From Peptococcaceae bacterium UBA2264 (GTDB lineage: Bacteria > Bacillota > Desulfitobacteriia > Desulfitobacteriales > Desulfitobacteriaceae): 51,549 bases of DNA. The stretch is from positions 1 through 51,549 of the forward strand of contig DDXI01000068.1 in the NCBI GenBank assembly GCA_002347475.1, read 5' to 3'. Positions 1-51,549 of this stretch are shown here, piece after piece; the first letter of the stretch is position 1, and every line of letters begins with the position of its first letter. The notes under the pieces were generated by a model, which searched no databases, was not told where the DNA came from, and saw only the letters and a list, made by a program, of their open reading frames with translations. A program made the position numbers and the translations under genes.

Positions 1-40
1 GGAATGTATGTGGAAGTTATGGCGACGGAGGTGAAACCCA

Positions 41-472
41 GTGGCTAAGGTTGAAATCAAAATGCCCGAAGAATTCCTGCTGAAGCTGTCCAGTCTTGCC
101 GATAGGACCGATGAAATTATCCCAAAGGTGCTGGAGGCTGGTGGAGATATCGTCCTGAGCAAGGTGAAAAACAATCTATCCTCCGTCGTCGGGAACGGAA
201 CAAAAGAAGAAAGTCGCTCAACAGGAGAACTAGAAAGTTCGCTTGGGCTTTCTCCTGCAAAACAGAATCGAAACGGCGATTGGGACGTTAAGGTCGGGTT
301 CGCAGAACCAAGGAGTGATGGTGGCTCCAATGCAAAGATAGCCAACATTATCGAATACGGCAAGCACGGTCAACCGCCAAAGCCGTTCTTAAAACCAGCG
401 AAATCACAGAGCAAGAATGCGTGTGTGAACGCAATGAATGTAAAATTCGAACAGGAGGTTTACGGCATATGA
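41..472 (+). CDS. HK97 gp10-family head-tail / tail-completion protein
   Basis: GTG start follows GGAGGTG. The 143-aa product has an 'IIEYGKHGQPPKPFLKPA'-type C-terminal motif typical of the HK97 gp10 family, and the gene lies upstream of the major tail gene. Confidence 0.7.
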   Translation: MAKVEIKMPEEFLLKLSSLADRTDEIIPKVLEAGGDIVLSKVKNNLSSVVGNGTKEESRSTGELESSLGLSPAKQNRNGDWDVKVGFAEPRSDGGSNAKIANIIEYGKHGQPPKPFLKPAKSQSKNACVNAMNVKFEQEVYGI

Positions 473-807
473 GCATTTTAGCCGAATTGAATACACTCCT
501 CTCGCCCATCTTACCTGTGGAGACGGGCGTATTTTCTGCCAAACCTCCGGATGAATATCTTGTTCTTACGCCAATGACAGATGAATTTTCTTTGTTTGGC
601 GACAATACACCCCTATTCGATTTATCGGAGGTGCGGATTTCGCTGTTTTCAAAAGGCAACTATCTGCAAAGGAAAAACCAAATAACACTGGCTCTGCTAG
701 ATGCAGATTTCACGATAACTGACCGCCGGTACATTGGTTATGAAAGTGATACCGGCTATCACCATTACGCCATCGATGTGGCGAAATCTTACGAACTGGA
801 GGAATAA
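469..807 (+). CDS. Phage head-tail joining / tail terminator-like protein
   Basis: ATG at 469 overlaps the upstream stop (ATGA coupling). It sits between the gp10-like gene and the major tail gene; the family call rests on synteny only. Confidence 0.5.
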   Translation: MSILAELNTLLSPILPVETGVFSAKPPDEYLVLTPMTDEFSLFGDNTPLFDLSEVRISLFSKGNYLQRKNQITLALLDADFTITDRRYIGYESDTGYHHYAIDVAKSYELEE

Positions 808-810
808 CCT

Positions 811-1398
811 ATGGCAACAATTGGATTAGATAAGCTCTATTATGCCAAAATCACCGAGGATACCAGCGGCAACGAAACCTACAGCACGCCTATTCCGCTT
901 GCCAAGGCGATGAAAGCAGACCTGTCTGTTGAGCTCGCTGAAGCAACCCTATATGCCGATGACAGTGCTGCGGAAATTGTAAAGGAATTTAAAAACGGCA
1001 CACTTTCTCTCGGGATCGATGATATCGGCGTTACTGCAGCCGAAGACTTAACCGGAGCAACCCTCGATGACAATCATGTCGTCATTTCCGGTAGCGAGGA
1101 TGGCGGTTCTCCTGTTGCGGTTGGCTTTCGGGCAAAGAAAGCGAATGGCAACTACCGTTATTTCTGGCTGTACCGCGTGGTTTTCGGTATCCCGGCAACC
1201 AACCTCTCCACCAAGGGCGATTCTATCACCTTTTCTACACCGACTATCGAGGGTACCGTGCTGCGCAGAAACAAGCTCGATGATAACGGGAAGCACCCGT
1301 GGAAATCCGAGGTCAACGAGAATGACGCCAGCGTTCCTGCTTCCGTCATTACTGGCTGGTACACGCAGGTCTATGAGCCTGTGTTCACTGCTGTATAA
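811..1398 (+). CDS. Major tail protein (phi13-family-like)
   Basis: The N-terminus 'MATIGLDKLYYAKITED...TYSTPIPLAKAM' resembles phi13-type siphovirus major tail proteins. The gene lies directly upstream of the chaperone and tape measure genes. Confidence 0.8.
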   Translation: MATIGLDKLYYAKITEDTSGNETYSTPIPLAKAMKADLSVELAEATLYADDSAAEIVKEFKNGTLSLGIDDIGVTAAEDLTGATLDDNHVVISGSEDGGSPVAVGFRAKKANGNYRYFWLYRVVFGIPATNLSTKGDSITFSTPTIEGTVLRRNKLDDNGKHPWKSEVNENDASVPASVITGWYTQVYEPVFTAV

Positions 1399-1415
1399 GC
1401 ATGGAGGATTAGCAA

Positions 1416-1802
1416 ATGGATAAAGAACGAAGCGCAGTTATTACGATCGGTGGTCAGGAATATGAAATGCTTCTGACCACCAAGGCTACGAAGGAGATCG
1501 CCAAGAGATACGGCGGTCTTTCTAATTTGGGCGAAAAACTCATGAAAACCGAGAACTTTGAAATGGCCCTGGACGAGGTGGTGTGGCTTATAACCCTGCT
1601 GGCCAATCAATCAGTGCTGGTCCACAACCTGCAGAGCCCTTCCAAGAAGAAAACCCTTCTGACTGAGGAGGCGGTGGAGCTGTTGACCTCTCCCTTCGAA
1701 CTGGCGGATTACAAAAACGCCATTATGGAGGCCATGTATAAAGGAACGAAACGCGAGGTTGAAAGCGAGGAGGAATCCTCAAAAAACGCACAGGTCGGGT
1801 AA
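1416..1802 (+). CDS. Tail assembly chaperone (gpG analogue)
   Basis: A 128-aa acidic protein between the major tail and tape measure genes, ending just after a slippery heptamer. Confidence 0.7.
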   Translation: MDKERSAVITIGGQEYEMLLTTKATKEIAKRYGGLSNLGEKLMKTENFEMALDEVVWLITLLANQSVLVHNLQSPSKKKTLLTEEAVELLTSPFELADYKNAIMEAMYKGTKREVESEEESSKNAQVG

Positions 1803-1990
1803 GCGACGAGGAGTTGTTTGCCCGGCTGATTTTTTATGGTGTTTCCCTCCTGCACCGTTCCGAGCAGGAGGTCTGGCTGATGCCGATTGGCTATTTGCTG
1901 GATCAGTGGGAGGTTTACAAGCAGTTTAACGGACTTGCTAAAGCGAAACGCGAGTATTACATCGATGAAATCATACCAAATGGGATCTAA
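1416..1990 (+). CDS. Tail assembly chaperone, -1 frameshift fusion product (gpGT analogue)
   Basis: My hand translation of the -1 frame after 1781 gives 'KKRTGRVSDEELFARLIFYGVSLLHRSEQEVWLMPIGYLLDQWEVYKQFNGLAKAKREYYIDEIIPNGI*'. It ends 16 nt before the tape measure start. Confidence 0.55.
1781..1787 (+). promoter_or_regulatory. -1 programmed ribosomal frameshift slippery heptamer A_AAA_AAC
   Basis: In the zero frame the sequence reads tcA AAA AAC, 13 nt before the stop. The -1 frame stays open from here to TAA at 1988-1990. Confidence 0.6.
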
Positions 1991-2005
1991 GGAGGTGGTG
2001 AGAAT

Positions 2006-4099
2006 ATGGCGGATAACTTCGGTTTGAAAATCGGTGTCGAGGGCGAAAAGGAATTTAAACGAGCCCTTTCAGATATCAATCAGTCGTTTAAGGTGCTCGG
2101 CTCAGAAATGAAGCTGGTCGAGTCCGAGTTTAGTAAAAACGAAAGCAGCGTCCAGTCCCTCACCGCCAAAAACGAGGTGCTCACCAAGCAGATAGATGCG
2201 CAGAAGGACAAAATTGAAACCCTGCAAAAAGCGCTGAAGAATGCCTCGGATTCCTTTGGAGAAAATGACCGCCGTACCCAAAACTGGGCTGTTCAGCTTA
2301 ACAACGCCAAAGCCGAGCTCAACGGCATGGAGCGCGAGCTGGCACAGTCCGCCGAAGAAGCGGATAAGCTTGGCGATGAACTAAAAGATGCCGGTGACTC
2401 AGCAGAGAAATCCGGTGGCAAATTCGGAAAACTGGGTGGAGTCTTAAAGGGTGTCGGCGCAGCAATGGGTACCGTGGCAATCGCCGCCGGGGCCGCTACC
2501 ATTAAGATAGGCCAAGAAGTCGTGCAGCAGTTCGGTGAATTGGAGCAGAACCTTGGTGGCTCGGAGGCAGTCTTCGGCAAATATGCCGCGTCTATTCAGA
2601 AAACAGGCGAGAACGCATACAAAACTCTCGGCGTATCCCAATCAGACTACCTCGCGACCGCCAATAAAATGGGTGCTTTGTTCCAGGGCTCCGGCGTTGA
2701 GCAGCAGAAAAGCCTGGAGCTGACCGAAAAAGCCATGCAAAGGGCGGCTGACGCAGCGTCTGTCATGGGCATCGATATGCAGATGGCACTTGATTCTGTC
2801 GCCGGTGCGGCCAAGGGCAACTTCACCATGATGGATAACCTGGGCGTTGCCATGAACGATACAACACTAAAAGCCTATGCTCTGGAAAAGGGCGTAAACT
2901 TTGAATGGTCAACCGCGACGCAGGCGCAAAAAGCAGAGCTGGCCATGCAAATGTTTTTTGAAAAAACGGAGCAATACGCAGGTAACTTCGAAAAGGAGGC
3001 CACGCAATCAATTGCCGGATCTATGGGGTTATTGTCCGCCTCATGGCAATCGATGCTTGCCGGTTTCGGAAATCCAGATGCGGATATTGGTAACCTAACA
3101 AAGAACCTGACCGATGCGATTAAAGCGGTAGTAACAAATATCACGCCTGTAATAAATAATATTGTGCAGTCCATCCCACAGGTGTTTGACGCGTTAATTC
3201 CAGCCATAAGTGGGCTGCTTCCTCAACTATTGACAACGGCAGCGTCCCTTTTCGATTCCTTGCTTATAGCTATCATAGCGCTGTTACCGACACTGATTCC
3301 TGTTGCGGTGGATGCAATTATGATGATCGCCGAAACGCTGATAGAAAATCTACCAATGATTATAAGCGCAGCATTGACGCTGATAACCTCTCTCGCTCAA
3401 GGAATAGCAGATTCCCTCCCAACACTCGTGCCGACGATCGTTGACACCGTTCTGATAATCGCCGATACACTGATAGATAACGTTGACCTGCTTGTTGACG
3501 CGGCCATTGCAATTATTGTTGGATTAACTACCGGTCTCATCGATGCGCTGCCGCATCTCATTGCAAAGGCTCCGGAAATCATCACAAGCCTTTTGAGTGC
3601 CATCCTCAAGGCAATCCCTATGCTATTGACAGCAGGGGTAAAGATTGTGTCAACAATTGTCTCCGGCCTCGCTTCTCTTCCGGGGAAAATGCTCTCCATC
3701 GGCGGTAATCTGATCGTTGGTTTATGGGAAGGCATCGGAGATAGATTGTCCTGGCTTAAAAGTAAACTCTCTGGCTTTGCGGACAGTGTAATTTCCGGCA
3801 TTAAGGACTTTTTCGGTGTCCACTCCCCCTCTACTGTCTTTGCCGGGATTGGCGGGTTTTTATCCGAGGGTCTCGCGGATGGCATCTCTTCCAAAGCCGG
3901 TCTGGTAGCTAAGGCAATGCAGCAGATCAATGATGATTTGCAGGCGAAAGCAGATATATCTATTTCCGGAGGAGGAACCGGAACCTTGGCATACGTGCAT
4001 TCCGGTACAATCCGGGTGGAGGGTATAAATGACACGAAACAGCTTGTAGGCGTGGCCGAGATTATAATGAACCAGCTGAGAAAGGAGGGCCGCCGATGA
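2006..4099 (+). CDS. Tail tape measure protein
   Basis: A 697-aa protein with a coiled-coil N-terminus and a long hydrophobic Ile/Leu/Ala-rich central region. Position is canonical and a strong SD (AAGGAGGTGG) precedes it. Confidence 0.9.
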   Translation: MADNFGLKIGVEGEKEFKRALSDINQSFKVLGSEMKLVESEFSKNESSVQSLTAKNEVLTKQIDAQKDKIETLQKALKNASDSFGENDRRTQNWAVQLNNAKAELNGMERELAQSAEEADKLGDELKDAGDSAEKSGGKFGKLGGVLKGVGAAMGTVAIAAGAATIKIGQEVVQQFGELEQNLGGSEAVFGKYAASIQKTGENAYKTLGVSQSDYLATANKMGALFQGSGVEQQKSLELTEKAMQRAADAASVMGIDMQMALDSVAGAAKGNFTMMDNLGVAMNDTTLKAYALEKGVNFEWSTATQAQKAELAMQMFFEKTEQYAGNFEKEATQSIAGSMGLLSASWQSMLAGFGNPDADIGNLTKNLTDAIKAVVTNITPVINNIVQSIPQVFDALIPAISGLLPQLLTTAASLFDSLLIAIIALLPTLIPVAVDAIMMIAETLIENLPMIISAALTLITSLAQGIADSLPTLVPTIVDTVLIIADTLIDNVDLLVDAAIAIIVGLTTGLIDALPHLIAKAPEIITSLLSAILKAIPMLLTAGVKIVSTIVSGLASLPGKMLSIGGNLIVGLWEGIGDRLSWLKSKLSGFADSVISGIKDFFGVHSPSTVFAGIGGFLSEGLADGISSKAGLVAKAMQQINDDLQAKADISISGGGTGTLAYVHSGTIRVEGINDTKQLVGVAEIIMNQLRKEGRR

Positions 4100-4428
4100 G
4101 TAAACTATATTCCGGATCAACGCTGATAACGCGATTTGTCCGGTTGGTTAAACAGGTTGAGCCTCGCAAGATAACGGATACCTTGTTGGACGGCTCCGAC
4201 TTTGTTCAAATTATCGGAACGGCCCCTGAACGGTTGGATATTGAGTTAAGCTGCGACCTAACCGGTAAAAAACTGATCAATGAAATCGACGCCTCGGGTG
4301 GTTTGCTCACGGTATTTGATAAAGACGGCAATCAATACAGCACTCGGATCATCAATAAAGCGGGCTGGAAAACAGCCGGAAGCAAATACTATCAGACGAC
4401 TTTAACAGCCGGGGTGGTGACGGAATGA
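4096..4428 (+). CDS. Phage tail-tip/baseplate-associated protein (unknown family)
   Basis: Its start overlaps the tape measure stop (ATGA); the call rests on synteny only. Confidence 0.45.
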   Translation: MSKLYSGSTLITRFVRLVKQVEPRKITDTLLDGSDFVQIIGTAPERLDIELSCDLTGKKLINEIDASGGLLTVFDKDGNQYSTRIINKAGWKTAGSKYYQTTLTAGVVTE

Positions 4429-5819
4429 GAACCATACCGGCTGAGCTACTTAACAGGGTCAAAAGAAAGTGGCAAGTAACCGCTGAAAACGCGAATCCCG
4501 GCATGAAGGCGTATTTGAGCCGGGGCCTCATCAATGAGCTGTTTCAGGTGTATACGATACAGGCGGGCGAAAATCTTGAAGCAGTTGATGTGGCAGTAAA
4601 GAGAGTATCCGCTGTAGGAATTCCCGCAGAAGTTTTTGCGTTATGTTTGGACAATGACGTCGCAAGCGTTAAGACAAAACCTCTACCCTATGATGTGCTT
4701 ATCCCTTGGATATCGGAATTTACGGTAGCAAGCGGAGTTTCAGATGCGGCTATAGAATTTGATGGGTATTGGGAATACAGCTTCGACGAGCTCCGATATA
4801 ATTTTATAACTGTTGGGGACCCTTGGATTTTTTATGTCCAAAGCGGTACACTGTATGCTCAGCAAGGGCAGGCTTCGCCGCTTGTACTGGCTACCGTTGT
4901 TTCAAAGGTGGCTGCTATTCGTGGATGGGTTCCTGCGAATGGCGATACAAACAAGGACCAAGGATTGATTGTCGCTTACGTTAAGTCGGATGGTCACGTG
5001 TATTACAGAAATTACTGCATACAAGAAGGCGGGGGTCAGAGTTGGGAGGAGGAAACTCAGATTGTCGAGTTTACCGGGACCGCTGCGTCAGTGGCATTAT
5101 TCCGAACAAATGACTTTAGGATTGGTGTGCTTTGTGAGAATACAGATGAGTCGCTATATTATACAGTAACAACGCGTAATTGGGGCGGTATGTCCTTCCC
5201 TGCAGAACTTTTCTCGATTGTCGCTTCCTTGGTTAGCGTAGGAGTTGTCGCGTATGAAGTTCAAACTTACGGGTACAGTGCGATAGATGAAACACTTCAA
5301 ATAGCTGTTACTGGAACACAGGCAATCGTTAATATATATAGCTCTACACCGGAAAGCGCTCAAGTTTATTTGACCGGCGGTACAGTGGTTGATGACAGAA
5401 CATTTACGCTTGAATTTAATTGTCCGGTGTGGGCATGGGATATGGAAAAAGCACTTAGAAGTGTAACGCTTTATCCAATAATTGAAATTAGTATAGACGG
5501 TGCTACTGTGACATACACCTCTGCCATAGATATAGATACTGACGGGTTCAATGTTACTTTGGCTGGCGGCATTTTCATTGGTGTTGTAAGTCAAGGCAGA
5601 CAGCTTATATATGGCGGTGGCAGTACAAATGTCATGGGTGAAATACAGCCGCATATAGCTACCTTGACTATGGATGTCGTATCAGTAGAAAAAAATGCAA
5701 CGGCGTATGAAACCGTATTGTATCCCTATACCGCGCTACCAACTCACACGCTCACAATGGAGCTTTCGTATGACGCGGCGTCTTTTGCACTTACCGAGAC
5801 AGGTACAGAGCCAATATAA
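4425..5819 (+). CDS. Phage tail structural protein (unknown family)
   Basis: ATGA overlap with the upstream gene. The 464-aa product lies in the distal-tail block. Confidence 0.45.
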   Translation: MRTIPAELLNRVKRKWQVTAENANPGMKAYLSRGLINELFQVYTIQAGENLEAVDVAVKRVSAVGIPAEVFALCLDNDVASVKTKPLPYDVLIPWISEFTVASGVSDAAIEFDGYWEYSFDELRYNFITVGDPWIFYVQSGTLYAQQGQASPLVLATVVSKVAAIRGWVPANGDTNKDQGLIVAYVKSDGHVYYRNYCIQEGGGQSWEEETQIVEFTGTAASVALFRTNDFRIGVLCENTDESLYYTVTTRNWGGMSFPAELFSIVASLVSVGVVAYEVQTYGYSAIDETLQIAVTGTQAIVNIYSSTPESAQVYLTGGTVVDDRTFTLEFNCPVWAWDMEKALRSVTLYPIIEISIDGATVTYTSAIDIDTDGFNVTLAGGIFIGVVSQGRQLIYGGGSTNVMGEIQPHIATLTMDVVSVEKNATAYETVLYPYTALPTHTLTMELSYDAASFALTETGTEPI

Positions 5820-5833
5820 AGGGGTGATAAATA

Positions 5834-7312
5834 GTGATTAAGCAAAATGTTGATTTACCAAAGCTGCATAATTTTTTTACGATTAAAGTAATCGACGCAA
5901 AAACTAAAAAGGTTATACAAAACGAAAGATGCGAAAACATTGTTTTAACACAGATTTATGAGCATTGGTTTAAGGATACTGTGTATAACGGAATAAATGC
6001 TATGGCTTATGGAGACGGCACCGGGACAATAGCTGCATCAAGGACAACGCTTTTTTCGGAAAAAGGAAGAATAAACCTAACGGGCGTTGGCATAGTTACA
6101 GAACCCACAATAGTGACATTGACGGGGAAGATCGTCCTCTCTGAATCGGCATACATCGGCGGGATTATCAGCGAACTTGGACTGGTGCACAATAAAGGTA
6201 GTTATGGAACGGCAAGGCTCGCAACGCATGCCATGTTGGTGGACAGTGAAGGAGCTCCAATTACAATAGGGCCAAAAACGAATACTCAAATATGGGAAAT
6301 TTACTGTACAGCATATCTTCAAAAAGGCGCGGGGATGACCGACTTTCCAAATAATCTGTCCACTATGTTTTCATCCCAGGGCACGAGTTCCTCATCAAGA
6401 CGGTTATTCAGTGCAAGTGTATTTCCACAAAATATCGCATTGAGTTCCTCTGGGAGTTATGATGCTGGGACCAAAACTCTGACAATGAGTAATACGAACA
6501 TAGCAACTTCGGCCGGTAATAGCGATGGCTTTAGTATGTTTGAGACAACCGATATTCTAGGTATCAATATTAGTCCTCTCAGTCCCAGTTTTCAGTCATT
6601 CCCTGACCATGATGCTTTTCCGGTATTCACATTTTCTGAACGAAGTATTGGTTCAGGGGATGGTGTGAAGAAGTTTTTCGGTTTTGACAATGGTTTTTTT
6701 ATTGAGGGTTCAGAGGTCGTAAAGGTTGACGGGGTCACTAAGATAAAGGATGTTGACTATATACTGCATCAAGGTTATAGACAAATACTGAACCGAAATG
6801 ACTACGCCTTACCTTATAATGGCAGGAAAACAATAGCCGCGTACAATAGCGACAGCAGTAAGACTATTGGAACATTGGTTACAGCAGATGCGGTATCTAA
6901 TGTGGGTTTCAGCATTCCAAGATATGGGGTGCTTGATTTTGGCGAAGTGGTTAATATAAAAGACTTTTATGTAGGTACACCTACCGTGACATCTTCGAGA
7001 ACAGCTTATTATGCCTTTAGTTTGGATGGATCAACCTGGTTTGGACAGGCCGGGTACACTATACCCGGGTGGGATTACTGGATGGCGGTGCATTTGAATG
7101 AAGTAGTGAAGGCGCGCTATGTATGGATAGATGCGGGAGGCTCGTCTGCTGGGACTTTTAATAAGTTTGTGTACTATGGGCCTCCACAGGTGGAATTTCT
7201 AAGTCCGCCCGCTAACAGTACCGCAATAACAGCAACCTGGCAAACAGATATACCACCTAAAAATACAAATTTCTTTTATGACATTAACTATATTGTCGGT
7301 GGCTCGTGGTAA
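5834..7312 (+). CDS. Putative receptor-binding tail protein with C-terminal discoidin (F5/8 type C)-like domain
   Basis: GTG start follows AAGGGGTGA. The C-terminal 'VLDFGEVVNIKDFYV...YYAFSLDGSTW...VKARYVWI' resembles the galactose-binding-like domain pattern. Confidence 0.45.
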   Translation: MIKQNVDLPKLHNFFTIKVIDAKTKKVIQNERCENIVLTQIYEHWFKDTVYNGINAMAYGDGTGTIAASRTTLFSEKGRINLTGVGIVTEPTIVTLTGKIVLSESAYIGGIISELGLVHNKGSYGTARLATHAMLVDSEGAPITIGPKTNTQIWEIYCTAYLQKGAGMTDFPNNLSTMFSSQGTSSSSRRLFSASVFPQNIALSSSGSYDAGTKTLTMSNTNIATSAGNSDGFSMFETTDILGINISPLSPSFQSFPDHDAFPVFTFSERSIGSGDGVKKFFGFDNGFFIEGSEVVKVDGVTKIKDVDYILHQGYRQILNRNDYALPYNGRKTIAAYNSDSSKTIGTLVTADAVSNVGFSIPRYGVLDFGEVVNIKDFYVGTPTVTSSRTAYYAFSLDGSTWFGQAGYTIPGWDYWMAVHLNEVVKARYVWIDAGGSSAGTFNKFVYYGPPQVEFLSPPANSTAITATWQTDIPPKNTNFFYDINYIVGGSW

Positions 7313-7328
7313 AGGAAGGTGATCGTCA

Positions 7329-8729
7329 ATGGAACTGGTTTTTGAACCTTCCGTAAGCCTTGGCAGCGGGACCAATCCTGCAGTACTGCATGTACCGGAT
7401 AATTCGGTGTATTTATTTACTGTTGATGGCGGCCGTCTGAAAGCCCAAAAATGGGAACCGGAAACGGGTGATGTTCCCTGGGACACTCCTGTGTTTGGGA
7501 ACGCGACGATTGCCACAAGGGATAAGAATTTATCTCTTGTGCGTCTGAAGAATGTTCCGCGTGTCGGTATATTCGGGGCCTGGCATCAGGACGAGGTATT
7601 AGACGGCGAAACAGTCGTAACGCATGAACGTCAACGGCTTGCAATATGGGATGCCATAACTGATATCTCCAATTATCTTGAAAGCGGAAACATCCGGCTT
7701 GATCTGAACAACATTATCTCCAGCGCGAGTCTCACGTTTAAGAATCCAAAGCAGAGATTGTCCGGGGAGGTTAATAGCATAATAACGCCCGGCAATAAAA
7801 TTGAGCTTTATTTTGTAGCTGGAGATTCCGAGGAGTACCAGATGGGCGTTTTTTATGTCGACAGAACCGAGATGAGCGCAACCGGTGAAAGCATGGACCT
7901 AGACCTGAGAAACATCAGCGGCAAGCTTCTAAAGGACCAGACCTTTGATGAAAACAACAGCTATCCTATCGACGTATATGCATACGTGGTTGCGGCTATT
8001 TTAGACAATGCTGGAATAGCCGACTACCAAATACAGCAGCCTCCTGATCCTGAGACGGCATGGCAATGCGGTATAGAATACCCTTCCGATATGGATATGC
8101 TGACCGGTTTAAACGAGTTTTTGAAGATGGCCTTATCCTGGACCGCAGTCGAAACCCTTGACGGTCAAATTATCGTGGGGTCGTCAACAAATTATGCTGA
8201 GCTAACGGGGTTGTATGGCAATTACGAGTTTGAACGTGGAGCAGATCTAACAAGCCGGGGCGTTACCAGGGACGACGATGATGTGTATAGTCGAGTATGT
8301 TATCAAAGTAAAGAGTCGACGGGCGGAACAATGGTTAAAGCCTATGCCGAGGTTTTACATGCCCTTGAATGGGCAAGCGCGCCCCATAAGACTCTGTATG
8401 TAACACTTGCGGACGATACCACGCTGTCGGAGCTGCAAGAGCAGGCGGACGAATTGGCACAGCGGCTGGCATACGCCGGTATCGTGGAGCAATTTTCAGG
8501 ACCGTTCAGGCCGCATATCATACCCGGAGACGAGGCGACTATAACCGAGGCTGACAGCTCTGTCCGCTTAGTAGGATTAATAACAACAGTCGAGCATTCT
8601 TTTGGCGACAAAGGCTTTACGACCAGCTTCACGGTGGACGGTGCCGGGAGAAAAGGCAAGCCGCAGCTCAAAGACATGATGCAGGCCAGAGACAGCTCGG
8701 CAAACTCATCCGTTAAAAGGTTATATTAA
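7329..8729 (+). CDS. Phage tail/baseplate structural protein (unknown family)
   Basis: A 466-aa product, the last structural gene before the lysis cassette, preceded by SD GGAAGGTG. Confidence 0.45.
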   Translation: MELVFEPSVSLGSGTNPAVLHVPDNSVYLFTVDGGRLKAQKWEPETGDVPWDTPVFGNATIATRDKNLSLVRLKNVPRVGIFGAWHQDEVLDGETVVTHERQRLAIWDAITDISNYLESGNIRLDLNNIISSASLTFKNPKQRLSGEVNSIITPGNKIELYFVAGDSEEYQMGVFYVDRTEMSATGESMDLDLRNISGKLLKDQTFDENNSYPIDVYAYVVAAILDNAGIADYQIQQPPDPETAWQCGIEYPSDMDMLTGLNEFLKMALSWTAVETLDGQIIVGSSTNYAELTGLYGNYEFERGADLTSRGVTRDDDDVYSRVCYQSKESTGGTMVKAYAEVLHALEWASAPHKTLYVTLADDTTLSELQEQADELAQRLAYAGIVEQFSGPFRPHIIPGDEATITEADSSVRLVGLITTVEHSFGDKGFTTSFTVDGAGRKGKPQLKDMMQARDSSANSSVKRLY

Positions 8730-8800
8730 TCCGTTTCAAAACTAATGCCTGCTCAGGCTAAAAACATTATTTAGGTAGGCAACAGTAATAAGTTGCTTTT

Positions 8801-8830
8801 GGAGCCAAAAGGCTCTTTTTTATTTTTATC
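8801..8830 (+). terminator. Weak rho-independent terminator after the tail operon
   Basis: gagcc-aaaa-ggctc hairpin followed by ttttttattttt. Confidence 0.4.
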
Positions 8831-8845
8831 AAGGAGGTTTAGAAA

Positions 8846-9244
8846 ATGAAGGACATTATTAACACGCTTCAAATTGTCGTAGCCGCTGTGGGCGGCTACA
8901 TCGGGTACTTCCTGGGCGGCTGGGATGGTTTCCTATATGGTTTGGTAGCCTTTGTGGTTATCGACTATCTGACCGGAATCATGGTAGCCATCCTGGAAAA
9001 ACGCCTCTCAAGCGGGGTGGGCTTTCGGGGCATCTTCAAGAAGGTGCTGATTTTTTCACTGGTAGCGGTGGCGCATATTGTGGATTCGCAGCTTATTCAA
9101 GCCGGAAGCGCCGTACGTACTGCCGTCATCTTCTTCTATTTATCTAATGAAGGCATCAGCATTGTTGAGAATGCGGCAAAAATCGGACTGCCTATACCCG
9201 AGAAATTAAAAACAGTCTTGGAACAGTTGAACAAGGAGGACTAA
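8846..9244 (+). CDS. Phage holin (holin family 4_1 / LL-H type)
   Basis: A 132-aa protein with multiple TM helices. The 'VIDYLTGI...GFRGIFKK...YLSNEGISIVENAAKIGLPIP' motifs are typical of this holin family. Confidence 0.9.
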   Translation: MKDIINTLQIVVAAVGGYIGYFLGGWDGFLYGLVAFVVIDYLTGIMVAILEKRLSSGVGFRGIFKKVLIFSLVAVAHIVDSQLIQAGSAVRTAVIFFYLSNEGISIVENAAKIGLPIPEKLKTVLEQLNKED

Positions 9245-9247
9245 TAG

Positions 9248-9961
9248 ATGAACCTGCATAAACTCATTCTGACGAATAATGCCTGCTATAAGGCAGGCAG
9301 AACCATCACACCGAAAGGCATCATGGTGCATTCCACCGGGGCGAACAATCCGAACCTGAAACGCTATGTCGGACCTGACGACGGACTGCTCGGCAAGAAC
9401 CAGTACAACAACCACTGGAATCAGGACAAACCGGACGGCCGGCAGGTCTGCGTCCACGGCTTCATCGGCAAGCTGGTAGACGGAAGCATCGCTACTTATC
9501 AGACGCTCCCTTGGAACCACAGGGGCTGGCATGCAGGCGGTTCCGCCAACGATACACATATCGGTTTTGAAATCTGCGAGGATGGTCTGACGGACGCCTC
9601 GTATTTTTCTGCCGTTTACAAAGAAGCCGTTGAGCTATGTACTTATCTCTGCAAGCAATACGGACTCACCGAGGAGAATATCATCTGCCACAGCGAGGGA
9701 GCTACCCTCGGCATTGCCAGCATCCATAGTGATGTGATGCATTGGTTTCCCAAGCACGGTAAAAGTATGGATACCTTCCGTGCAGAGGTTGGGAAGCTGC
9801 TCGCGGCATCCACTAGCGCTACTACCGAGCCAGCTTCGACTGCATCGAAAACCATTTATCGTGTTCAGGTTGGAGCTTACTCCATCAAAGCAAATGCCGA
9901 CACAATGCTCGCCAAAGTAAAAGCCGCCGGATTCACTGACACTTTCATCAAAACTGAATAG
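9248..9961 (+). CDS. Endolysin: N-acetylmuramoyl-L-alanine amidase (Amidase_2/PGRP type) with C-terminal SPOR-like domain
   Basis: The N-terminal 'GIMVHSTGA...WHAGG...HIGFEICE' pattern matches this amidase type. A Ser/Thr/Ala-rich linker is followed by 'IYRVQVGAYSIKANADTMLAKVKAAGF', a SPOR-like signature. Confidence 0.88.
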   Translation: MNLHKLILTNNACYKAGRTITPKGIMVHSTGANNPNLKRYVGPDDGLLGKNQYNNHWNQDKPDGRQVCVHGFIGKLVDGSIATYQTLPWNHRGWHAGGSANDTHIGFEICEDGLTDASYFSAVYKEAVELCTYLCKQYGLTEENIICHSEGATLGIASIHSDVMHWFPKHGKSMDTFRAEVGKLLAASTSATTEPASTASKTIYRVQVGAYSIKANADTMLAKVKAAGFTDTFIKTE

Positions 9962-9985
9962 AGAAGTAATTTTATCTACGGATTT

Positions 9986-10030
9986 ACTCCCCTCGCTGTC
10001 CTTTTGGAAGTGAGGGGAGTTTTCTTTTTT
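9986..10030 (+). terminator. Rho-independent terminator after the lysis cassette
   Basis: A 9-bp stem actcccctc/gaggggagt (9986-9994 / 10012-10020) followed by tttctttttt. Confidence 0.75.
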
Positions 10031-10064
10031 CTCCTCATTGAGATTCAGGGAGGAGGAACAGAAC

Positions 10065-10277
10065 ATGCCAAACATTAATGCCGCAACGCCGGAAAGCATT
10101 TGTGCGAGAATTCCTGTTTCACAGGAGCAATTGCAATGTGAAATGGATTATATAAGAGCGCAGCGGATACTCGATTCCATGCTTCAAAAGGGACATATTT
10201 CTTTGTCGGAATTCAATAAAATCACCCTACTGAACCGCCAGTCTTTCTCACCCGCGTTGGCACAGATAATGCCATAA
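10065..10277 (+). CDS. Small helical protein preceding the recombinase genes (unknown function)
   Basis: ATG follows GGGAGGAGG. The ~70-aa product is a small ORF of a kind I recall upstream of large serine recombinases in Clostridia; that recollection is unverified. Confidence 0.4.
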   Translation: MPNINAATPESICARIPVSQEQLQCEMDYIRAQRILDSMLQKGHISLSEFNKITLLNRQSFSPALAQIMP

Positions 10278-10337
10278 AACCGTTGATATAACTCTGCTTC
10301 AGAGTTAATATGTGACACTGACCAAGGAGGTGAAAAT

Positions 10338-11900
10338 TTGAAAAAGGTTACGAAAATTGCTCCAACCACCCGGCCTACTGCAGAACAATCCCAGCTGCGT
10401 GTCGCCGCCTACGCACGTGTTTCGACCGACAGCGATGAGCAGCTGGTCAGCCTTGAAACCCAGAAAAACCATTACGAATCCTACATCAAGGCCAATCCAG
10501 AATGGGAGTTTGCGGGGCTTTACTATGACGAGGGCATAACGGGCACCAAAAAGGAAAAAAGGCCCGAGCTGCTTCGGATGATTGCCGATTGCGAACAAAG
10601 CAAAATCGACCTCATCGTCACAAAGTCGATCAGCCGATTTGCCCGAAACACCATGGATTGTCTGGGTTTGGTCCGAAAACTGACCAAGCTTGGCATTTCT
10701 GTGTATTTTGAAAGTGAGAACATCAACACCGGGTCAATGGAAAGTGAACTCATGCTGTCGATCCTGAGTGGACTGGCCGAGGGTGAATCTGCGTCCATCG
10801 CTGAGAACAACAAATGGTCCATACAGCGACGCTTTCAAAATGGTACTTATAAAATCGGCTGTTCGCCCTATGGCTACGATGCCGTAGATGGAGAACTGAT
10901 TGTGAATGAACAGCAGGCTGAAATTGTCCGGTTTATATTTTCTGAGATTCTGTCTGGGAAAAGCCTTCACAAAATTGCGGATGCTCTCAATCAACGCAAC
11001 ATTCCATCTAAAAAAGGTGGTCGATGGAAGGCTAATGCCCTTCGAAATATGGTCGTAAACGAGAAGTACATCGGCGATGCCCTCTTTCAAAAGACCTATA
11101 GCGATAGCCAGTTCAACAGGCATAAGAACGATGGCGAAAAAGAGCAATATCTGATTCGCGATCATCATGAGCCGATTATCAGCCGTGAGGATTTTGAGAC
11201 GGTTCAGAAAGTCATTGAGCAGCGCGGTAAGGAAAAAGGCGTAGAAAAGTACAGCGAGAAATACCAGAAACGATATCCCTTTTCCGGGAAAATCATCTGC
11301 GGCCAATGCGGTGATACTTTTAAGCGTCGTACACATTCCAGCGGGAGAAAATACATCGCGTGGTGCTGCTCGACTCATATTGAAAGCATCGAAAAATGTT
11401 CTATGAAATACATCCCGGATTCCGATTTTGAGTATGCCTTTATTACGATGATGAACAAGCTTATTTTTAGCCATCAATTCGTACTTAAGCCTTTACTGAT
11501 TGGCCTGCGCGGAGTAAATACAGACGATAGCCTCATAAGCATTCAAGACATTGATAAAAAGCTGGAGGAAAACGCTGAACAACAAAATGTACTGGTCAAC
11601 CTAATGGCCAAAGGCTATCTCGACCGCCCAGTTTATAAGAAAAGCAGTAACAATTTACTACAGGAAGCTGATCGACTGCAACGCCAAAAAGAGTCCATCA
11701 ACCGCTTACTACAGAACGGGAACCAGCATTTGAGCGAAGTGAGCGCCCTGCTGCAATATGCCACAAAAGCAACCATGGTTAAGCGCTTTGATGAAGATGT
11801 TTTCAAGACTTTTGTGAACCGGATTATTGTTTATTCACGGACTGAGATTGGCTTTGAACTGAAATGTGGCATTACCCTGAAAGAAAGGCTGGTGTCATAA
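10338..11900 (+). CDS. Large serine recombinase (resolvase + recombinase + zinc-ribbon domains)
   Basis: TTG start follows GGAGGTG. It has the catalytic '[11 protein letters not shown]' and 'SISRFARNT' motifs, the recombinase-domain 'NEKYIGD', and the Cys cluster 'CGQCGD...WCC'. Confidence 0.9.
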   Translation: MKKVTKIAPTTRPTAEQSQLRVAAYARVSTDSDEQLVSLETQKNHYESYIKANPEWEFAGLYYDEGITGTKKEKRPELLRMIADCEQSKIDLIVTKSISRFARNTMDCLGLVRKLTKLGISVYFESENINTGSMESELMLSILSGLAEGESASIAENNKWSIQRRFQNGTYKIGCSPYGYDAVDGELIVNEQQAEIVRFIFSEILSGKSLHKIADALNQRNIPSKKGGRWKANALRNMVVNEKYIGDALFQKTYSDSQFNRHKNDGEKEQYLIRDHHEPIISREDFETVQKVIEQRGKEKGVEKYSEKYQKRYPFSGKIICGQCGDTFKRRTHSSGRKYIAWCCSTHIESIEKCSMKYIPDSDFEYAFITMMNKLIFSHQFVLKPLLIGLRGVNTDDSLISIQDIDKKLEENAEQQNVLVNLMAKGYLDRPVYKKSSNNLLQEADRLQRQKESINRLLQNGNQHLSEVSALLQYATKATMVKRFDEDVFKTFVNRIIVYSRTEIGFELKCGITLKERLVS

Positions 11901-12323
11901 ATGAGCCACACCCCATTTGGATATCGGATAATAAACGGCAAAGCCGTAATCGATGAGATTGCCGCTGAGCAGATAAAGGCCCTATTCCTCGCTTATTTAA
12001 ACGGTGATTCCTTAGCGTATGCTGCACAAAAGGCTGGAATCCTAATCTCCCATGCAGTCATCGGAAAGATGCTCCGAAATGTCCGCTACCTAGGCGACGA
12101 TTACTATCCGGCAATTATAGAACCGGACATTTTTGAGTCAACCGAAAAGGAACGCATTAGGCGAGCTGAAAAACTCGGCCGAATCTTTGAACCAAAAGAA
12201 AATATTGAGGTCGTTTATCCTTTAACCTTCCATATCAAAGAAGGTAATGAGCAGTTCGACGACCCCTTCCAGCAAGCAGAATACGCCTACAGCCTGATCG
12301 AAAGAGAGGTGCAAAATGACTGA
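11901..12323 (+). CDS. Recombinase-domain-only protein (no resolvase catalytic domain)
   Basis: Its ATG directly abuts the upstream TAA. '[22 protein letters not shown]...[10 protein letters not shown]' matches only the recombinase (DNA-binding) domain pattern, and no catalytic Ser motif is present. Confidence 0.7.
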
Positions 12324-13890
12324 AGCAAAAATGAGTGTCACCGTACTCCCAGCCAGAAAACAAGCCCGTGGCAAAAATGACGATGAAGAAAAAGCAAAAC
12401 TCCGTGTAGCCGCCTACTGCCGCGTTTCCACGGATAGTGACGAGCAAGCCACCAGCTATGAAGCGCAGATAGAACACTACACGGCCTACATCAATGGCCA
12501 CCCGGACTGGCAACTGGCCGGAATTTATGCGGATGACGGCATCTCCGGTACTAACACCAAGAAGCGAGAGGAATTCAACCGCATGATCGATGAGTGCATG
12601 GCCGGTAATATCGACATGGTCATTACCAAGTCCATCAGCCGGTTTGCACGTAACACGCTGGACTGCCTGAAATATATCCGGCAGCTGAAAGAAAAAAGCA
12701 TCCCCGTCTACTTTGAGAAAGAAAACATCAATTCCATGGATTCCAAAGGCGAGGTCATGCTCACCATTATGGCATCCCTTGCCCAGCAGGAGAGCCAATC
12801 TTTGAGTCAGAACGTGAAGCTGGGTCTGCAATACCGCTACCAGCAAGGTGAAATTCAGGTCAACTGCAACCGCTTTCTTGGGTTTGCCAGGGATGAAAAT
12901 AAGCGCTTGATCATTGTCCCAGAGGAAGCTAAAATCATAAAACGTATCTACCGGGAATACCTTGAGGGAGCCAGTATGTTGAAAATCGCCCGTGGCCTTG
13001 AAGCAGATGGGATTCTGACCGGAGCAGGCAATGAAAAATGGCATACCAGCAACATCAACCAGATTTTGCGAAATGAAAAGTATATCGGCGATGCTCTCCT
13101 GCAAAAAACATATACCACGGACTTCCTCACGAAGACGCGAGTAAAGAACCATGGCATTGTTCCGCAGTATTATGTGGAAAACAGCCATGAGGCAATCATC
13201 CCTCGAGAAATTTTCATGCAGGTGCAGGAGGAGCTCATCCGTCGCCGCATCGTTCATACCAGCCCGAACGGGAAGAATAGAACCTTCAGCAGTATTCACT
13301 GCTTCTCTAACATGATTATTTGCGGAGGCTGCGGAGAGTTTTACCGCAGGATTCATTGGAACAACCGAGGTAAAAAGTCAGTTGTTTGGCGCTGCATCAG
13401 CAGATTAGAAAATACCGGACTTTACTGCGACGCCCGAACGATCCTGGAAAGCACAATCGAACAAGTACTGGTCACTGCAATCAATCAGACGCTCTGCGAC
13501 AAGGACTCCTTCCTTGTCACTCTGCAGAATAACATCGAAGCCGTCTTAACACACGGAAATGATCATACTCTGGCAAGCATCGACACGCGACTGTCGGAAC
13601 TGCAAGCCGAGCTTTTAAAACTGGCCAGCTCCAGAACCGATTATGAAAAAGTTGGCGATGAAATTTACCGTCTTCGCGAGGAAAAGCAGAAGCTTCAGCT
13701 GGAAAGCGCTGGACGGGATGATCTAAAAAAACGTATTTCCGACATGAGTACATTCCTAGAGGAACAGCCCACCGCCATTACAGAATATTACGAGCAGCTT
13801 GTCCGGCGGTTGATTGAAAAGGTTACTGTTTTTGAGGATAAGTTTACTGTGGAATTCAAGTCCGGTGTTGCGGTGGATGTGGAGGGGTAA
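12316..13890 (+). CDS. Large serine recombinase (second full-length copy)
   Basis: It overlaps the upstream gene by 8 nt. It has '[11 protein letters not shown]' and 'SISRFARNT' motifs, the 'CGGCGE...WRC' zinc ribbon and a C-terminal coiled coil. Confidence 0.9.
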
Positions 13891-13976
13891 CGTGTTGAGT
13901 AAGGTACTTTACGCAAAATTGGTGTATAGTGCCTTTTTCTTTATTTATATTCAGAAAGCATTGTGCTTTAAAAGGG

Positions 13977-15197
13977 TTATGTACGGCAATTAGAAAAATG
14001 TATCAAACCCTTAGTTACCCCTTTTTCTTTATTTTGATTACACGGTTCCAATTTAAGATAATCTAAAATATTATTCATCGTTTCAAACATCGTATAGATT
14101 GGGGCTGCATATTCTTCCACTGGTGCTTCTGATTTAAATCTATATTTCGTGACGAATCCAATAGTCAAGTTATGCTCCACATTAGTTTTACATTCCAGCA
14201 AAGCCTTGGATATACCTGTTTTTTTAAATACATTAATATGTGGCAAGGCGGGCGAAATTTTTGAAAGCAGCATTACATCTTTTCTAAAATAGAGCCCACT
14301 TTCTAATTCATCATAATTTTTTATGCTTTCCAAGTAAAAACTGTTATAATCCATGAAATTATAAATACAGTTATTATCTATTCCTAAACACTCAAACTGT
14401 TTATAATTGGTTAACTCATTTATTGTTTGATATTTTCGCAGAGAGTCTATTAGTCTTATGGAATTGTAAATTAGAAATCGATTCCCAGAAGGATATAGCA
14501 AATTGATGTTTTTTTCTACATTAGATATTATTTCAGAATAGTCCGTTTTGACTTGAAACACATCAAAAACATTGCCTTTTAATCTCTTACTTATTTCTTC
14601 TACAGTAACGTTTTTAAAATCAAATGTATATTCAAGGACTTCAGTTCCGTATATAATCCGCAACAAGTTATTATACAGTATATTCATTTCCTCTAAAATA
14701 TCTTTTACTAAGTATTGCTTGTAAAATCTTTGATTGGTTGCATCTATCATTGCACAACTAATCCATTCAGATAAATCTTTATAAAAATTATTGTTTTTGA
14801 TATCAAAGGTTGAGATTCTTTTATGATTAATATCAAAGGCTAATTTATCAATATTACTTGCTTTTGATACTAATAATATCGTGCGAGTTTCACCAAGTAA
14901 GGCCATTGCTATACCGGCTTCATACATTACATTAGGATTTGAAACCTGAGAATCATTTTTAAGTATTGCTATATGTGATAAATCTCCAATGAATACATCG
15001 CTATCTGAGATTTGGCTCCAAATTTTTTCTATAATATCGGGAGAGCCGGACTCATCTTGAGTAGGTGCATAAATAATATCTAAATCTAATTGTTTTGTCT
15101 TTAACAAATGCTTTTTAGATTCAGATAGCTGTTTTTTGACAAATCGTGCTATATCACTTTCTTGACTTTGCCATGCTAAAAATATTTTTCCTTTCAT
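13977..15197 (-). CDS. Prophage-end cargo protein: N-terminal TIR-like / nucleoside 2-deoxyribosyltransferase-like fold plus ~270-aa unknown C-terminal domain
   Basis: The 406-aa ORF is clean and has an SD. The N-terminal pattern is 'KIFLAWQSQ...DVFIGDLS...NPNVMYEAGIAMALLGETRTILLV' with a conserved Glu near residue 93. The gene is visibly AT-rich compared with its flanks and lies on the opposite strand to the phage genes. Confidence 0.6.
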   Translation of the reverse strand: MKGKIFLAWQSQESDIARFVKKQLSESKKHLLKTKQLDLDIIYAPTQDESGSPDIIEKIWSQISDSDVFIGDLSHIAILKNDSQVSNPNVMYEAGIAMALLGETRTILLVSKASNIDKLAFDINHKRISTFDIKNNNFYKDLSEWISCAMIDATNQRFYKQYLVKDILEEMNILYNNLLRIIYGTEVLEYTFDFKNVTVEEISKRLKGNVFDVFQVKTDYSEIISNVEKNINLLYPSGNRFLIYNSIRLIDSLRKYQTINELTNYKQFECLGIDNNCIYNFMDYNSFYLESIKNYDELESGLYFRKDVMLLSKISPALPHINVFKKTGISKALLECKTNVEHNLTIGFVTKYRFKSEAPVEEYAAPIYTMFETMNNILDYLKLEPCNQNKEKGVTKGLIHFSNCRT

Positions 15198-15230
15198 TCC
15201 CCTGTTTCCTCTCTGCGTTTGAATTTACAC

Positions 15231-15515
15231 ATCCAAACTGTACACTCATGTCTACCCAAATCAAAAAACATCTAAATCGACCACTACGCGAGCACAAAAA
15301 ACCCAAAACATCTATATTGACCACTCACTAACCACTGACATCTAAATCGCTCTGTCACAAGGATAAAGGCTTGTTTAGATATGTTCCCACGAAGCAAAAA
15401 ATCTTAATTTTATGGTTCAGATTTTTGACCCTCAAAACACACAAATGGCTTGAATACTGGGCTTTCTACGCCCCTACTCTTTCACCCTCGACATCAATAC
15501 TACCGTCTCAACGTG
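15231..15515. repeat. Element arm copy A (prophage side), ending in the 23-bp att core (15493-15515)
   Basis: It aligns by eye along its whole length with 17936-18218, with roughly two-thirds identity in conserved blocks. The identical core is atcaatactaccgtctcaacgtg. Confidence 0.8.
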
Positions 15516-15677
15516 AGATAGAGTGACTAATTTAGATGTCATGTTTTCCGGCTTCCAAAATCCTCGCAAAGCCCGCAAAACAGCCATTTGCAGTGCTTTC
15601 AAAAATCAATTTTCTTTGACATCAATCCTGAACTTGCATCATAGGGTCGGGAGCGTTGTATTGATGTCGCCTTTTTC

Positions 15678-16787
15678 TCATATATGAATCACCCTTGGCC
15701 GTTTCTTCCAATCGCTAAGCTCTAGTGTCCAATACCTCGCCCATTCCTTCATATCCTGATATTCCGGATGATTAGGATTCAGGATGATTTCGCGGAAGTT
15801 CGCAAACCCTCCAACTCCGCCCACATCCTCCGGTGGCGTTTGCCCACTTGCCTCCAGCAGATAAGGAGATTCCTTATCATGCTCTTCGATCACACGAATA
15901 AGTTGAATATCATGCTCCCAGTTATCCCCCATATCATATGTATAAAGCAACTGCTTGTACTTTGGTAAGAATTCGGATAAGGTATGCCGCTCCATTAAAA
16001 TAGCATCTTTATCGTATCCCAGATCTTCCTCGGAAGATACAATTCTGGCAACCGGCTTACGCTTACTATCACTGAAAATGGCAAAGTCATAAAGGTGACA
16101 GTTTTCCCATCCATACACAGACTGCAGCACCTTATGTAATTGAGAGAATTCAATGTCAGCGGGAACAATAAGCCTCCGCTCCGCCTTATATGCTTCCAGA
16201 TCAAGTGTGACCAGCAATTCAAAAGCCCGGTACTTATAGGGCTGCCTTCCTGTAAGCTCGGAAAGTGCGTTAATCATCTCTTGGGAAGGGGTGAACCCAT
16301 TGTTCGAGCTGCCGGAACAATCAACATAACGGTAATTTGCGGAAGCTCCAACCGTGTCGTTGAACATTTTCGCGATGCCATTATATTCTCTTCCAACATA
16401 GAAAGCGCACTCTAATCCCGCTTTCGTCACCCAGGATGCAGTTTGTCTGTTGCTATTTTTGACAAACTCCGCTTCGCCTGCCAACCGCATATATTCACTC
16501 ACCATCTCAGGATTTAGATTCATCGAAAGAAGCGTGTTTGAAATGGCAGCCGTCATCATTTCTGCAACATTTTTCAGATCTTTCCGTTTGACTTGATAAA
16601 TCGCAACGTTAAAACGTGTGGTATTGTTCACCAAGACAAGCATATCCTCTGATCTGCGATTGTCCCAGACCTTTGTCCAATTTGCCGTCCATGAGAATAA
16701 CGGATTGATGGTTTCGTCAATAGCAGGAAGCTTTAATTCCAAAGCATCTGCTAACTTTTTCGTCAATGCAATTTGCATGATTTGCAC
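15678..16787 (-). CDS. Plasmid pRiA4b ORF-3 (MM3350-like) family protein with extra N-terminal domain
   Basis: The C-terminal half has 'YTYDMGDNWEH' and 'PPEDVGGVGGF' motifs characteristic of PRiA4_ORF3. I did not recognise the N-terminal ~190 aa. Confidence 0.75.
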   Translation of the reverse strand: MQIMQIALTKKLADALELKLPAIDETINPLFSWTANWTKVWDNRRSEDMLVLVNNTTRFNVAIYQVKRKDLKNVAEMMTAAISNTLLSMNLNPEMVSEYMRLAGEAEFVKNSNRQTASWVTKAGLECAFYVGREYNGIAKMFNDTVGASANYRYVDCSGSSNNGFTPSQEMINALSELTGRQPYKYRAFELLVTLDLEAYKAERRLIVPADIEFSQLHKVLQSVYGWENCHLYDFAIFSDSKRKPVARIVSSEEDLGYDKDAILMERHTLSEFLPKYKQLLYTYDMGDNWEHDIQLIRVIEEHDKESPYLLEASGQTPPEDVGGVGGFANFREIILNPNHPEYQDMKEWARYWTLELSDWKKRPRVIHI

Positions 16788-16847
16788 TCCCTTCCGGTAA
16801 AAGCAGATCGTTCATCTCATATTACCGAAGTAATAATAGAAATGGGG

Positions 16848-17825
16848 TTATTCAGTATTCTTTCGTTTTGAGCTGTAATGCGTTCCTTTTCTTTTTGCCG
16901 CTCCGTTAACAATTTCAATATTACTCCTGCGTTTCATTTCCTCTTGAGCTTGTTCGAATTTCTCAAGCGCGATAATCGGGTCATGAGCATCTTTCATTAA
17001 AAACTGTTCATATTCTCCATCATTCATGAACTGCTTATTATTTGGAAAATCCCCGGTATAGGTCTTTCCCAATAATACTTGTCCGATGTACTTCTCATTA
17101 CCTAGCACTGTCTGGATGGATTTTTTTGACCAAATATCTTTACCTTGTGGTGATTTAATGCCTCTATTATTAAGTTCTTTAGCTATAAGACCGATGCTGA
17201 GTCCGCTCAAATATAAATCAAAGATCTCGCGGACGACCTTGGCTTGCTCCTCATCGATAATGAGCTCGCCCTCTCCATTTTGTTTATAGCCAAAGCATTT
17301 GCGAGAATACAGCTTTGAATTTCCAGATATAAAACCACGCTTCAATCCCCACTTGATTGCTTCCCCTGTTGACTCGCTTTCGGCCTGAGCGATTGCCCCA
17401 AGTGCGGAGATAAGCATATCGTTATCGGCTTCACTGGTGCGTAAATTTTCATGATGAAAAATTACTTCTATTCCCAATCCTTTAAGTCTGCTCACCGTTT
17501 CAAGCAAGTCTACTGTGTTTCGTGCAAACCTGCTGATGGTTTTCACAAGTACAATATCAATTCTATTTTCGTAGCAATCAAAAATCAGCTTCTGGAAATC
17601 AGGCCGAAAAACATTGCCGCCAGAATCTCTGTCACTATAGACACCGTAAAGCATCCACTTTGGATTATCCTCCACAACTTGCTTTAATGTTTTGATTTGG
17701 ATATCCAAGCTTTCTTCCTGTGCTTCATGCGTCGTACTAACGCGACAATATATTGCGACCATTTTTAATCCCTGTGATTTGGCCGGAATCATTGTAACTG
17801 TCATTTTCGATTTTTCATTTTCCAT
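16848..17825 (-). CDS. Short serine recombinase (resolvase + recombinase domains, no zinc-ribbon/coiled-coil C-terminus)
   Basis: It has 'YCRVSTTHE' and 'TISRFARNT' motifs and 'NEKYIGQ'. It ends ~190 aa earlier than the two phage recombinases. The start was chosen at the ATG after GGGGTGA; the ORF stays open to 17849. Confidence 0.8.
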   Translation of the reverse strand: MENEKSKMTVTMIPAKSQGLKMVAIYCRVSTTHEAQEESLDIQIKTLKQVVEDNPKWMLYGVYSDRDSGGNVFRPDFQKLIFDCYENRIDIVLVKTISRFARNTVDLLETVSRLKGLGIEVIFHHENLRTSEADNDMLISALGAIAQAESESTGEAIKWGLKRGFISGNSKLYSRKCFGYKQNGEGELIIDEEQAKVVREIFDLYLSGLSIGLIAKELNNRGIKSPQGKDIWSKKSIQTVLGNEKYIGQVLLGKTYTGDFPNNKQFMNDGEYEQFLMKDAHDPIIALEKFEQAQEEMKRRSNIEIVNGAAKRKGTHYSSKRKNTE

Positions 17826-17935
17826 AACTTCACCCCATTCCGAGGTCATTAATGGTGATAGATAAGTAGACTAAATCGATTTTAAGCTCATCTTATGTAG
17901 TCTATACCTATATAATCAAGGCCGATTTTCACAAC

Positions 17936-18218
17936 ATCCAAACTGATTTCTCGACCTCAAAAAATCCAAAAACATCTAAATCGACCACTCAACAAGCGCA
18001 AAAAACTCAAAACATCTATCCTGACCACTCATCAATTACTGACATCTAAATCGACCACTCGCAAGGGTTTCAGGCGATATCGGTATGTTCCCACGAAGCA
18101 TAAAAATCACTTTTTTCAGGCTCCGATTCCAAATTCAAAATCACAGAAAAGCCTTATATCAAGCCTTTCCAGACACCCCGTTTTAAACCCTCGTAATCAA
18201 TACTACCGTCTCAACGTG
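17936..18218. repeat. Element arm copy B (mini-element side), ending in the 23-bp att core (18196-18218) and encoding the rumA C-terminus
   Basis: It is homologous to 15231-15515 and shares the same core and the same 18-bp motif array. Confidence 0.8.
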
Positions 18219-19463
18219 CTCAGTCCAGGGAAACATATCTATAGGCTGGACTCCGGTAACTCTATACCCGCCCCGAGTCAGCATACCAATGTCCCGGGCC
18301 AAAGTCCCCGGATCACAGGAAACATAGATCAGGCGCTGGGGCTTGATTTCCAGCAAACTTTGCCCGACTTGCGGATGTATGCCAGCCCGCGGGGGGTCCA
18401 GAACAACCACATCCGGTTTTTCCGGCAGTTTCCGGATCAGCGACTCGACTTTGCCCTGGAGAAATTCAACCTGGCAGTTGGCGAGCAAAACACTATTGGC
18501 AACATAATTCTGCCGGGCATCCTTAATAGCCGAGGGATTTTCCTCAAGGCCTGTTACTTTCCTGGCCCGGGAAGCCAGTAACAAGGCCAGGGTCCCAATC
18601 CCGGAATACAGATCCCAGACTGTTTCTTTCCCGCTCAGGCCGGCCCAATTCAATACCTGTTTATAAAGAACCTCTGTTTGCAGGGAATTAACCTGCAAGA
18701 AGGATTCGGGCGAGACCTTGAAGGTGAGATCAAGAATCGTCTGAGTGAAGACATCATCCCCCCACAATAACTCCGGGCTCTTTCGGGAATCGCCAGCCCA
18801 GACAGAACGCAGTCCTTCCCTGGCCAGATCAGCCCATTCCAGAACTTGCCTCAGGTTCGAAAGCCGGGCCGGCAACCCTTCCAGTAACAAGAGCCCCTCT
18901 CCTCTGGTGTTTTCCCTCAAGATAAGGGTATGTATCTCCGGATAACCCTCAGCCAACTGCTTTTTTAGCAGTCTGATCCAGCGGTTCATACGCTCACTCA
19001 GGAGAAGACAGTCCGCAAAGCTGATCGGAATATTGGATTTTTCCCGATAATATCCCCATTCAGCCCCGGCAGTACGATGCAAACGGGCTTTATTACGATA
19101 GCGCCAGGGGAAAGTCATGCCCAGAACAGGGTTGACCCCAGCCTGCACTTTGCCTATCCTTTGCAGGGCATCCTCAACCCAGCGCTGCTTCCAAAGCAGG
19201 GTTTCTTCATAGGTTGTATGCTGCAGCCGGCAGCCGCCGCAGGCCGGAAAAACAAGACAGGGTGCGGCCTGACGCAACACTGAAGGCTTAATTAAAGTTA
19301 GTAAACGGGCCCGCTGCCATTTCTTTTTTGTTGCACAGACCTCGACTTCCCCAATTTCTCCGGGCAGAAGCCCAGCTACGAATGTTGCTCTGCCGTTTAT
19401 GTAACCTATCCCTGAGCCATCTGAGGAGAGACGCAAACATTCCAGAATATTGTTATTATCCAT
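18183..19463 (-). CDS. rumA: 23S rRNA (uracil-C5)-methyltransferase, RumA/RlmD (TrmA) family
   Basis: It has an N-terminal TRAM-like region, the Fe-S cysteines 'C...CGGCRLQH', a SAM-binding 'DLYSGIGT' motif and the catalytic region 'YVSCDPGTLARD'. Confidence 0.9.
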   Translation of the reverse strand: MDNNNILECLRLSSDGSGIGYINGRATFVAGLLPGEIGEVEVCATKKKWQRARLLTLIKPSVLRQAAPCLVFPACGGCRLQHTTYEETLLWKQRWVEDALQRIGKVQAGVNPVLGMTFPWRYRNKARLHRTAGAEWGYYREKSNIPISFADCLLLSERMNRWIRLLKKQLAEGYPEIHTLILRENTRGEGLLLLEGLPARLSNLRQVLEWADLAREGLRSVWAGDSRKSPELLWGDDVFTQTILDLTFKVSPESFLQVNSLQTEVLYKQVLNWAGLSGKETVWDLYSGIGTLALLLASRARKVTGLEENPSAIKDARQNYVANSVLLANCQVEFLQGKVESLIRKLPEKPDVVVLDPPRAGIHPQVGQSLLEIKPQRLIYVSCDPGTLARDIGMLTRGGYRVTGVQPIDMFPWTEHVETVVLITRV

Positions 19464-19490
19464 CAGGACTCCTTTTCCAATTCGAGAACA

Positions 19491-20012
19491 TTAAAATTCT
19501 ATATATTCCGTTGGCCTCTGCTCGGCAGCTTCGTTCACCTCACTATAATTCGTCAGATCCACCTCATACCACCAGGGGTTCCAATAGTAAATAACATCCT
19601 GATCCAAAACACAAAACTTGGTGATATCCTTCGTATGATCTTCATAGCCGTACAAAACCGGTCTTTTGGTTACAAGGGACAATTTAACCAAGTCTTCCAG
19701 AGATTTTACCTGATAGCGATAGGTGGCAGTTTCCGGGAACTCTCCGTTTAAGGCTACCATCCTGCTGCCGTATTTCCGGAAGATTTTTTTCAGTCTCCTC
19801 TCCGTAAAATCACCGTCCAGCACAACTACCGAAAAAAATTTTACATAGATCAAGGCTGCTGTCGCTGCACTAGCCACCAGTCCACTGAGCAAAAGCACCG
19901 GCCAATCAGGAGAATGTCTGAGCAAAATAAGAGCAGCGGCAGATATACATATTAGCACCACTAAGATTACGAGCAAGATATATTTTTTTGCCTTCCCGAT
20001 TTTTACCTTCAT
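19491..20012 (-). CDS. Membrane protein, unknown function (two N-terminal TM helices)
   Basis: An SD precedes the ATG. The N-terminus is hydrophobic and I recognised no family. Confidence 0.5.
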   Translation of the reverse strand: MKVKIGKAKKYILLVILVVLICISAAALILLRHSPDWPVLLLSGLVASAATAALIYVKFFSVVVLDGDFTERRLKKIFRKYGSRMVALNGEFPETATYRYQVKSLEDLVKLSLVTKRPVLYGYEDHTKDITKFCVLDQDVIYYWNPWWYEVDLTNYSEVNEAAEQRPTEYIEF

Positions 20013-20275
20013 TAGTTTCTTCTCCTGTATCTGTAATATATCGTATGCCCCTCATTGTTGGCAGAGTATGATTGGTCTTACTGCCATATATTCTAGCAAG
20101 AGGTACGGTTTCCTTCCTGAGAGCATAAACAGGCAGAGAGCCTGAATCCCTTAATTAGAAACCACTTAATCAGAAACCCCTGGTTGGGAACTATGTGATA
20201 CCCTGGTTGTAATCGATTAACCTCCTATACTGTCTCTCAGAAATAACTGCAGCTCTGCTAATTGCCTTGCTGCCG

Positions 20276-21424
20276 CTAATTTGCACAGTGCAATGCTTTT
20301 AATAATCTTAGAACCCTGGCGGCAGTCTCTTCCAGCAGTTCTTCAGTCCGGGCCAGTGAATCCGCCAGACTGATGGGACCGGGAGCAATGGCCATGATGG
20401 AATCAATGCCCTGCTCATAGACTTTTTCGGCCTCAGGTCCGATACAACCGGTCAGGGCAAGAACAGGCAGGCCATACTTCCTGGCTAGACGGGCGACGCC
20501 AATCGGCACTTTGCCCCTTATTGATTGGCCGTTGATCTCCCCTTCCCCGGTAATTACCAGATCAATGCTCCCTTGGGCCAAGAGATCTTCGACAGCCAGC
20601 AACTCCAGAACTACTTCTATTCCGGAAACAATCCGGGCCTTGAGAACAGCCATCATCCCGGCTGCAATCCCCCCGGCAGCCCCGCTGCCGGGTATTTCAC
20701 GCACCTGACATCCGGCAGCAGCCTCCAGGACATCAGCATAGTGATCAAGAAGAGCCTCTAACTCCCGAACTTGTTCCGGGTCAGCTCCTTTCTGCGGCCC
20801 GTAAACAGCTGCGGCCCCTTGCGGTCCGCACAGGGGATTGTCGACATCACAGGCTAAAGTGATCTGCACATCTTGGAGACGCTGATCCAAAACATTTAAG
20901 TCCAGGCGCTCCAGGCGGGCCAAATCTCTGACTTGACCGCCGAGTTCCAGGCCTTCCCGGTCCAAAAATTTGACACCCAAAACTCTTAGGATGCCCATCC
21001 CGCCATCACTGGTAGCGCTTCCGCCCAAGCCCAGGATTATCGTCTCACAGCCTTCAGCCAGGGCAGCCAGAATCAGTTCCCCTGTTCCTGCAGATGTTGT
21101 CCGAAGCGGATTACGCCCGGCCGGCGGAACCAAGGTCAATCCCGAAGCACTGGCCACTTCGATAACCGCAGTTTTGTTGTCGGCGCAGATCCCGAATTCA
21201 GCTTCCACCGGTTCGCCGAGCGGGCCGGTGACAGTCCGGGAAAGGAGCCGACCCCCGCTTGCTCCGATTACACAGCGGGTGGTTCCTTCTCCGCCATCTG
21301 CCAAAGGAATTTTATAACACTCCAGGCAAGGATCGATCTTTCTCAAACCGGCGGCAATACTTTCGGCGACTTGCGGCGCACTCAGACTCCCTTTGAAAGA
21401 ATCAGGAGCTATCACAATCCTCAT
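20276..21424 (-). CDS. glxK: Glycerate kinase
   Basis: 'MRIVIAPDSFKGSLSA...PLADGGEGT' is the canonical glycerate kinase N-terminus, and the 382-aa length fits. Confidence 0.9.
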   Translation of the reverse strand: MRIVIAPDSFKGSLSAPQVAESIAAGLRKIDPCLECYKIPLADGGEGTTRCVIGASGGRLLSRTVTGPLGEPVEAEFGICADNKTAVIEVASASGLTLVPPAGRNPLRTTSAGTGELILAALAEGCETIILGLGGSATSDGGMGILRVLGVKFLDREGLELGGQVRDLARLERLDLNVLDQRLQDVQITLACDVDNPLCGPQGAAAVYGPQKGADPEQVRELEALLDHYADVLEAAAGCQVREIPGSGAAGGIAAGMMAVLKARIVSGIEVVLELLAVEDLLAQGSIDLVITGEGEINGQSIRGKVPIGVARLARKYGLPVLALTGCIGPEAEKVYEQGIDSIMAIAPGPISLADSLARTEELLEETAARVLRLLKALHCAN

Positions 21425-21634
21425 GGTAACCCTCCCTGACTATCTGATAATATGACACCCTGTTATTAATATTCTGCCTGAACTCACTTTCCCCTCTCCA
21501 CACCAGATATAAACTAACCTTGACAAAATCTTAAGGATTTTTTCGCATCAGATAAAGATCTCCGGCTTATAATAACAGGTGTAGCAGCCTTTACTCAGGT
21601 ACACTGCAAGAATGTTAAAGGAGGAGTCATCAGG

Positions 21635-22183
21635 ATGAAATTAAACAAAGTCGCTTTGGTCGGTATTATTTCTCTGGTTGCTGTCATTGCAGCCGCAGGG
21701 ATAGCAGGAGCTGCTTACGGGGATAAAAGAGGATTCCGGGAAGCCCGTTTCCTGGCTTTCCAAACTAGCCAGCAAATGACCTGCAGCCACACGGCAGGTG
21801 ACTGCGCCCAGGCCAAAGGCAGGGCAAAGGGCATCGCCCAAGGCTGGGGAGGCAAAGGTTTTGCCCTGATGGAGTCAGCAGCCGACCTTCTCGGTCTGGA
21901 ACCCCGGGAATTGAAGGAGGAATTGCAAAGCGGCAAATCATTAGCGGAAATCGCCCAGGAAAAGGGAGTCACCCAAGACACTCTGATCGAAAAAATCCAG
22001 GCCGCTCTCACAGCCAATCTTGACCAGGCCGTAGCCGATGAAAAGATCACTGCCGAGACCGCAGCCAAAATCAAGGAAAACCTGACCCAAAGAATTACAG
22101 ATATGGTTACCAGACAGCATCCTCCCAAACAGACTGTTCCCGGACAGACAGAGACCCAGGTAGAACAAACCAGTAACACCTGA
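21635..22183 (+). CDS. Secreted or membrane-anchored helical protein, unknown function
   Basis: It has a signal/anchor sequence 'VALVGIISLVAVIAAAG', a strong SD and a repetitive helical C-terminus. Confidence 0.5.
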   Translation: MKLNKVALVGIISLVAVIAAAGIAGAAYGDKRGFREARFLAFQTSQQMTCSHTAGDCAQAKGRAKGIAQGWGGKGFALMESAADLLGLEPRELKEELQSGKSLAEIAQEKGVTQDTLIEKIQAALTANLDQAVADEKITAETAAKIKENLTQRITDMVTRQHPPKQTVPGQTETQVEQTSNT

Positions 22184-22191
22184 TCACAACC

Positions 22192-22227
22192 AGGGGCTGT
22201 GCCGAATTAAACTTTGGCACAGCCCCT
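22192..22227. terminator. Hairpin between convergent genes (possible bidirectional terminator)
   Basis: A 12-bp stem aggggctgtgcc/ggcacagcccct; the flanking U-tracts are poor. Confidence 0.45.
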
Positions 22228-22284
22228 TCAAACAACTATCCTGGCACCTTGTCCTTTATCAGACCTGTTATATTGGTTATCAGC

Positions 22285-23472
22285 TTAATCTTTGTACATA
22301 TTCTCGCGTGTCCAGGGCAAAAAGTTATTGATACCCTTCGTAAAAAGGAATTGATGCACATCGATATTGCCGCAATTAAAGGAAGCTGCACAGGAATTCA
22401 GATAGAGCCTCCACATCCTGACAAAATTTTCATCCTTGGTCTTTCTGATTTCCGGCAAGGCATTTTCAAAATTGCGGGCCCAATGCTCCAGGGTCCGCCC
22501 GTAGTGTCTCCTCAAACTTTCCACATCCAGAAGACTAAAATCTTCTTCAGCCAAATGCTCAACGATTTCTTTAAGGGTTGGTACGTAGCCGCCGGGGAAA
22601 ATATATTTGTCGATCCAGCTATTTACGTCCCCTTCCTTAATGCTTGTGATGGAATGAACTATTGATACACCCTTGTTCTGTAACAGCTTTTTTACTGTTG
22701 AGAAATATTCTGGGAGATGATTTTTCCCGACATGTTCCAGCATACCGACACTCACCACCCGGTCAAAAATCCTTTTGCCCAGTTCACGATAATCGGCTAG
22801 CTCCACTCCCACCAGCTCATCCAGTTTTTCCGCGGCAATTCTTTCTTTAACCTTGTATAATTGTTCCGCGCTCAAAGTAATGCCCATAGCCTTGACCTTA
22901 TATTTTTTAGCCGCCGTGATAATCAGGTCGCCCCAGCCGCAGCCGATATCCAGCAAGGTTTGCCCCTCGCTCAGACTGAGTTTTTTCAGAATATGCTCCG
23001 TCTTATTTTTTTGGGCCTGAAAGAGAGTATGATCCGGGGATTTGAAATAGGCACAGGAATAGGTCATGGTATCATCCAGCCATAAGCTGTAAAAATCATT
23101 GCCCAGGTCATAATGATGCTGAACATTGGATTTGCTTCTTTTGGGGTTATTAGGAAGGATTTTGTGGAGCCTGGGATAGGAGCTGCCTTTGTTAAAAAAG
23201 CTATCCTGGTTATTGTAGATCGACTCCATTGCCTCCTGCACTGGACCCTCAATATCCATCTTCTCGTTCATATAGGCTTCTCCGAAGGCCAGAGCAGGAT
23301 CTTTGACAATATCGGCCTTGGGTACAGGCTCATGAAAAACAATTTTAAATCTGACCTGCCCCTCCCCGTATATCTCCGCTTCTCCATCCCAATACTGAAC
23401 TTCACAGGTATCAGCAAACAGATTTTTAAAAATACTGCGGTAGAATATTTTGTCAACATTCATTTTCAGCAT
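22285..23472 (-). CDS. cfa: Cyclopropane-fatty-acyl-phospholipid synthase
   Basis: It has 'HYDLGNDFY' and the SAM motif 'LLDIGCGWG', and the 395-aa length fits. Confidence 0.9.
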   Translation of the reverse strand: MLKMNVDKIFYRSIFKNLFADTCEVQYWDGEAEIYGEGQVRFKIVFHEPVPKADIVKDPALAFGEAYMNEKMDIEGPVQEAMESIYNNQDSFFNKGSSYPRLHKILPNNPKRSKSNVQHHYDLGNDFYSLWLDDTMTYSCAYFKSPDHTLFQAQKNKTEHILKKLSLSEGQTLLDIGCGWGDLIITAAKKYKVKAMGITLSAEQLYKVKERIAAEKLDELVGVELADYRELGKRIFDRVVSVGMLEHVGKNHLPEYFSTVKKLLQNKGVSIVHSITSIKEGDVNSWIDKYIFPGGYVPTLKEIVEHLAEEDFSLLDVESLRRHYGRTLEHWARNFENALPEIRKTKDENFVRMWRLYLNSCAASFNCGNIDVHQFLFTKGINNFLPWTRENMYKD

Positions 23473-23576
23473 GCCCTCCTTAACTGCCTGTTATATCAGT
23501 GCTAAACTCCTTCAGTTTGATTAAAGCCTGCAATTCTCCTGAAAACAGCTGTCTAACTTAAACTCCTCTTTGTATT

Positions 23577-23954
23577 TTATTCCGCCAGAGCAACCGCTTC
23601 AATTTCCAGAACAGCATCCCTGGGCAGACGTCCGGCCTGAAGAGCAGAACGGGCAGGGGGATCATGGGGAAAATAAGTCCTATAGACGGCATTCATAGCC
23701 GCGAAATCATTGATGTCCCGCAAATAAACTACTGTCTTGACAACATTAGCCAGAGAGGACCCTGCTGCTTCCAGAATCGCCTTGATATTATCCAGTGCTT
23801 GTCTGGTTGCTCCTTCGACTTCAGCGACCAACTCCCCGCTGCCATTCAAAGGGAGCTGCCCGGATGTAAAGATTAAATTTCCTGCCTTAACCCCTTGGGA
23901 ATAAGATCCAAGGGCCGCCGGGGCCTTTTCCGTCATTACGATTGATTTAGTCAC
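23577..23954 (-). CDS. ridA: RidA family reactive-intermediate deaminase
   Basis: It has 'APAALGSYSQGV...GNLIFTSGQLP' and a C-terminal 'RSALQ...LPRDAVLEIEA', the YjgF/RidA signature. Confidence 0.9.
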   Translation of the reverse strand: MTKSIVMTEKAPAALGSYSQGVKAGNLIFTSGQLPLNGSGELVAEVEGATRQALDNIKAILEAAGSSLANVVKTVVYLRDINDFAAMNAVYRTYFPHDPPARSALQAGRLPRDAVLEIEAVALAE

Positions 23955-24144
23955 AGCTATCCGCCTCCTCTGCAGTTGTCATGAACTTATACACTATATC
24001 GGAAATAGCGCTGATCAGATTAAAAACCAGGTTATTGGAACATTTTTATAAATACCTGTTTTATAGGCTTTGCCTGACATAATGAATATTCTATAAATAA
24101 TACTCAATTTCCTTTTATATTCCATTTAATTCTTTAAAGCACAC

Positions 24145-24180
24145 CAAAAAGGCTGCCCTCCCACCCGGGTAGACAGCCTT
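24145..24180 (-). terminator. Rho-independent terminator downstream of the PHP phosphatase gene
   Basis: On the minus strand an aaggctg...cagcctt hairpin is followed by tttttgg. Confidence 0.5.
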
Positions 24181-24242
24181 GTATCAGATTCCAGCTCTTC
24201 ATCTTTCATCTGGGTAATTTCAGCTCTTCGGGAAAATATCAG

Positions 24243-24980
24243 CTAGGCGACATTGGGACGCAATTGGTGGCGTCCGGATAGATATTCCAGCACTCGTTCG
24301 GGCGAGGTATTGAGAATCTGCTGTTCGGAGATCCCTGCTTCCCGCACTAGATCGAGAGCATGGCTGAAATCTCCTACTCGATCACAGTAATGGGCATCAC
24401 TGCCCAAAATAATAGGTCCCTTATACTTGGCCGCATAGCGGGCAAAGAGGCTGCAATTCTTGCTGGCTTTAACTTTGGATCTGATTACAGCCAGGGTACT
24501 GTTATTTATTTCCGCCGGAACGTTCAAGCGGGCTGAGGCATAGGCAATACGTTCCAGATCCAATTCGAAATCGATCCGTCCCGGATGGACCATCGCATCA
24601 GTATAAGGATTCTCCATAGCTTTGATATAGGCCTGGGTATTCTCTTCCACCGTCCCGCCCGGATAACTGCCAGGATGCAGACCGACCAAAACCAGTTTGA
24701 GCCGAGCCAGATAACAGACCGGCACATCCAATTCCCCCTCGTGGTTAATGATATTGGCCTCCACCCCCGGCAAGATTTTTACGCCATATATTTCCTCGGG
24801 AAGAACCGCCATATTACCAAAGTAAGAAAGTTGAGGAGCTCCGGGCAGGCTGGGACCGTGGTCTGCGATTCCCAGTAACTCCAAGCCTTTGCGCGCTGCG
24901 GCTTGCGCATTTTCAGTAATAGTGCTGTAGGCATGTCCGCTCGCCAAAGTATGCGTATGCAAATCTACCAGCATTTTCAT
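24243..24980 (-). CDS. PHP-domain metal-dependent phosphatase (YcdX-like)
   Basis: 'MKMLVDLHTHTLASGHA' is a PHP motif. The start was chosen at the ATG after GAGGAG; the ORF stays open to 25064. Confidence 0.8.
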   Translation of the reverse strand: MKMLVDLHTHTLASGHAYSTITENAQAAARKGLELLGIADHGPSLPGAPQLSYFGNMAVLPEEIYGVKILPGVEANIINHEGELDVPVCYLARLKLVLVGLHPGSYPGGTVEENTQAYIKAMENPYTDAMVHPGRIDFELDLERIAYASARLNVPAEINNSTLAVIRSKVKASKNCSLFARYAAKYKGPIILGSDAHYCDRVGDFSHALDLVREAGISEQQILNTSPERVLEYLSGRHQLRPNVA

Positions 24981-25262
24981 ATTAAATCTCCTCATTTTCA
25001 GCCTTAAGCTTGTCAAAAATACCTGATTTTTTTCCCTGTTCTGCTTTAACCAGGCAACGTTCATAATGCTGCCCTGTAATTATTATCAAAGGGTTTCTGT
25101 GAAATATAGTACTAATCCAAGCAAAAATCCCACATTTACTATTATACTCCCCTTTGTCGATATATTGTACTGTTATTTGTCTGAATATTTAAAAAAATAC
25201 AATATACTTGTGACTTGTTTCAGAAATCGAGCATACTCACCATTATACTCCAAAATAATTCA

Positions 25263-25475
25263 TCAATCCACATCATAACCTTGGTCTTCGATGGCCTCCC
25301 TGAGAGCAGCGATATTCACTTGGGCCGGGTCATAGTCCACAGTAACTTTTTTGCCGGCCAGATCCACTCTGACCTCATAAACACCCTTCAGCCCCCCAAC
25401 TGCTTTTTTGATGCTATTCTCACAATGACTGCAGGACATCCCCCCGACAGCAAGCGTTGTATTTTCTCTGCCCAT
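25263..25475 (-). CDS. copZ: Copper chaperone CopZ
   Basis: A 70-aa HMA domain with 'GMSCSHC'. Confidence 0.9.
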   Translation of the reverse strand: MGRENTTLAVGGMSCSHCENSIKKAVGGLKGVYEVRVDLAGKKVTVDYDPAQVNIAALREAIEDQGYDVD

Positions 25476-25537
25476 ATGATTACCTCCCTTTTCTCACCTG
25501 ATCAGATCTTTTCGGTATCCCGCCCAAGCAGAACTGC

Positions 25538-27748
25538 TCAATCCGGTTTGAATTTCCTCAGCCTCAGAGAATTGGTCACAACCGATACGGAACTGAAAGC
25601 CATCGCAGCACCGGCTATCATGGGATTCAAAAGCCCCAGAGCAGCGATCGGTATGCCGATTATATTGTAAATGAACGCCCAAAAGAGGTTCTGCTTGATC
25701 TTGGCCATGGTTTTCCGGGATAATTTTATGGCTGTGGGTATGGTTCTCAGATCGCCCCGCATCAAGGTAATGTCGGCCGCTTCCATCGCTATATCGGTGC
25801 CGGTACCGATGGCCATGCCGATATCGGCCATAACCAGAGCAGGAGCATCATTAATACCGTCCCCCACCATAGCTACAATTTTGCCCTGTTTTTTCAGTTT
25901 CTCGACTTCTTCGGCTTTTTTTTCGGGCAGTACTTCGGCCAGTACATTGCTGATACCCACCTGACCGGCAATCGCCTGGGCAGTTCTCTTATTGTCGCCG
26001 GTTATCATGATAACCTCCAGCCCCATTTGCTGCAGCTCCGCAATCGCCTCCCGGGAATCTTCCTTGACCGTATCAGCCACCGCTACTATGGCTTCAATCT
26101 TATTATCGACGGCCAGGATCATGGCCGTTCGCCCCTGATCTTCCAGGGCGGCAAGGGCAGACTCGTAATCTTGCGGATCACTTACCCTCTCCCGCATCAG
26201 CTTGCGTGTACCCATATAGACGACCTTGTTATCTATCACTGCCTTGACACCCCTGCCGGGGATAGCTTCAAATTGCTGCGGTTCAGTGAGCTTGCCGAAT
26301 TCCTGCAGGCCTTTTTCATAGATTGCTGCTCCCAGAGGATGCTCGGAATTTTTTTCAGCAGCGGCCGCCAGGGATAAAACCTCATTCTTGGTCATTTGCC
26401 CCAGGGAGACCACTTCGGTCACTTCCGGACGCCCTTTGGTAATCGTCCCCGTCTTGTCCAGGACAATCGTATTCAGTTTATAAGCCAGTTCCAGGTATTC
26501 TCCGCCTTTGATCAGGATCCCGTTTTCCGCCCCCTTACCTGTACCCACCATAATGGCGGTCGGTGTCGCCAGCCCCAGAGCGCAGGGACAGGCAATCACC
26601 AGTACTGCCACGGCACTGATGATCCCTGAAGTCAGGTTACCCAGCAGGAAAAACCAGACCAGAAATGTCAGCAAGGCAATCGCAGCCACCACAGGCACAA
26701 AAACTCCGGCTACCTGATCGGCAATTTTTTGGATTGGAGCCTTGGAGCCCTGGGCTTCCTCCACCATCCGGATAATCCGGGCCAAAGCAGTATCTTTACC
26801 CACTTTGGCAGCCTGAAAATGGAATGTTCCGTATTTGTTGATAGAGGCCCCGATGACCTGATCGCCGGGTTTTTTCTCGACCGGCAGGCTTTCCCCGGTC
26901 AGCATGGATTCATCAACCGCCGAACTGCCTTCCATTATCTGGCCGTCCACAGGAATTTTTTCGCCTGGCCGGACAACTATAATATCGCCGACCTCGACGG
27001 CCTCGATCGCTATATCCATTTCGGCCCCGTTCCGGATAACCCGGGCCGTTTTGGCCTGCAGGCTGCTCAGCTTTCTGATAGCCTCCGAAGTCTTGCCCCT
27101 GGCCAGAGCTTCCAGATATTTGCCCAGCAGGATCAGGGTGATGACCACCGCAGCGGCCTCGAAATAGAGGTCTTTCATCATCCCCTGGGGGACAGTCTGG
27201 AAAAAGACATTATAAAGGCTGAAAAAATAAGCCGCCGAAGTCCCCATGGCAATCAAAACATCCATATCGGCGCTGCGGGAGCGCAGGGCGTAATAGGCAT
27301 TTTTATAAAAACGGGAACCGATTATAAACTGCACCGGTGTAGCCACCAGCAGCTGGAAATATTCATTGTGCAAAAAGTGCAAAGAGGACACCAGCGCCCA
27401 GTCAGCAGGCAGCAGCATAAGCAGCATAGCCAGCAGCAAAGGCGAACTCAGCAGGGCCGAGACGCTCAATTCCCATTTGAGCCACCTGATTTCCTGGGCC
27501 CGCTCCTCCTTTTCCCGGTCCCGGTTCAGCTCCTCTTCTCTCAGAGCCTTGTAACCTAGGGCTTCCACAGTTTTGATCATTTCATTTACTTTTACCTGGG
27601 AACTGTCATACTCCACAGTCGCTTTTTCCGATGCCAGATTTACGGAAGCCTTGGCCACGCCTTCAAGCTTGTTCAGTTTCTTTTCGATTTTGGCTGAGCA
27701 GGCTGCGCAGGTCATACCCGAAATCTTCAATGTGACCTTACTGTCCAT
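25538..27748 (-). CDS. copA: Copper-translocating P-type ATPase CopA
   Basis: It has the N-terminal HMA motif 'GMTCAAC', 'CPC' in the TM region, 'DKTGT', and 'GDGINDAP'. The start was chosen at the ATG after GGAGGT; the ORF stays open to 27817. Confidence 0.95.
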
Positions 27749-27776
27749 AATGTTACCTCCTTCCGAAGTGATTATT

Positions 27777-27821
27777 CCTGAGGTCAATATCCCTAAGGTC
27801 AATATCCCTGAAGTCAAGAGA
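27777..27821 (-). repeat. Three tandem 15-bp units directly upstream of copA
   Basis: cctgaggtcaatatc / cctaaggtcaatatc / cctgaagtcaagaga. In copA sense each unit contains TTGAC(C/T). Confidence 0.6.
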
Positions 27822-28199
27822 TCAGCCGCTTAATCCGGTTACTGGATGGTCAGGACACTATACACCAAATTTTGTTTGCTTGCGTTCATTTTATCACTCT
27901 CTCTGATTTAGACAATATTTATCTGATAAGAATTTATTTCGCAAATTTATAGAGCTTTTTCGTAATCTTATTTTCATTTTCCGAAAAGGTATCAGACAAT
28001 TGCCGTTCACCCGCTTACTTCATAATATTTCATGACAATCCAGGGCACTCTTAAGTATCCATGTTCAAGAAATTTACTAAGTCCCTGGATATAATATTTT
28101 TAGTTGAACTGTCTAAAAACCTGTTTTAGAGGTATAACTTAAGTGAAAGATTTGAGAGGGAAACTCAAATAATAAAACAAAATTTAAGGAGGAAAAAAA

Positions 28200-28613
28200 A
28201 TGAAAAAACTCACAACTCTGCTCAAGAAAAAGAACCGCGGCTTCACTCTGGTTGAACTGATTGTCGTAATCGCGATCCTGGCCATTCTGGCAGCAATCGC
28301 CTTGCCTCAACTGCTTGGCTTCCAGGATAGGGCAAGAGAACAAGCCGACAAGCAAACTGCGATCCAGGTCAGAAATGCTACTGCACTGTTATGGGCTAAC
28401 GATGAAATTGAATTCACAGATAACGGAACAGTGACCGTCGCTGCTGCAGATGATTCTATTGCTGTAGCCGGCATTTCATCAAACAGTGATACAGAAGTTG
28501 AAGATTTGATCCTGGAATTAACTGATACTCTTGACGTCGTAGGTAATAAGGATATCGTCATCACAGTGAAAGCAGATGGCACTGTAGAACAAGCACTCGT
28601 AGCTGCTGAATAA
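28200..28613 (+). CDS. pilA: Type IV major pilin (prepilin with class III signal peptide)
   Basis: It has 'KKKNRG/FTLVELIVVIAILAILAAIALP', a strong SD, and its own terminator. Confidence 0.85.
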   Translation: MKKLTTLLKKKNRGFTLVELIVVIAILAILAAIALPQLLGFQDRAREQADKQTAIQVRNATALLWANDEIEFTDNGTVTVAAADDSIAVAGISSNSDTEVEDLILELTDTLDVVGNKDIVITVKADGTVEQALVAAE

Positions 28614-28696
28614 ACCTTAACAGTATATTCAAGTAAAAACGTATAATTTCACGCAATACGCTCGATCAAGGGGCTGTGTGAAAACTAGCCCCCTGA

Positions 28697-28733
28697 GACC
28701 GCCTGGAACGAAAGTTTTAGGCGGTTTTTTTTT
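28697..28733 (+). terminator. Rho-independent terminator of pilA
   Basis: accgcct...aggcggt hairpin followed by a run of nine T. Confidence 0.8.
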
Positions 28734-29280
28734 ACACCTAAAACGCAAAAGATGGTATAGTATATATTTACATCATTGTAAAAGAGGGTGAAACAGGTTG
28801 TTTGAACCTGGATAAAAGGTACATAATAAGGTAGTTTTCAAAGCATAATCAGAATCAGCTTAGTCTGCCAATTGATCTGGAATGCCCAATCCCGCCAAAT
28901 AATGTGGTCAGGATCATTACCTCTGCCACCGATAAAATAAGCCTGGAAACTCTTTTCGCCAAATATCCCGGCAGAGGCTGATACAGTTTTCATCCGGTCA
29001 TGATGATAAAACTTATGGTCTGCGCCTATGCCGACAAAATATATTTCAGCCGACGAATGGGATAAGCCGCCCGGGAAAATATCATGTTCATGTGGCAATA
29101 AGCGGATCTAAATCAATCGGCAGGGAAATGAGTTGAAAGCAAAGGCCGCAGCAAAATTTACTCGGGAGTATGGCGTAAAAATGCGAGGCTTAAGACCTAT
29201 TGAGCTGGAAAGTATCTTTAATAGTTGTTTGCTGGGGGCAATATAACCCATTATTCGCTCTTCAATCACTATGATATTAA

Positions 29281-29329
29281 TAAAAAGGGGCCGTACCGAA
29301 ACTAACAAGTTTCAGCACAGCCCCTTTTT
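29281..29329. terminator. Bidirectional hairpin terminator downstream of the DUF5658-like gene
   Basis: Outer stem aaaaggggc/gcccctttt and inner stem gaaact/agtttc, with A/T tracts on both sides. Confidence 0.65.
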
Positions 29330-29351
29330 ATGCCTATTTAAGCCATTATGG

Positions 29352-29696
29352 TCAGGCAGCAATCTTTAAAATCCAAAGGACATGAAACATTAAGACTATT
29401 GTATAGACGATCAGAATTAGCCCCAAGGAATAATTTACAAACCTGCGTGATCTATTCTTTAACTGCCAAAATATAACTCCGACAACAACCGGTAAAGCCA
29501 GCTTGACTGCCATAAAGCCACCCGAGCTTTTGGTTACCAGTAATTGCATCAGGGGATTCACTTCCTTTATTGTTTTGAGGCCTAATCCCCAAAGGGTTAA
29601 TCCTCCGTCAATAGCACTGAGTATAAATAAAGTTGCCAAAGCAAGGAGGAGCTTTTTATCTGCAGTAATATTTTTTGTTGGAAACATAATAAACAA
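29352..29696 (-). CDS. Small polytopic membrane protein (DUF5658-like)
   Basis: 'LSAIDGGLTLWGL...EVNPLM' pattern and 3-4 TM helices. Confidence 0.5.
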   Translation of the reverse strand: MFIMFPTKNITADKKLLLALATLFILSAIDGGLTLWGLGLKTIKEVNPLMQLLVTKSSGGFMAVKLALPVVVGVIFWQLKNRSRRFVNYSLGLILIVYTIVLMFHVLWILKIAA

Positions 29697-30193
29697 AAGA
29701 CTCCTTACATTCTATTGTCGACAGTAACAATGCTGCACCTTTTCAACACATTTCGGCTGCACTTCCGATTCTTATTCTTATATCCTCAGTACATAAAACA
29801 ATACCTGCTGTTCAAAACAATGGCGGTTTTGCACCTCAGATGAATTATAATCAGCCATCATTATTCTGTTAGGCATGATGCTCGTTCCATCCTGCCGGAG
29901 TATTCACAATCCTTGTATTATCTTAATCATTTTCAAAGAAATATAATTCCTTATCTTTAAGACCTATAATAACTTACCCGCAAGGTCAGCATCTCAGCCG
30001 GTCCTGCGGGTCCGTTTTATTGTGATTCTCCCTTGACTCGCAAGGTTCACTATGATTCAGATACCATTCCAAAGCCTTAATTCGTTGCTGACCCAGGTTT
30101 TCCAGAAAAACCAGCACTATCCAAGGGCCCCCAATACAATTATTCAAACATGGATAATTTCATAATATTCTATTGCCCTTAAGTCATGATAAT

Positions 30194-31090
30194 TTAATTT
30201 GTCGTCACTGTAACGGTTCCTGTTGTAACGGTATCGTCTGCCGAGTCTGTGACAGTTGCCGCAAATTTCATTTTCTTATTTGCTCCGCTGGGCGAGTTCC
30301 ATGTAATCGAATTACCGCTGACACTTGGCGCATTGCCTTCAGAACTTATAACTGTAATTTCATAAGAATACGGAGCTGTTCCACCAGCAGCATTAGCTGT
30401 ATAAGTATACGTAGTCCCTTTAGGAACAGTAGTATTCGGAGTATTTAATAAGGCCAGTACTTCTTCTTCCTCTTCTTCTGAAGGCGGCGGGGCCGCAGGA
30501 CTTTCAGCTGATTCGAACGGAGGCGGATTATAATTATACTGAATTGATGCAAATTCACTGCTGTCAAAACTGCCTGCGCCAATTTGAATCTCATCGTCAG
30601 TAATAATATTGTTCAGCAACACTTCCGTCGCATAAGACTCGGTTTTTCCCTTAAGCGTAATTCCCAGAAAGTATTTGCCGCCGCTTTTTCTTAAACTGAA
30701 AAAAATGTCTTCCACCTCAGCATCGGAAATATCACTGAAAGCGGCAGCACTGCCCTTGCGTATACCGCTATCGCTCAGAAAGACAAAATTATCTGCATCA
30801 TGATCATCATCTAAACCAAGGGCAGCTATTTCATCACTGCTGGCAAAAGAATCGTTACCCAAGTCAATATAGCCGATGTTTCTGAATTCGTCTGTCAAGG
30901 TGTAGGATGCCAGACGCAGACTGGACTGTTCCTTCATTGCTGCTGAACCTTTGCTGAAGGAATTCGCATTATAGCTGAAAATCGACATACCCATAGCCGT
31001 GACAATCCCAAGAATTGCTAAGGAGACCAGTATTTCCACCATTGTGAATCCATCCTCATTATCCTTAGAAAATAAATTCCATATCTTCAA
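30194..31090 (-). CDS. Minor pilin with acidic linker and C-terminal Ig-like domain
   Basis: TTG start follows GGAGG. It has the prepilin motif 'DG/FTMVEILVSLAILGIV', a 'PPPSEEEEEEV' linker, and a C-terminal 'ANAAGGTAPYSYEI...TVTVTTN' Ig-like pattern. Confidence 0.75.
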   Translation of the reverse strand: MKIWNLFSKDNEDGFTMVEILVSLAILGIVTAMGMSIFSYNANSFSKGSAAMKEQSSLRLASYTLTDEFRNIGYIDLGNDSFASSDEIAALGLDDDHDADNFVFLSDSGIRKGSAAAFSDISDAEVEDIFFSLRKSGGKYFLGITLKGKTESYATEVLLNNIITDDEIQIGAGSFDSSEFASIQYNYNPPPFESAESPAAPPPSEEEEEEVLALLNTPNTTVPKGTTYTYTANAAGGTAPYSYEITVISSEGNAPSVSGNSITWNSPSGANKKMKFAATVTDSADDTVTTGTVTVTTN

Positions 31091-31105
31091 TTCTAATCCT
31101 CCTTC

Positions 31106-31480
31106 CTATTGTGCCGGATTGATTGCCGAAGATACATATACTTTGAAGGTTTCATCTAAGTGAAAAGCGCTGGATTCCTTGTCCATACGAAAACCGGAAA
31201 CTGTAAAATCCGGAACATCTGTTGTGCTTGCCCACGAAATGCTTAAATCTTCTGCTGCAGGAAGAGGACTGACAGCATAAGGATCTTTCGTCCCCAGAAA
31301 ATCTTCCAGATCTGCCTGGATCTCATAATTATTTTGCATATAATCTTTGCTGGCAAACAAGGTTTGCCTGGCAAAGCGTATACCGGCATACAGGGCCACG
31401 GCAATAATACCAATCAGGGCTATAGAGATGATTATTTCAATTAAGGTAAATCCTTGTTGATTCCTTATTCTTTCTTTCAT
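31106..31480 (-). CDS. Minor pilin (prepilin-type N-terminal cleavage/methylation domain)
   Basis: 'NQQG/FTLIEIIISIALIGII' motif, with the start at the ATG after AGGAG. Confidence 0.75.
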   Translation of the reverse strand: MKERIRNQQGFTLIEIIISIALIGIIAVALYAGIRFARQTLFASKDYMQNNYEIQADLEDFLGTKDPYAVSPLPAAEDLSISWASTTDVPDFTVSGFRMDKESSAFHLDETFKVYVSSAINPAQ

Positions 31481-31484
31481 CCTC

Positions 31485-32729
31485 TTACTCCTCTTCCCAA
31501 TAAGCAAACTGGATAGATTCAAGGCGGATCGGATTGGAGTCACTGGGAGTTGCAGAAGTGATCTGCACATTTGCATCAATATCTACTGTTTTGCAATATA
31601 ATCCGCCATATAAATGTGTTTGCGGATTCTTCATATCCACCTTGGCTTCAGGCCCAATAATATACCCGTAAAACTCACCGTTGACATCGAGATTCATATG
31701 GGAGTTATCAGCCAGATAGACTCTGATTCTGTCGGAATCTGCAGGTGCTCCTATTGACATATGAGGTGAGCTCAAGACTAAATCGTAATCATCTTCATCT
31801 TCACTGGTGGAGTCGTCGATTACATGGATTTCTATATTTCCACTACCGCTTAAAGTGACATCGCCATTAATTTCAAGTGAGTCTTCCACAATAAGCATCA
31901 GGTTATTGTTCCCTGTAATCTCAATATCACTGAGAGAAGAAGTACCTGACAGCCAGACAACCATCCAGGGATCTGAAGGTGAAGTGTCGTCATAGACCAT
32001 ACTCACCTCATGCGTGTCTTCATCTTCCTGCTTCTCAAAATCAGCATTACTGGTATCAATTGTCAGCAAGGGCAGGTCATGACCGTCAACACCGCCGGAA
32101 AATATAGAGGATACCTCCACGAGCGGAGCAAGCGGGTCAGCTTCAGTCAGATTGCTCTCAACATCACTGAGATCGACCTCACTGATTTCCGGGTTAAATA
32201 TCACATTTTCATTGGCATATGGCCTAAACTCTGTGTCATAACTAGAATTTTTGAAGACGATGGTTCCTCCCGAGCCGATATCATCGTTTAAATACCCCAA
32301 TTGGATATCTTCCATGGGATCCTTAGTGAATATAACATATTGCATTTTGGTATTCGGATTGTACTTTAATACTGCTTTGACTTCCTCCTCAGCATTTTGG
32401 TAGGTTCCTGTTGATACCACTTTAAAATCATCACCAGTACGCTCGACACTGACAACAAAACTGCCATCGCCAAAGTCTGTAGCATCTGTTGTATGCGGAG
32501 TTGTGAAATCATTCCAGTATTCCTTGTCAATAGTCAACAACCGGTGAATCATGGTATCCGCACCGGCCCGGGCGATATAGTAAGCCTTCATGTTTTTGGT
32601 TTGGTCAATGGTTTGCCTGCTCTCCGACTGGCTCAAAGCAACCATACCGGTAACCAGGATTACCCCCACAACCATTAAAAGCAGGGTGGCTACCAGGGCT
32701 GCCCCTTTTTCATTCGTCGCTTTTTTCAA
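31485..32729 (-). CDS. PilX-like pilus assembly / minor pilin-associated protein
   Basis: It has a 'KGAALVATLLLMVVGVILVTG' PilX_N-type hydrophobic N-terminus. The TTG start was chosen after GGAGGGAG; the ORF stays open to 32744. Confidence 0.6.
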   Translation of the reverse strand: MKKATNEKGAALVATLLLMVVGVILVTGMVALSQSESRQTIDQTKNMKAYYIARAGADTMIHRLLTIDKEYWNDFTTPHTTDATDFGDGSFVVSVERTGDDFKVVSTGTYQNAEEEVKAVLKYNPNTKMQYVIFTKDPMEDIQLGYLNDDIGSGGTIVFKNSSYDTEFRPYANENVIFNPEISEVDLSDVESNLTEADPLAPLVEVSSIFSGGVDGHDLPLLTIDTSNADFEKQEDEDTHEVSMVYDDTSPSDPWMVVWLSGTSSLSDIEITGNNNLMLIVEDSLEINGDVTLSGSGNIEIHVIDDSTSEDEDDYDLVLSSPHMSIGAPADSDRIRVYLADNSHMNLDVNGEFYGYIIGPEAKVDMKNPQTHLYGGLYCKTVDIDANVQITSATPSDSNPIRLESIQFAYWEEE

Positions 32730-32877
32730 ATGATCTCCCTCCAATCAAGGAATTATGGTATCAGACAACTCTAAGTGCAGGATTTATAAGAATCAACTCA
32801 AGTCTTATCCTTCCCGGGTCATTGGACAGTTAAATTACTTCCGGACAACAGCAATTCAACTGACGCCAATGCAATTA

Positions 32878-33621
32878 TTAATTGCCGCTATTCTTTTTGA
32901 TATTTGTCAGGTCTTCTTCCAGCATATCTGCTCGCAGATTCTTAATACTGCGGTCCTTGACCCGGCTCACCTGTTTTTGCGTCATCCCCAGCTTTTCAGC
33001 CACTTGCTGCTGAGTCATATCCCGATAGAAAAGCAGGTGAATAACTTTCTGTTGAATGTCTGTCAATTTCTTGAGGGCCTGGTTGAGAGTCAGCTTGTCT
33101 TCGATAGGCAAACGGAAGGTATTGTATACTGAACTATGAATCTTGCTGGTGTCAATCTCATCAAAGCTCACTATCCCGGCCTTCATAACCTCACTCACAC
33201 TCTCCTCTTTAATATTCAGTTCGCGAGCTATGTGGGCGGTTGAGGGAACGTCTCCATGGATCTTGGCATACTCTTCGACCACTTTGTCCACCTTATACTG
33301 GAGCTCGACGATGCAGCCCGGGCGGTAATAGGAGGCTTGCTTGCGCACCAGATGCCTGACCTCACCCTTGATGGCATGAGAAGCATAAGTAACGAAGCTT
33401 GTCTCTCTGCTTGGGTCATAACTAATCAAAGCTTTCATCAGCGCAAGGTTTCCCGTCTGCAAAAGATCATCTTTGGCATACCCTCCGCCATAAAGGCGAG
33501 CAAAATAGTGGATTAGACCTGCAGCAGATTTCACAACCTCCTGCAGGGTATCTTCATCCTTGTGTTGATAATAATTGTGAACAGCAACATCCAACGATTG
33601 GGTACGGTGGGACATTTCCAT
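32878..33621 (-). CDS. Sigma-70 family sigma factor of the SigB/SigF/SigG (group 3) type
   Basis: Region 2 reads 'DDLLQTGNLALMKALISYDP...FVTYASHAIKGEV'. Region 4 has the HTH 'MTQQQVAEKLGMTQKQVSRVKDRSIKNL'. Length is 247 aa. Confidence 0.85.
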   Translation of the reverse strand: MEMSHRTQSLDVAVHNYYQHKDEDTLQEVVKSAAGLIHYFARLYGGGYAKDDLLQTGNLALMKALISYDPSRETSFVTYASHAIKGEVRHLVRKQASYYRPGCIVELQYKVDKVVEEYAKIHGDVPSTAHIARELNIKEESVSEVMKAGIVSFDEIDTSKIHSSVYNTFRLPIEDKLTLNQALKKLTDIQQKVIHLLFYRDMTQQQVAEKLGMTQKQVSRVKDRSIKNLRADMLEEDLTNIKKNSGN

Positions 33622-33958
33622 TCTTCTGCACCTCTAAAAGAGAACAATACATCACGTCTCTCCCCGGAAATAATTCTGATTCTGATCAGTTTCCGGCTTT
33701 GCGGAAAAGCCGACTTAATTTGAGAGTTGATAAAATTAATGAAAGCTGCCTCTATTACTATTCAGATAGATTGTTGTATTAAATATGCAGATATGCACCT
33801 TTCTGTTTGAATATTGGTAAGTTCATTTACTTCCATTTTACCAAGCGGAAAGGTGCTATCTCTGCCATTATACAATATTGTTTTACTAAAACTTGATCAC
33901 CGACAGGTTTGGAGATATTTTTTAATGCATAAGATGAGTTTGATATATGCCTGAACCC

Positions 33959-34795
33959 TTAATTGAAGAGATCAGCCTTACCGTAACTATTCTGGATCGT
34001 CCAGGCATTAAAGGGATCCAGCCCCTGGTCAACCTTCTCCACAGCATAGAAAGCCAAACTGAGGGTTGCTTTCTGATAGTTTTCATTACTGGCTTTTTGG
34101 ATGGTAACTTCCTCAATGGCAATTTTTCGGTTCAGCTTTTCCAAGCCGGCAATAACAGCTTTGATCTGAGTGTAACTGCCCTGAATTTCCAGTGTGGCAG
34201 GCACCCTGAGTATGGCATCAGCCGGTAATGTCTTGGAATCAGCCTTATTGTCCTTCTTGGTCTCCGTACTGCTCTCAGTTGCTGCTGTTGTACCTGCCTG
34301 ATCAGCTCCGGCTGCATTGATCTTCTTGGCTAAACTGAGAAGCGGATATTCCTGCAGTACCAAATTAGTATTTTTTTTCTGTTGGGGTACTGCTCCTACC
34401 TCCGGATCATCGAAGGTAATCATTTGAGCCACAGCTCCGCTATTCCCAATGATACCCTCCAGCATCACCACATAGCGGTCCTTGTAAGGATAAACCTTGG
34501 GAAAAAACCCGGCTGTATTCTTGATAGTCTTGGCCAGAGCCACCTCATAATCCTGGCTGATCTGGAATTCATTGGCCAGATCACTTTTGGCTTGGGCTAC
34601 TTTGGCATCCATCTGGGTTTTCTCGGTTTTCAGTTTTTGGGCTACTGCATTCAAAGGCCGATAAAGAAAATAATAACTTAAAACTATCAGGACGAAAACA
34701 GCTAGTCCGACAAGTAGTTTTTTATCCCTTTCAGTAGCTTTCAGACGCAGGGATTTAAGATTATTCTTATTATATTTCAATTTGGGCAGCTTCAT
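33959..34795 (-). CDS. pilO: PilO-like pilus assembly protein
   Basis: It has a single N-terminal TM helix followed by a coiled coil. Its start overlaps the pilN stop (ATGA), and the call rests on synteny after pilM-pilN. Confidence 0.6.
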   Translation of the reverse strand: MKLPKLKYNKNNLKSLRLKATERDKKLLVGLAVFVLIVLSYYFLYRPLNAVAQKLKTEKTQMDAKVAQAKSDLANEFQISQDYEVALAKTIKNTAGFFPKVYPYKDRYVVMLEGIIGNSGAVAQMITFDDPEVGAVPQQKKNTNLVLQEYPLLSLAKKINAAGADQAGTTAATESSTETKKDNKADSKTLPADAILRVPATLEIQGSYTQIKAVIAGLEKLNRKIAIEEVTIQKASNENYQKATLSLAFYAVEKVDQGLDPFNAWTIQNSYGKADLFN

Positions 34796-35352
34796 TGGGC
34801 AGCCACCTCCTTAAGATCGCATAACAGGCTAAAATTATAGGAATCTGAATCCTTGTTTTTGGTTACAGAATTAACGTGGACCCTGTTAAACAGACCAGTT
34901 GCCTCCAGGTTATGGCTAAATTCAGCCGCTGTCGTCCAGGCAGGAGCGTTTCCTTCCAGTTTAAGCTGTGTTTCTTCCAGGCCTAAATTCCTTAAACTGG
35001 CAGCAGCAGGGCAGGCATTCTGGATCTTGTCCAAAAATTCCGTGCTAACCCGGTCGCTAAGCGCAACTTTTTGTCCGGCCTTAGTCAATTCAGCATCATA
35101 TTTTATCATACTCTGGCTGGCTGTTTTTTTGGCGTCGATCACTGCTAACCTGGTCTTGACATCCGGCGAATTCAGGAATTTCTCACTATTTTGAATACTG
35201 GTGTACATATACAAGATTCTAAGACCCAAAATACCGTAAAACAATGCTATTACCAGGATTACTCCCAAAACAATTTTACGGGTTTTTTTGGTTTTTTTCT
35301 GCAATTGCTCTTTTTCTTTAGTAAAAGTGGAAAAAAAGTTAATATCATTCAT
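34792..35352 (-). CDS. pilN: PilN-like pilus assembly protein
   Basis: 'INFFS...' N-terminus, one TM helix, and the gene follows pilM. The start was chosen at the ATG after AGGTGA. Confidence 0.7.
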   Translation of the reverse strand: MNDINFFSTFTKEKEQLQKKTKKTRKIVLGVILVIALFYGILGLRILYMYTSIQNSEKFLNSPDVKTRLAVIDAKKTASQSMIKYDAELTKAGQKVALSDRVSTEFLDKIQNACPAAASLRNLGLEETQLKLEGNAPAWTTAAEFSHNLEATGLFNRVHVNSVTKNKDSDSYNFSLLCDLKEVAAQ

Positions 35353-35366
35353 ATCATCACCTGCTC

Positions 35367-36398
35367 TCAAAGCCTGATTAACGCCCCGGCGGCGTTGACA
35401 ATAGTACCCAGGGCGGGCTGATTATCCTGTAGTTGAATTGTATTGAGCCGCTGCAACTGTTGGACTTCAAAACTCAGTCCCCGAGCCAGATAGGGAGCCA
35501 ATCCGGTCAGCGGAGCCCCTCCGCCCATCAAGTAGATTTTTTTCAGAGCCTTACCGCCGCTGCGGCTTTGGAAATACTGCACTACTTTACGCAGTTCTTC
35601 CAATAAATCACCATATAAAGGTCTAATTGCTGTCAGGATTTCATTGTCTTCCTGAATACTTGTTCCAGACAGATATTCCAGCTTTTTATTTTCCGCCTCT
35701 TCTTCAGACATGGTAAGCAGGCTGGCCAGCCGGCTGTCAATCACTTTGCCACCAAAACCGATAGCCCGGAAGAAATCCAGACTCCCCTGGGATAACAGAT
35801 AAATCATACTGCCTGAATAGCCAATATCCAGAAGAATATAACTTTCTTCCTCTAGGCTGTCCCCATTAATTATGGGCTGTCCGCTGAAAAGTTTGGAGAT
35901 CACATTAGGGTGAATATCCAGAGCCACAGGTTCCAGCCCCAGGTCTTCCAGCAGGTTTAAATAATTCTCGGCTATTTCCCTGTTCAGCACTGCAACCCTG
36001 ACTTTAACCTTTTGTTGGCCATTCTCCTCAAACTCGGCAATTTTCCTGTACTCGACCAGATCGCCTTCAGAAATCCCGAAATATTGGGTAATCTCGCTGT
36101 TAATCATAGCCGTCAATTCCTGGGGATCTCCCGCCGGAATTGTGAATTCACGGATAATCACACTGTTGGCGTTAATAGTAATAATCACCTTGCGTGAAGA
36201 GACAGCGATCCTGTCCAGTGCAGTCTGCATGGCCAGGCTGAGAGCTTCCTGATTGGTAATTAAACCGTCTTTGATAGTTCCCCTGGTAAGCTCAACTACG
36301 GTGCTGTTGAATATTTTGACAGTTGTACCACTTATTTGTCCTTCCACTAAGTGCAGATTCCTGGTTCCAATGTCAAAAGCCAGATATGTATTTGACAA
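35367..36398 (-). CDS. pilM: Type IV pilus assembly ATPase-like protein PilM (actin/FtsA fold)
   Basis: It has 'LAFDIGTRNLHLV' and 'LLDIGYSGS' phosphate-binding-type motifs, and the 343-aa length fits. Confidence 0.85.
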   Translation of the reverse strand: MSNTYLAFDIGTRNLHLVEGQISGTTVKIFNSTVVELTRGTIKDGLITNQEALSLAMQTALDRIAVSSRKVIITINANSVIIREFTIPAGDPQELTAMINSEITQYFGISEGDLVEYRKIAEFEENGQQKVKVRVAVLNREIAENYLNLLEDLGLEPVALDIHPNVISKLFSGQPIINGDSLEEESYILLDIGYSGSMIYLLSQGSLDFFRAIGFGGKVIDSRLASLLTMSEEEAENKKLEYLSGTSIQEDNEILTAIRPLYGDLLEELRKVVQYFQSRSGGKALKKIYLMGGGAPLTGLAPYLARGLSFEVQQLQRLNTIQLQDNQPALGTIVNAAGALIRL

Positions 36399-36440
36399 AC
36401 ATATTCCTCCTTTGTCTCAGTATTTATCTCTCCCTGTTTT

Positions 36441-37664
36441 TTAGCCGACAGTAGAGTATACTTTAAACATTGCCATAGCAATAGAAATAACTATAAAGCC
36501 AACAATGACCGCCATTAGGACAATCAGAAGCGGTTCAAAGATCGCCAGCATACGCTGTATAGCTACATCCGCTTCCTCGTCATAATAAACAGAAGTCTTG
36601 TCCAAAATCTCTTCCAGGGATCCTGATTCTTCGCCGATATTGATCATGGAGTAGATCATGGCCGGAAATATTCCTACTCTCCTGATAGCCTGAGAAAGAC
36701 TGGAGCCTTTGCTCATGTCTTCCTTGGCACCAAGCAGGCCGTCAGTGACAACTTTATTTCCCAGTACCTTGGAGGTTATATCTATACAGTTCAGGAGCGG
36801 TATCCCGCTGCTCAGCAGAATAGACAAGGTCCGGGTAAAACGGGCGGAGATAACCTTGATCGCAACGTTTTTAAACATAGGTATTTTTAACTTGGCTCCA
36901 TCCCAGCTCAGTCTGCCCTGTTCAGTCTTGATGTATTTGTTCCAGGCATAAACCAAGGCAGCCAGGCCCAGCAGAATAAGATACCAGAAATTTGAGAAAA
37001 AATTGCTCATGCCAATTAGAATCCGGGTTGGCAAGGGCAGAGACACTCCGCTGCTTTCAAATAAGCCGATAAAGGTCGGCAGAACGAAAGCAAAAAGTAT
37101 CATAACAACCAGAACGGTAACAATACTGAGGATAATCGGATAGATCATGGCAGAAATAAGTTTGGACCTAAGTTTTCGTTCCTTGTCGAAGTGCTCAGCC
37201 ATTTTCTGGAGCACCATATCAAGTTTACCGCTGGCTTCACCGGATTCCACCATATTAATCAGTATTGTCGGGAAAGCTTCGCCTTGCTTGCGCATAGCCT
37301 CAGAAAGTAGATCCCCTTTCTGAACAGTCTCATAGACTTTGAGGACGACAGACTTGCATTTCTTACTCTCGGTCTGCTGATAAATGACATCGAGGGCTTT
37401 GATAACAGTTACCCCGGCCATGAGCAGAACATAAAACTGACGACAAAATATAGCCAAGTCTTTAAGACTCAGTTTATTAGAGGTAGTTCTACCAAGAGAA
37501 GTCAAGAAAGTCATATTTACAGGTTGACGTTTTTGACTGACATCCAGACAAAAAAGCTGGCGTTCCTTAATTGCCTGATAAAAACCCTGTATGTTCTCCG
37601 CTTCCAAGACACCACTGATTATCTGCCCGGAAAAATCCTTGGCCTGGTAATTATACAGAGGCAT
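36441..37664 (-). CDS. pilC: Type IV pilus platform protein PilC (GspF family)
   Basis: 'MPLYNYQAKDFSG' N-terminus, duplicated GspF domains and three TM helices. Confidence 0.9.
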   Translation of the reverse strand: MPLYNYQAKDFSGQIISGVLEAENIQGFYQAIKERQLFCLDVSQKRQPVNMTFLTSLGRTTSNKLSLKDLAIFCRQFYVLLMAGVTVIKALDVIYQQTESKKCKSVVLKVYETVQKGDLLSEAMRKQGEAFPTILINMVESGEASGKLDMVLQKMAEHFDKERKLRSKLISAMIYPIILSIVTVLVVMILFAFVLPTFIGLFESSGVSLPLPTRILIGMSNFFSNFWYLILLGLAALVYAWNKYIKTEQGRLSWDGAKLKIPMFKNVAIKVISARFTRTLSILLSSGIPLLNCIDITSKVLGNKVVTDGLLGAKEDMSKGSSLSQAIRRVGIFPAMIYSMINIGEESGSLEEILDKTSVYYDEEADVAIQRMLAIFEPLLIVLMAVIVGFIVISIAMAMFKVYSTVG

Positions 37665-37928
37665 TAATTGATTCACTTCCTTTCGCTTTTTAAGTTAAAA
37701 AATTATTGCAGATGTATATGAAATAATTTTTTATGTTATTATAGCATAAAATTACCATCAGATTTAAGAATTTATCCAGATAACTTGCCTAAATTCTCAA
37801 ATTCAGTGCTTTTGTCTCTCAACTGAATAGGACTTTGGTAGTTGATTTCATTTATATTTGCCAAGTAAAATAGTACTTTTGTATCTTAACACCCCAGACA
37901 GCCAGATAATTCTCAATATGGTTTAAAC

Positions 37929-38612
37929 TCAGAAGCAATTCAGATACCAGGAAAGCAGTTCCCGGCCGTAAAGAATACTCACAATTATCCCCATTACCAA
38001 AAATGGCCCGAACGGGATCTCTGTTTTCAGATTCCCTTTCCCACCGGCTAAAATCCCCAGCCCGACTGTTCCGCCAATTATGGAAGCCAGAAAAAGAGCC
38101 AAAAAAGTTGCCTTCCAGCCCAAACAAAATCCGATTACCGTCATCAGCTTGACATCCCCGATCCCCATGCCTCCCCTCGACAATATCACGATCAGCAGCA
38201 GCACTGCGCCGGCTGCCACAAAACCGATAAATCTGGCTGGCCAGGATACATCCCGACTGAAAAAGGCCAGCAGGAATCCGGCTGGCAGCAGGCTGAGAAC
38301 ACTCCAATTGGGGATCAGCATAGTCTTAAAATCGATTAAAGCCAGCAGTAACAGAATTGTTACCATAAAGCAATAAGCCCCAGTTTCCACTGTCAGACCA
38401 TAGATTTGAAAAAGCAAGACAAAGAGCCCGGCCGTAAGTAAAGGCAACAGATATGCAGGATGATATTTTTTCTCTTCAGCAGAAAACCAACCGGCGATAT
38501 TTTCCTCCTGCCTGCTTAAAAAGCGCTGCAGAATACCTGCGGAGATGCTGCCGCTCAGCAGACCGCCAAGTATAAATCCTAAATTTGCCATCCAGGCAGA
38601 TTCTATAACCAT
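37929..38612 (-). CDS. pilD: Prepilin peptidase PilD (A24 family, peptidase domain only)
   Basis: It is polytopic, with 'LIDFKTMLIPN' and 'GMGIGDVKLM' aspartate motifs. I saw no N-terminal Cys-rich methyltransferase region. Confidence 0.88.
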   Translation of the reverse strand: MVIESAWMANLGFILGGLLSGSISAGILQRFLSRQEENIAGWFSAEEKKYHPAYLLPLLTAGLFVLLFQIYGLTVETGAYCFMVTILLLLALIDFKTMLIPNWSVLSLLPAGFLLAFFSRDVSWPARFIGFVAAGAVLLLIVILSRGGMGIGDVKLMTVIGFCLGWKATFLALFLASIIGGTVGLGILAGGKGNLKTEIPFGPFLVMGIIVSILYGRELLSWYLNCF

Positions 38613-38833
38613 TCTTTCAGACTCCCTTTTTGTTTTTGATTATAGGACAATTATACGACAATTACCTCAGTTAACCGGGAAAAACATCCCAGTATAACAG
38701 GGAAAAATATCCTGAATATCAGCTTCTGCTGTATAAATTTGTTTATTTTTAGCCTGCTCTATAATAAAATAATGAAGTAATCTGATATTATTATACCTGT
38801 TAATAAGAAATTAAGACAGAATAGGGGTTAAAA

Positions 38834-40513
38834 ATGCAAGGTAAGATGCAAAAGCTGGGAAATCTTCTGCTGGAATCCGAGATCATCACCCAGCAACAGT
38901 TAGAGGAAGCCCTGGATTATCAGGCAAAAAACCCGCAAAAGCTGGGAGAAATCCTGATCGCTAAAGGATTTGTCCAGGAACAGCAAATTCTTAAAGCCTT
39001 GGAATACCAGTACCATATCCCGTACTATGATTTGGGAGATACTGCTATTGAAGCCAATGTGCCCACTTTGATTCCGGAAGGAATAGCCAGGAAACACTCT
39101 TTAATCCCCATCAAACGGGAAAACAACATTTTGACCGTGGTTATGTCTGATCCCCTGGACTTTTACGCTATTGATGATGTCAAGCGGGCTTCAGGGTTGG
39201 ATGTCAAACCGGCTATGGCTACTAAAACCGATATCCTGAATTCCATCGAGCGCTATTATGGCAAGGAAAGCGCTGAAAAAGCCATCGAAGAACTGAAACA
39301 AACCTATGATCTCGCTGATTTTGCCAGTATTGACGATCAATTTGGTGATGAGGTCAGCAATGCACCTGTAGTCCGCCTGGTTAACTCCGTTATCCAGCAT
39401 GCCATCAAAATTAATGCCAGTGATATTCATATTGAACCTCTGGAAGATGCCATGCGTATTCGCTACCGGATCGACGGTGAGCTGCAGGAAGTAATGCGTA
39501 CCTCCAGAGGAGCTCACTCAGCTGTTGTCACCAGAATTAAAATCATGGGAAAAATGGATATCGCCGAAAAACGGCTGCCTCAGGACGGCCGCATCGAAAC
39601 AAACATTGACAACCAAAACGTCGATCTGCGGCTTTCTATTCTGCCTACTGTTCATGGCGAAAAGATTGTTATCCGGGTCCTGGGTATCAGAGACAGCACC
39701 TATCGCAAGGAAGAACTGGGCTTTACACCGGAAAACCTGGAACTCTTTGACCGCATCATCAAAAGTCCCAACGGGATCATCCTTGTTTCCGGACCGACAG
39801 GTTCAGGTAAAACAACCACTCTTTACGCAATAATGCAGGAATTGAACAAACCTAATGTCAATATTATCACTGTTGAGGATCCGGTAGAATACCGGATGGA
39901 GGGCATCAACCAGGTCCAGGTCAATACCAAGGCCGGACTGACCTTCGCCTCAGGTTTGAGAACGATTCTGCGCCAGGACCCCGATATCATCATGATTGGT
40001 GAAATCCGGGATCCGGAAACTGCTCAGATCGCTATCCGCTCAGCTATCACCGGCCATCTGGTCTTAAGCACTATCCATACTAATGATGCTGCTTCCTCAA
40101 TTCTTAGACTGGTAGATATGGGAATTGAATCCTATCTGGTCTCATCTTCAGCAGTTGGTTTGATAGCCCAAAGGCTGGTTCGCAAAATCTGCAGCAAATG
40201 CAAGATGTCCTACCGTCCCAGCCATCAGGAACTGATGCTGCTCAAACTGCGCGAACCTCAGCCAGTCTATAAAGGTTCGGGCTGTCCGGCTTGCAACTAC
40301 ACCGGTTATGCCGGAAGAACCGCTATCCACGAGATCATACCTATCAATAAGGATATCCGGGAATTGATTGACCGACGTTCAACCCCCGATCAAATACGTC
40401 ATGTCGCTGCCAGATTTGGCTATACTTCCCTGCGCGAAAACTGCACTCGTTTGGTTCTGAATGGAGTGACTACTACTGAGGAATTGATCAAAGTTACCTA
40501 TAGTATTGAGTAA
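38834..40513 (+). CDS. pilB: Type IV pilus extension ATPase PilB (GspE family) with N-terminal MshEN-type domain
   Basis: Walker A 'GPTGSGKTT', an Asp box, a His box and a tetracysteine 'CSKC...CPAC'. The N-terminal 'KLG..L' motif is repeated. Confidence 0.95.
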   Translation: MQGKMQKLGNLLLESEIITQQQLEEALDYQAKNPQKLGEILIAKGFVQEQQILKALEYQYHIPYYDLGDTAIEANVPTLIPEGIARKHSLIPIKRENNILTVVMSDPLDFYAIDDVKRASGLDVKPAMATKTDILNSIERYYGKESAEKAIEELKQTYDLADFASIDDQFGDEVSNAPVVRLVNSVIQHAIKINASDIHIEPLEDAMRIRYRIDGELQEVMRTSRGAHSAVVTRIKIMGKMDIAEKRLPQDGRIETNIDNQNVDLRLSILPTVHGEKIVIRVLGIRDSTYRKEELGFTPENLELFDRIIKSPNGIILVSGPTGSGKTTTLYAIMQELNKPNVNIITVEDPVEYRMEGINQVQVNTKAGLTFASGLRTILRQDPDIIMIGEIRDPETAQIAIRSAITGHLVLSTIHTNDAASSILRLVDMGIESYLVSSSAVGLIAQRLVRKICSKCKMSYRPSHQELMLLKLREPQPVYKGSGCPACNYTGYAGRTAIHEIIPINKDIRELIDRRSTPDQIRHVAARFGYTSLRENCTRLVLNGVTTTEELIKVTYSIE

Positions 40514-40566
40514 AGTTGAGTATTATTATTAAAATAACCAAGCAAATTAAGTAAGGAGTGTAACAG

Positions 40567-41646
40567 ATGAATGATACTATCAAAGACTTGTTGCTCAAAG
40601 CCCTGGAGATGAAAGCCTCGGACTTGCATATTACAACTTCCCTGCCTCCCATTTACCGCGTGAACGGTAACCTGATACCGTTGGAAGGTGCCGAACCGCT
40701 GACCCCAGAGGACACGGAGCGCCTGATCTCGCAGTTATTGTTAAGGGAATCCTTTGAGAAACGCCTGGCTGAAAAAGGGGAAGTAGATTTCTCCTATGTA
40801 ATCACCGGTATCAACCGTTTCCGGGTCAATGTCTTCCGCCAGCGTCAGACTCTGGCAGCCGCCATCCGGGTTCTTATGCCGGAAGCCCCCAGTATAGATC
40901 AGTTGGGTTTGCCGGAGGTTTTCAAACCCCTGGCTTTAAAACCCCGAGGCCTGATTCTGGTCACCGGGCCGACTGGATCAGGCAAATCAACAACCCTGGC
41001 AGCCATGGTCAAGCATATCAACAGCTCCCGTAAATGCCATATCCTTACTATTGAGGACCCCATTGAGTATTTACATAAGCACCAAAACTCCATCATTAAC
41101 CAGCGTGAAGTCGGAGATGATACCCTTAATTTTGCTAATGCTCTGAGATCAGCTCTGCGGGAAGACCCGGATGTTATCCTTGTCGGTGAAATGCGCGACC
41201 TGGAGACTATCACTACCGCTCTGACAGCAGCAGAGACCGGGCACCTGGTCTTATCCACCCTTCATACCTCAACAGCTGCACAGACGATCGACCGGGCAAT
41301 CGACGTTTTCCCTCCCCACCAGCAACAGCAAGTCAGGATCCAGCTTGCTGCCGTCCTGCAAGGTATTATTTGCCAGCAGTTACTCCCACGGCTGGACGGT
41401 TCAGGCCGGATTGCCACCCTGGAAATCCTGGTGACCAATGACGCAATACGTAATATGATCCGGGAAAGCAAGACCCACCAGATCGACACGGTTATCCAGA
41501 CCGGCCTGAAAGCGGGCATGACCCCCATGGATCTTGACCTGGCCAATCTGGTCAAACGCAAGCTGGTTTCGCTGGAAGAAGCAACCAACAGGTGCGTTAA
41601 TCCAGAACTCTTTAAAAAGTATCTCAGCCAGCCGTATGTTTACTAA
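40567..41646 (+). CDS. pilT: Twitching motility retraction ATPase PilT
   Basis: 'ASDLHIT', 'GPTGSGKSTT' and 'AIRNMIRE' motifs, and the 359-aa length fits. Confidence 0.95.
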   Translation: MNDTIKDLLLKALEMKASDLHITTSLPPIYRVNGNLIPLEGAEPLTPEDTERLISQLLLRESFEKRLAEKGEVDFSYVITGINRFRVNVFRQRQTLAAAIRVLMPEAPSIDQLGLPEVFKPLALKPRGLILVTGPTGSGKSTTLAAMVKHINSSRKCHILTIEDPIEYLHKHQNSIINQREVGDDTLNFANALRSALREDPDVILVGEMRDLETITTALTAAETGHLVLSTLHTSTAAQTIDRAIDVFPPHQQQQVRIQLAAVLQGIICQQLLPRLDGSGRIATLEILVTNDAIRNMIRESKTHQIDTVIQTGLKAGMTPMDLDLANLVKRKLVSLEEATNRCVNPELFKKYLSQPYVY

Positions 41647-41652
41647 AAACAA

Positions 41653-41690
41653 TGAAACCGCTCTTTTCCGGCCGGAAAAGAGCGGTTTCA
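41653..41690. terminator. Perfect 19-bp-arm palindrome acting as a bidirectional terminator between pilT and the convergent operon
   Basis: tgaaaccgctcttttccgg / ccggaaaagagcggtttca, placed between the two stop codons. Confidence 0.8.
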
Positions 41691-41692
41691 TA

Positions 41693-42904
41693 TCAGTCGG
41701 CTTTTTCCTTGAACCTGGCAATAGCGCGTTTGAAACGGACAGGCCAGAGTCCTTCTTCCTTGCGCAGTAATTCTGCCAGTAATTCCTGAACATACAATTT
41801 GCCGAATTCGTAGATATTCAAAACCAGGATGTCCGAGCTTTTTTCTTCTATTATTACATCCCGGGCCTCAACTGCCAGGCGTTCCAGCAGCCAGCGGGGT
41901 TCGCCCACATCTGCCAGAATGGCTTTCTCCCTCTCCAAAACAGCCTTCTCCATCAGATAAGAGTGTTCAGGCATGTTCTGCAGATCAGCGATTCCAAACT
42001 GTCCGAAATCCAGAATCATAATTTTACCGTCACTGAAAAAGCATATTTCTTTGATATCTTTGTAGAGCTTGCCAAAAACGGCAAGTTTCTTGCTCTTTAA
42101 GCCAAAGTAATCTTCTAAAACCTCAATAAAGATCCATTGCTTGTATCTGGCAGTCAGTTCAGGATCAAGATCAGTCCAGACAGAAGGGACACCCTCGGCT
42201 GGTAAGCCGAACCTGTTAAGAAGAGCCCGGTTGATTTTGCGGGAAGAATAAAACTGCCAGGGCTGTGAGAGATAGTTGATCAGGCAGGGCTCGATTTCCG
42301 CCTCAGTGCTGACCGTAATCGTCTCAAGGAAAAATTCCTCATTGAGCAGAAAACCCCGCTCCCCGGTCTGTTGGAAAAATTGCCTGATTATCCTTACAGT
42401 CAAAGGACTGTGTTCAATCAGATTGTAGCGGGATAAAAACTGGGCAATATCTTCTTCCTCCTGCTGAAGAATTTCCACAGCAGCCAGAATGATATCCTGT
42501 TCCTGCCGGAAAAGCCTCTGCAACAGCTTTTCGCCGCAAACAGGAGCCGCCGCTGCCAGGGCTGCAGCTTCCCGCAGAGCCGGTTGCAGATAGAAATACT
42601 GCAGCAAAGCCCAGATCAGCCGGCTGAGTCCCGGGCTCATCCTGACAGCCAGAATCCGGAGCAGCTTCTGCTTGAGTCCCGGCTCTGGGTTCTGAGTCAG
42701 AGCTATCAAACAGTTTTCCAAATCTTTTTTTCCCAAAGATAAGGCATTTAATTCCAGAGAACGCCTGTTATCCCAGGAAAACGGCGGCAGGACATACCCT
42801 TGGGCCAGCTTGCTGACCAACAGCGCAAATTCCTGTGGAAGCAGTATGTTTTGCCGCAGATGATCGATTGTCTGATTAAACTTTGCCGGAGCAAATAACC
42901 TCAT
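41693..42904 (-). CDS. Soluble 403-aa protein of unknown family, downstream partner of the giant coiled-coil membrane protein
   Basis: SD GGGAGG precedes the start, 67 nt after the upstream stop with no hairpin between. It has no TM helices and I recognised no catalytic motif. Confidence 0.7.
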   Translation of the reverse strand: MRLFAPAKFNQTIDHLRQNILLPQEFALLVSKLAQGYVLPPFSWDNRRSLELNALSLGKKDLENCLIALTQNPEPGLKQKLLRILAVRMSPGLSRLIWALLQYFYLQPALREAAALAAAAPVCGEKLLQRLFRQEQDIILAAVEILQQEEEDIAQFLSRYNLIEHSPLTVRIIRQFFQQTGERGFLLNEEFFLETITVSTEAEIEPCLINYLSQPWQFYSSRKINRALLNRFGLPAEGVPSVWTDLDPELTARYKQWIFIEVLEDYFGLKSKKLAVFGKLYKDIKEICFFSDGKIMILDFGQFGIADLQNMPEHSYLMEKAVLEREKAILADVGEPRWLLERLAVEARDVIIEEKSSDILVLNIYEFGKLYVQELLAELLRKEEGLWPVRFKRAIARFKEKAD

Positions 42905-42971
42905 GCCTGCCTCCCTGTATCCAATATCTTTTTATAGATGTTATATGTTCTTTCTTCATTATGTTGAATAC

Positions 42972-45900
42972 TTATTTGGCAACTGCTTTTTGCAGGGCTT
43001 CGACTGACTCCCGGATACTCTCCAGTACATTGGCAAGCCGCAAAGTGACTTCGCCCAAGCCTTTGTCAAAGTCCTCAAAGGTCCGGCTGATACCTTCATC
43101 GATCTGGTTGGAGAACTCCCGGACAGATTCCCGCAGATTTGTGGAAAGGTCGGCAACATCCAGATTGATTTCCTTGGCATACAAGCCAATGTTGCGGGAA
43201 TGCTCGTCCATATAGCCGACCAGATCCTTGATACCTTTATCAAAAAAGTCCAGGGCACTGCCGGAACTGTCGGTCAGGCGGCCGATAATCAGCTCTGTCT
43301 GGGCAGAGAAGTTGGCAAAAATCTTTTCCATATTGAAATCCATTTCATCCAGTGTCTTGGTAGACTGTTCTCCTATTCTGGTGAAGTAAGAGTCGTACAT
43401 TTCTTTCATAGCTTCGGTCTCTGTGGTTAGCTTTTCTACAATTTCTATACTGTTAGCCATCGCCGTCCGCATCCCGGCAGCCAGATTCTCACCCAAAGCG
43501 TCGATCGATTTGTCCATTCTTCCCGCCAGATCGCTGTAAAGCTGGGCAGCCCGGTGATTGGTCTGTTCCAGGATCCGGCCGCCGACCAAAGACACTTCAG
43601 CAGAAGCCTCAGCCAGCTGGGCAGCTGTTTGAGCATTAGAGCTGAGTACTTCCTCCAGGCTGCTGTGGAACTCTTCCGCAGCAACCAGGCTATTGGCCTT
43701 CAGTCTCTCTCCGTGTTCAGCCAGGGTCTGATCCAATACGCTGATAATTCCTGCCACTTTGTTCTCCAGCTCGGTGCTCTGAGCCTTACGGGCAGCTTCC
43801 AGATTGGTACTCAGCTGAGCATATTCATGCAATATCCTGTCCAGTTCAGCGGCGACCCGGCTGATAACTATCTCACTATTCTGTTCCAGATTGCCTGTCA
43901 GGGCACCTATTCGCTGCTGCATGGTTTCCACCTGGCCGGCCAAAGTACTATAGGAAGTCTCCACTCTTTCCGCCAAGCTGTTATAAACAGTTTCTACCCT
44001 TGAAGCCAGGTCACTGTAAAGCAGACCGGTCTCCAGATTGATTTGTTCCAGAACCCGGCTGCCGGCCAGAGACACTTCGGCTGTAGCTGCCGATAATTTA
44101 TCCACTGTCTGAGAATTGGAGGCCAGTATTTCCTGCAGGCTGCCGCTGTAGACAGCAGCGGCAGCCGTACTTTCAGCCGCCAGCTTTTCGCTGTAGCCAG
44201 CCAGACTCTGATCTATGCCGCCCACCAGTTTTTCCAGTCTTGTTTCCAGCTCAGCACTCTGCCTCACGCGGGCGGTATCTAATTCAGCGCTCAGCTGGGC
44301 ATATTCATGCAATATCCTGTCCAGTTCAGCGGCTACCCGGCTGATAACTGTCTCACTATTCTGTTCCAGATTGCCTGTCAGGGCACCTATTCGCTGCTGC
44401 ATGGTTTCCACCTGGCCGGCCAAAGTACTGTAGGAAATCTCCACTCTATCCGCCAGGCTGTTATAAACTGTTTCTACCCTTGAAGCCAGGTCACTGTAAA
44501 GCAGACCGGTTTCCAGATTGATTTGTTCCAGAACCCGGCTGCCGGCCAGAGACACTTCGGCTGTAGCTGCCGATAATTTATCCACTGTCTGAGAATTGGA
44601 GGCCAGTATTTCCTGCAGGCTGCTGCTGTAGACAGCAGCGGCTGCCGTACTCTCGGCCGTCAGCTTTTCGCTGTAACCAGCCAGACTCTGATCTATGCCG
44701 CCCACCAGTTTTTCCAGTCTGGCTTCCAGCTCGGCACTCTGTTTCGCGCGGGCAGTTTCCAGTTCGGCGTTCTCTTTCTGCCTGGTTGCTTCCAGATCAG
44801 AGCTCAGTCCGCTGAAATCACTCAGCACCCTGTCAAACTCGCCGGCAACGCGGCTGACAGCCGTGTCAATATTCTGCTCCATTGTTCTGGCCAATTCACC
44901 CAGGCCACCCTGGAGGGCAGCCACCTGAGCAATATTGCCTTCCATAAGCTGCAGGGAATGCCGGGCCATAGCATCAGCCTTATCCAGCCCCTGCACGGCA
45001 TATCCTCTCAGTTCTTCAGCAATTGAGCCGGACTGGGAGACTGCCTCCAGGGAGGCCTGCAGAGCCTGAGAAATTTCACTCTGGATTCTTCCGGCTTCCG
45101 CCAAAGCAGCACTGGTTTCCTGAGCAGCAGTTTCCTGGGATATCCTGTTGTTTTCCATACCAGCTAAAATCTTTTCCATTCCGCCAACAATACCTGTCAG
45201 GGACAGGGAGACCTTATCGGCTGCTGCCGCAAAGGCATTCAGCCTATCGGCAGTCAGGGAAGTAACCTGCTCGGTAAAGGTCCGGGCCAGATCCTTCATT
45301 CCATTTTCCTGTTTGTCCAGCACAGCAACTGCCAGTTCGGTCAGTATCTCCGTACCTTGTTTCATGACGGGAGCAAGCTGCAGTTCAATAGCATCCTGAA
45401 ACTGCTTACCCAACACTGGAGCCAGAGTTTCTGTTTCGAAATGATCAAGTCTTTTCCCCAAATCAGCTACGGCTTCCCGGAAAGCCTTACCCTGCTGCTG
45501 CTGGCTTTCCACCAGGACACTGATCATCGTAGCTTCAGTCAGCGGATTCAGCCATTCCGCCATCTGGTACTGAAAATACCAGAGGCTTCGTCTGGTTTTC
45601 TCTAAAACAACCGCATCAGAGAAGCGAAAAATAATAGTGATGAGAAATATCTCAGCCAGGTAAAAGGCCACAAAACTAAGACTGCGGCTTACGACTGCTA
45701 CGGTAACTTCTCCCTTTAGTCCCGAAAGGTTAAGAGCCAGGTAAACTAAAGCTCCGGCAATACCCAGGTAAAACAGGAGCTGCCAAATTCGTTCCAGCAG
45801 TCTCCGGGCGCAGGGAACTGTAATCAGCCTATCCTCGTTGAAATAGGCGGTCACATCCGGGACAACCTCCCCGTGCAGCAAAGTAGTATAATCACGATAA

Positions 45901-46151
45901 TAGTCTTCCCAAGCTGTGATCAGGATCTGATTGCCTGACCCTCTGACCCTATTGAGCAGAAACTCTATCAGGTTCTTCGATCCGCTGGGCATCAGGACCG
46001 AACTCTTGGCAGCCAGCCGGTTTAAACTTTTTCCCAAACCCCTTAAGCACAGCAAATCGTATTTAACATAGAAAATGGCCGCAATAATAATATACAGCAG
46101 CAAAAGCCCAAATAAGACCAGGCCATCTGGTCCGAGTATCAGATCAAGCAT
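42972..46151 (-). CDS. 1059-aa membrane protein: three TM helices (aa ~9-29, ~122-142, ~156-177) followed by a ~870-aa repetitive alpha-helical tail
   Basis: SD GGGGGAGGT precedes the start. Hydrophobic segments occur only at the N-terminus. The rest is Ala/Leu/Glu/Ser/Gln-rich with 'xxxLxxG'-type periodicity and 160-aa tandem repeats. Confidence 0.85.
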   Translation of the reverse strand: MLDLILGPDGLVLFGLLLLYIIIAAIFYVKYDLLCLRGLGKSLNRLAAKSSVLMPSGSKNLIEFLLNRVRGSGNQILITAWEDYYRDYTTLLHGEVVPDVTAYFNEDRLITVPCARRLLERIWQLLFYLGIAGALVYLALNLSGLKGEVTVAVVSRSLSFVAFYLAEIFLITIIFRFSDAVVLEKTRRSLWYFQYQMAEWLNPLTEATMISVLVESQQQQGKAFREAVADLGKRLDHFETETLAPVLGKQFQDAIELQLAPVMKQGTEILTELAVAVLDKQENGMKDLARTFTEQVTSLTADRLNAFAAAADKVSLSLTGIVGGMEKILAGMENNRISQETAAQETSAALAEAGRIQSEISQALQASLEAVSQSGSIAEELRGYAVQGLDKADAMARHSLQLMEGNIAQVAALQGGLGELARTMEQNIDTAVSRVAGEFDRVLSDFSGLSSDLEATRQKENAELETARAKQSAELEARLEKLVGGIDQSLAGYSEKLTAESTAAAAVYSSSLQEILASNSQTVDKLSAATAEVSLAGSRVLEQINLETGLLYSDLASRVETVYNSLADRVEISYSTLAGQVETMQQRIGALTGNLEQNSETVISRVAAELDRILHEYAQLSAELDTARVRQSAELETRLEKLVGGIDQSLAGYSEKLAAESTAAAAVYSGSLQEILASNSQTVDKLSAATAEVSLAGSRVLEQINLETGLLYSDLASRVETVYNSLAERVETSYSTLAGQVETMQQRIGALTGNLEQNSEIVISRVAAELDRILHEYAQLSTNLEAARKAQSTELENKVAGIISVLDQTLAEHGERLKANSLVAAEEFHSSLEEVLSSNAQTAAQLAEASAEVSLVGGRILEQTNHRAAQLYSDLAGRMDKSIDALGENLAAGMRTAMANSIEIVEKLTTETEAMKEMYDSYFTRIGEQSTKTLDEMDFNMEKIFANFSAQTELIIGRLTDSSGSALDFFDKGIKDLVGYMDEHSRNIGLYAKEINLDVADLSTNLRESVREFSNQIDEGISRTFEDFDKGLGEVTLRLANVLESIRESVEALQKAVAK
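43811..44770 (-). repeat. Two in-frame 480-bp tandem repeat units inside the 1059-aa gene
   Basis: At a 480-nt offset I counted about 26 mismatches per 480 nt by eye (~95% identity). More diverged copies flank them on both sides at the protein level. Confidence 0.9.
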
Positions 46152-46344
46152 TCTTTTACCTCCCCCAAATTATCTATACTTTTAATTATATGGCTCTGCC
46201 GCAAGCAGAACAACACTTTTTTTTACAATATTTTCTGCAACTTTCTGAACCACGTTCAATACACAAGGGATGCGCTCTCCAGGCCAGTGCGTTCATGAGA
46301 CTAATAAGCTCATAAACTACTAAAGGAAACTAAAAGTGCGTGAG

Positions 46345-46373
46345 TTGACAATAGCAATCCAGAGAAATATACT
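46345..46373 (+). promoter_or_regulatory. Near-consensus sigma-A promoter (TTGACA-17 nt-TATACT)
   Basis: TTGACA at 46345-46350 and TATACT at 46368-46373, ~230 nt upstream of the iscU-like start. Confidence 0.45.
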
Positions 46374-46602
46374 TAAAATAGTATTTAAGCAATATCTAAA
46401 TTATTGAATTAATGAACAAACAATCGGGAATGACCGCCTGTGGCTAATCTGTATGTTGCCTTAACGACAATGTAAAAAATTTTGATTAGAGAGTTTATTG
46501 TGATATATTTTATAGTGATATTTGTTTGTAATTTGTATTTTCCTGATCTATATTTCAGTTTTCAGTCAGGTATATTCCCTAAGGCACAGGAGATGATGTC
46601 AT

Positions 46603-47070
46603 TTGTATTCGGAAAAGGTAATGGAACATTTTAATAATCCCAGAAATACCGGGAAGATGATTTCTGCCGATGGCGAAGGTACTGTAGGCGAAGCCAGCTG
46701 TGGCGATAAACTCACTATTTTTATCAAAGTCAATAACGACAGGATTACCGATATCCGTTTTCTTGTCTTTGGCTGTGCCGCCTCAATCGCCACCAGCAGC
46801 ATGATGACTGAACTGGTTAAAGGCAAAACTATTGCCGAGGCCCAAAAGATCACCAAACAGGATATTGCGGATGCCCTGGATGGGCTGCCGCCGCTCAAGA
46901 TGCATTGTTCAGTTTTGGCTGTTGCTGCCTTGCAAGCTGCCATTCAGGACTATGAGGAAAAAAGAACAAAATCAGCAGTCCAAAAGCTGCTGCTGTCTTT
47001 AGCCAAGTCCTCTTCCTCTCTCAAAAACAGAATAGTTAATCATATGGTCAACCGCTATTACAAAAAATAA
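46603..47070 (+). CDS. iscU: IscU/NifU-type Fe-S cluster scaffold protein
   Basis: TTG start 10 nt after AGGAG. It has the 'MYSEKVMEHFNNPRNTG' N-terminus, 'CGD', 'GCAASIA' and 'LPPLKMHCSVLA' motifs. Confidence 0.85.
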   Translation: MYSEKVMEHFNNPRNTGKMISADGEGTVGEASCGDKLTIFIKVNNDRITDIRFLVFGCAASIATSSMMTELVKGKTIAEAQKITKQDIADALDGLPPLKMHCSVLAVAALQAAIQDYEEKRTKSAVQKLLLSLAKSSSSLKNRIVNHMVNRYYKK

Positions 47071-47136
47071 TAACACAAAAAAATTTAGAATAAAAAAATA
47101 ATTACAAATACCTGCTTGGTAAAGGAGTTAATGATA

Positions 47137-47559
47137 ATGACTAGAAAAAAAACCGAAGGAATAGTAGTGGAAATCAAGGGTGAATTCGCCATGGTAATGC
47201 CAACGTCCCATATCGGCTGTGAAGGCACTTTTTGTTGTCAGGGTGAGGGCTTATCCAAGGTTAACATTGAAATGCGCAATGAATTAAATGCCGTTGTGGG
47301 AGATAAAGTAATATTCGAAGCCCGGGAAGGCGATATGCTGATAGCAGCTTTCGTTGTATATCTCCTGCCCATTATCCTGACTTTTGGCGGAGCCGTATTC
47401 GGCTATAGACTGTCAGAAACATTAGGCATCAATTCGACCTTTGCCGCTATTGTCGGCGGTTTGCTGCTGTTCATTATATCTATTTTCGTCATCAGAATTG
47501 CCGATAATTATGCCGCAAAAAATACCAGCCTGAAGCCGGTAATCACCAAAATAGTCTGA
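47137..47559 (+). CDS. RseC/MucC-family (SoxR-reducing system) membrane protein
   Basis: The N-terminal soluble domain has a Cys cluster 'GCEGTFCCQGEG', and two C-terminal TM helices follow. The start was chosen 9 nt after GGAG. Confidence 0.65.
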   Translation: MTRKKTEGIVVEIKGEFAMVMPTSHIGCEGTFCCQGEGLSKVNIEMRNELNAVVGDKVIFEAREGDMLIAAFVVYLLPIILTFGGAVFGYRLSETLGINSTFAAIVGGLLLFIISIFVIRIADNYAAKNTSLKPVITKIV

Positions 47560-47607
47560 TTAAATAAACAGCTGCAAAAAAACCTGAATAATTCATAAGT
47601 ACAGAGT

Positions 47608-47643
47608 GGAAGCATGTGCTAAAATGTTACATGCTTCCTTTTT
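47608..47643 (+). terminator. Rho-independent terminator
   Basis: A 10-bp stem ggaagcatgt/acatgcttcc followed by ttttt. Confidence 0.75.
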
Positions 47644-47687
47644 ATACTATGTTACTGTATCTGATTTTTTTCAACCCTGTACCGCAG

Positions 47688-48584
47688 TTATTTCAGAAAA
47701 CCCTGAAGGATTGTCTCTTCCGCTTCTTTCTCCGTGAGGCCTAAAGACATCAGTTTTATCAATTGTTCAGATTCTATCCTGCCAATAGCCGCCTCATGGA
47801 TAAGCTGGCCCTCATCATGATAGGCGGAAATCTTCGGGGTGGATAGAACCTGGGCCTTGTGCATAATGATAGCATCACATTGGATATGGCCACGGCACTT
47901 ATTGCTCCCCACCAAATCGAAATAAAATATTTGGCGGGAATGATCCTGCGCCACGGAACGGGAAATAATCTGGGCTGAAGAATCAGCTCCCGACAGTTCC
48001 ACTACTATATTGGATTCTGCCTCCTGTTCCCCGGAGGTCAGCAGCCGTTCAGTAATCAGCAGCCTGGCCTTATCCTGCAGCCTGATTTCTGTATCTCTTT
48101 TGGTTTTGTCAATTCCCCTGATCTGGATCAGTTCCAGTTCGACAACAGCACCCTCTTCGGCCTCAATCACTGTTTTGGGATTTAAAATCTTTTCCCCCCG
48201 GCCCTCGCCCTGGCCATAGTGTTTCTCCACATATTTGAGTTTAGCCCCTTTGCGCACGAAAAAATTATGAATGCCGTCATGCTGGGACTTGCGGCTGCCC
48301 GTATTATGGATACCGCATCCTGCCACCACCACAACATCGGCATATTCTCCGATTTCAAAGGTATTGTAGACCAGGTCGGTAATATTTTCTTCAGTAACGA
48401 TTACTGGAATATGAATACTTTCACCTTTAGTATAGGGCTTGACAATGACATCTATTCCCGGTTTATCCTTCTTGTTTATAATATCAATATTAGCTGTGGT
48501 GTTTTTCTGCACTCCCTGACCGTTTTTCCGAATATTGTAGGCTCCCTGGGGTATCTCATGAAGGTCGGCCACTTTTTCCAGCAT
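47688..48584 (-). CDS. sufB: SufB/SufD-family Fe-S assembly protein (short form)
   Basis: The C-terminal 'HEAAIGRIESEQLIKLMSLGLTEKEAEETILQGF' is a SufB signature. The ORF stays open to 48653, but the ATG at 48584 lies 4 nt after the sufC stop. Confidence 0.8.
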   Translation of the reverse strand: MLEKVADLHEIPQGAYNIRKNGQGVQKNTTANIDIINKKDKPGIDVIVKPYTKGESIHIPVIVTEENITDLVYNTFEIGEYADVVVVAGCGIHNTGSRKSQHDGIHNFFVRKGAKLKYVEKHYGQGEGRGEKILNPKTVIEAEEGAVVELELIQIRGIDKTKRDTEIRLQDKARLLITERLLTSGEQEAESNIVVELSGADSSAQIISRSVAQDHSRQIFYFDLVGSNKCRGHIQCDAIIMHKAQVLSTPKISAYHDEGQLIHEAAIGRIESEQLIKLMSLGLTEKEAEETILQGFLK

Positions 48585-48588
48585 CAGT

Positions 48589-49341
48589 CTATCCAACAAA
48601 TTGAGCACTTTGACCAACCCCTTTTTCACATTTAGTACTGCAGAGGCATCCATTATTTTGCAGAATCAGAGACAATATTTTTTCTTTTTCCGATTTCTGA
48701 CTGATTCTGCCGTTGACCAACAGAATAATCTCGTCAGCCAGTTCCAGGATCCGCTCCTGGTGGGAGATAATGATAATTGTTGTCTCATATTTCAGATGAA
48801 TATTGCGAAATGTTTCCGCCAATTTTTGAAAACTCCACAAATCGATCCCAGCTTCCGGTTCATCAAAAACAGCAACCTGGAGATTACGGGCCAGGACGGT
48901 GGCAATCTCAATCCTTTTCATCTCTCCGCCCGAGAGCCCGGAATCAACATCCCTGTTGATGTAATCCTGGGCACAGAGACCGACATCATGCAGCAGATCA
49001 TAAGGATTGACCTTTTCCGGATTATTGGCAGCAGACATGCGGAGAAGTTCCCCGACTTTCAGACCTTTAAAACGGGGCGGATGCTGAAAGGCATAGCCGA
49101 TACCCAGGCGTGCTCTTTCCGTGATATTACAGTTCGTTATATCCTGGCCATTAAGCAGGATTTTACCGGCCGTAGGATTATTAATGCCCATAACAATTTT
49201 GGCCAGAGTAGATTTGCCTCCGCCATTGGGCCCTGTGATGACATAAATTTTCTTGTCCAATAATTTCAGGTCGATATTGTTCAGGATTTCCGTCCCGTTA
49301 TCTCCCTCTGTTTCAAAAGACACTCCCTGAAGTTCCAGCAT
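48589..49341 (-). CDS. sufC: Fe-S assembly ATPase SufC
   Basis: Walker A 'GPNGGGKST', ABC signature 'LSGGEMKR' and Walker B 'VFDEPEAGID'. Confidence 0.9.
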   Translation of the reverse strand: MLELQGVSFETEGDNGTEILNNIDLKLLDKKIYVITGPNGGGKSTLAKIVMGINNPTAGKILLNGQDITNCNITERARLGIGYAFQHPPRFKGLKVGELLRMSAANNPEKVNPYDLLHDVGLCAQDYINRDVDSGLSGGEMKRIEIATVLARNLQVAVFDEPEAGIDLWSFQKLAETFRNIHLKYETTIIIISHQERILELADEIILLVNGRISQKSEKEKILSLILQNNGCLCSTKCEKGVGQSAQFVG

Positions 49342-49421
49342 TTCTATTTATCTTCCCTTCCCTGTATTCTGCTCTTCATGTCAATTCTATTTCTATAGGC
49401 CGCTTTGGGGTTATAAAGTCT

Positions 49422-50537
49422 CTAAACTTTTTCCGCCAGGGCTTTCTCAGTCTCGGCGGAAGAATAGGTTTTCCAGCCTCCGCTCAGATTCCTGACCCTG
49501 GTAAATCCATGCCCCTGCAGAATTCGGTACGAGGCATAGGCCCGTATTCCAACCAGGCAGTAAACTATGATATCCTTAGCCCGCGGCACCTCAGACAAAC
49601 GCTCTCTCAGCAAGTCGACCGGAATATTCACCGCCCCCGGAACATGACCATGCATGTATTCCGCCGGCGTGCGCACATCGATAATCAGAGTATTTTGAGG
49701 ATCCAGGCCGGCCAGTTCATGCCACTGAACAATGGCAACATCTCCCTTAACTATATTGGCAGCGACATAACCGGCCATATTGACAGGATCCTTGGCTGAA
49801 GAAAAAGGCGGAGCATAGGCTAATTCCAGCTCGGTCAAGTCGAAAATGCTGCCTCCGCGGCCCAGGGCTCCGGCCAGATCATCGATACGTTTGTCCACAC
49901 CTTTTGTACCTACAATTTGCGCCCCCAAAATCTTGCCGCTTTGCGGGGCAAAAATCAGCTTGATAGTCATCTCGGCAGATCCGGGATAATAATCGGCTCC
50001 TGATCCTGAATGGGTAAAGGATACCTGACAGGGAATCCCCAATTTATGCAAAGTCTTTTCATTGGCCCCAGTTGAGGCTACAGCCAGATCAAAAATCTTG
50101 GCAATGGCTGTTCCTTGGGTTCCTTTATATGAGGACTTGCGTCCGGCAAGCACATCGGCAGCAATTCTTCCCTGCTTGTTAGCCGGCCCTGCCAAGGGAA
50201 TCAGGCTATCCAGCCGGTCATAAGACTCCCGGTATTTACGGCCGTTTTTTTCCTGAACCTCAACTTCCTTTTCTGCCGGGTAAATCTTTACAACTTCACT
50301 GTTGACACGCACATCTATATTGAAACGTTTTTTCATCCCTTTCGGTGTCTGTACAAGCAGGCTATCCCGTTCCTTGATCACCCCGCTCAGAAAATAGGGC
50401 AGACCACAGTTGGCATAGGAAATATACTCGTCACGTTCAAAAATGATAATTTCCGTATCTTCCTCCAAACGTCTCAGTCTGGCAGCTGTACTGGCTCCGC
50501 CGGCAACACCACCGACAATTATCACCTTTTTGGTCAT
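49422..50537 (-). CDS. CoA-disulfide reductase-like flavoprotein fused to rhodanese, apparently lacking the NAD(P)H-binding domain (in-frame internal deletion)
   Basis: It has an FAD motif 'IIVGGVAGGAS', the redox Cys 'SYANCGLPY' and a rhodanese loop 'YCLVGIRA'. The sequence jumps from '...ESYDRL' straight to 'IPLAGPANKQGR', and 371 aa is short against the ~550 aa I expect. Confidence 0.7.
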   Translation of the reverse strand: MTKKVIIVGGVAGGASTAARLRRLEEDTEIIIFERDEYISYANCGLPYFLSGVIKERDSLLVQTPKGMKKRFNIDVRVNSEVVKIYPAEKEVEVQEKNGRKYRESYDRLDSLIPLAGPANKQGRIAADVLAGRKSSYKGTQGTAIAKIFDLAVASTGANEKTLHKLGIPCQVSFTHSGSGADYYPGSAEMTIKLIFAPQSGKILGAQIVGTKGVDKRIDDLAGALGRGGSIFDLTELELAYAPPFSSAKDPVNMAGYVAANIVKGDVAIVQWHELAGLDPQNTLIIDVRTPAEYMHGHVPGAVNIPVDLLRERLSEVPRAKDIIVYCLVGIRAYASYRILQGHGFTRVRNLSGGWKTYSSAETEKALAEKV

Positions 50538-50599
50538 GACACTACTCCTTCCGGCTTATAATTCGATTACGCCCTTCCATTCAATTCCAATCCATAATA

Positions 50600-51208
50600 T
50601 TAAGTTCCGGCAAGAGCTGCTCTGGCCAGTTTATCAACATATTCATTATATTTATCACCACTGTGGGCTTGAACCTTTCGGAAAACATAAAATCCTTCAT
50701 ATTGTTTCATCAGCTTGACATAGAGTTCGGTGTAAACATTTTTGGTCTGCCATTGACCGTTTACCCAACAGGCAATCCCCGCATAATCATGATTGATCCG
50801 GATCCTGGCCTTCAGGCCGGCAGCGCGCTTAACGGCATAAAGAACTGCAGCGATTTCTCCCGTAACATTCCTCATGGCAGCCGCCTCCGGATTTTTACCA
50901 ATGCCGCTGTCCTCATAGACAATCTGATCATTTTTGATAAAAACATAAGCCCAGGCATAATTACCATTGACATAGCTGCCGTCTGTATATACTTCATAAT
51001 CTATATCTTCATCGGCAAAATTTATATCTGCAAGCTTTTCCTGATCCCCATTCCCCTGCAGCCAGGCGAGAGCTGTTTGTTCATCACTGAAACTTTTGTA
51101 AACTGCCCCCGGATATCCTTCCACAGCCTGCCGGCAGGCTTCCCATGTTCTTACTATTCCCGTTTTACGTCCGGCTCTGATAGCATAATACTTGGCTTTC
51201 TTTGGCAC
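50600..51208 (-). CDS. RNase H1-type ribonuclease with N-terminal hybrid-binding (viroplasmin-like) domain
   Basis: GTG start follows AGGAG. 'KYYAIRAGRKTGIVRTWEAC...YKSFSDEQTALAWL' is the HBD. The RNase H motifs are 'VYTDGS', 'GEIAAV' and 'AHSGDKYNEYVDKLA'. Confidence 0.85.
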   Translation of the reverse strand: MPKKAKYYAIRAGRKTGIVRTWEACRQAVEGYPGAVYKSFSDEQTALAWLQGNGDQEKLADINFADEDIDYEVYTDGSYVNGNYAWAYVFIKNDQIVYEDSGIGKNPEAAAMRNVTGEIAAVLYAVKRAAGLKARIRINHDYAGIACWVNGQWQTKNVYTELYVKLMKQYEGFYVFRKVQAHSGDKYNEYVDKLARAALAGT

Positions 51209-51549
51209 TGTTCGGCTGCTCCTGACTTATTTTATTAACACTATTCGGCTGCTCCTGACTCATAATATTGTGCTTTCCAAAGCGGTGCCCTGATATTCCT
51301 GATTTTGCCTTTTCTGCTTTTATTTTTACCCGTTTTTCTGAACAAACCGGGAATATGGTGTAAAAAACAGTCCCTTCTTCGCCGGTCTCGAATCTGAACA
51401 GAGCTTTATGCCTTTGGGCAATACTCATGGAAGTCGCCAGCCCCAGACCAGTTCCGGTTTCCTTGGTTGTGAAAAAGGGCGTGCCAATCTTATTCCGATA
51501 TTCTTCCGCTATACCGGTGCCATGATCTTTTACAGCCAGCACTACCTTG
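51165..51549 (-). CDS. Sensor histidine kinase, C-terminal HATPase_c portion (5' end outside the window)
   Basis: 'VLAVKDHGTGIAEE...PFFTTKETGTGLGLA' are the G1/G2 boxes. The frame runs off the window end. Confidence 0.7.
   Translation of the reverse strand, partial: KVVLAVKDHGTGIAEEYRNKIGTPFFTTKETGTGLGLATSMSIAQRHKALFRFETGEEGTVFYTIFPVCSEKRVKIKAEKAKSGISGHRFGKHNIMSQEQPNSVNKISQEQPNSAKESQVLCYQSRT
51206..51260 (-). repeat. Direct duplication (33-bp period) of the RNase H ribosome-binding region
   Basis: cactgttcggctgctcctgact at 51206-51227 and cactattcggctgctcctgact at 51239-51260. Confidence 0.8.

Follow-up and report, generated by a model that had tools for sequence, protein, structure and literature searches.

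The window, by which is meant the whole 51,549-nucleotide stretch of DNA that was analysed, carries at a prophage end a 406-residue open reading frame that lies antisense to the phage genes. The features that surround it are as follows, with coordinates counted from the first letter of the window.

10338..13890, plus strand: prophage integration module (Resolvase, Recombinase and Zn_ribbon_recom Pfam matches)
10338-11900, plus strand: large serine recombinase (Pfam)
11901-12323, plus strand: 140-aa ORF with no Pfam match
12316-13890, plus strand: last large serine recombinase, stop at 13890 (Pfam)
13891..15257, no strand: variable cargo slot, from the last recombinase stop to the att arm (homology breaks in related phages)
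13977..15197, minus strand: candidate defence gene, 406 aa, with TIR-like N-terminal domain and C-terminal domain (ORF, ATG start)
15258..15515, no strand: prophage att arm, mimicking the 3' end of rumA together with the flank downstream of it (repeat comparison)
15493-15515, no strand: 23-nt att core ATCAATACTACCGTCTCAACGTG, identical to a second core
15516..18195, minus strand: second small integrated element or remnant, between the att cores (Pfam, repeat structure)
15678-16787, minus strand: PRiA4_ORF3/DUF6933 protein, in the second element (Pfam)
16848-17849, minus strand: 333-aa serine recombinase without zinc ribbon, in the second element (Pfam)
17962-18195, minus strand: arm copy, in the second element (repeat structure)
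18183..19463, minus strand: rumA-like 23S rRNA (uracil-5)-methyltransferase, host gene and integration target (TRAM and tRNA_U5-meth_tr Pfam matches)

A preliminary description of this DNA had placed the 406-aa ORF on the strand opposite to all phage genes, wedged between a recombinase trio and an att arm. The ORF is indeed present, the phage-type ORFs of at least 120 aa between 41 and 13890 are all on the plus strand, and the gene sits between the recombinase stop and the arm. Only the trio needs amendment, in that two of its members are large serine recombinases (520 and 524 aa) and the third is the 140-aa ORF. The gene, whose stop codon occupies 13977-13979, had also been judged by eye to be far more AT-rich than its flanks, and computation gives the same picture, with a G+C content of 0.296 (29.6%) versus about 47% for the flanks and 0.458 for the window as a whole. 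Calculated in 400-nt windows, G+C is 0.27-0.31 within the gene, 0.44-0.52 at 9000-13800 and 0.41-0.45 at 15200-16800.

The gene is intact and under purifying selection. Pairwise comparison with three close homologs returned an overall dN/dS of 0.09-0.13 at dS values of 0.67-1.3, the corresponding dN/dS ranges being 0.07-0.09 for the N-terminal and 0.09-0.14 for the C-terminal part. At this resolution the putative sensor gives no sign of diversifying selection, since both halves have a pairwise dN/dS of about 0.1. A promoter scan of the gene was uninformative, since the signal was no higher than shuffled expectation, and a search for a terminator found none.

The rumA integration site and the variable cargo slot

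The att arm at 15258-15515 is 75% identical to positions 17962-18218, with the 23-nt core itself identical in the two copies. The second core, at 18196-18218, falls within the last 12 codons of rumA, and to the right of the two cores the sequences are unrelated. The coding potential of the arm ends in HVETVVLMSRVKE and a stop codon; the rumA-like protein terminates in PIDMFPWTEHVETVVLITRV. The arm region includes the stretch upstream of the 13977-15197 gene, and in one related locus (L039) this arm forms a direct fusion with rumA, a gene documented as a target of serine recombinases (PMC4701971, PMC11578063). An empty site was sought via contigs encoding the PRiA4_ORF3 protein of the second element, and none is on record.

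The integration module has 273 relatives in IMG/VR. Homology to more than 40 related IMG/VR phages breaks off at 13880-13890 and returns at about 15230-15515, and the contents of the slot so delimited are different in nearly every related phage: in about 30 of these phages it holds some 40 unrelated cargo families, and clustering gave 44 cargo clusters, 37 of them singletons. The cargo is nearly all antisense and AT-rich, and the G+C content of the slot is lower than that of the recombinase module in 10 of 10 loci. Cargo genes in related phages encode GajB (E 9e-185), DarG (4e-62) and PDC-S50 (1e-90), together with a CBASS-type endonuclease effector/PDC-S60, a PIN-TPR-GreABC (TPR-PIN) protein and a Schlafen (SLFN)/AlbA_2 protein, while a sister phage (L044) carries ThsB_TIR and TPR-S genes in the same slot. 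Location by itself is no proof of a role in defence, because the slot also holds an MFS transporter, a SAM methyltransferase, an IS256 transposase and MerR/HTH regulators; at least six further cargo proteins have no detectable family. Nevertheless, the suggestion that this prophage end is a site for defence cargo is upheld by the known defence genes in sister phages, and the slot is a hypervariable cargo site of rumA-integrating serine-recombinase phages and a defence hotspot. In phages that integrate into rumA, a defence hotspot at this position, flanked by the last serine recombinase on one side and the att arm on the other, had not previously been described.

Domains of the encoded protein

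The protein divides into two parts, encoded as follows.

14802..15197, minus strand: predicted TIR-like / NDT-like catalytic domain, residues 1-132 (PF10137, Foldseek, family profile)
14919..14921, minus strand: codon of E93, putative catalytic Glu (invariance, alignment)
13980..14801, minus strand: C-terminal domain, residues 133-406, proposed sensor (model; no fold match)

The motifs KIFLAWQSQ, DVFIGDLS and NPNVMYEAGIAMALLGETRTILLV, from which an N-terminus resembling both TIR (CAP12/Pycsar) proteins and nucleoside deoxyribosyltransferases (NDTs) had been proposed, are present in the translation, and Pfam, Foldseek and PDB profile searches agree on that resemblance. PF10137 matches residues 27-112 of the window protein marginally, at 25.7 bits against a gathering cut-off of 24.7, 1 bit above; among the 33 members used for family alignment and profile tests it matches 31 at E<=0.1, the best at 4.3e-6. 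In a Foldseek search with an AF2 model (pLDDT 86 and pTM 0.78 for the full 406-aa protein), the N-terminal part matched the TIR-STING structures 9lmq_D (E 2.7e-5) and 7un8_A (E 5e-5, rmsd 3.0, 152 columns) and NDT structures at E 1e-4 to 4e-4, including 8qc0/2a0k at E 1e-4, such that the NDT resemblance is nearly as good as that to TIR. Matches of the family profile to PDB sequences are weak (E 0.007 to 0.3), the best being PycTIR 8jsj at E 0.007. PADLOC models of CBASS-TIR effectors match 19 of the 33 members, confined to the TIR part, and the PADLOC PycTIR model reaches just E 0.006 on the window protein (residues 76-125). The TIR_2 Pfam model gives a weak match in three members and the ThsB PADLOC model matches one; a search of NCBIfam and a phmmer search of PDB sequences with the full protein returned no match. 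Taken as a model, residues 1-132 have a flavodoxin-like TIR / deoxyribosyltransferase fold.

The Glu at about residue 93, which had been noted as invariant-looking, is invariant in 33 of 33 family members spanning 28-86% identity, its counterpart in a distant subgroup being E89. It occupies the catalytic-Glu position of PycTIR and NDT, aligning with the motif Glu in PycTIR ('NVhlEfGis') and in NDT ('GTAFElGyA'), and the family profile aligns the NVxxExG motif of the window protein (SNPNVMYELGIADALLG) with that of 8jsj (ARDNVHLEFGISLGVLG). Invariant too among the 33 members are F6, W9, Q10, P45, G51, P53, D72, N87, N89, V90, G95, A97, G102 and R105, as well as F121, D122, N124, H125 and R127, which make up a family-specific motif, FDINHxR. 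From its sequence, the N-terminal domain is probably an NAD-cleaving, albeit putative, enzyme.

The C-terminal domain of about 270 residues, reported at the outset as unrecognised, remained so in every comparison. Pfam scans of 21 members yielded only scattered, non-recurrent noise, a PDB profile search gave no match with E below 0.067, and the best Foldseek matches were not significant (E 0.29 against PDB, 0.06 against BFVD). Likeness to GAF, START/Bet v1 and LuxR receptor domains was considered and is not relied on, because the Foldseek probabilities are 0.02-0.1. The model of residues 133-406 itself is confident (pLDDT 87.9, pTM 0.85) and shows long helices (138-163, 165-183) followed by an antiparallel beta / alpha subdomain, with a long helix in the second half against which an antiparallel sheet is packed. 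An exhaustive profile search of 1.84e9 proteins found the domain in just 45 clusters; full-length proteins always have the N-terminus of about 130 aa in front of it, no other fusion partner was found in that search, and the short matches are as expected of gene fragments from short contigs. According to the model, the 270 residues at the C-terminus fold confidently into a domain that is unique to this family.

Homologs and proposed function

Homologs of the 406-aa protein number 72, of which about 40 are full length. The family is rare, since tblastn against 50,697 GenBank phages found no match. Two close homologs are located on chromosomes, in defence islands that contain no phage genes, adjoining QatABCD, Vsr, DUF3800 and HD-CE/HATPase_c_3 genes in one case (L002) and the gene for a 1311-aa nSTAND NTPase in the other (L010). 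Elsewhere, homologs are found downstream of a ParB_N / SNF2 / radical-SAM / HATPase_c_3 island (L007-9), next to type I R-M genes (L026) and in the vicinity of a HEPN_Toprim_N protein (L119); L003 and L005 have no obvious defence island, and other homologs stand alone beside integrases. Placement relative to the recombinases at phage ends is the same in the window, L001, L026 and L028. Across about 12 independent contexts, from different genomes and phages, no neighbour gene is shared, and the gene is thus stand-alone, without a conserved partner. A 284-aa ORF located 22 nt upstream of the L005 homolog was considered as a partner and rejected, having no Pfam match and being missing from all other contexts. 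The statement that no ThsA, cyclase or CD-NTase gene is nearby likewise held: none adjoins the gene in the window or in any of about a dozen independent homolog contexts, and SMODS/CD-NTase Pfam families are absent among the neighbours in the window, L001-L010 and L119-L124.

The gene is a good candidate for single-gene phage defence because the slot carries known anti-phage genes in related phages and because a TIR-like domain is joined to an unrecognised domain. The reading favoured here, with moderate confidence, is that 13977-15197 is a prophage-carried single-gene anti-phage system that acts by abortive infection or superinfection exclusion. According to this proposal the lysogen would express the gene, antisense to the phage genes, with the protein held inactive until a second phage infects; the C-terminal domain may then recognise a component of the phage or some alteration that infection brings about. 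Recognition would lead to oligomerisation, through which the TIR-like domains would assemble their active site. With E93 as the catalytic residue, an N-glycosidic bond would then be cleaved, NAD+ being the likeliest substrate, and the ensuing NAD+ depletion would arrest the infected cell before the phage cycle is complete. More speculatively, the C-terminal 270 residues could be a phage sensor of new fold that detects a phage component directly and switches on the fused TIR-like enzyme; this enzyme, given its FDINHxR and NDT-like motifs, may in addition cleave a substrate other than NAD+ as a nucleotide N-glycosidase.

A related possibility, to which we give a clearly lower probability, retains a defence gene of the same architecture and makes its N-terminal domain a nucleotide or nucleoside N-glycosidase of deoxyribosyltransferase/LOG type as opposed to an NADase, in which case bases would be removed from (d)NMPs, (d)NTPs or another nucleotide and the nucleotide pool depleted or corrupted. 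The closeness of the NDT and TIR-STING Foldseek scores points this way, as do alignments with trypanosomatid NDTs (PDB profile, E 0.2-0.3), which take in three motifs and not one, namely PT(Q/D), (I/A)DLS and xExG. PF05014, the NDT model, gives a weak, below-threshold match in 5 of 33 members (best E 0.0098), and the invariant FDINHxR motif lies outside the region covered by the PycTIR alignment. However, PF10137 is found in far more members than the NDT model, the best PDB sequence match is to PycTIR and the best fold matches are to TIR-STING; furthermore, to our knowledge, the characterised defence effectors of the TIR-like sub-fold all cleave NAD+.

The favoured single-gene system could alternatively be an orphan signalling effector, with the C-terminal domain acting not as a direct sensor of a phage protein but as receptor for a small-molecule second messenger, whose producing enzyme would be encoded at another place in the host genome or by the phage that infects, although this appears rather unlikely. 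Every TIR effector of the CAP12/PycTIR type that has been characterised is activated by a ligand (PMC11224242), and the non-significant Foldseek neighbours of the C-terminal domain are ligand-binding folds. Set against this, neither a cyclase, a CD-NTase or a ThsB-like producer nor any other conserved neighbour is present in about 12 contexts, Foldseek found no match of the domain to STING, SAVED, CARF, CNBD, SLOG or Macro folds, and a cargo gene that moves alone among phages and genomes could not depend on a partner elsewhere.

It is improbable that the gene serves the phage itself, whether by countering defence, as an enzyme that breaks down the immune nucleotides of the host or signals derived from NAD, or as an enzyme of nucleotide salvage or DNA modification. 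The gene is phage-borne, NDT-like enzymes occur in phage nucleotide metabolism, and the sole PHROGs match is a weak one to phrog_3634, a family of unknown function; but the gene is antisense to all phage genes in a slot that holds host-type defence genes in sister phages, its close homologs in L002 and L010 are chromosomal, no homolog turned up in 50,697 sequenced phages, and a large conserved C-terminal domain is unexpected for a simple metabolic enzyme. Finally, a decaying or functionless hitch-hiker is very improbable, since, despite an apparently frameshifted homolog in L028 (two ORFs, 177 and 230 aa) and a copy beside a recombinase fragment in L001, the frame in the window is unbroken, both domains show a dN/dS of about 0.1 at dS 0.7-1.3, and 21 invariant residues persist down to 28% identity.

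Comparison with known systems

The closest analogue in overall logic that has been characterised by experiment is Swarozyc, in which one gene encodes a TIR-like NADase that has its sensor at the C-terminus. The TIR-like domain is followed there by a helical stalk and then by the auxiliary domain, which senses a phage protein, the portal, directly, leading to NAD+ depletion and abortive infection (10.64898/2026.05.01.722283). As in KpSwz, a single gene encodes an N-terminal TIR-like domain, then long helices, then a C-terminal auxiliary domain; the catalytic Glu lies close to residue 95, at E97 in KpSwz and putatively at E93 here, and both are found in defence islands. Unlike Swarozyc, which has DUF4062/PF13271, none of the 33 members here matches PF13271 at E<=0.1 and 31 match PF10137; the Swarozyc auxiliary domain is moreover described as HTH/winged, whereas that of the present protein, compared by description, is a helical bundle plus antiparallel beta/alpha. 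No KpSwz structure is among the PDB Foldseek matches of the models. By analogy, the gene resembles Swarozyc in architecture only and is not a member. Systematic screens of recent date have deliberately omitted stand-alone TIR and TIR-like proteins, a systematic Thoeris survey doing so explicitly (10.64898/2025.12.03.692087), and not until 2026 was a family of this kind, Swarozyc, demonstrated to be an NADase that is directly activated by phage. The present gene would define a second, unrelated family with the same proposed logic and a sensor domain without a recognised fold, drawn from gut and anaerobic Clostridia, in which validated defence systems are few. Should this be confirmed, the repertoire of TIR effectors would gain a new sensing module; were the less probable reading of a new fold and a non-NAD+ substrate true, a new sensor and possibly a new effector chemistry would be added to single-gene immunity in anaerobic Firmicutes.

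In its catalytic domain, by contrast, the protein is closest to CBASS CAP12 (TIR-STING, TIR-SAVED) and PycTIR, as judged by Pfam, PADLOC (PDLC00731/732/729, PDLC02371), Foldseek and PDB profile, and the Glu motif NVxxExG is the same. Those effectors have a STING, SAVED or CNBD receptor domain and adjoin a CD-NTase or pyrimidine cyclase, whereas the present protein has none of these domains, CNBD having been sought by Pfam and Foldseek, and no cyclase, of PycC type or other, in any context. A TIR-family protein in a defence setting is shared with Thoeris ThsB, but no ThsA-type effector and no conserved adjoining gene of any kind accompanies it. The preliminary view that the gene is not a canonical Thoeris, Pycsar or CBASS system therefore stands, partner genes being absent and the PADLOC CBASS-effector matches covering the TIR part only. 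As modelled, the protein has the fold of the NDTs (PF05014; 8qc0, 2a0k, 6qai), and in the weak profile alignments its Glu falls at the position of their nucleophile Glu and the PTx and ADLS motifs align; unlike the candidate, which has a mobile-element and defence-island setting, they are stand-alone metabolic enzymes of about 150 aa without a C-terminal domain.

The hotspot is of value whatever the function of the gene, in that its hundreds of IMG/VR relatives can be mined by simple flank-based searches. Known systems occur in it alongside several proteins without any match, and it would be a discovery resource if the new-sensor reading were true. In its conserved phage flanks, its short, AT-rich and hypervariable cargo beside the integration module, and its mixture of known and unknown defence systems, the slot resembles the P2/P4 prophage hotspots (Rousset et al. 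2022, PMC9122126). Those were described in E. coli, however, whereas the slot examined here lies between recombinase and att arm in rumA-integrating phages with paired large serine recombinases and Clostridia-type hosts.

Placement of the gene at the prophage end

The 406-aa ORF reported in the preliminary description was recovered at 13977-15197 on the minus strand with an ATG start, and the motifs quoted from it were found in its translation. The upstream phage genes are all on the plus strand, in keeping with the claim that the gene opposes them, and its AT-richness is pronounced, with 29.6% G+C compared to 45.8% for the window; in sliding windows, G+C is 0.27-0.31 inside the gene and 0.44-0.52 in both flanks.

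Features of the prophage end and adjoining rumA region
8846-9244, plus strand: holin, upstream phage gene
9248-9961, plus strand: amidase, upstream phage gene
Plus strand: SHOCT protein, upstream phage gene
10338-11900, plus strand: first large serine recombinase
11901-12323, plus strand: 140-aa ORF between the two large serine recombinases, no Pfam match
12316-13890, plus strand: last large serine recombinase
15678-16787, minus strand: PRiA4_ORF3/DUF6933 protein
16848-17849, minus strand: 333-aa serine recombinase without zinc ribbon
17962-18195: second arm copy, 75% identical to the prophage att arm
18183-19463, minus strand: rumA-like rRNA methyltransferase gene, C-terminus ...HVETVVLITRV, stop

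The last large serine recombinase has 273 relatives in IMG/VR, from which 80 loci were fetched for comparison of the slot that follows it. Nucleotide homology to the window extends in these loci from ~10050 to 13880-13890, ending at the recombinase stop codon, and reappears after 0.9-3.1 kb in a segment equivalent to window 15230-15515 (L039, L044, L046, L047, L048 and L082). Within the window, 15258-15515 is repeated with 75% identity at 17962-18218, both copies ending in an identical 23-nt core, ATCAATACTACCGTCTCAACGTG (15493-15515 and 18196-18218), to the right of which the sequences are unrelated to each other. The core at 18196-18218 falls within the last twelve codons of the rumA-like gene, while the arm copy at 15515 would encode ...HVETVVLMSRVKE, stop. 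In L039 the arm is fused directly to a rumA reading frame (...QPIDMFPQTYHVECVVLMSRVDK, stop). This phage family therefore integrates at the 3' end of rumA, to which it gives a replacement C-terminus; insertion of serine-recombinase elements into rumA is documented in the literature (PMC4701971, PMC11578063). Window 15258-15515 is the att arm of the prophage, which puts the gene within the prophage, in a 1.37-kb slot between recombinase and att arm, where the preliminary description had placed it.

The stretch 15516-18195 is a second small element, or the remnant of one, between prophage and rumA. It is bounded by the two att core copies and carries an arm of its own, which suggests that the rumA site is occupied in tandem. 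A relative of its truncated 333-aa recombinase (72% nucleotide identity) was observed at 3-805 of L082, a phage contig, ~5 kb upstream of the recombinase module, so the 333-aa recombinase may be part of this phage lineage and not of some unrelated element.

Several smaller features were also observed. The 3' end of the 140-aa ORF overlaps the start of the second large serine recombinase, and its product is a possible recombination directionality factor or accessory protein within the recombinase 'trio'. The att arm just upstream of the gene contains three direct copies of ACATCTAAATCG(ACCACT), at 15268, 15308 (two mismatches) and 15338, and one inverted copy lies at 15530 (15530-15541); the repeats of 15268-15349 are kept in the second arm copy (17970-18060), and could be bound by the recombinase or an accessory factor, or serve as operators of the cargo gene. 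Another repeat, inverted and imperfect (24 nt, 79% complementary), pairs 15489-15512, in the att core region, with 15646-15669, 133 nt away and just before the PRiA4_ORF3 stop codon.

A hypervariable slot for cargo genes

In this phage family, the interval from the last serine recombinase to the att arm is a hotspot, hypervariable and rich in defence genes. Its content in closer sister phages is one to three genes, nearly all of them running antisense to the recombinase like the window gene, and the cargo forms 44 clusters (37 of them singletons), to none of which the window protein is related. In all ten of ten loci, the slot had a lower G+C than the recombinase module. Equivalent slots occur in L039-L085, for example at L039:4355-5440, L046:7645-8862, L047:7624-8586, L077:7631-9361, L082:7485-8237 and L073:8882-10078.

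Slot cargo annotated with defence or conflict character in related IMG/VR phages
L040: GajB, E 9e-185
L068: DarG (Macro with DprA/SLOG-like domain), E 4e-62
L085: PDC-S50 (Schlafen/AlbA_2), E 1e-90
L079: metallophosphoesterase matching both a CBASS endonuclease effector and PDC-S60, E 8e-36
L044: ThsB_TIR plus TPR-S protein
L074: 1267-aa TPR-PIN protein
L064: MBL/RMMBL protein
L073: HATPase_c protein

Some of the cargo is unrelated to defence (MFS transporter, methyltransferase, IS256 transposase, MerR and HTH regulators), and at least six cargo proteins of 250-576 aa, which lack any Pfam or PADLOC match, are further candidate defence genes.

Conserved N-terminal and divergent C-terminal domains

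A search among 5.8 billion proteins returned 72 relatives of the window protein, ~40 of them full length and 31-98% identical to it, the nearest with a name being a hypothetical protein of Caproicibacterium amylolyticum (82%); ~30 relatives, comparable in length, make up a more distant group. Alignment of 33 full-length members revealed 22 invariant positions, 21 of them within residues 1-127 (among them F6, W9, Q10, P45, G51, P53, D72, N87, N89, V90, E93, G95, A97, G102, R105, F121, D122, N124, H125 and R127), with N176 alone invariant in the C-terminal two thirds. Pairwise dN/dS against three close homologs was 0.09-0.13 overall and similar in both halves (dS 0.67-1.3), indicating that purifying selection acts along the entire protein and that it is no decaying ORF; a dead gene is thus disfavoured.

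PF10137, the CAP12/Pycsar effector TIR family, is the only Pfam match of the window protein, one bit over the curated cut-off, and recurs in 31 of the 33 members; the nucleoside 2'-deoxyribosyltransferase (NDT) family PF05014 matches weakly in five and TIR_2 in three. An AlphaFold2 model from the family alignment was confident (pLDDT 86, pTM 0.78), with TIR-STING TIR domains as its best PDB neighbours (9lmq, 7un8; E 3e-5 to 5e-5), followed by NDTs (8qc0, 8pqr, 2a0k; E 1e-4 to 4e-4) and then SPARTA TIR-APAZ. The TIR-like N-terminus proposed earlier is supported by both lines of evidence. In the suggested comparison with defence models, PADLOC gave only weak matches, in which just the TIR portion of CBASS TIR effectors and of PycTIR was covered, and the family proteins matched no full-length PADLOC model.

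The N-terminal profile matches PycTIR 8jsj (E 0.007), with the family motif SNPNVMYELGIADALLG aligned onto ARDNVHLEFGISLGVLG, and also trypanosomatid NDTs (E 0.2-0.3), in an alignment that takes in PTx, ADLS and the nucleophile motif GTAFELG. Because both alignments place it there, the invariant E93 occupies the catalytic Glu site of both families, as had been predicted. E93 would cleave NAD+ or, less likely, another N-glycoside; the main rival explanation, on the chemistry, is a nucleotide N-glycosidase rather than an NADase. The invariant FDINHxR motif is family-specific, and that it binds substrate phosphates is only a guess.

Modelled alone, residues 133-406 gave a confident fold (pLDDT 87.9, pTM 0.85) in which two long helices precede a helical bundle, followed by an antiparallel sheet packed against a long helix. 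This domain had been described as unrecognised, and remained so: there was no recurrent Pfam match among 21 members, nothing in a PDB profile search, a best Foldseek E of 0.29 against PDB and 0.06 against BFVD, and no resemblance by Foldseek to STING, SAVED, CARF, CNBD, SLOG or Macro receptor domains. When 1.84 billion representative proteins were searched exhaustively with a profile, the domain turned up in only 45 clusters, 23 at E < 1e-30. It begins at ~residue 130 in every full-length protein found, which therefore share one constant architecture. The distant group keeps every N-terminal motif (FYSWQS, GSPDI, NPNVLIELG, PFDINHNR), its C-terminal part being collinear with that of the main family and barely recognisable; hhalign probability between the groups is 99.9% when full-length proteins are compared and 64% when the comparison is limited to the C-terminal part. 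The effector domain is therefore conserved and the second domain fast-diverging between subfamilies, as would be expected of a specificity domain.

Genomic contexts and proposed function

Homolog genes are all AT-rich (G+C 0.26-0.32) irrespective of flanks at 0.25-0.49, which fits a gene moving between genomes. In C. amylolyticum CP060696 (L001), the homolog keeps the upstream arm seen in the window together with a fragment (78 aa) of the 3' end of the recombinase, with 79% nucleotide identity over window 13664-15515, and sits between two convergent prophage ends (3970-17826), suggesting repeated integration and decay at one site. Those ends carry four and two serine recombinases, respectively, and flank a short island of the homolog, the fragment, a WYL/HTH regulator, a DJ-1/PfpI protein and a DUF5677 protein. 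In the IMG/VR contigs L026 and L028 the homolog again follows the last serine recombinase, downstream of lysin genes; that of L028 (9989-11199) is in two ORFs of 177 and 230 aa, meaning a frameshifted gene or pseudogene, unless the sequence is in error. Elsewhere, the homolog follows QatABCD, DUF3800, Vsr and an HD-CE/HATPase_c_3 protein (L002), precedes a 1311-aa nSTAND NTPase (L010), lies between a ParB_N/SNF2/radical-SAM/HATPase_c_3 island and toxin-antitoxin-like genes (L007-9), or adjoins tyrosine integrases (L121-124). In L005, a 284-aa ORF without Pfam match (8318-9172) ends 22 nt before a homolog with 46% identity to the window protein, and a group II intron reverse transcriptase and IS1595 transposase follow; this ORF was rejected as a partner gene, being absent beside other family members.

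No gene is common to the neighbourhoods compared, and none contains a CD-NTase, pyrimidine cyclase or ThsA-type protein, extending what had been noted for the window. These contexts suggest that the protein acts alone, or with something universally present. A small-molecule signal, rather than a direct phage component, as trigger is the second rival explanation.

A mobile, constrained, stand-alone gene with a TIR/NDT fold, a catalytic Glu and a family-restricted domain, carried in a defence hotspot, leads us to infer a function in abortive infection or superinfection exclusion; a pro-phage function is disfavoured. The candidate is well supported and worth testing, and the hotspot useful, although the concept is an expected one and the function inferred only. 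Its kind is known, namely a single-gene TIR-like sensor-effector as prophage hotspot cargo; no description of this family, its C-terminal domain or the hotspot was found in the libraries and papers searched, and stand-alone TIR genes were expressly excluded from two recent systematic surveys. A direct precedent is Swarozyc, in which one polypeptide combines a TIR-like domain of the DUF4062 type, with E97, a helical stalk and an auxiliary domain at the C-terminus; binding of the phage portal activates it, and NAD+ is depleted (10.64898/2026.05.01.722283). The present family lies outside Swarozyc, with no PF13271 (DUF4062) match in any of 33 members and a different C-terminal fold.

What the first reader, a model, noticed from the sequence alone, without database searches (positions are those of the whole stretch)
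41693..46151. Two-gene operon beside pilT: 3-TM membrane anchor with a giant repetitive coiled-coil tail plus an unknown 403-aa partner
Seen: two same-strand genes, each with a strong SD and 67 nt apart with no hairpin between. The operon is insulated by a perfect palindromic terminator shared with pilT and by a 450-bp AT-rich upstream region. The 1059-aa protein has TM1, a ~90-aa loop, TM2 and TM3, then ~870 aa of low-complexity helical sequence with no enzymatic motif I can recognise. Inference: this topology (TM1, cytoplasmic loop, TM2-TM3, long cytoplasmic tail) is the layout of ExbB/TolQ-type stator proteins and of ZorA from the Zorya anti-phage system. However, no MotB/ExbD/ZorB-like single-TM partner and no helicase or nuclease gene is present. 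The 403-aa partner is soluble and helical and matches nothing I recognise; whether it relates to the EH-signature (ZorC-type) family is pure speculation on my part. The pair could be a minimal envelope-sensing defence module or a pilus-associated ruler or sensor. I know of no described system with this composition.
Basis: partly seen in the sequence, partly recalled or inferred. Interest (0 to 1): 0.75.

Follow-up and report, generated by a model that had tools for sequence, protein, structure and literature searches.

The report
Pilus-linked ZorA/ZorC-like gene pair
Two genes beside pilT are distant relatives of ZorA and ZorC of the Zorya anti-phage system, but they lack Zorya's ZorB anchor and ZorD nuclease and are a fixed part of type IV pilus gene clusters in Clostridia-type bacteria, an arrangement I found described nowhere.

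Summary
The two minus-strand genes (1059 aa and 403 aa), the 67-nt gap, both Shine-Dalgarno sites, the shared hairpin terminator with pilT and the 451-bp AT-rich leader are all present.

- A family profile of the large protein's membrane domain matches only E. coli ZorA in the PDB (E 4e-9; next hit 0.7).
- The partner's model (pLDDT 82) has ZorC (8R68) as its top Foldseek hit. Its family profile also reaches canonical ZorC proteins that sit in ZorB-ZorC-ZorD operons.

Three things differ from Zorya.
- No ZorB or ZorD gene lies in any of about 20 loci.
- The two ZorA residues that gate protons are Ala and Leu here.
- The partner's Glu/His "EH" pair is Asp plus Tyr/Phe (Ile in the window).

The pair always occurs together and lies beside pilT/pilB/prepilin peptidase or a pilin gene. 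It diverges at the same rate as PilM/N/O. This points to a vertically inherited pilus accessory, not a mobile defence island.

Most likely it is a membrane anchor with a roughly 120-nm tail whose conserved tip docks the ZorC-like protein. This is a new variant of a known kind; its function is untested.

The parts
42972..46151 (-). zorA-like gene, 1059 aa: three-TM membrane domain followed by a long helical tail
   Evidence: ORF. Family profiles match E. coli ZorA both in the membrane domain (E 4e-9) and at the tail end (E 9e-6, in end-to-end register). PADLOC and NCBIfam ZorA models also hit.
45597..46151 (-). Membrane module, aa 1-185: TM1 (about 10-30), a cytoplasmic loop of about 90 aa equivalent to ZorA's membrane-proximal cytoplasmic domain, TM2 (122-145) and TM3 (151-183)
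   Evidence: Hydropathy analysis. It aligns to ZorA residues 21-284. ZorA Thr147 aligns with Ala134 and ZorA Ser184 with a Leu, so the proton filter is not kept (my reading of the alignment).
42975..45596 (-). Cytoplasmic tail, aa 186-1059, acidic and helical
   Evidence: The hydrophobic period is 3.64 residues, which is hendecad-like rather than heptad. Net charge is -59. Scaling from EcZorA (507 aa = 70 nm) gives an inferred length of about 120 nm.
43809..44768 (-). Two tandem 160-aa (480-bp) tail repeats, aa 462-781. Their copy number differs between close relatives.
   Evidence: TRF reports 43810-44753, 2.0 copies, 95% identity. Protein identity between the copies is 94%. P0026 is nearly the same protein but 899 aa long, exactly one repeat shorter.
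42975..43289 (-). Conserved tail tip, about aa 955-1059 (motif ...EQSRSIGLYAKEIN.D..DLS..L..SV.EF...I..GI..TF..FD.GL.EVT.RLA...ESIRESVEAL...). Inferred docking site for the partner.
   Evidence: This is the best-conserved tail segment across relatives with only about 20-30% identity. It aligns with the C-terminal end of ZorA. In Zorya the tail tip is needed to recruit the effector.
41693..42904 (-). zorC-like gene, 403 aa, soluble, mostly alpha-helical with a small beta-sheet
   Evidence: AF2 pLDDT 81.9. Top Foldseek hit is 8R68 ZorC. PADLOC ZorC1 E 2e-6. The family profile reaches EH_Signature/ZorC proteins.
41813..41986 (-). Segment that spans the positions equivalent to ZorC's EH signature: Asp307 (codon 41984-41986) in place of Glu, and Ile364 (codon 41813-41815) in place of His
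   Evidence: Column statistics. Canonical ZorC members carry E and H. The pilus-linked clade carries D (53/57 in the sample; 102/129 in the wider set) and Y/F (45/57).
41652..41691 (.). Bidirectional hairpin terminator shared with the convergent pilT gene
   Evidence: 18-bp stem, dG -31 kcal/mol, z = -6.5.
46185..46213 (-). Putative promoter: -10 box TATAAT(TAA) at 46190-46185 and a weak -35 TTGTTC at 46213-46208 (17-nt spacer), about 35 nt upstream of the start codon
   Evidence: A TATAAT(TAA) box lies at the same distance upstream of the zorA-like gene in L001, L002, L005, L010, L013, L015, L018 and L020. It was located in the window. It is not detected by the consensus scan because the -35 matches only 3 of 6 positions. 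Its function is inferred.
28200..41646 (.). Type IV pilus gene cluster (context): pilin, minor pilins, PilX-like protein, sigma factor, PilO, PilN, PilM, PilC, prepilin peptidase, PilB, PilT
   Evidence: Pfam matches and ORFs. The same genes flank the pair in related loci.

Best explanation
The pair is a cut-down relative of Zorya's ZorA and ZorC that has become a fixed accessory of a Gram-positive type IV pilus (T4P) machine.

Shown:
- Both proteins are homologous to ZorA and ZorC, in the same gene order as in Zorya type I.
- The two genes always occur together.
- They lie in or beside T4P clusters.
- They are inherited along with those clusters.

Inferred:
- The large protein assembles like ZorA, as a pentameric membrane ring with a long cytoplasmic helical bundle (about 50-120 nm, depending on repeat number).
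- The bundle's conserved tip docks the ZorC-like partner.
- There is no ZorB peptidoglycan anchor, and the two proton-filter residues are hydrophobic. The ring is therefore probably not an autonomous proton-driven rotor.
- It more likely acts as a membrane sensor or anchor at or near the pilus base, and passes pilus or envelope events down the tail to the ZorC-like protein.
- With no nuclease gene in the locus, and with the Glu/His pair replaced by Asp plus Tyr/Phe, the output is more likely binding or regulation than DNA destruction. Candidates are nucleic acid handling, control of pilus genes, or control of the cluster's own sigma factor.
For: ZorA homology:
- The N-terminal profile A4 matches PDB ZorA at E 4e-9, 39 bits, aa 12-254 against ZorA 21-284. 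The next hit has E 0.7 and no MotA/ExbB/TolQ chain is hit.
- The narrower profile A2 already ranked ZorA first.
- 3 of 10 N-terminal domains hit NCBIfam ZorA1.
- The tail tip aligns to the ZorA C-terminus.
- The tail's hydrophobic period is 3.64, which fits the right-handed ZorA tail.

ZorC homology.

Co-occurrence: a ZorA-like gene sits directly upstream of the partner in every locus that has upstream sequence.

Pilus linkage:
- PilB, PilT, the prepilin peptidase or a pilin gene flank the pair in all loci with at least 9 kb of context on both sides of the pair.
- A divergent pilin gene lies directly upstream in 8 loci.

Vertical inheritance: identity of the pair to the window proteins is 47-54% in near relatives and 26-30% in distant ones. 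This tracks PilM/N/O (48-61%, then 24-31%).

Family size: about 100 clusters at 50% identity carry the Asp variant.

Not in a defence island:
- GC content is normal.
- The window's only mobile or defence-like islet is 25 kb away.

Tail architecture: the ends are conserved, while the middle varies in length through 160-aa repeat gain or loss.
Against: - No experiment bears on function.
- The oligomeric state is inferred only from homology. The monomer AF2 model of the membrane domain is poor (pLDDT 46).
- Every known 5:2-type A subunit works with a B subunit. A partner encoded elsewhere in the genome cannot be excluded.
- In E. coli, ZorA without its tail or without ZorB does not form the motor.
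- One locus (L022) shows the pair next to fatty-acid synthesis genes with no pilus gene upstream; its downstream side is cut off.
- The partner is mildly acidic (pI 5.6). That gives no support for general DNA binding.
- Docking of the partner on the tail tip is an analogy with Zorya, not a result.
Confidence: 0.55

Rival explanations
1. A pilus-guarding anti-phage module. In this reading a Zorya variant is stationed at the type IV pilus, which is a common phage receptor and DNA entry site. It senses phage attack there and uses the ZorC-like protein to bind incoming DNA. Host nucleases or restriction systems would replace ZorD.
For: Both proteins descend from, or share ancestry with, a proven defence system (PMC11946911). 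The tail tip and the partner are both retained, and in Zorya these are the sensing-to-effector link. Length variation in the tail between near-identical relatives is the kind of rapid change seen in conflict genes.
Against: No nuclease, helicase or other effector gene lies in any locus. In E. coli every Zorya gene is required for defence. The Glu and His needed for ZorC DNA binding are replaced. Synteny with pilus genes is stable, and the pair diverges in step with PilM/N/O. That is unlike the patchy, mobile distribution typical of defence systems. There are no mobile-element marks around the pair.
Confidence: 0.25
2. A competence or DNA-uptake accessory. In this reading the pilus takes up DNA, and the tail with its ZorC-like protein receives or protects incoming DNA in the cytoplasm.
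For: ZorC binds dsDNA without sequence preference. Type IV pili drive DNA uptake in many bacteria (established knowledge). The pair sits beside the retraction ATPase gene pilT.
Against: No comEA, comEC or dprA genes were seen in the loci. The EH residues required for DNA binding are changed. The C-terminal globular domain that EcZorC needs for DNA binding is absent: the partner is 403 aa against 560 aa. The partner is acidic.
Confidence: 0.1
3. The resemblance to ZorA and ZorC is a chance or compositional effect. In this reading the large protein is a generic membrane-anchored coiled-coil protein and the partner is an unrelated helical repeat protein.
For: The window proteins on their own miss Pfam MotA_ExbB and EH_Signature. 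Tail hits to ZorA models sit alongside apolipoprotein hits, which reflect 11-residue amphipathic repeats. Foldseek E for ZorC is only 0.034. The A1 profile alone finds nothing in the PDB.
Against: The membrane-domain match excludes the tail and is specific: 39 bits, bias 0.7, four ZorA chains, then nothing better than E 0.7. The partner's link to ZorC is independent of this and is reached in three ways. Two adjacent genes matching two proteins of one system, in the same order, is very unlikely by chance.
Confidence: 0.03

Closest known systems
ZorA of type I Zorya (E. coli 8QYD/8QYK; Shewanella 8VVN)
   Same: The topology matches: three TM helices, with a cytoplasmic domain of about 90 aa between TM1 and TM2. 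The sequence match is collinear over TM1 to the tail base (E 4e-9). Both have a very long acidic helical tail with non-heptad periodicity, and the tail end aligns with the ZorA C-terminus. The gene lies directly upstream of a ZorC-type gene.
   Different: No zorB gene follows it. The positions equivalent to ZorA Thr147 and Ser184 are Ala and Leu. Pfam MotA_ExbB is not matched. The tail reaches about 870 aa against 507 aa in EcZorA. It occurs in Gram-positive-type pilus clusters, whereas type I Zorya is reported mainly from Gram-negative phyla.
ZorC (EH_Signature, PF15611; PDB 8R68)
   Same: The core fold matches (top Foldseek hit, TM 0.41/0.42 over 339 columns). Profile-level homology reaches canonical ZorC. 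Two Trp residues are conserved (W243, W257), and both families keep an acidic residue at the signature Glu position.
   Different: Glu is replaced by Asp, and His by Tyr/Phe (Ile in the window). The C-terminal globular domain of the 560-aa EcZorC is absent. There is no ZorD partner. The protein is acidic overall.
MotA/ExbB/TolQ/GldL-type 5:2 motor A subunits
   Same: ZorA belongs to this class. Even the poor AF2 model of the membrane domain ranks TolQ and ZorA chains first in Foldseek, although not significantly (E 2-4).
   Different: No B subunit is found in the locus. No direct profile match to these families was obtained. These proteins have no comparable tail.
Type IV pilus inner-membrane accessory proteins (PilM/PilN/PilO alignment complex; PilJ-type chemoreceptor sensing of pili)
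   Same: The genomic location is inside or beside the pilus cluster, and the pair evolves in step with PilM/N/O. A long helical cytoplasmic signalling bundle recalls chemoreceptors; the ZorA tail tip has been compared to them.
   Different: There is no sequence relationship to PilM/N/O or to MCP signalling domains. No CheA/CheW-type partners are present.

Membership tests
ZorA (Zorya A subunit) | Sequence homology of the 3-TM membrane domain and membrane-proximal cytoplasmic domain to solved ZorA | tested here: met
   Profile A4 against the PDB gives E 4e-9 to four E. coli ZorA chains, aa 12-254 against 21-284. The next hit has E 0.7.
ZorA (Zorya A subunit) | Long C-terminal cytoplasmic helical tail | tested here: met
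   About 870 aa are helical with a hydrophobic period of 3.64. The tail end aligns with the ZorA C-terminus at E 9e-6, alongside compositional apolipoprotein hits.
ZorA (Zorya A subunit) | Adjacent ZorB gene (single TM helix with a conserved Asp, plus an OmpA-like peptidoglycan-binding domain) | tested here: not met
   No such ORF lies in the window or in any pilus-linked locus, by phmmer with a canonical ZorB and by the gene lists. The rest of the genome could not be searched.
ZorA (Zorya A subunit) | Polar ion-filter residues in TM2 and TM3 (EcZorA Thr147, Ser184) | tested here: not met
   The aligned positions are Ala134 and a Leu in TM3 (alignment; residue roles). The alignment is remote, so a shift of one residue is possible.
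ZorA (Zorya A subunit) | Pentameric ring (5:2 stoichiometry) | not testable with these tools
   No multimer prediction was available. The monomer model has pLDDT 46.
MotA_ExbB (Pfam PF01618) | Match to the Pfam model | tested here: not met
   There is no hit at E <= 1 for the window protein or for 9 N-terminal domains of relatives.
ZorC / EH_Signature (PF15611) | Homology of the core domain (sequence and fold) | tested here: met
   PADLOC ZorC1 gives E 2e-6, and 6 of 20 close relatives and 19 of 67 wider relatives match. Foldseek ranks 8R68 first with probability 1.0. The family profile reaches EH_Signature proteins, 14 of 67, best E 2e-16. The window protein itself does not reach Pfam PF15611.
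ZorC / EH_Signature (PF15611) | The signature Glu and His (EcZorC Glu400, His443), required for DNA binding and defence | tested here: not met
   The window protein has Asp307 and Ile364. The pilus-linked clade has Asp (53/57) and Tyr/Phe (45/57). Canonical members in the same alignment have Glu (9/10) and His (8/10) (residue roles).
Zorya type I system | Four-gene operon zorA-zorB-zorC-zorD with an Snf2-related nuclease ZorD | tested here: not met
   Only the A-like and C-like genes are present. The flanking genes are pilus genes. A canonical operon, seen for comparison in L019, has all the parts.
Zorya type I system | Anti-phage activity | not testable with these tools
   This needs phage challenge experiments.
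Type IV pilus gene cluster component | Conserved synteny and co-divergence with core pilus genes | tested here: met
   The pair lies next to pilT/pilB/prepilin peptidase or a pilin gene in the window, L001-L011, L013-L016, L018 and L020. L022 is a possible exception.

The most novel reading that the evidence does not exclude
The ZorA-like ring has not lost its central subunits but swapped them. Instead of ZorB it would enclose the transmembrane helices of pilins. Pilins have the same N-in/C-out single-helix topology as ZorB, with a conserved acidic residue (Glu5) near the cytoplasmic end, and a pilin gene is divergently paired with this operon in most loci. PilN/PilO are an alternative central partner.

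This would make it a new kind of 5:2-type machine that reads or drives the membrane pilin pool during pilus extension and retraction, and reports through its tail to the ZorC-like protein.

A corollary is that Zorya may have evolved from a pilus accessory of this kind, or the reverse.
Probability: 0.1. Interest if true: 0.9.

Novelty: new variant of a known kind. Interest (0 to 1): 0.72.

Why it matters
Zorya is understood as a four-part machine in which ZorB anchoring and proton flow turn ZorA, and the tail then recruits ZorC and the nuclease ZorD. Here ZorA-like and ZorC-like proteins persist as a stable two-gene unit without the anchor, the proton filter, the EH residues or the nuclease. 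The unit is tied to a different envelope machine, the type IV pilus, in Gram-positive-type bacteria.

- It shows that the 'tail plus ZorC' half of Zorya can stand alone. This gives a natural system for asking what the tail and ZorC do apart from DNA degradation.
- It adds an uncharacterised, conserved component to Clostridial-type pilus clusters.
- It bears on where Zorya came from.
- About 100 sequence clusters at 50% identity carry the variant, so it is a real family and not a one-off.

Tried and rejected
- Direct Pfam, NCBIfam and PADLOC scans of the large protein mostly give tail hits (Apolipoprotein, SF-assemblin, DUF2551, ZorA tails). I treated these as compositional until the tail-free N-terminal profile was tested.
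- No model of the MCP signalling, YhgE/Pip or MotA_ExbB families appeared among the Pfam hits.
- The word-index homologue search with the N-terminal 296 aa found only one protein. Homologues were instead collected with the full-length query and from loci.
- The partner profile A1 and the canonical ZorC P0173 each find nothing in the PDB by sequence. The wider profile A3 reaches 8R68 only at E 0.27. The fold comparison and the transitive profile search were what linked the partner to ZorC.
- The AF2 model of the membrane domain was poor (pLDDT 46). Its Foldseek list puts TolQ and ZorA first, but at E 2-4, so I do not count it as evidence.
- The search for a ZorB or OmpA-like ORF was negative.
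- PilN and PilO TM helices carry no acidic residue. The simple idea that they mimic ZorB's Asp therefore has no support.
- No sigma-70 consensus promoter was called on the correct strand. A conserved -10 box was found by comparing loci instead.
- Literature searches for 'EH signature' plus pilus, for ZorA plus pilT or pilin, and within two Zorya papers and a stator-evolution preprint found no description of this arrangement.
Full report
**Observation**

- Two minus-strand ORFs, 42972..46151 (1059 aa) and 41693..42904 (403 aa), are separated by 67 nt. The spacer has no stable hairpin (-5.3 kcal/mol).
- Each gene has a strong Shine-Dalgarno site.
- Downstream, a perfect 18-bp-stem hairpin (41652-41691, -31 kcal/mol, z = -6.5) lies between the stop codons of pilT and of the 403-aa gene.
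- Upstream there are 451 bp at 33.5% GC, against 45.8% for the window.
- The large protein has three hydrophobic segments (aa 1-39, 122-145, 151-183), with a loop of about 90 aa after the first. About 870 aa of acidic helical sequence follow.
- The tail contains a 480-bp unit repeated twice at 95% identity, plus an older third copy.

**Surroundings**

The window carries a complete type IV pilus cluster from 28200 to 41646: a pilin, minor pilins, a PilX-like protein, a sigma-70-family factor, PilO, PilN, PilM, PilC, the prepilin peptidase, PilB and PilT. The pair is convergent with pilT. On its other side are Fe-S cluster assembly genes.

**The large protein is a ZorA homologue**

Whole-protein scans give many hits, but nearly all fall in the tail (apolipoprotein-type repeats and ZorA tails), so I tested the membrane part alone.
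- A profile of aa 1-340 from nine close relatives ranked three E. coli ZorA chains first in the whole PDB, but only at E of about 0.01.
- I then added four distant relatives taken from related loci. With these, the profile of aa 1-296 matched four ZorA chains at E 4e-9 to 2e-8 (39 bits). The match is collinear from TM1 through the cytoplasmic loop, TM2 and TM3 into the first 60 tail residues (aa 12-254 against ZorA 21-284). The next hit has E 0.7, and no MotA, ExbB or TolQ chain appears.
- Three of the ten N-terminal domains also hit NCBIfam's ZorA1 model (5.7e-5).
- A profile of the last 230 aa matches apolipoproteins, which is compositional. It also matches ZorA at E 9e-6 with the two C-termini in register.
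- The tail's hydrophobic periodicity is 3.64 residues, not 3.5. This fits the right-handed, non-heptad bundle described for ZorA.
- The AF2 monomer model of the membrane domain was too poor to use (pLDDT 46).

**The partner is a ZorC relative**

- Pfam finds nothing in it, but the PADLOC model ZorC1 matches at E 2e-6. Six of 20 close homologues match the same model.
- An AF2 model built on 20 homologues is good (pLDDT 81.9). Its top Foldseek hit among 350,000 PDB chains is 8R68, E. coli ZorC: probability 1.0, TM 0.41/0.42, 339 columns. The following hits are generic helical repeats at TM of about 0.2.
- An exhaustive profile search of 1.8 billion representatives found 213 proteins at E <= 1e-3.
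- Of 67 sampled, 14 match Pfam EH_Signature (best 2e-16) and 19 match PADLOC ZorC1.
- One of them (P0173, E 3.6e-8) sits in a textbook operon after a MotB_plug/OmpA gene (ZorB) and before a large gene in the ZorD position.

**What is missing or changed relative to Zorya**

- No ZorB-like or ZorD-like gene occurs in the window or in any pilus-linked locus (gene lists; phmmer with a canonical ZorB).
- In the ZorA alignment, the two residues that form the proton filter and contact ZorB Asp26 (Thr147, Ser184) correspond to Ala134 and a Leu.
- In the partner, the signature Glu and His (Glu400 and His443 in E. coli) are both needed for DNA binding and defence. They correspond to Asp307 and Ile364.
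- Across the pilus-linked clade these positions are Asp (53/57) and Tyr/Phe (45/57). Canonical ZorC members in the same alignment keep Glu and His.
- Two tryptophans of the core (W243, W257) are kept in both groups.
- The partner also lacks the C-terminal globular domain of the 560-aa E. coli protein and is mildly acidic (pI 5.6).

**Distribution and linkage**

- Close homologues come from Dehalobacter and Desulfosporosinus. A 28%-identical one comes from a 'Clostridiales bacterium' MAG.
- In every locus with upstream sequence, a ZorA-like gene of 547-1059 aa sits directly before the partner.
- In all loci with at least 9 kb of context on both sides of the pair, the pair lies beside pilT/pilB, the prepilin peptidase or pilin genes.
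- In eight loci a pilin gene is divergently transcribed from the same intergenic region.
- One locus (L022) shows fatty-acid synthesis genes upstream and is cut off downstream.
- The pair's identity to the window proteins is 47-54% in near relatives and 26-30% in distant ones. This follows PilM/N/O (48-61%, then 24-31%), while PilB and PilT stay at 60-82%. That pattern indicates co-inheritance with the pilus cluster.
- Of the 129 full-length representatives, 102 carry the Asp variant, so this is a sizeable family.
- The only mobile or defence-like islet in the window (a TIR-domain protein and a serine recombinase, low GC) is 25 kb away.

**Anatomy of the tail**

- Across relatives with only 20-30% identity, two segments stay conserved: the tail base (…KQENGMKELAQTF…) and the last 100 aa or so. 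The middle varies from about 350 to 870 aa.
- A near-identical relative (P0026, 899 aa) lacks exactly one 160-aa repeat.
- Conserved ends with a middle of elastic length fit a spacer whose tip has a specific binding role. In Zorya the tail tip is required for effector recruitment.
- Scaling from E. coli ZorA (507 aa = 70 nm), the window's tail would be about 120 nm (inference).

**Transcription**

- The consensus scan finds no promoter on the correct strand.
- A TATAAT(TAA) box about 35 nt before the start codon recurs in most loci and lies at 46190-46185 in the window.
- Together with the terminator, this makes the pair its own transcription unit (inferred).

**Most likely mechanism**

Shown: homology to ZorA and ZorC, obligate pairing, pilus linkage and vertical inheritance.

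Inferred:
- The large protein forms a ZorA-like pentameric ring with a long cytoplasmic bundle, and the tip docks the ZorC-like protein.
- Without ZorB and the polar filter, it is probably not a self-contained proton rotor.
- It acts as a pilus-associated sensor or anchor that relays events at the pilus base to the partner.
- The partner's output is binding or regulation rather than DNA cleavage.

I put this at 0.55. The rivals are:
- A pilus-guarding defence module, 0.25. It is favoured by ancestry. It is disfavoured by the missing effector, the changed EH residues and the stable synteny.
- A DNA-uptake accessory, 0.10.
- Chance resemblance, 0.03.

The most novel reading not excluded is that pilin helices (or PilN/PilO) replace ZorB inside the ring. 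Pilins share ZorB's topology and carry an acidic residue near the cytoplasmic end. The PilN and PilO helices here carry none. I give this about 0.1.

**Comparison and novelty**

- The pair is homologous to two Zorya type I components, but it fails the tests that define the system: the ZorB gene, the ZorD gene, the ion-filter residues and the EH residues.
- It should not be filed as a Zorya system. It is a ZorB/ZorD-less, pilus-embedded variant.
- Searches of the held literature found no paper that links ZorA, ZorC or the EH signature to pili, and none that describes ZorA without ZorB. The Zorya structure paper describes type I systems as widespread in Gram-negative phyla.
- I rate it a new variant of a known kind, with interest 0.72.

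Noticed in passing
window 13977-17849: Low-GC stretch (29% GC at 14-15 kb). It encodes a 406-aa protein with a CAP12/Pycsar-effector TIR domain, a PRiA4_ORF3/DUF6933 protein and a serine recombinase. It looks like a small mobile or defence islet and is unrelated to the pair.
   Followed up: partly
window 32878-33621 (-); also L001, L004, L005, L008-L010, L020: A sigma-70-family factor gene (regions 2, 3 and 4) is embedded in the pilus cluster and is conserved there in relatives (39-67% identity). It is a possible regulatory target or partner of the pair.
   Followed up: partly
window 43809-44768; protein P0026: Tail-length polymorphism. A 90-100% identical relative is 899 aa instead of 1059 aa, exactly one 160-aa repeat shorter. 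Family members range from 547 to 1059 aa.
   Followed up: partly
L001, L002, L005, L010, L013, L015, L018, L020 (about 300 nt upstream of the zorA-like gene); window 46152-46602: In most relatives a pilin gene is divergently transcribed from the same intergenic region as the pair. In the window that pilin is absent and a NifU-like gene lies there instead. A TATAAT(TAA) box is conserved at about -35 nt from the start codon.
   Followed up: partly
protein P0025 (= window 42972-46151): The database lists a precomputed Pfam hit, PF28217.1, for the large protein. That accession is not in the local Pfam copy, so I could not find out what it is.
   Followed up: no
L002 11280-14284: In one relative, a pyruvate-formate-lyase-like glycyl radical enzyme and its activase are inserted between the partner gene and pilT. 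The link to pilT therefore tolerates insertions.
   Followed up: no
L007 8529-10148: The distant partner homologue (539 aa) carries long Ala/Ser/Gly-rich low-complexity inserts inside the protein and at its C-terminus.
   Followed up: no
window 2006-4099 (+) and 29352-29696 (-): A second long coiled-coil protein (697 aa, weak Tropomyosin match) lies elsewhere in the window. A DUF5658 membrane protein lies inside the pilus cluster.
   Followed up: no
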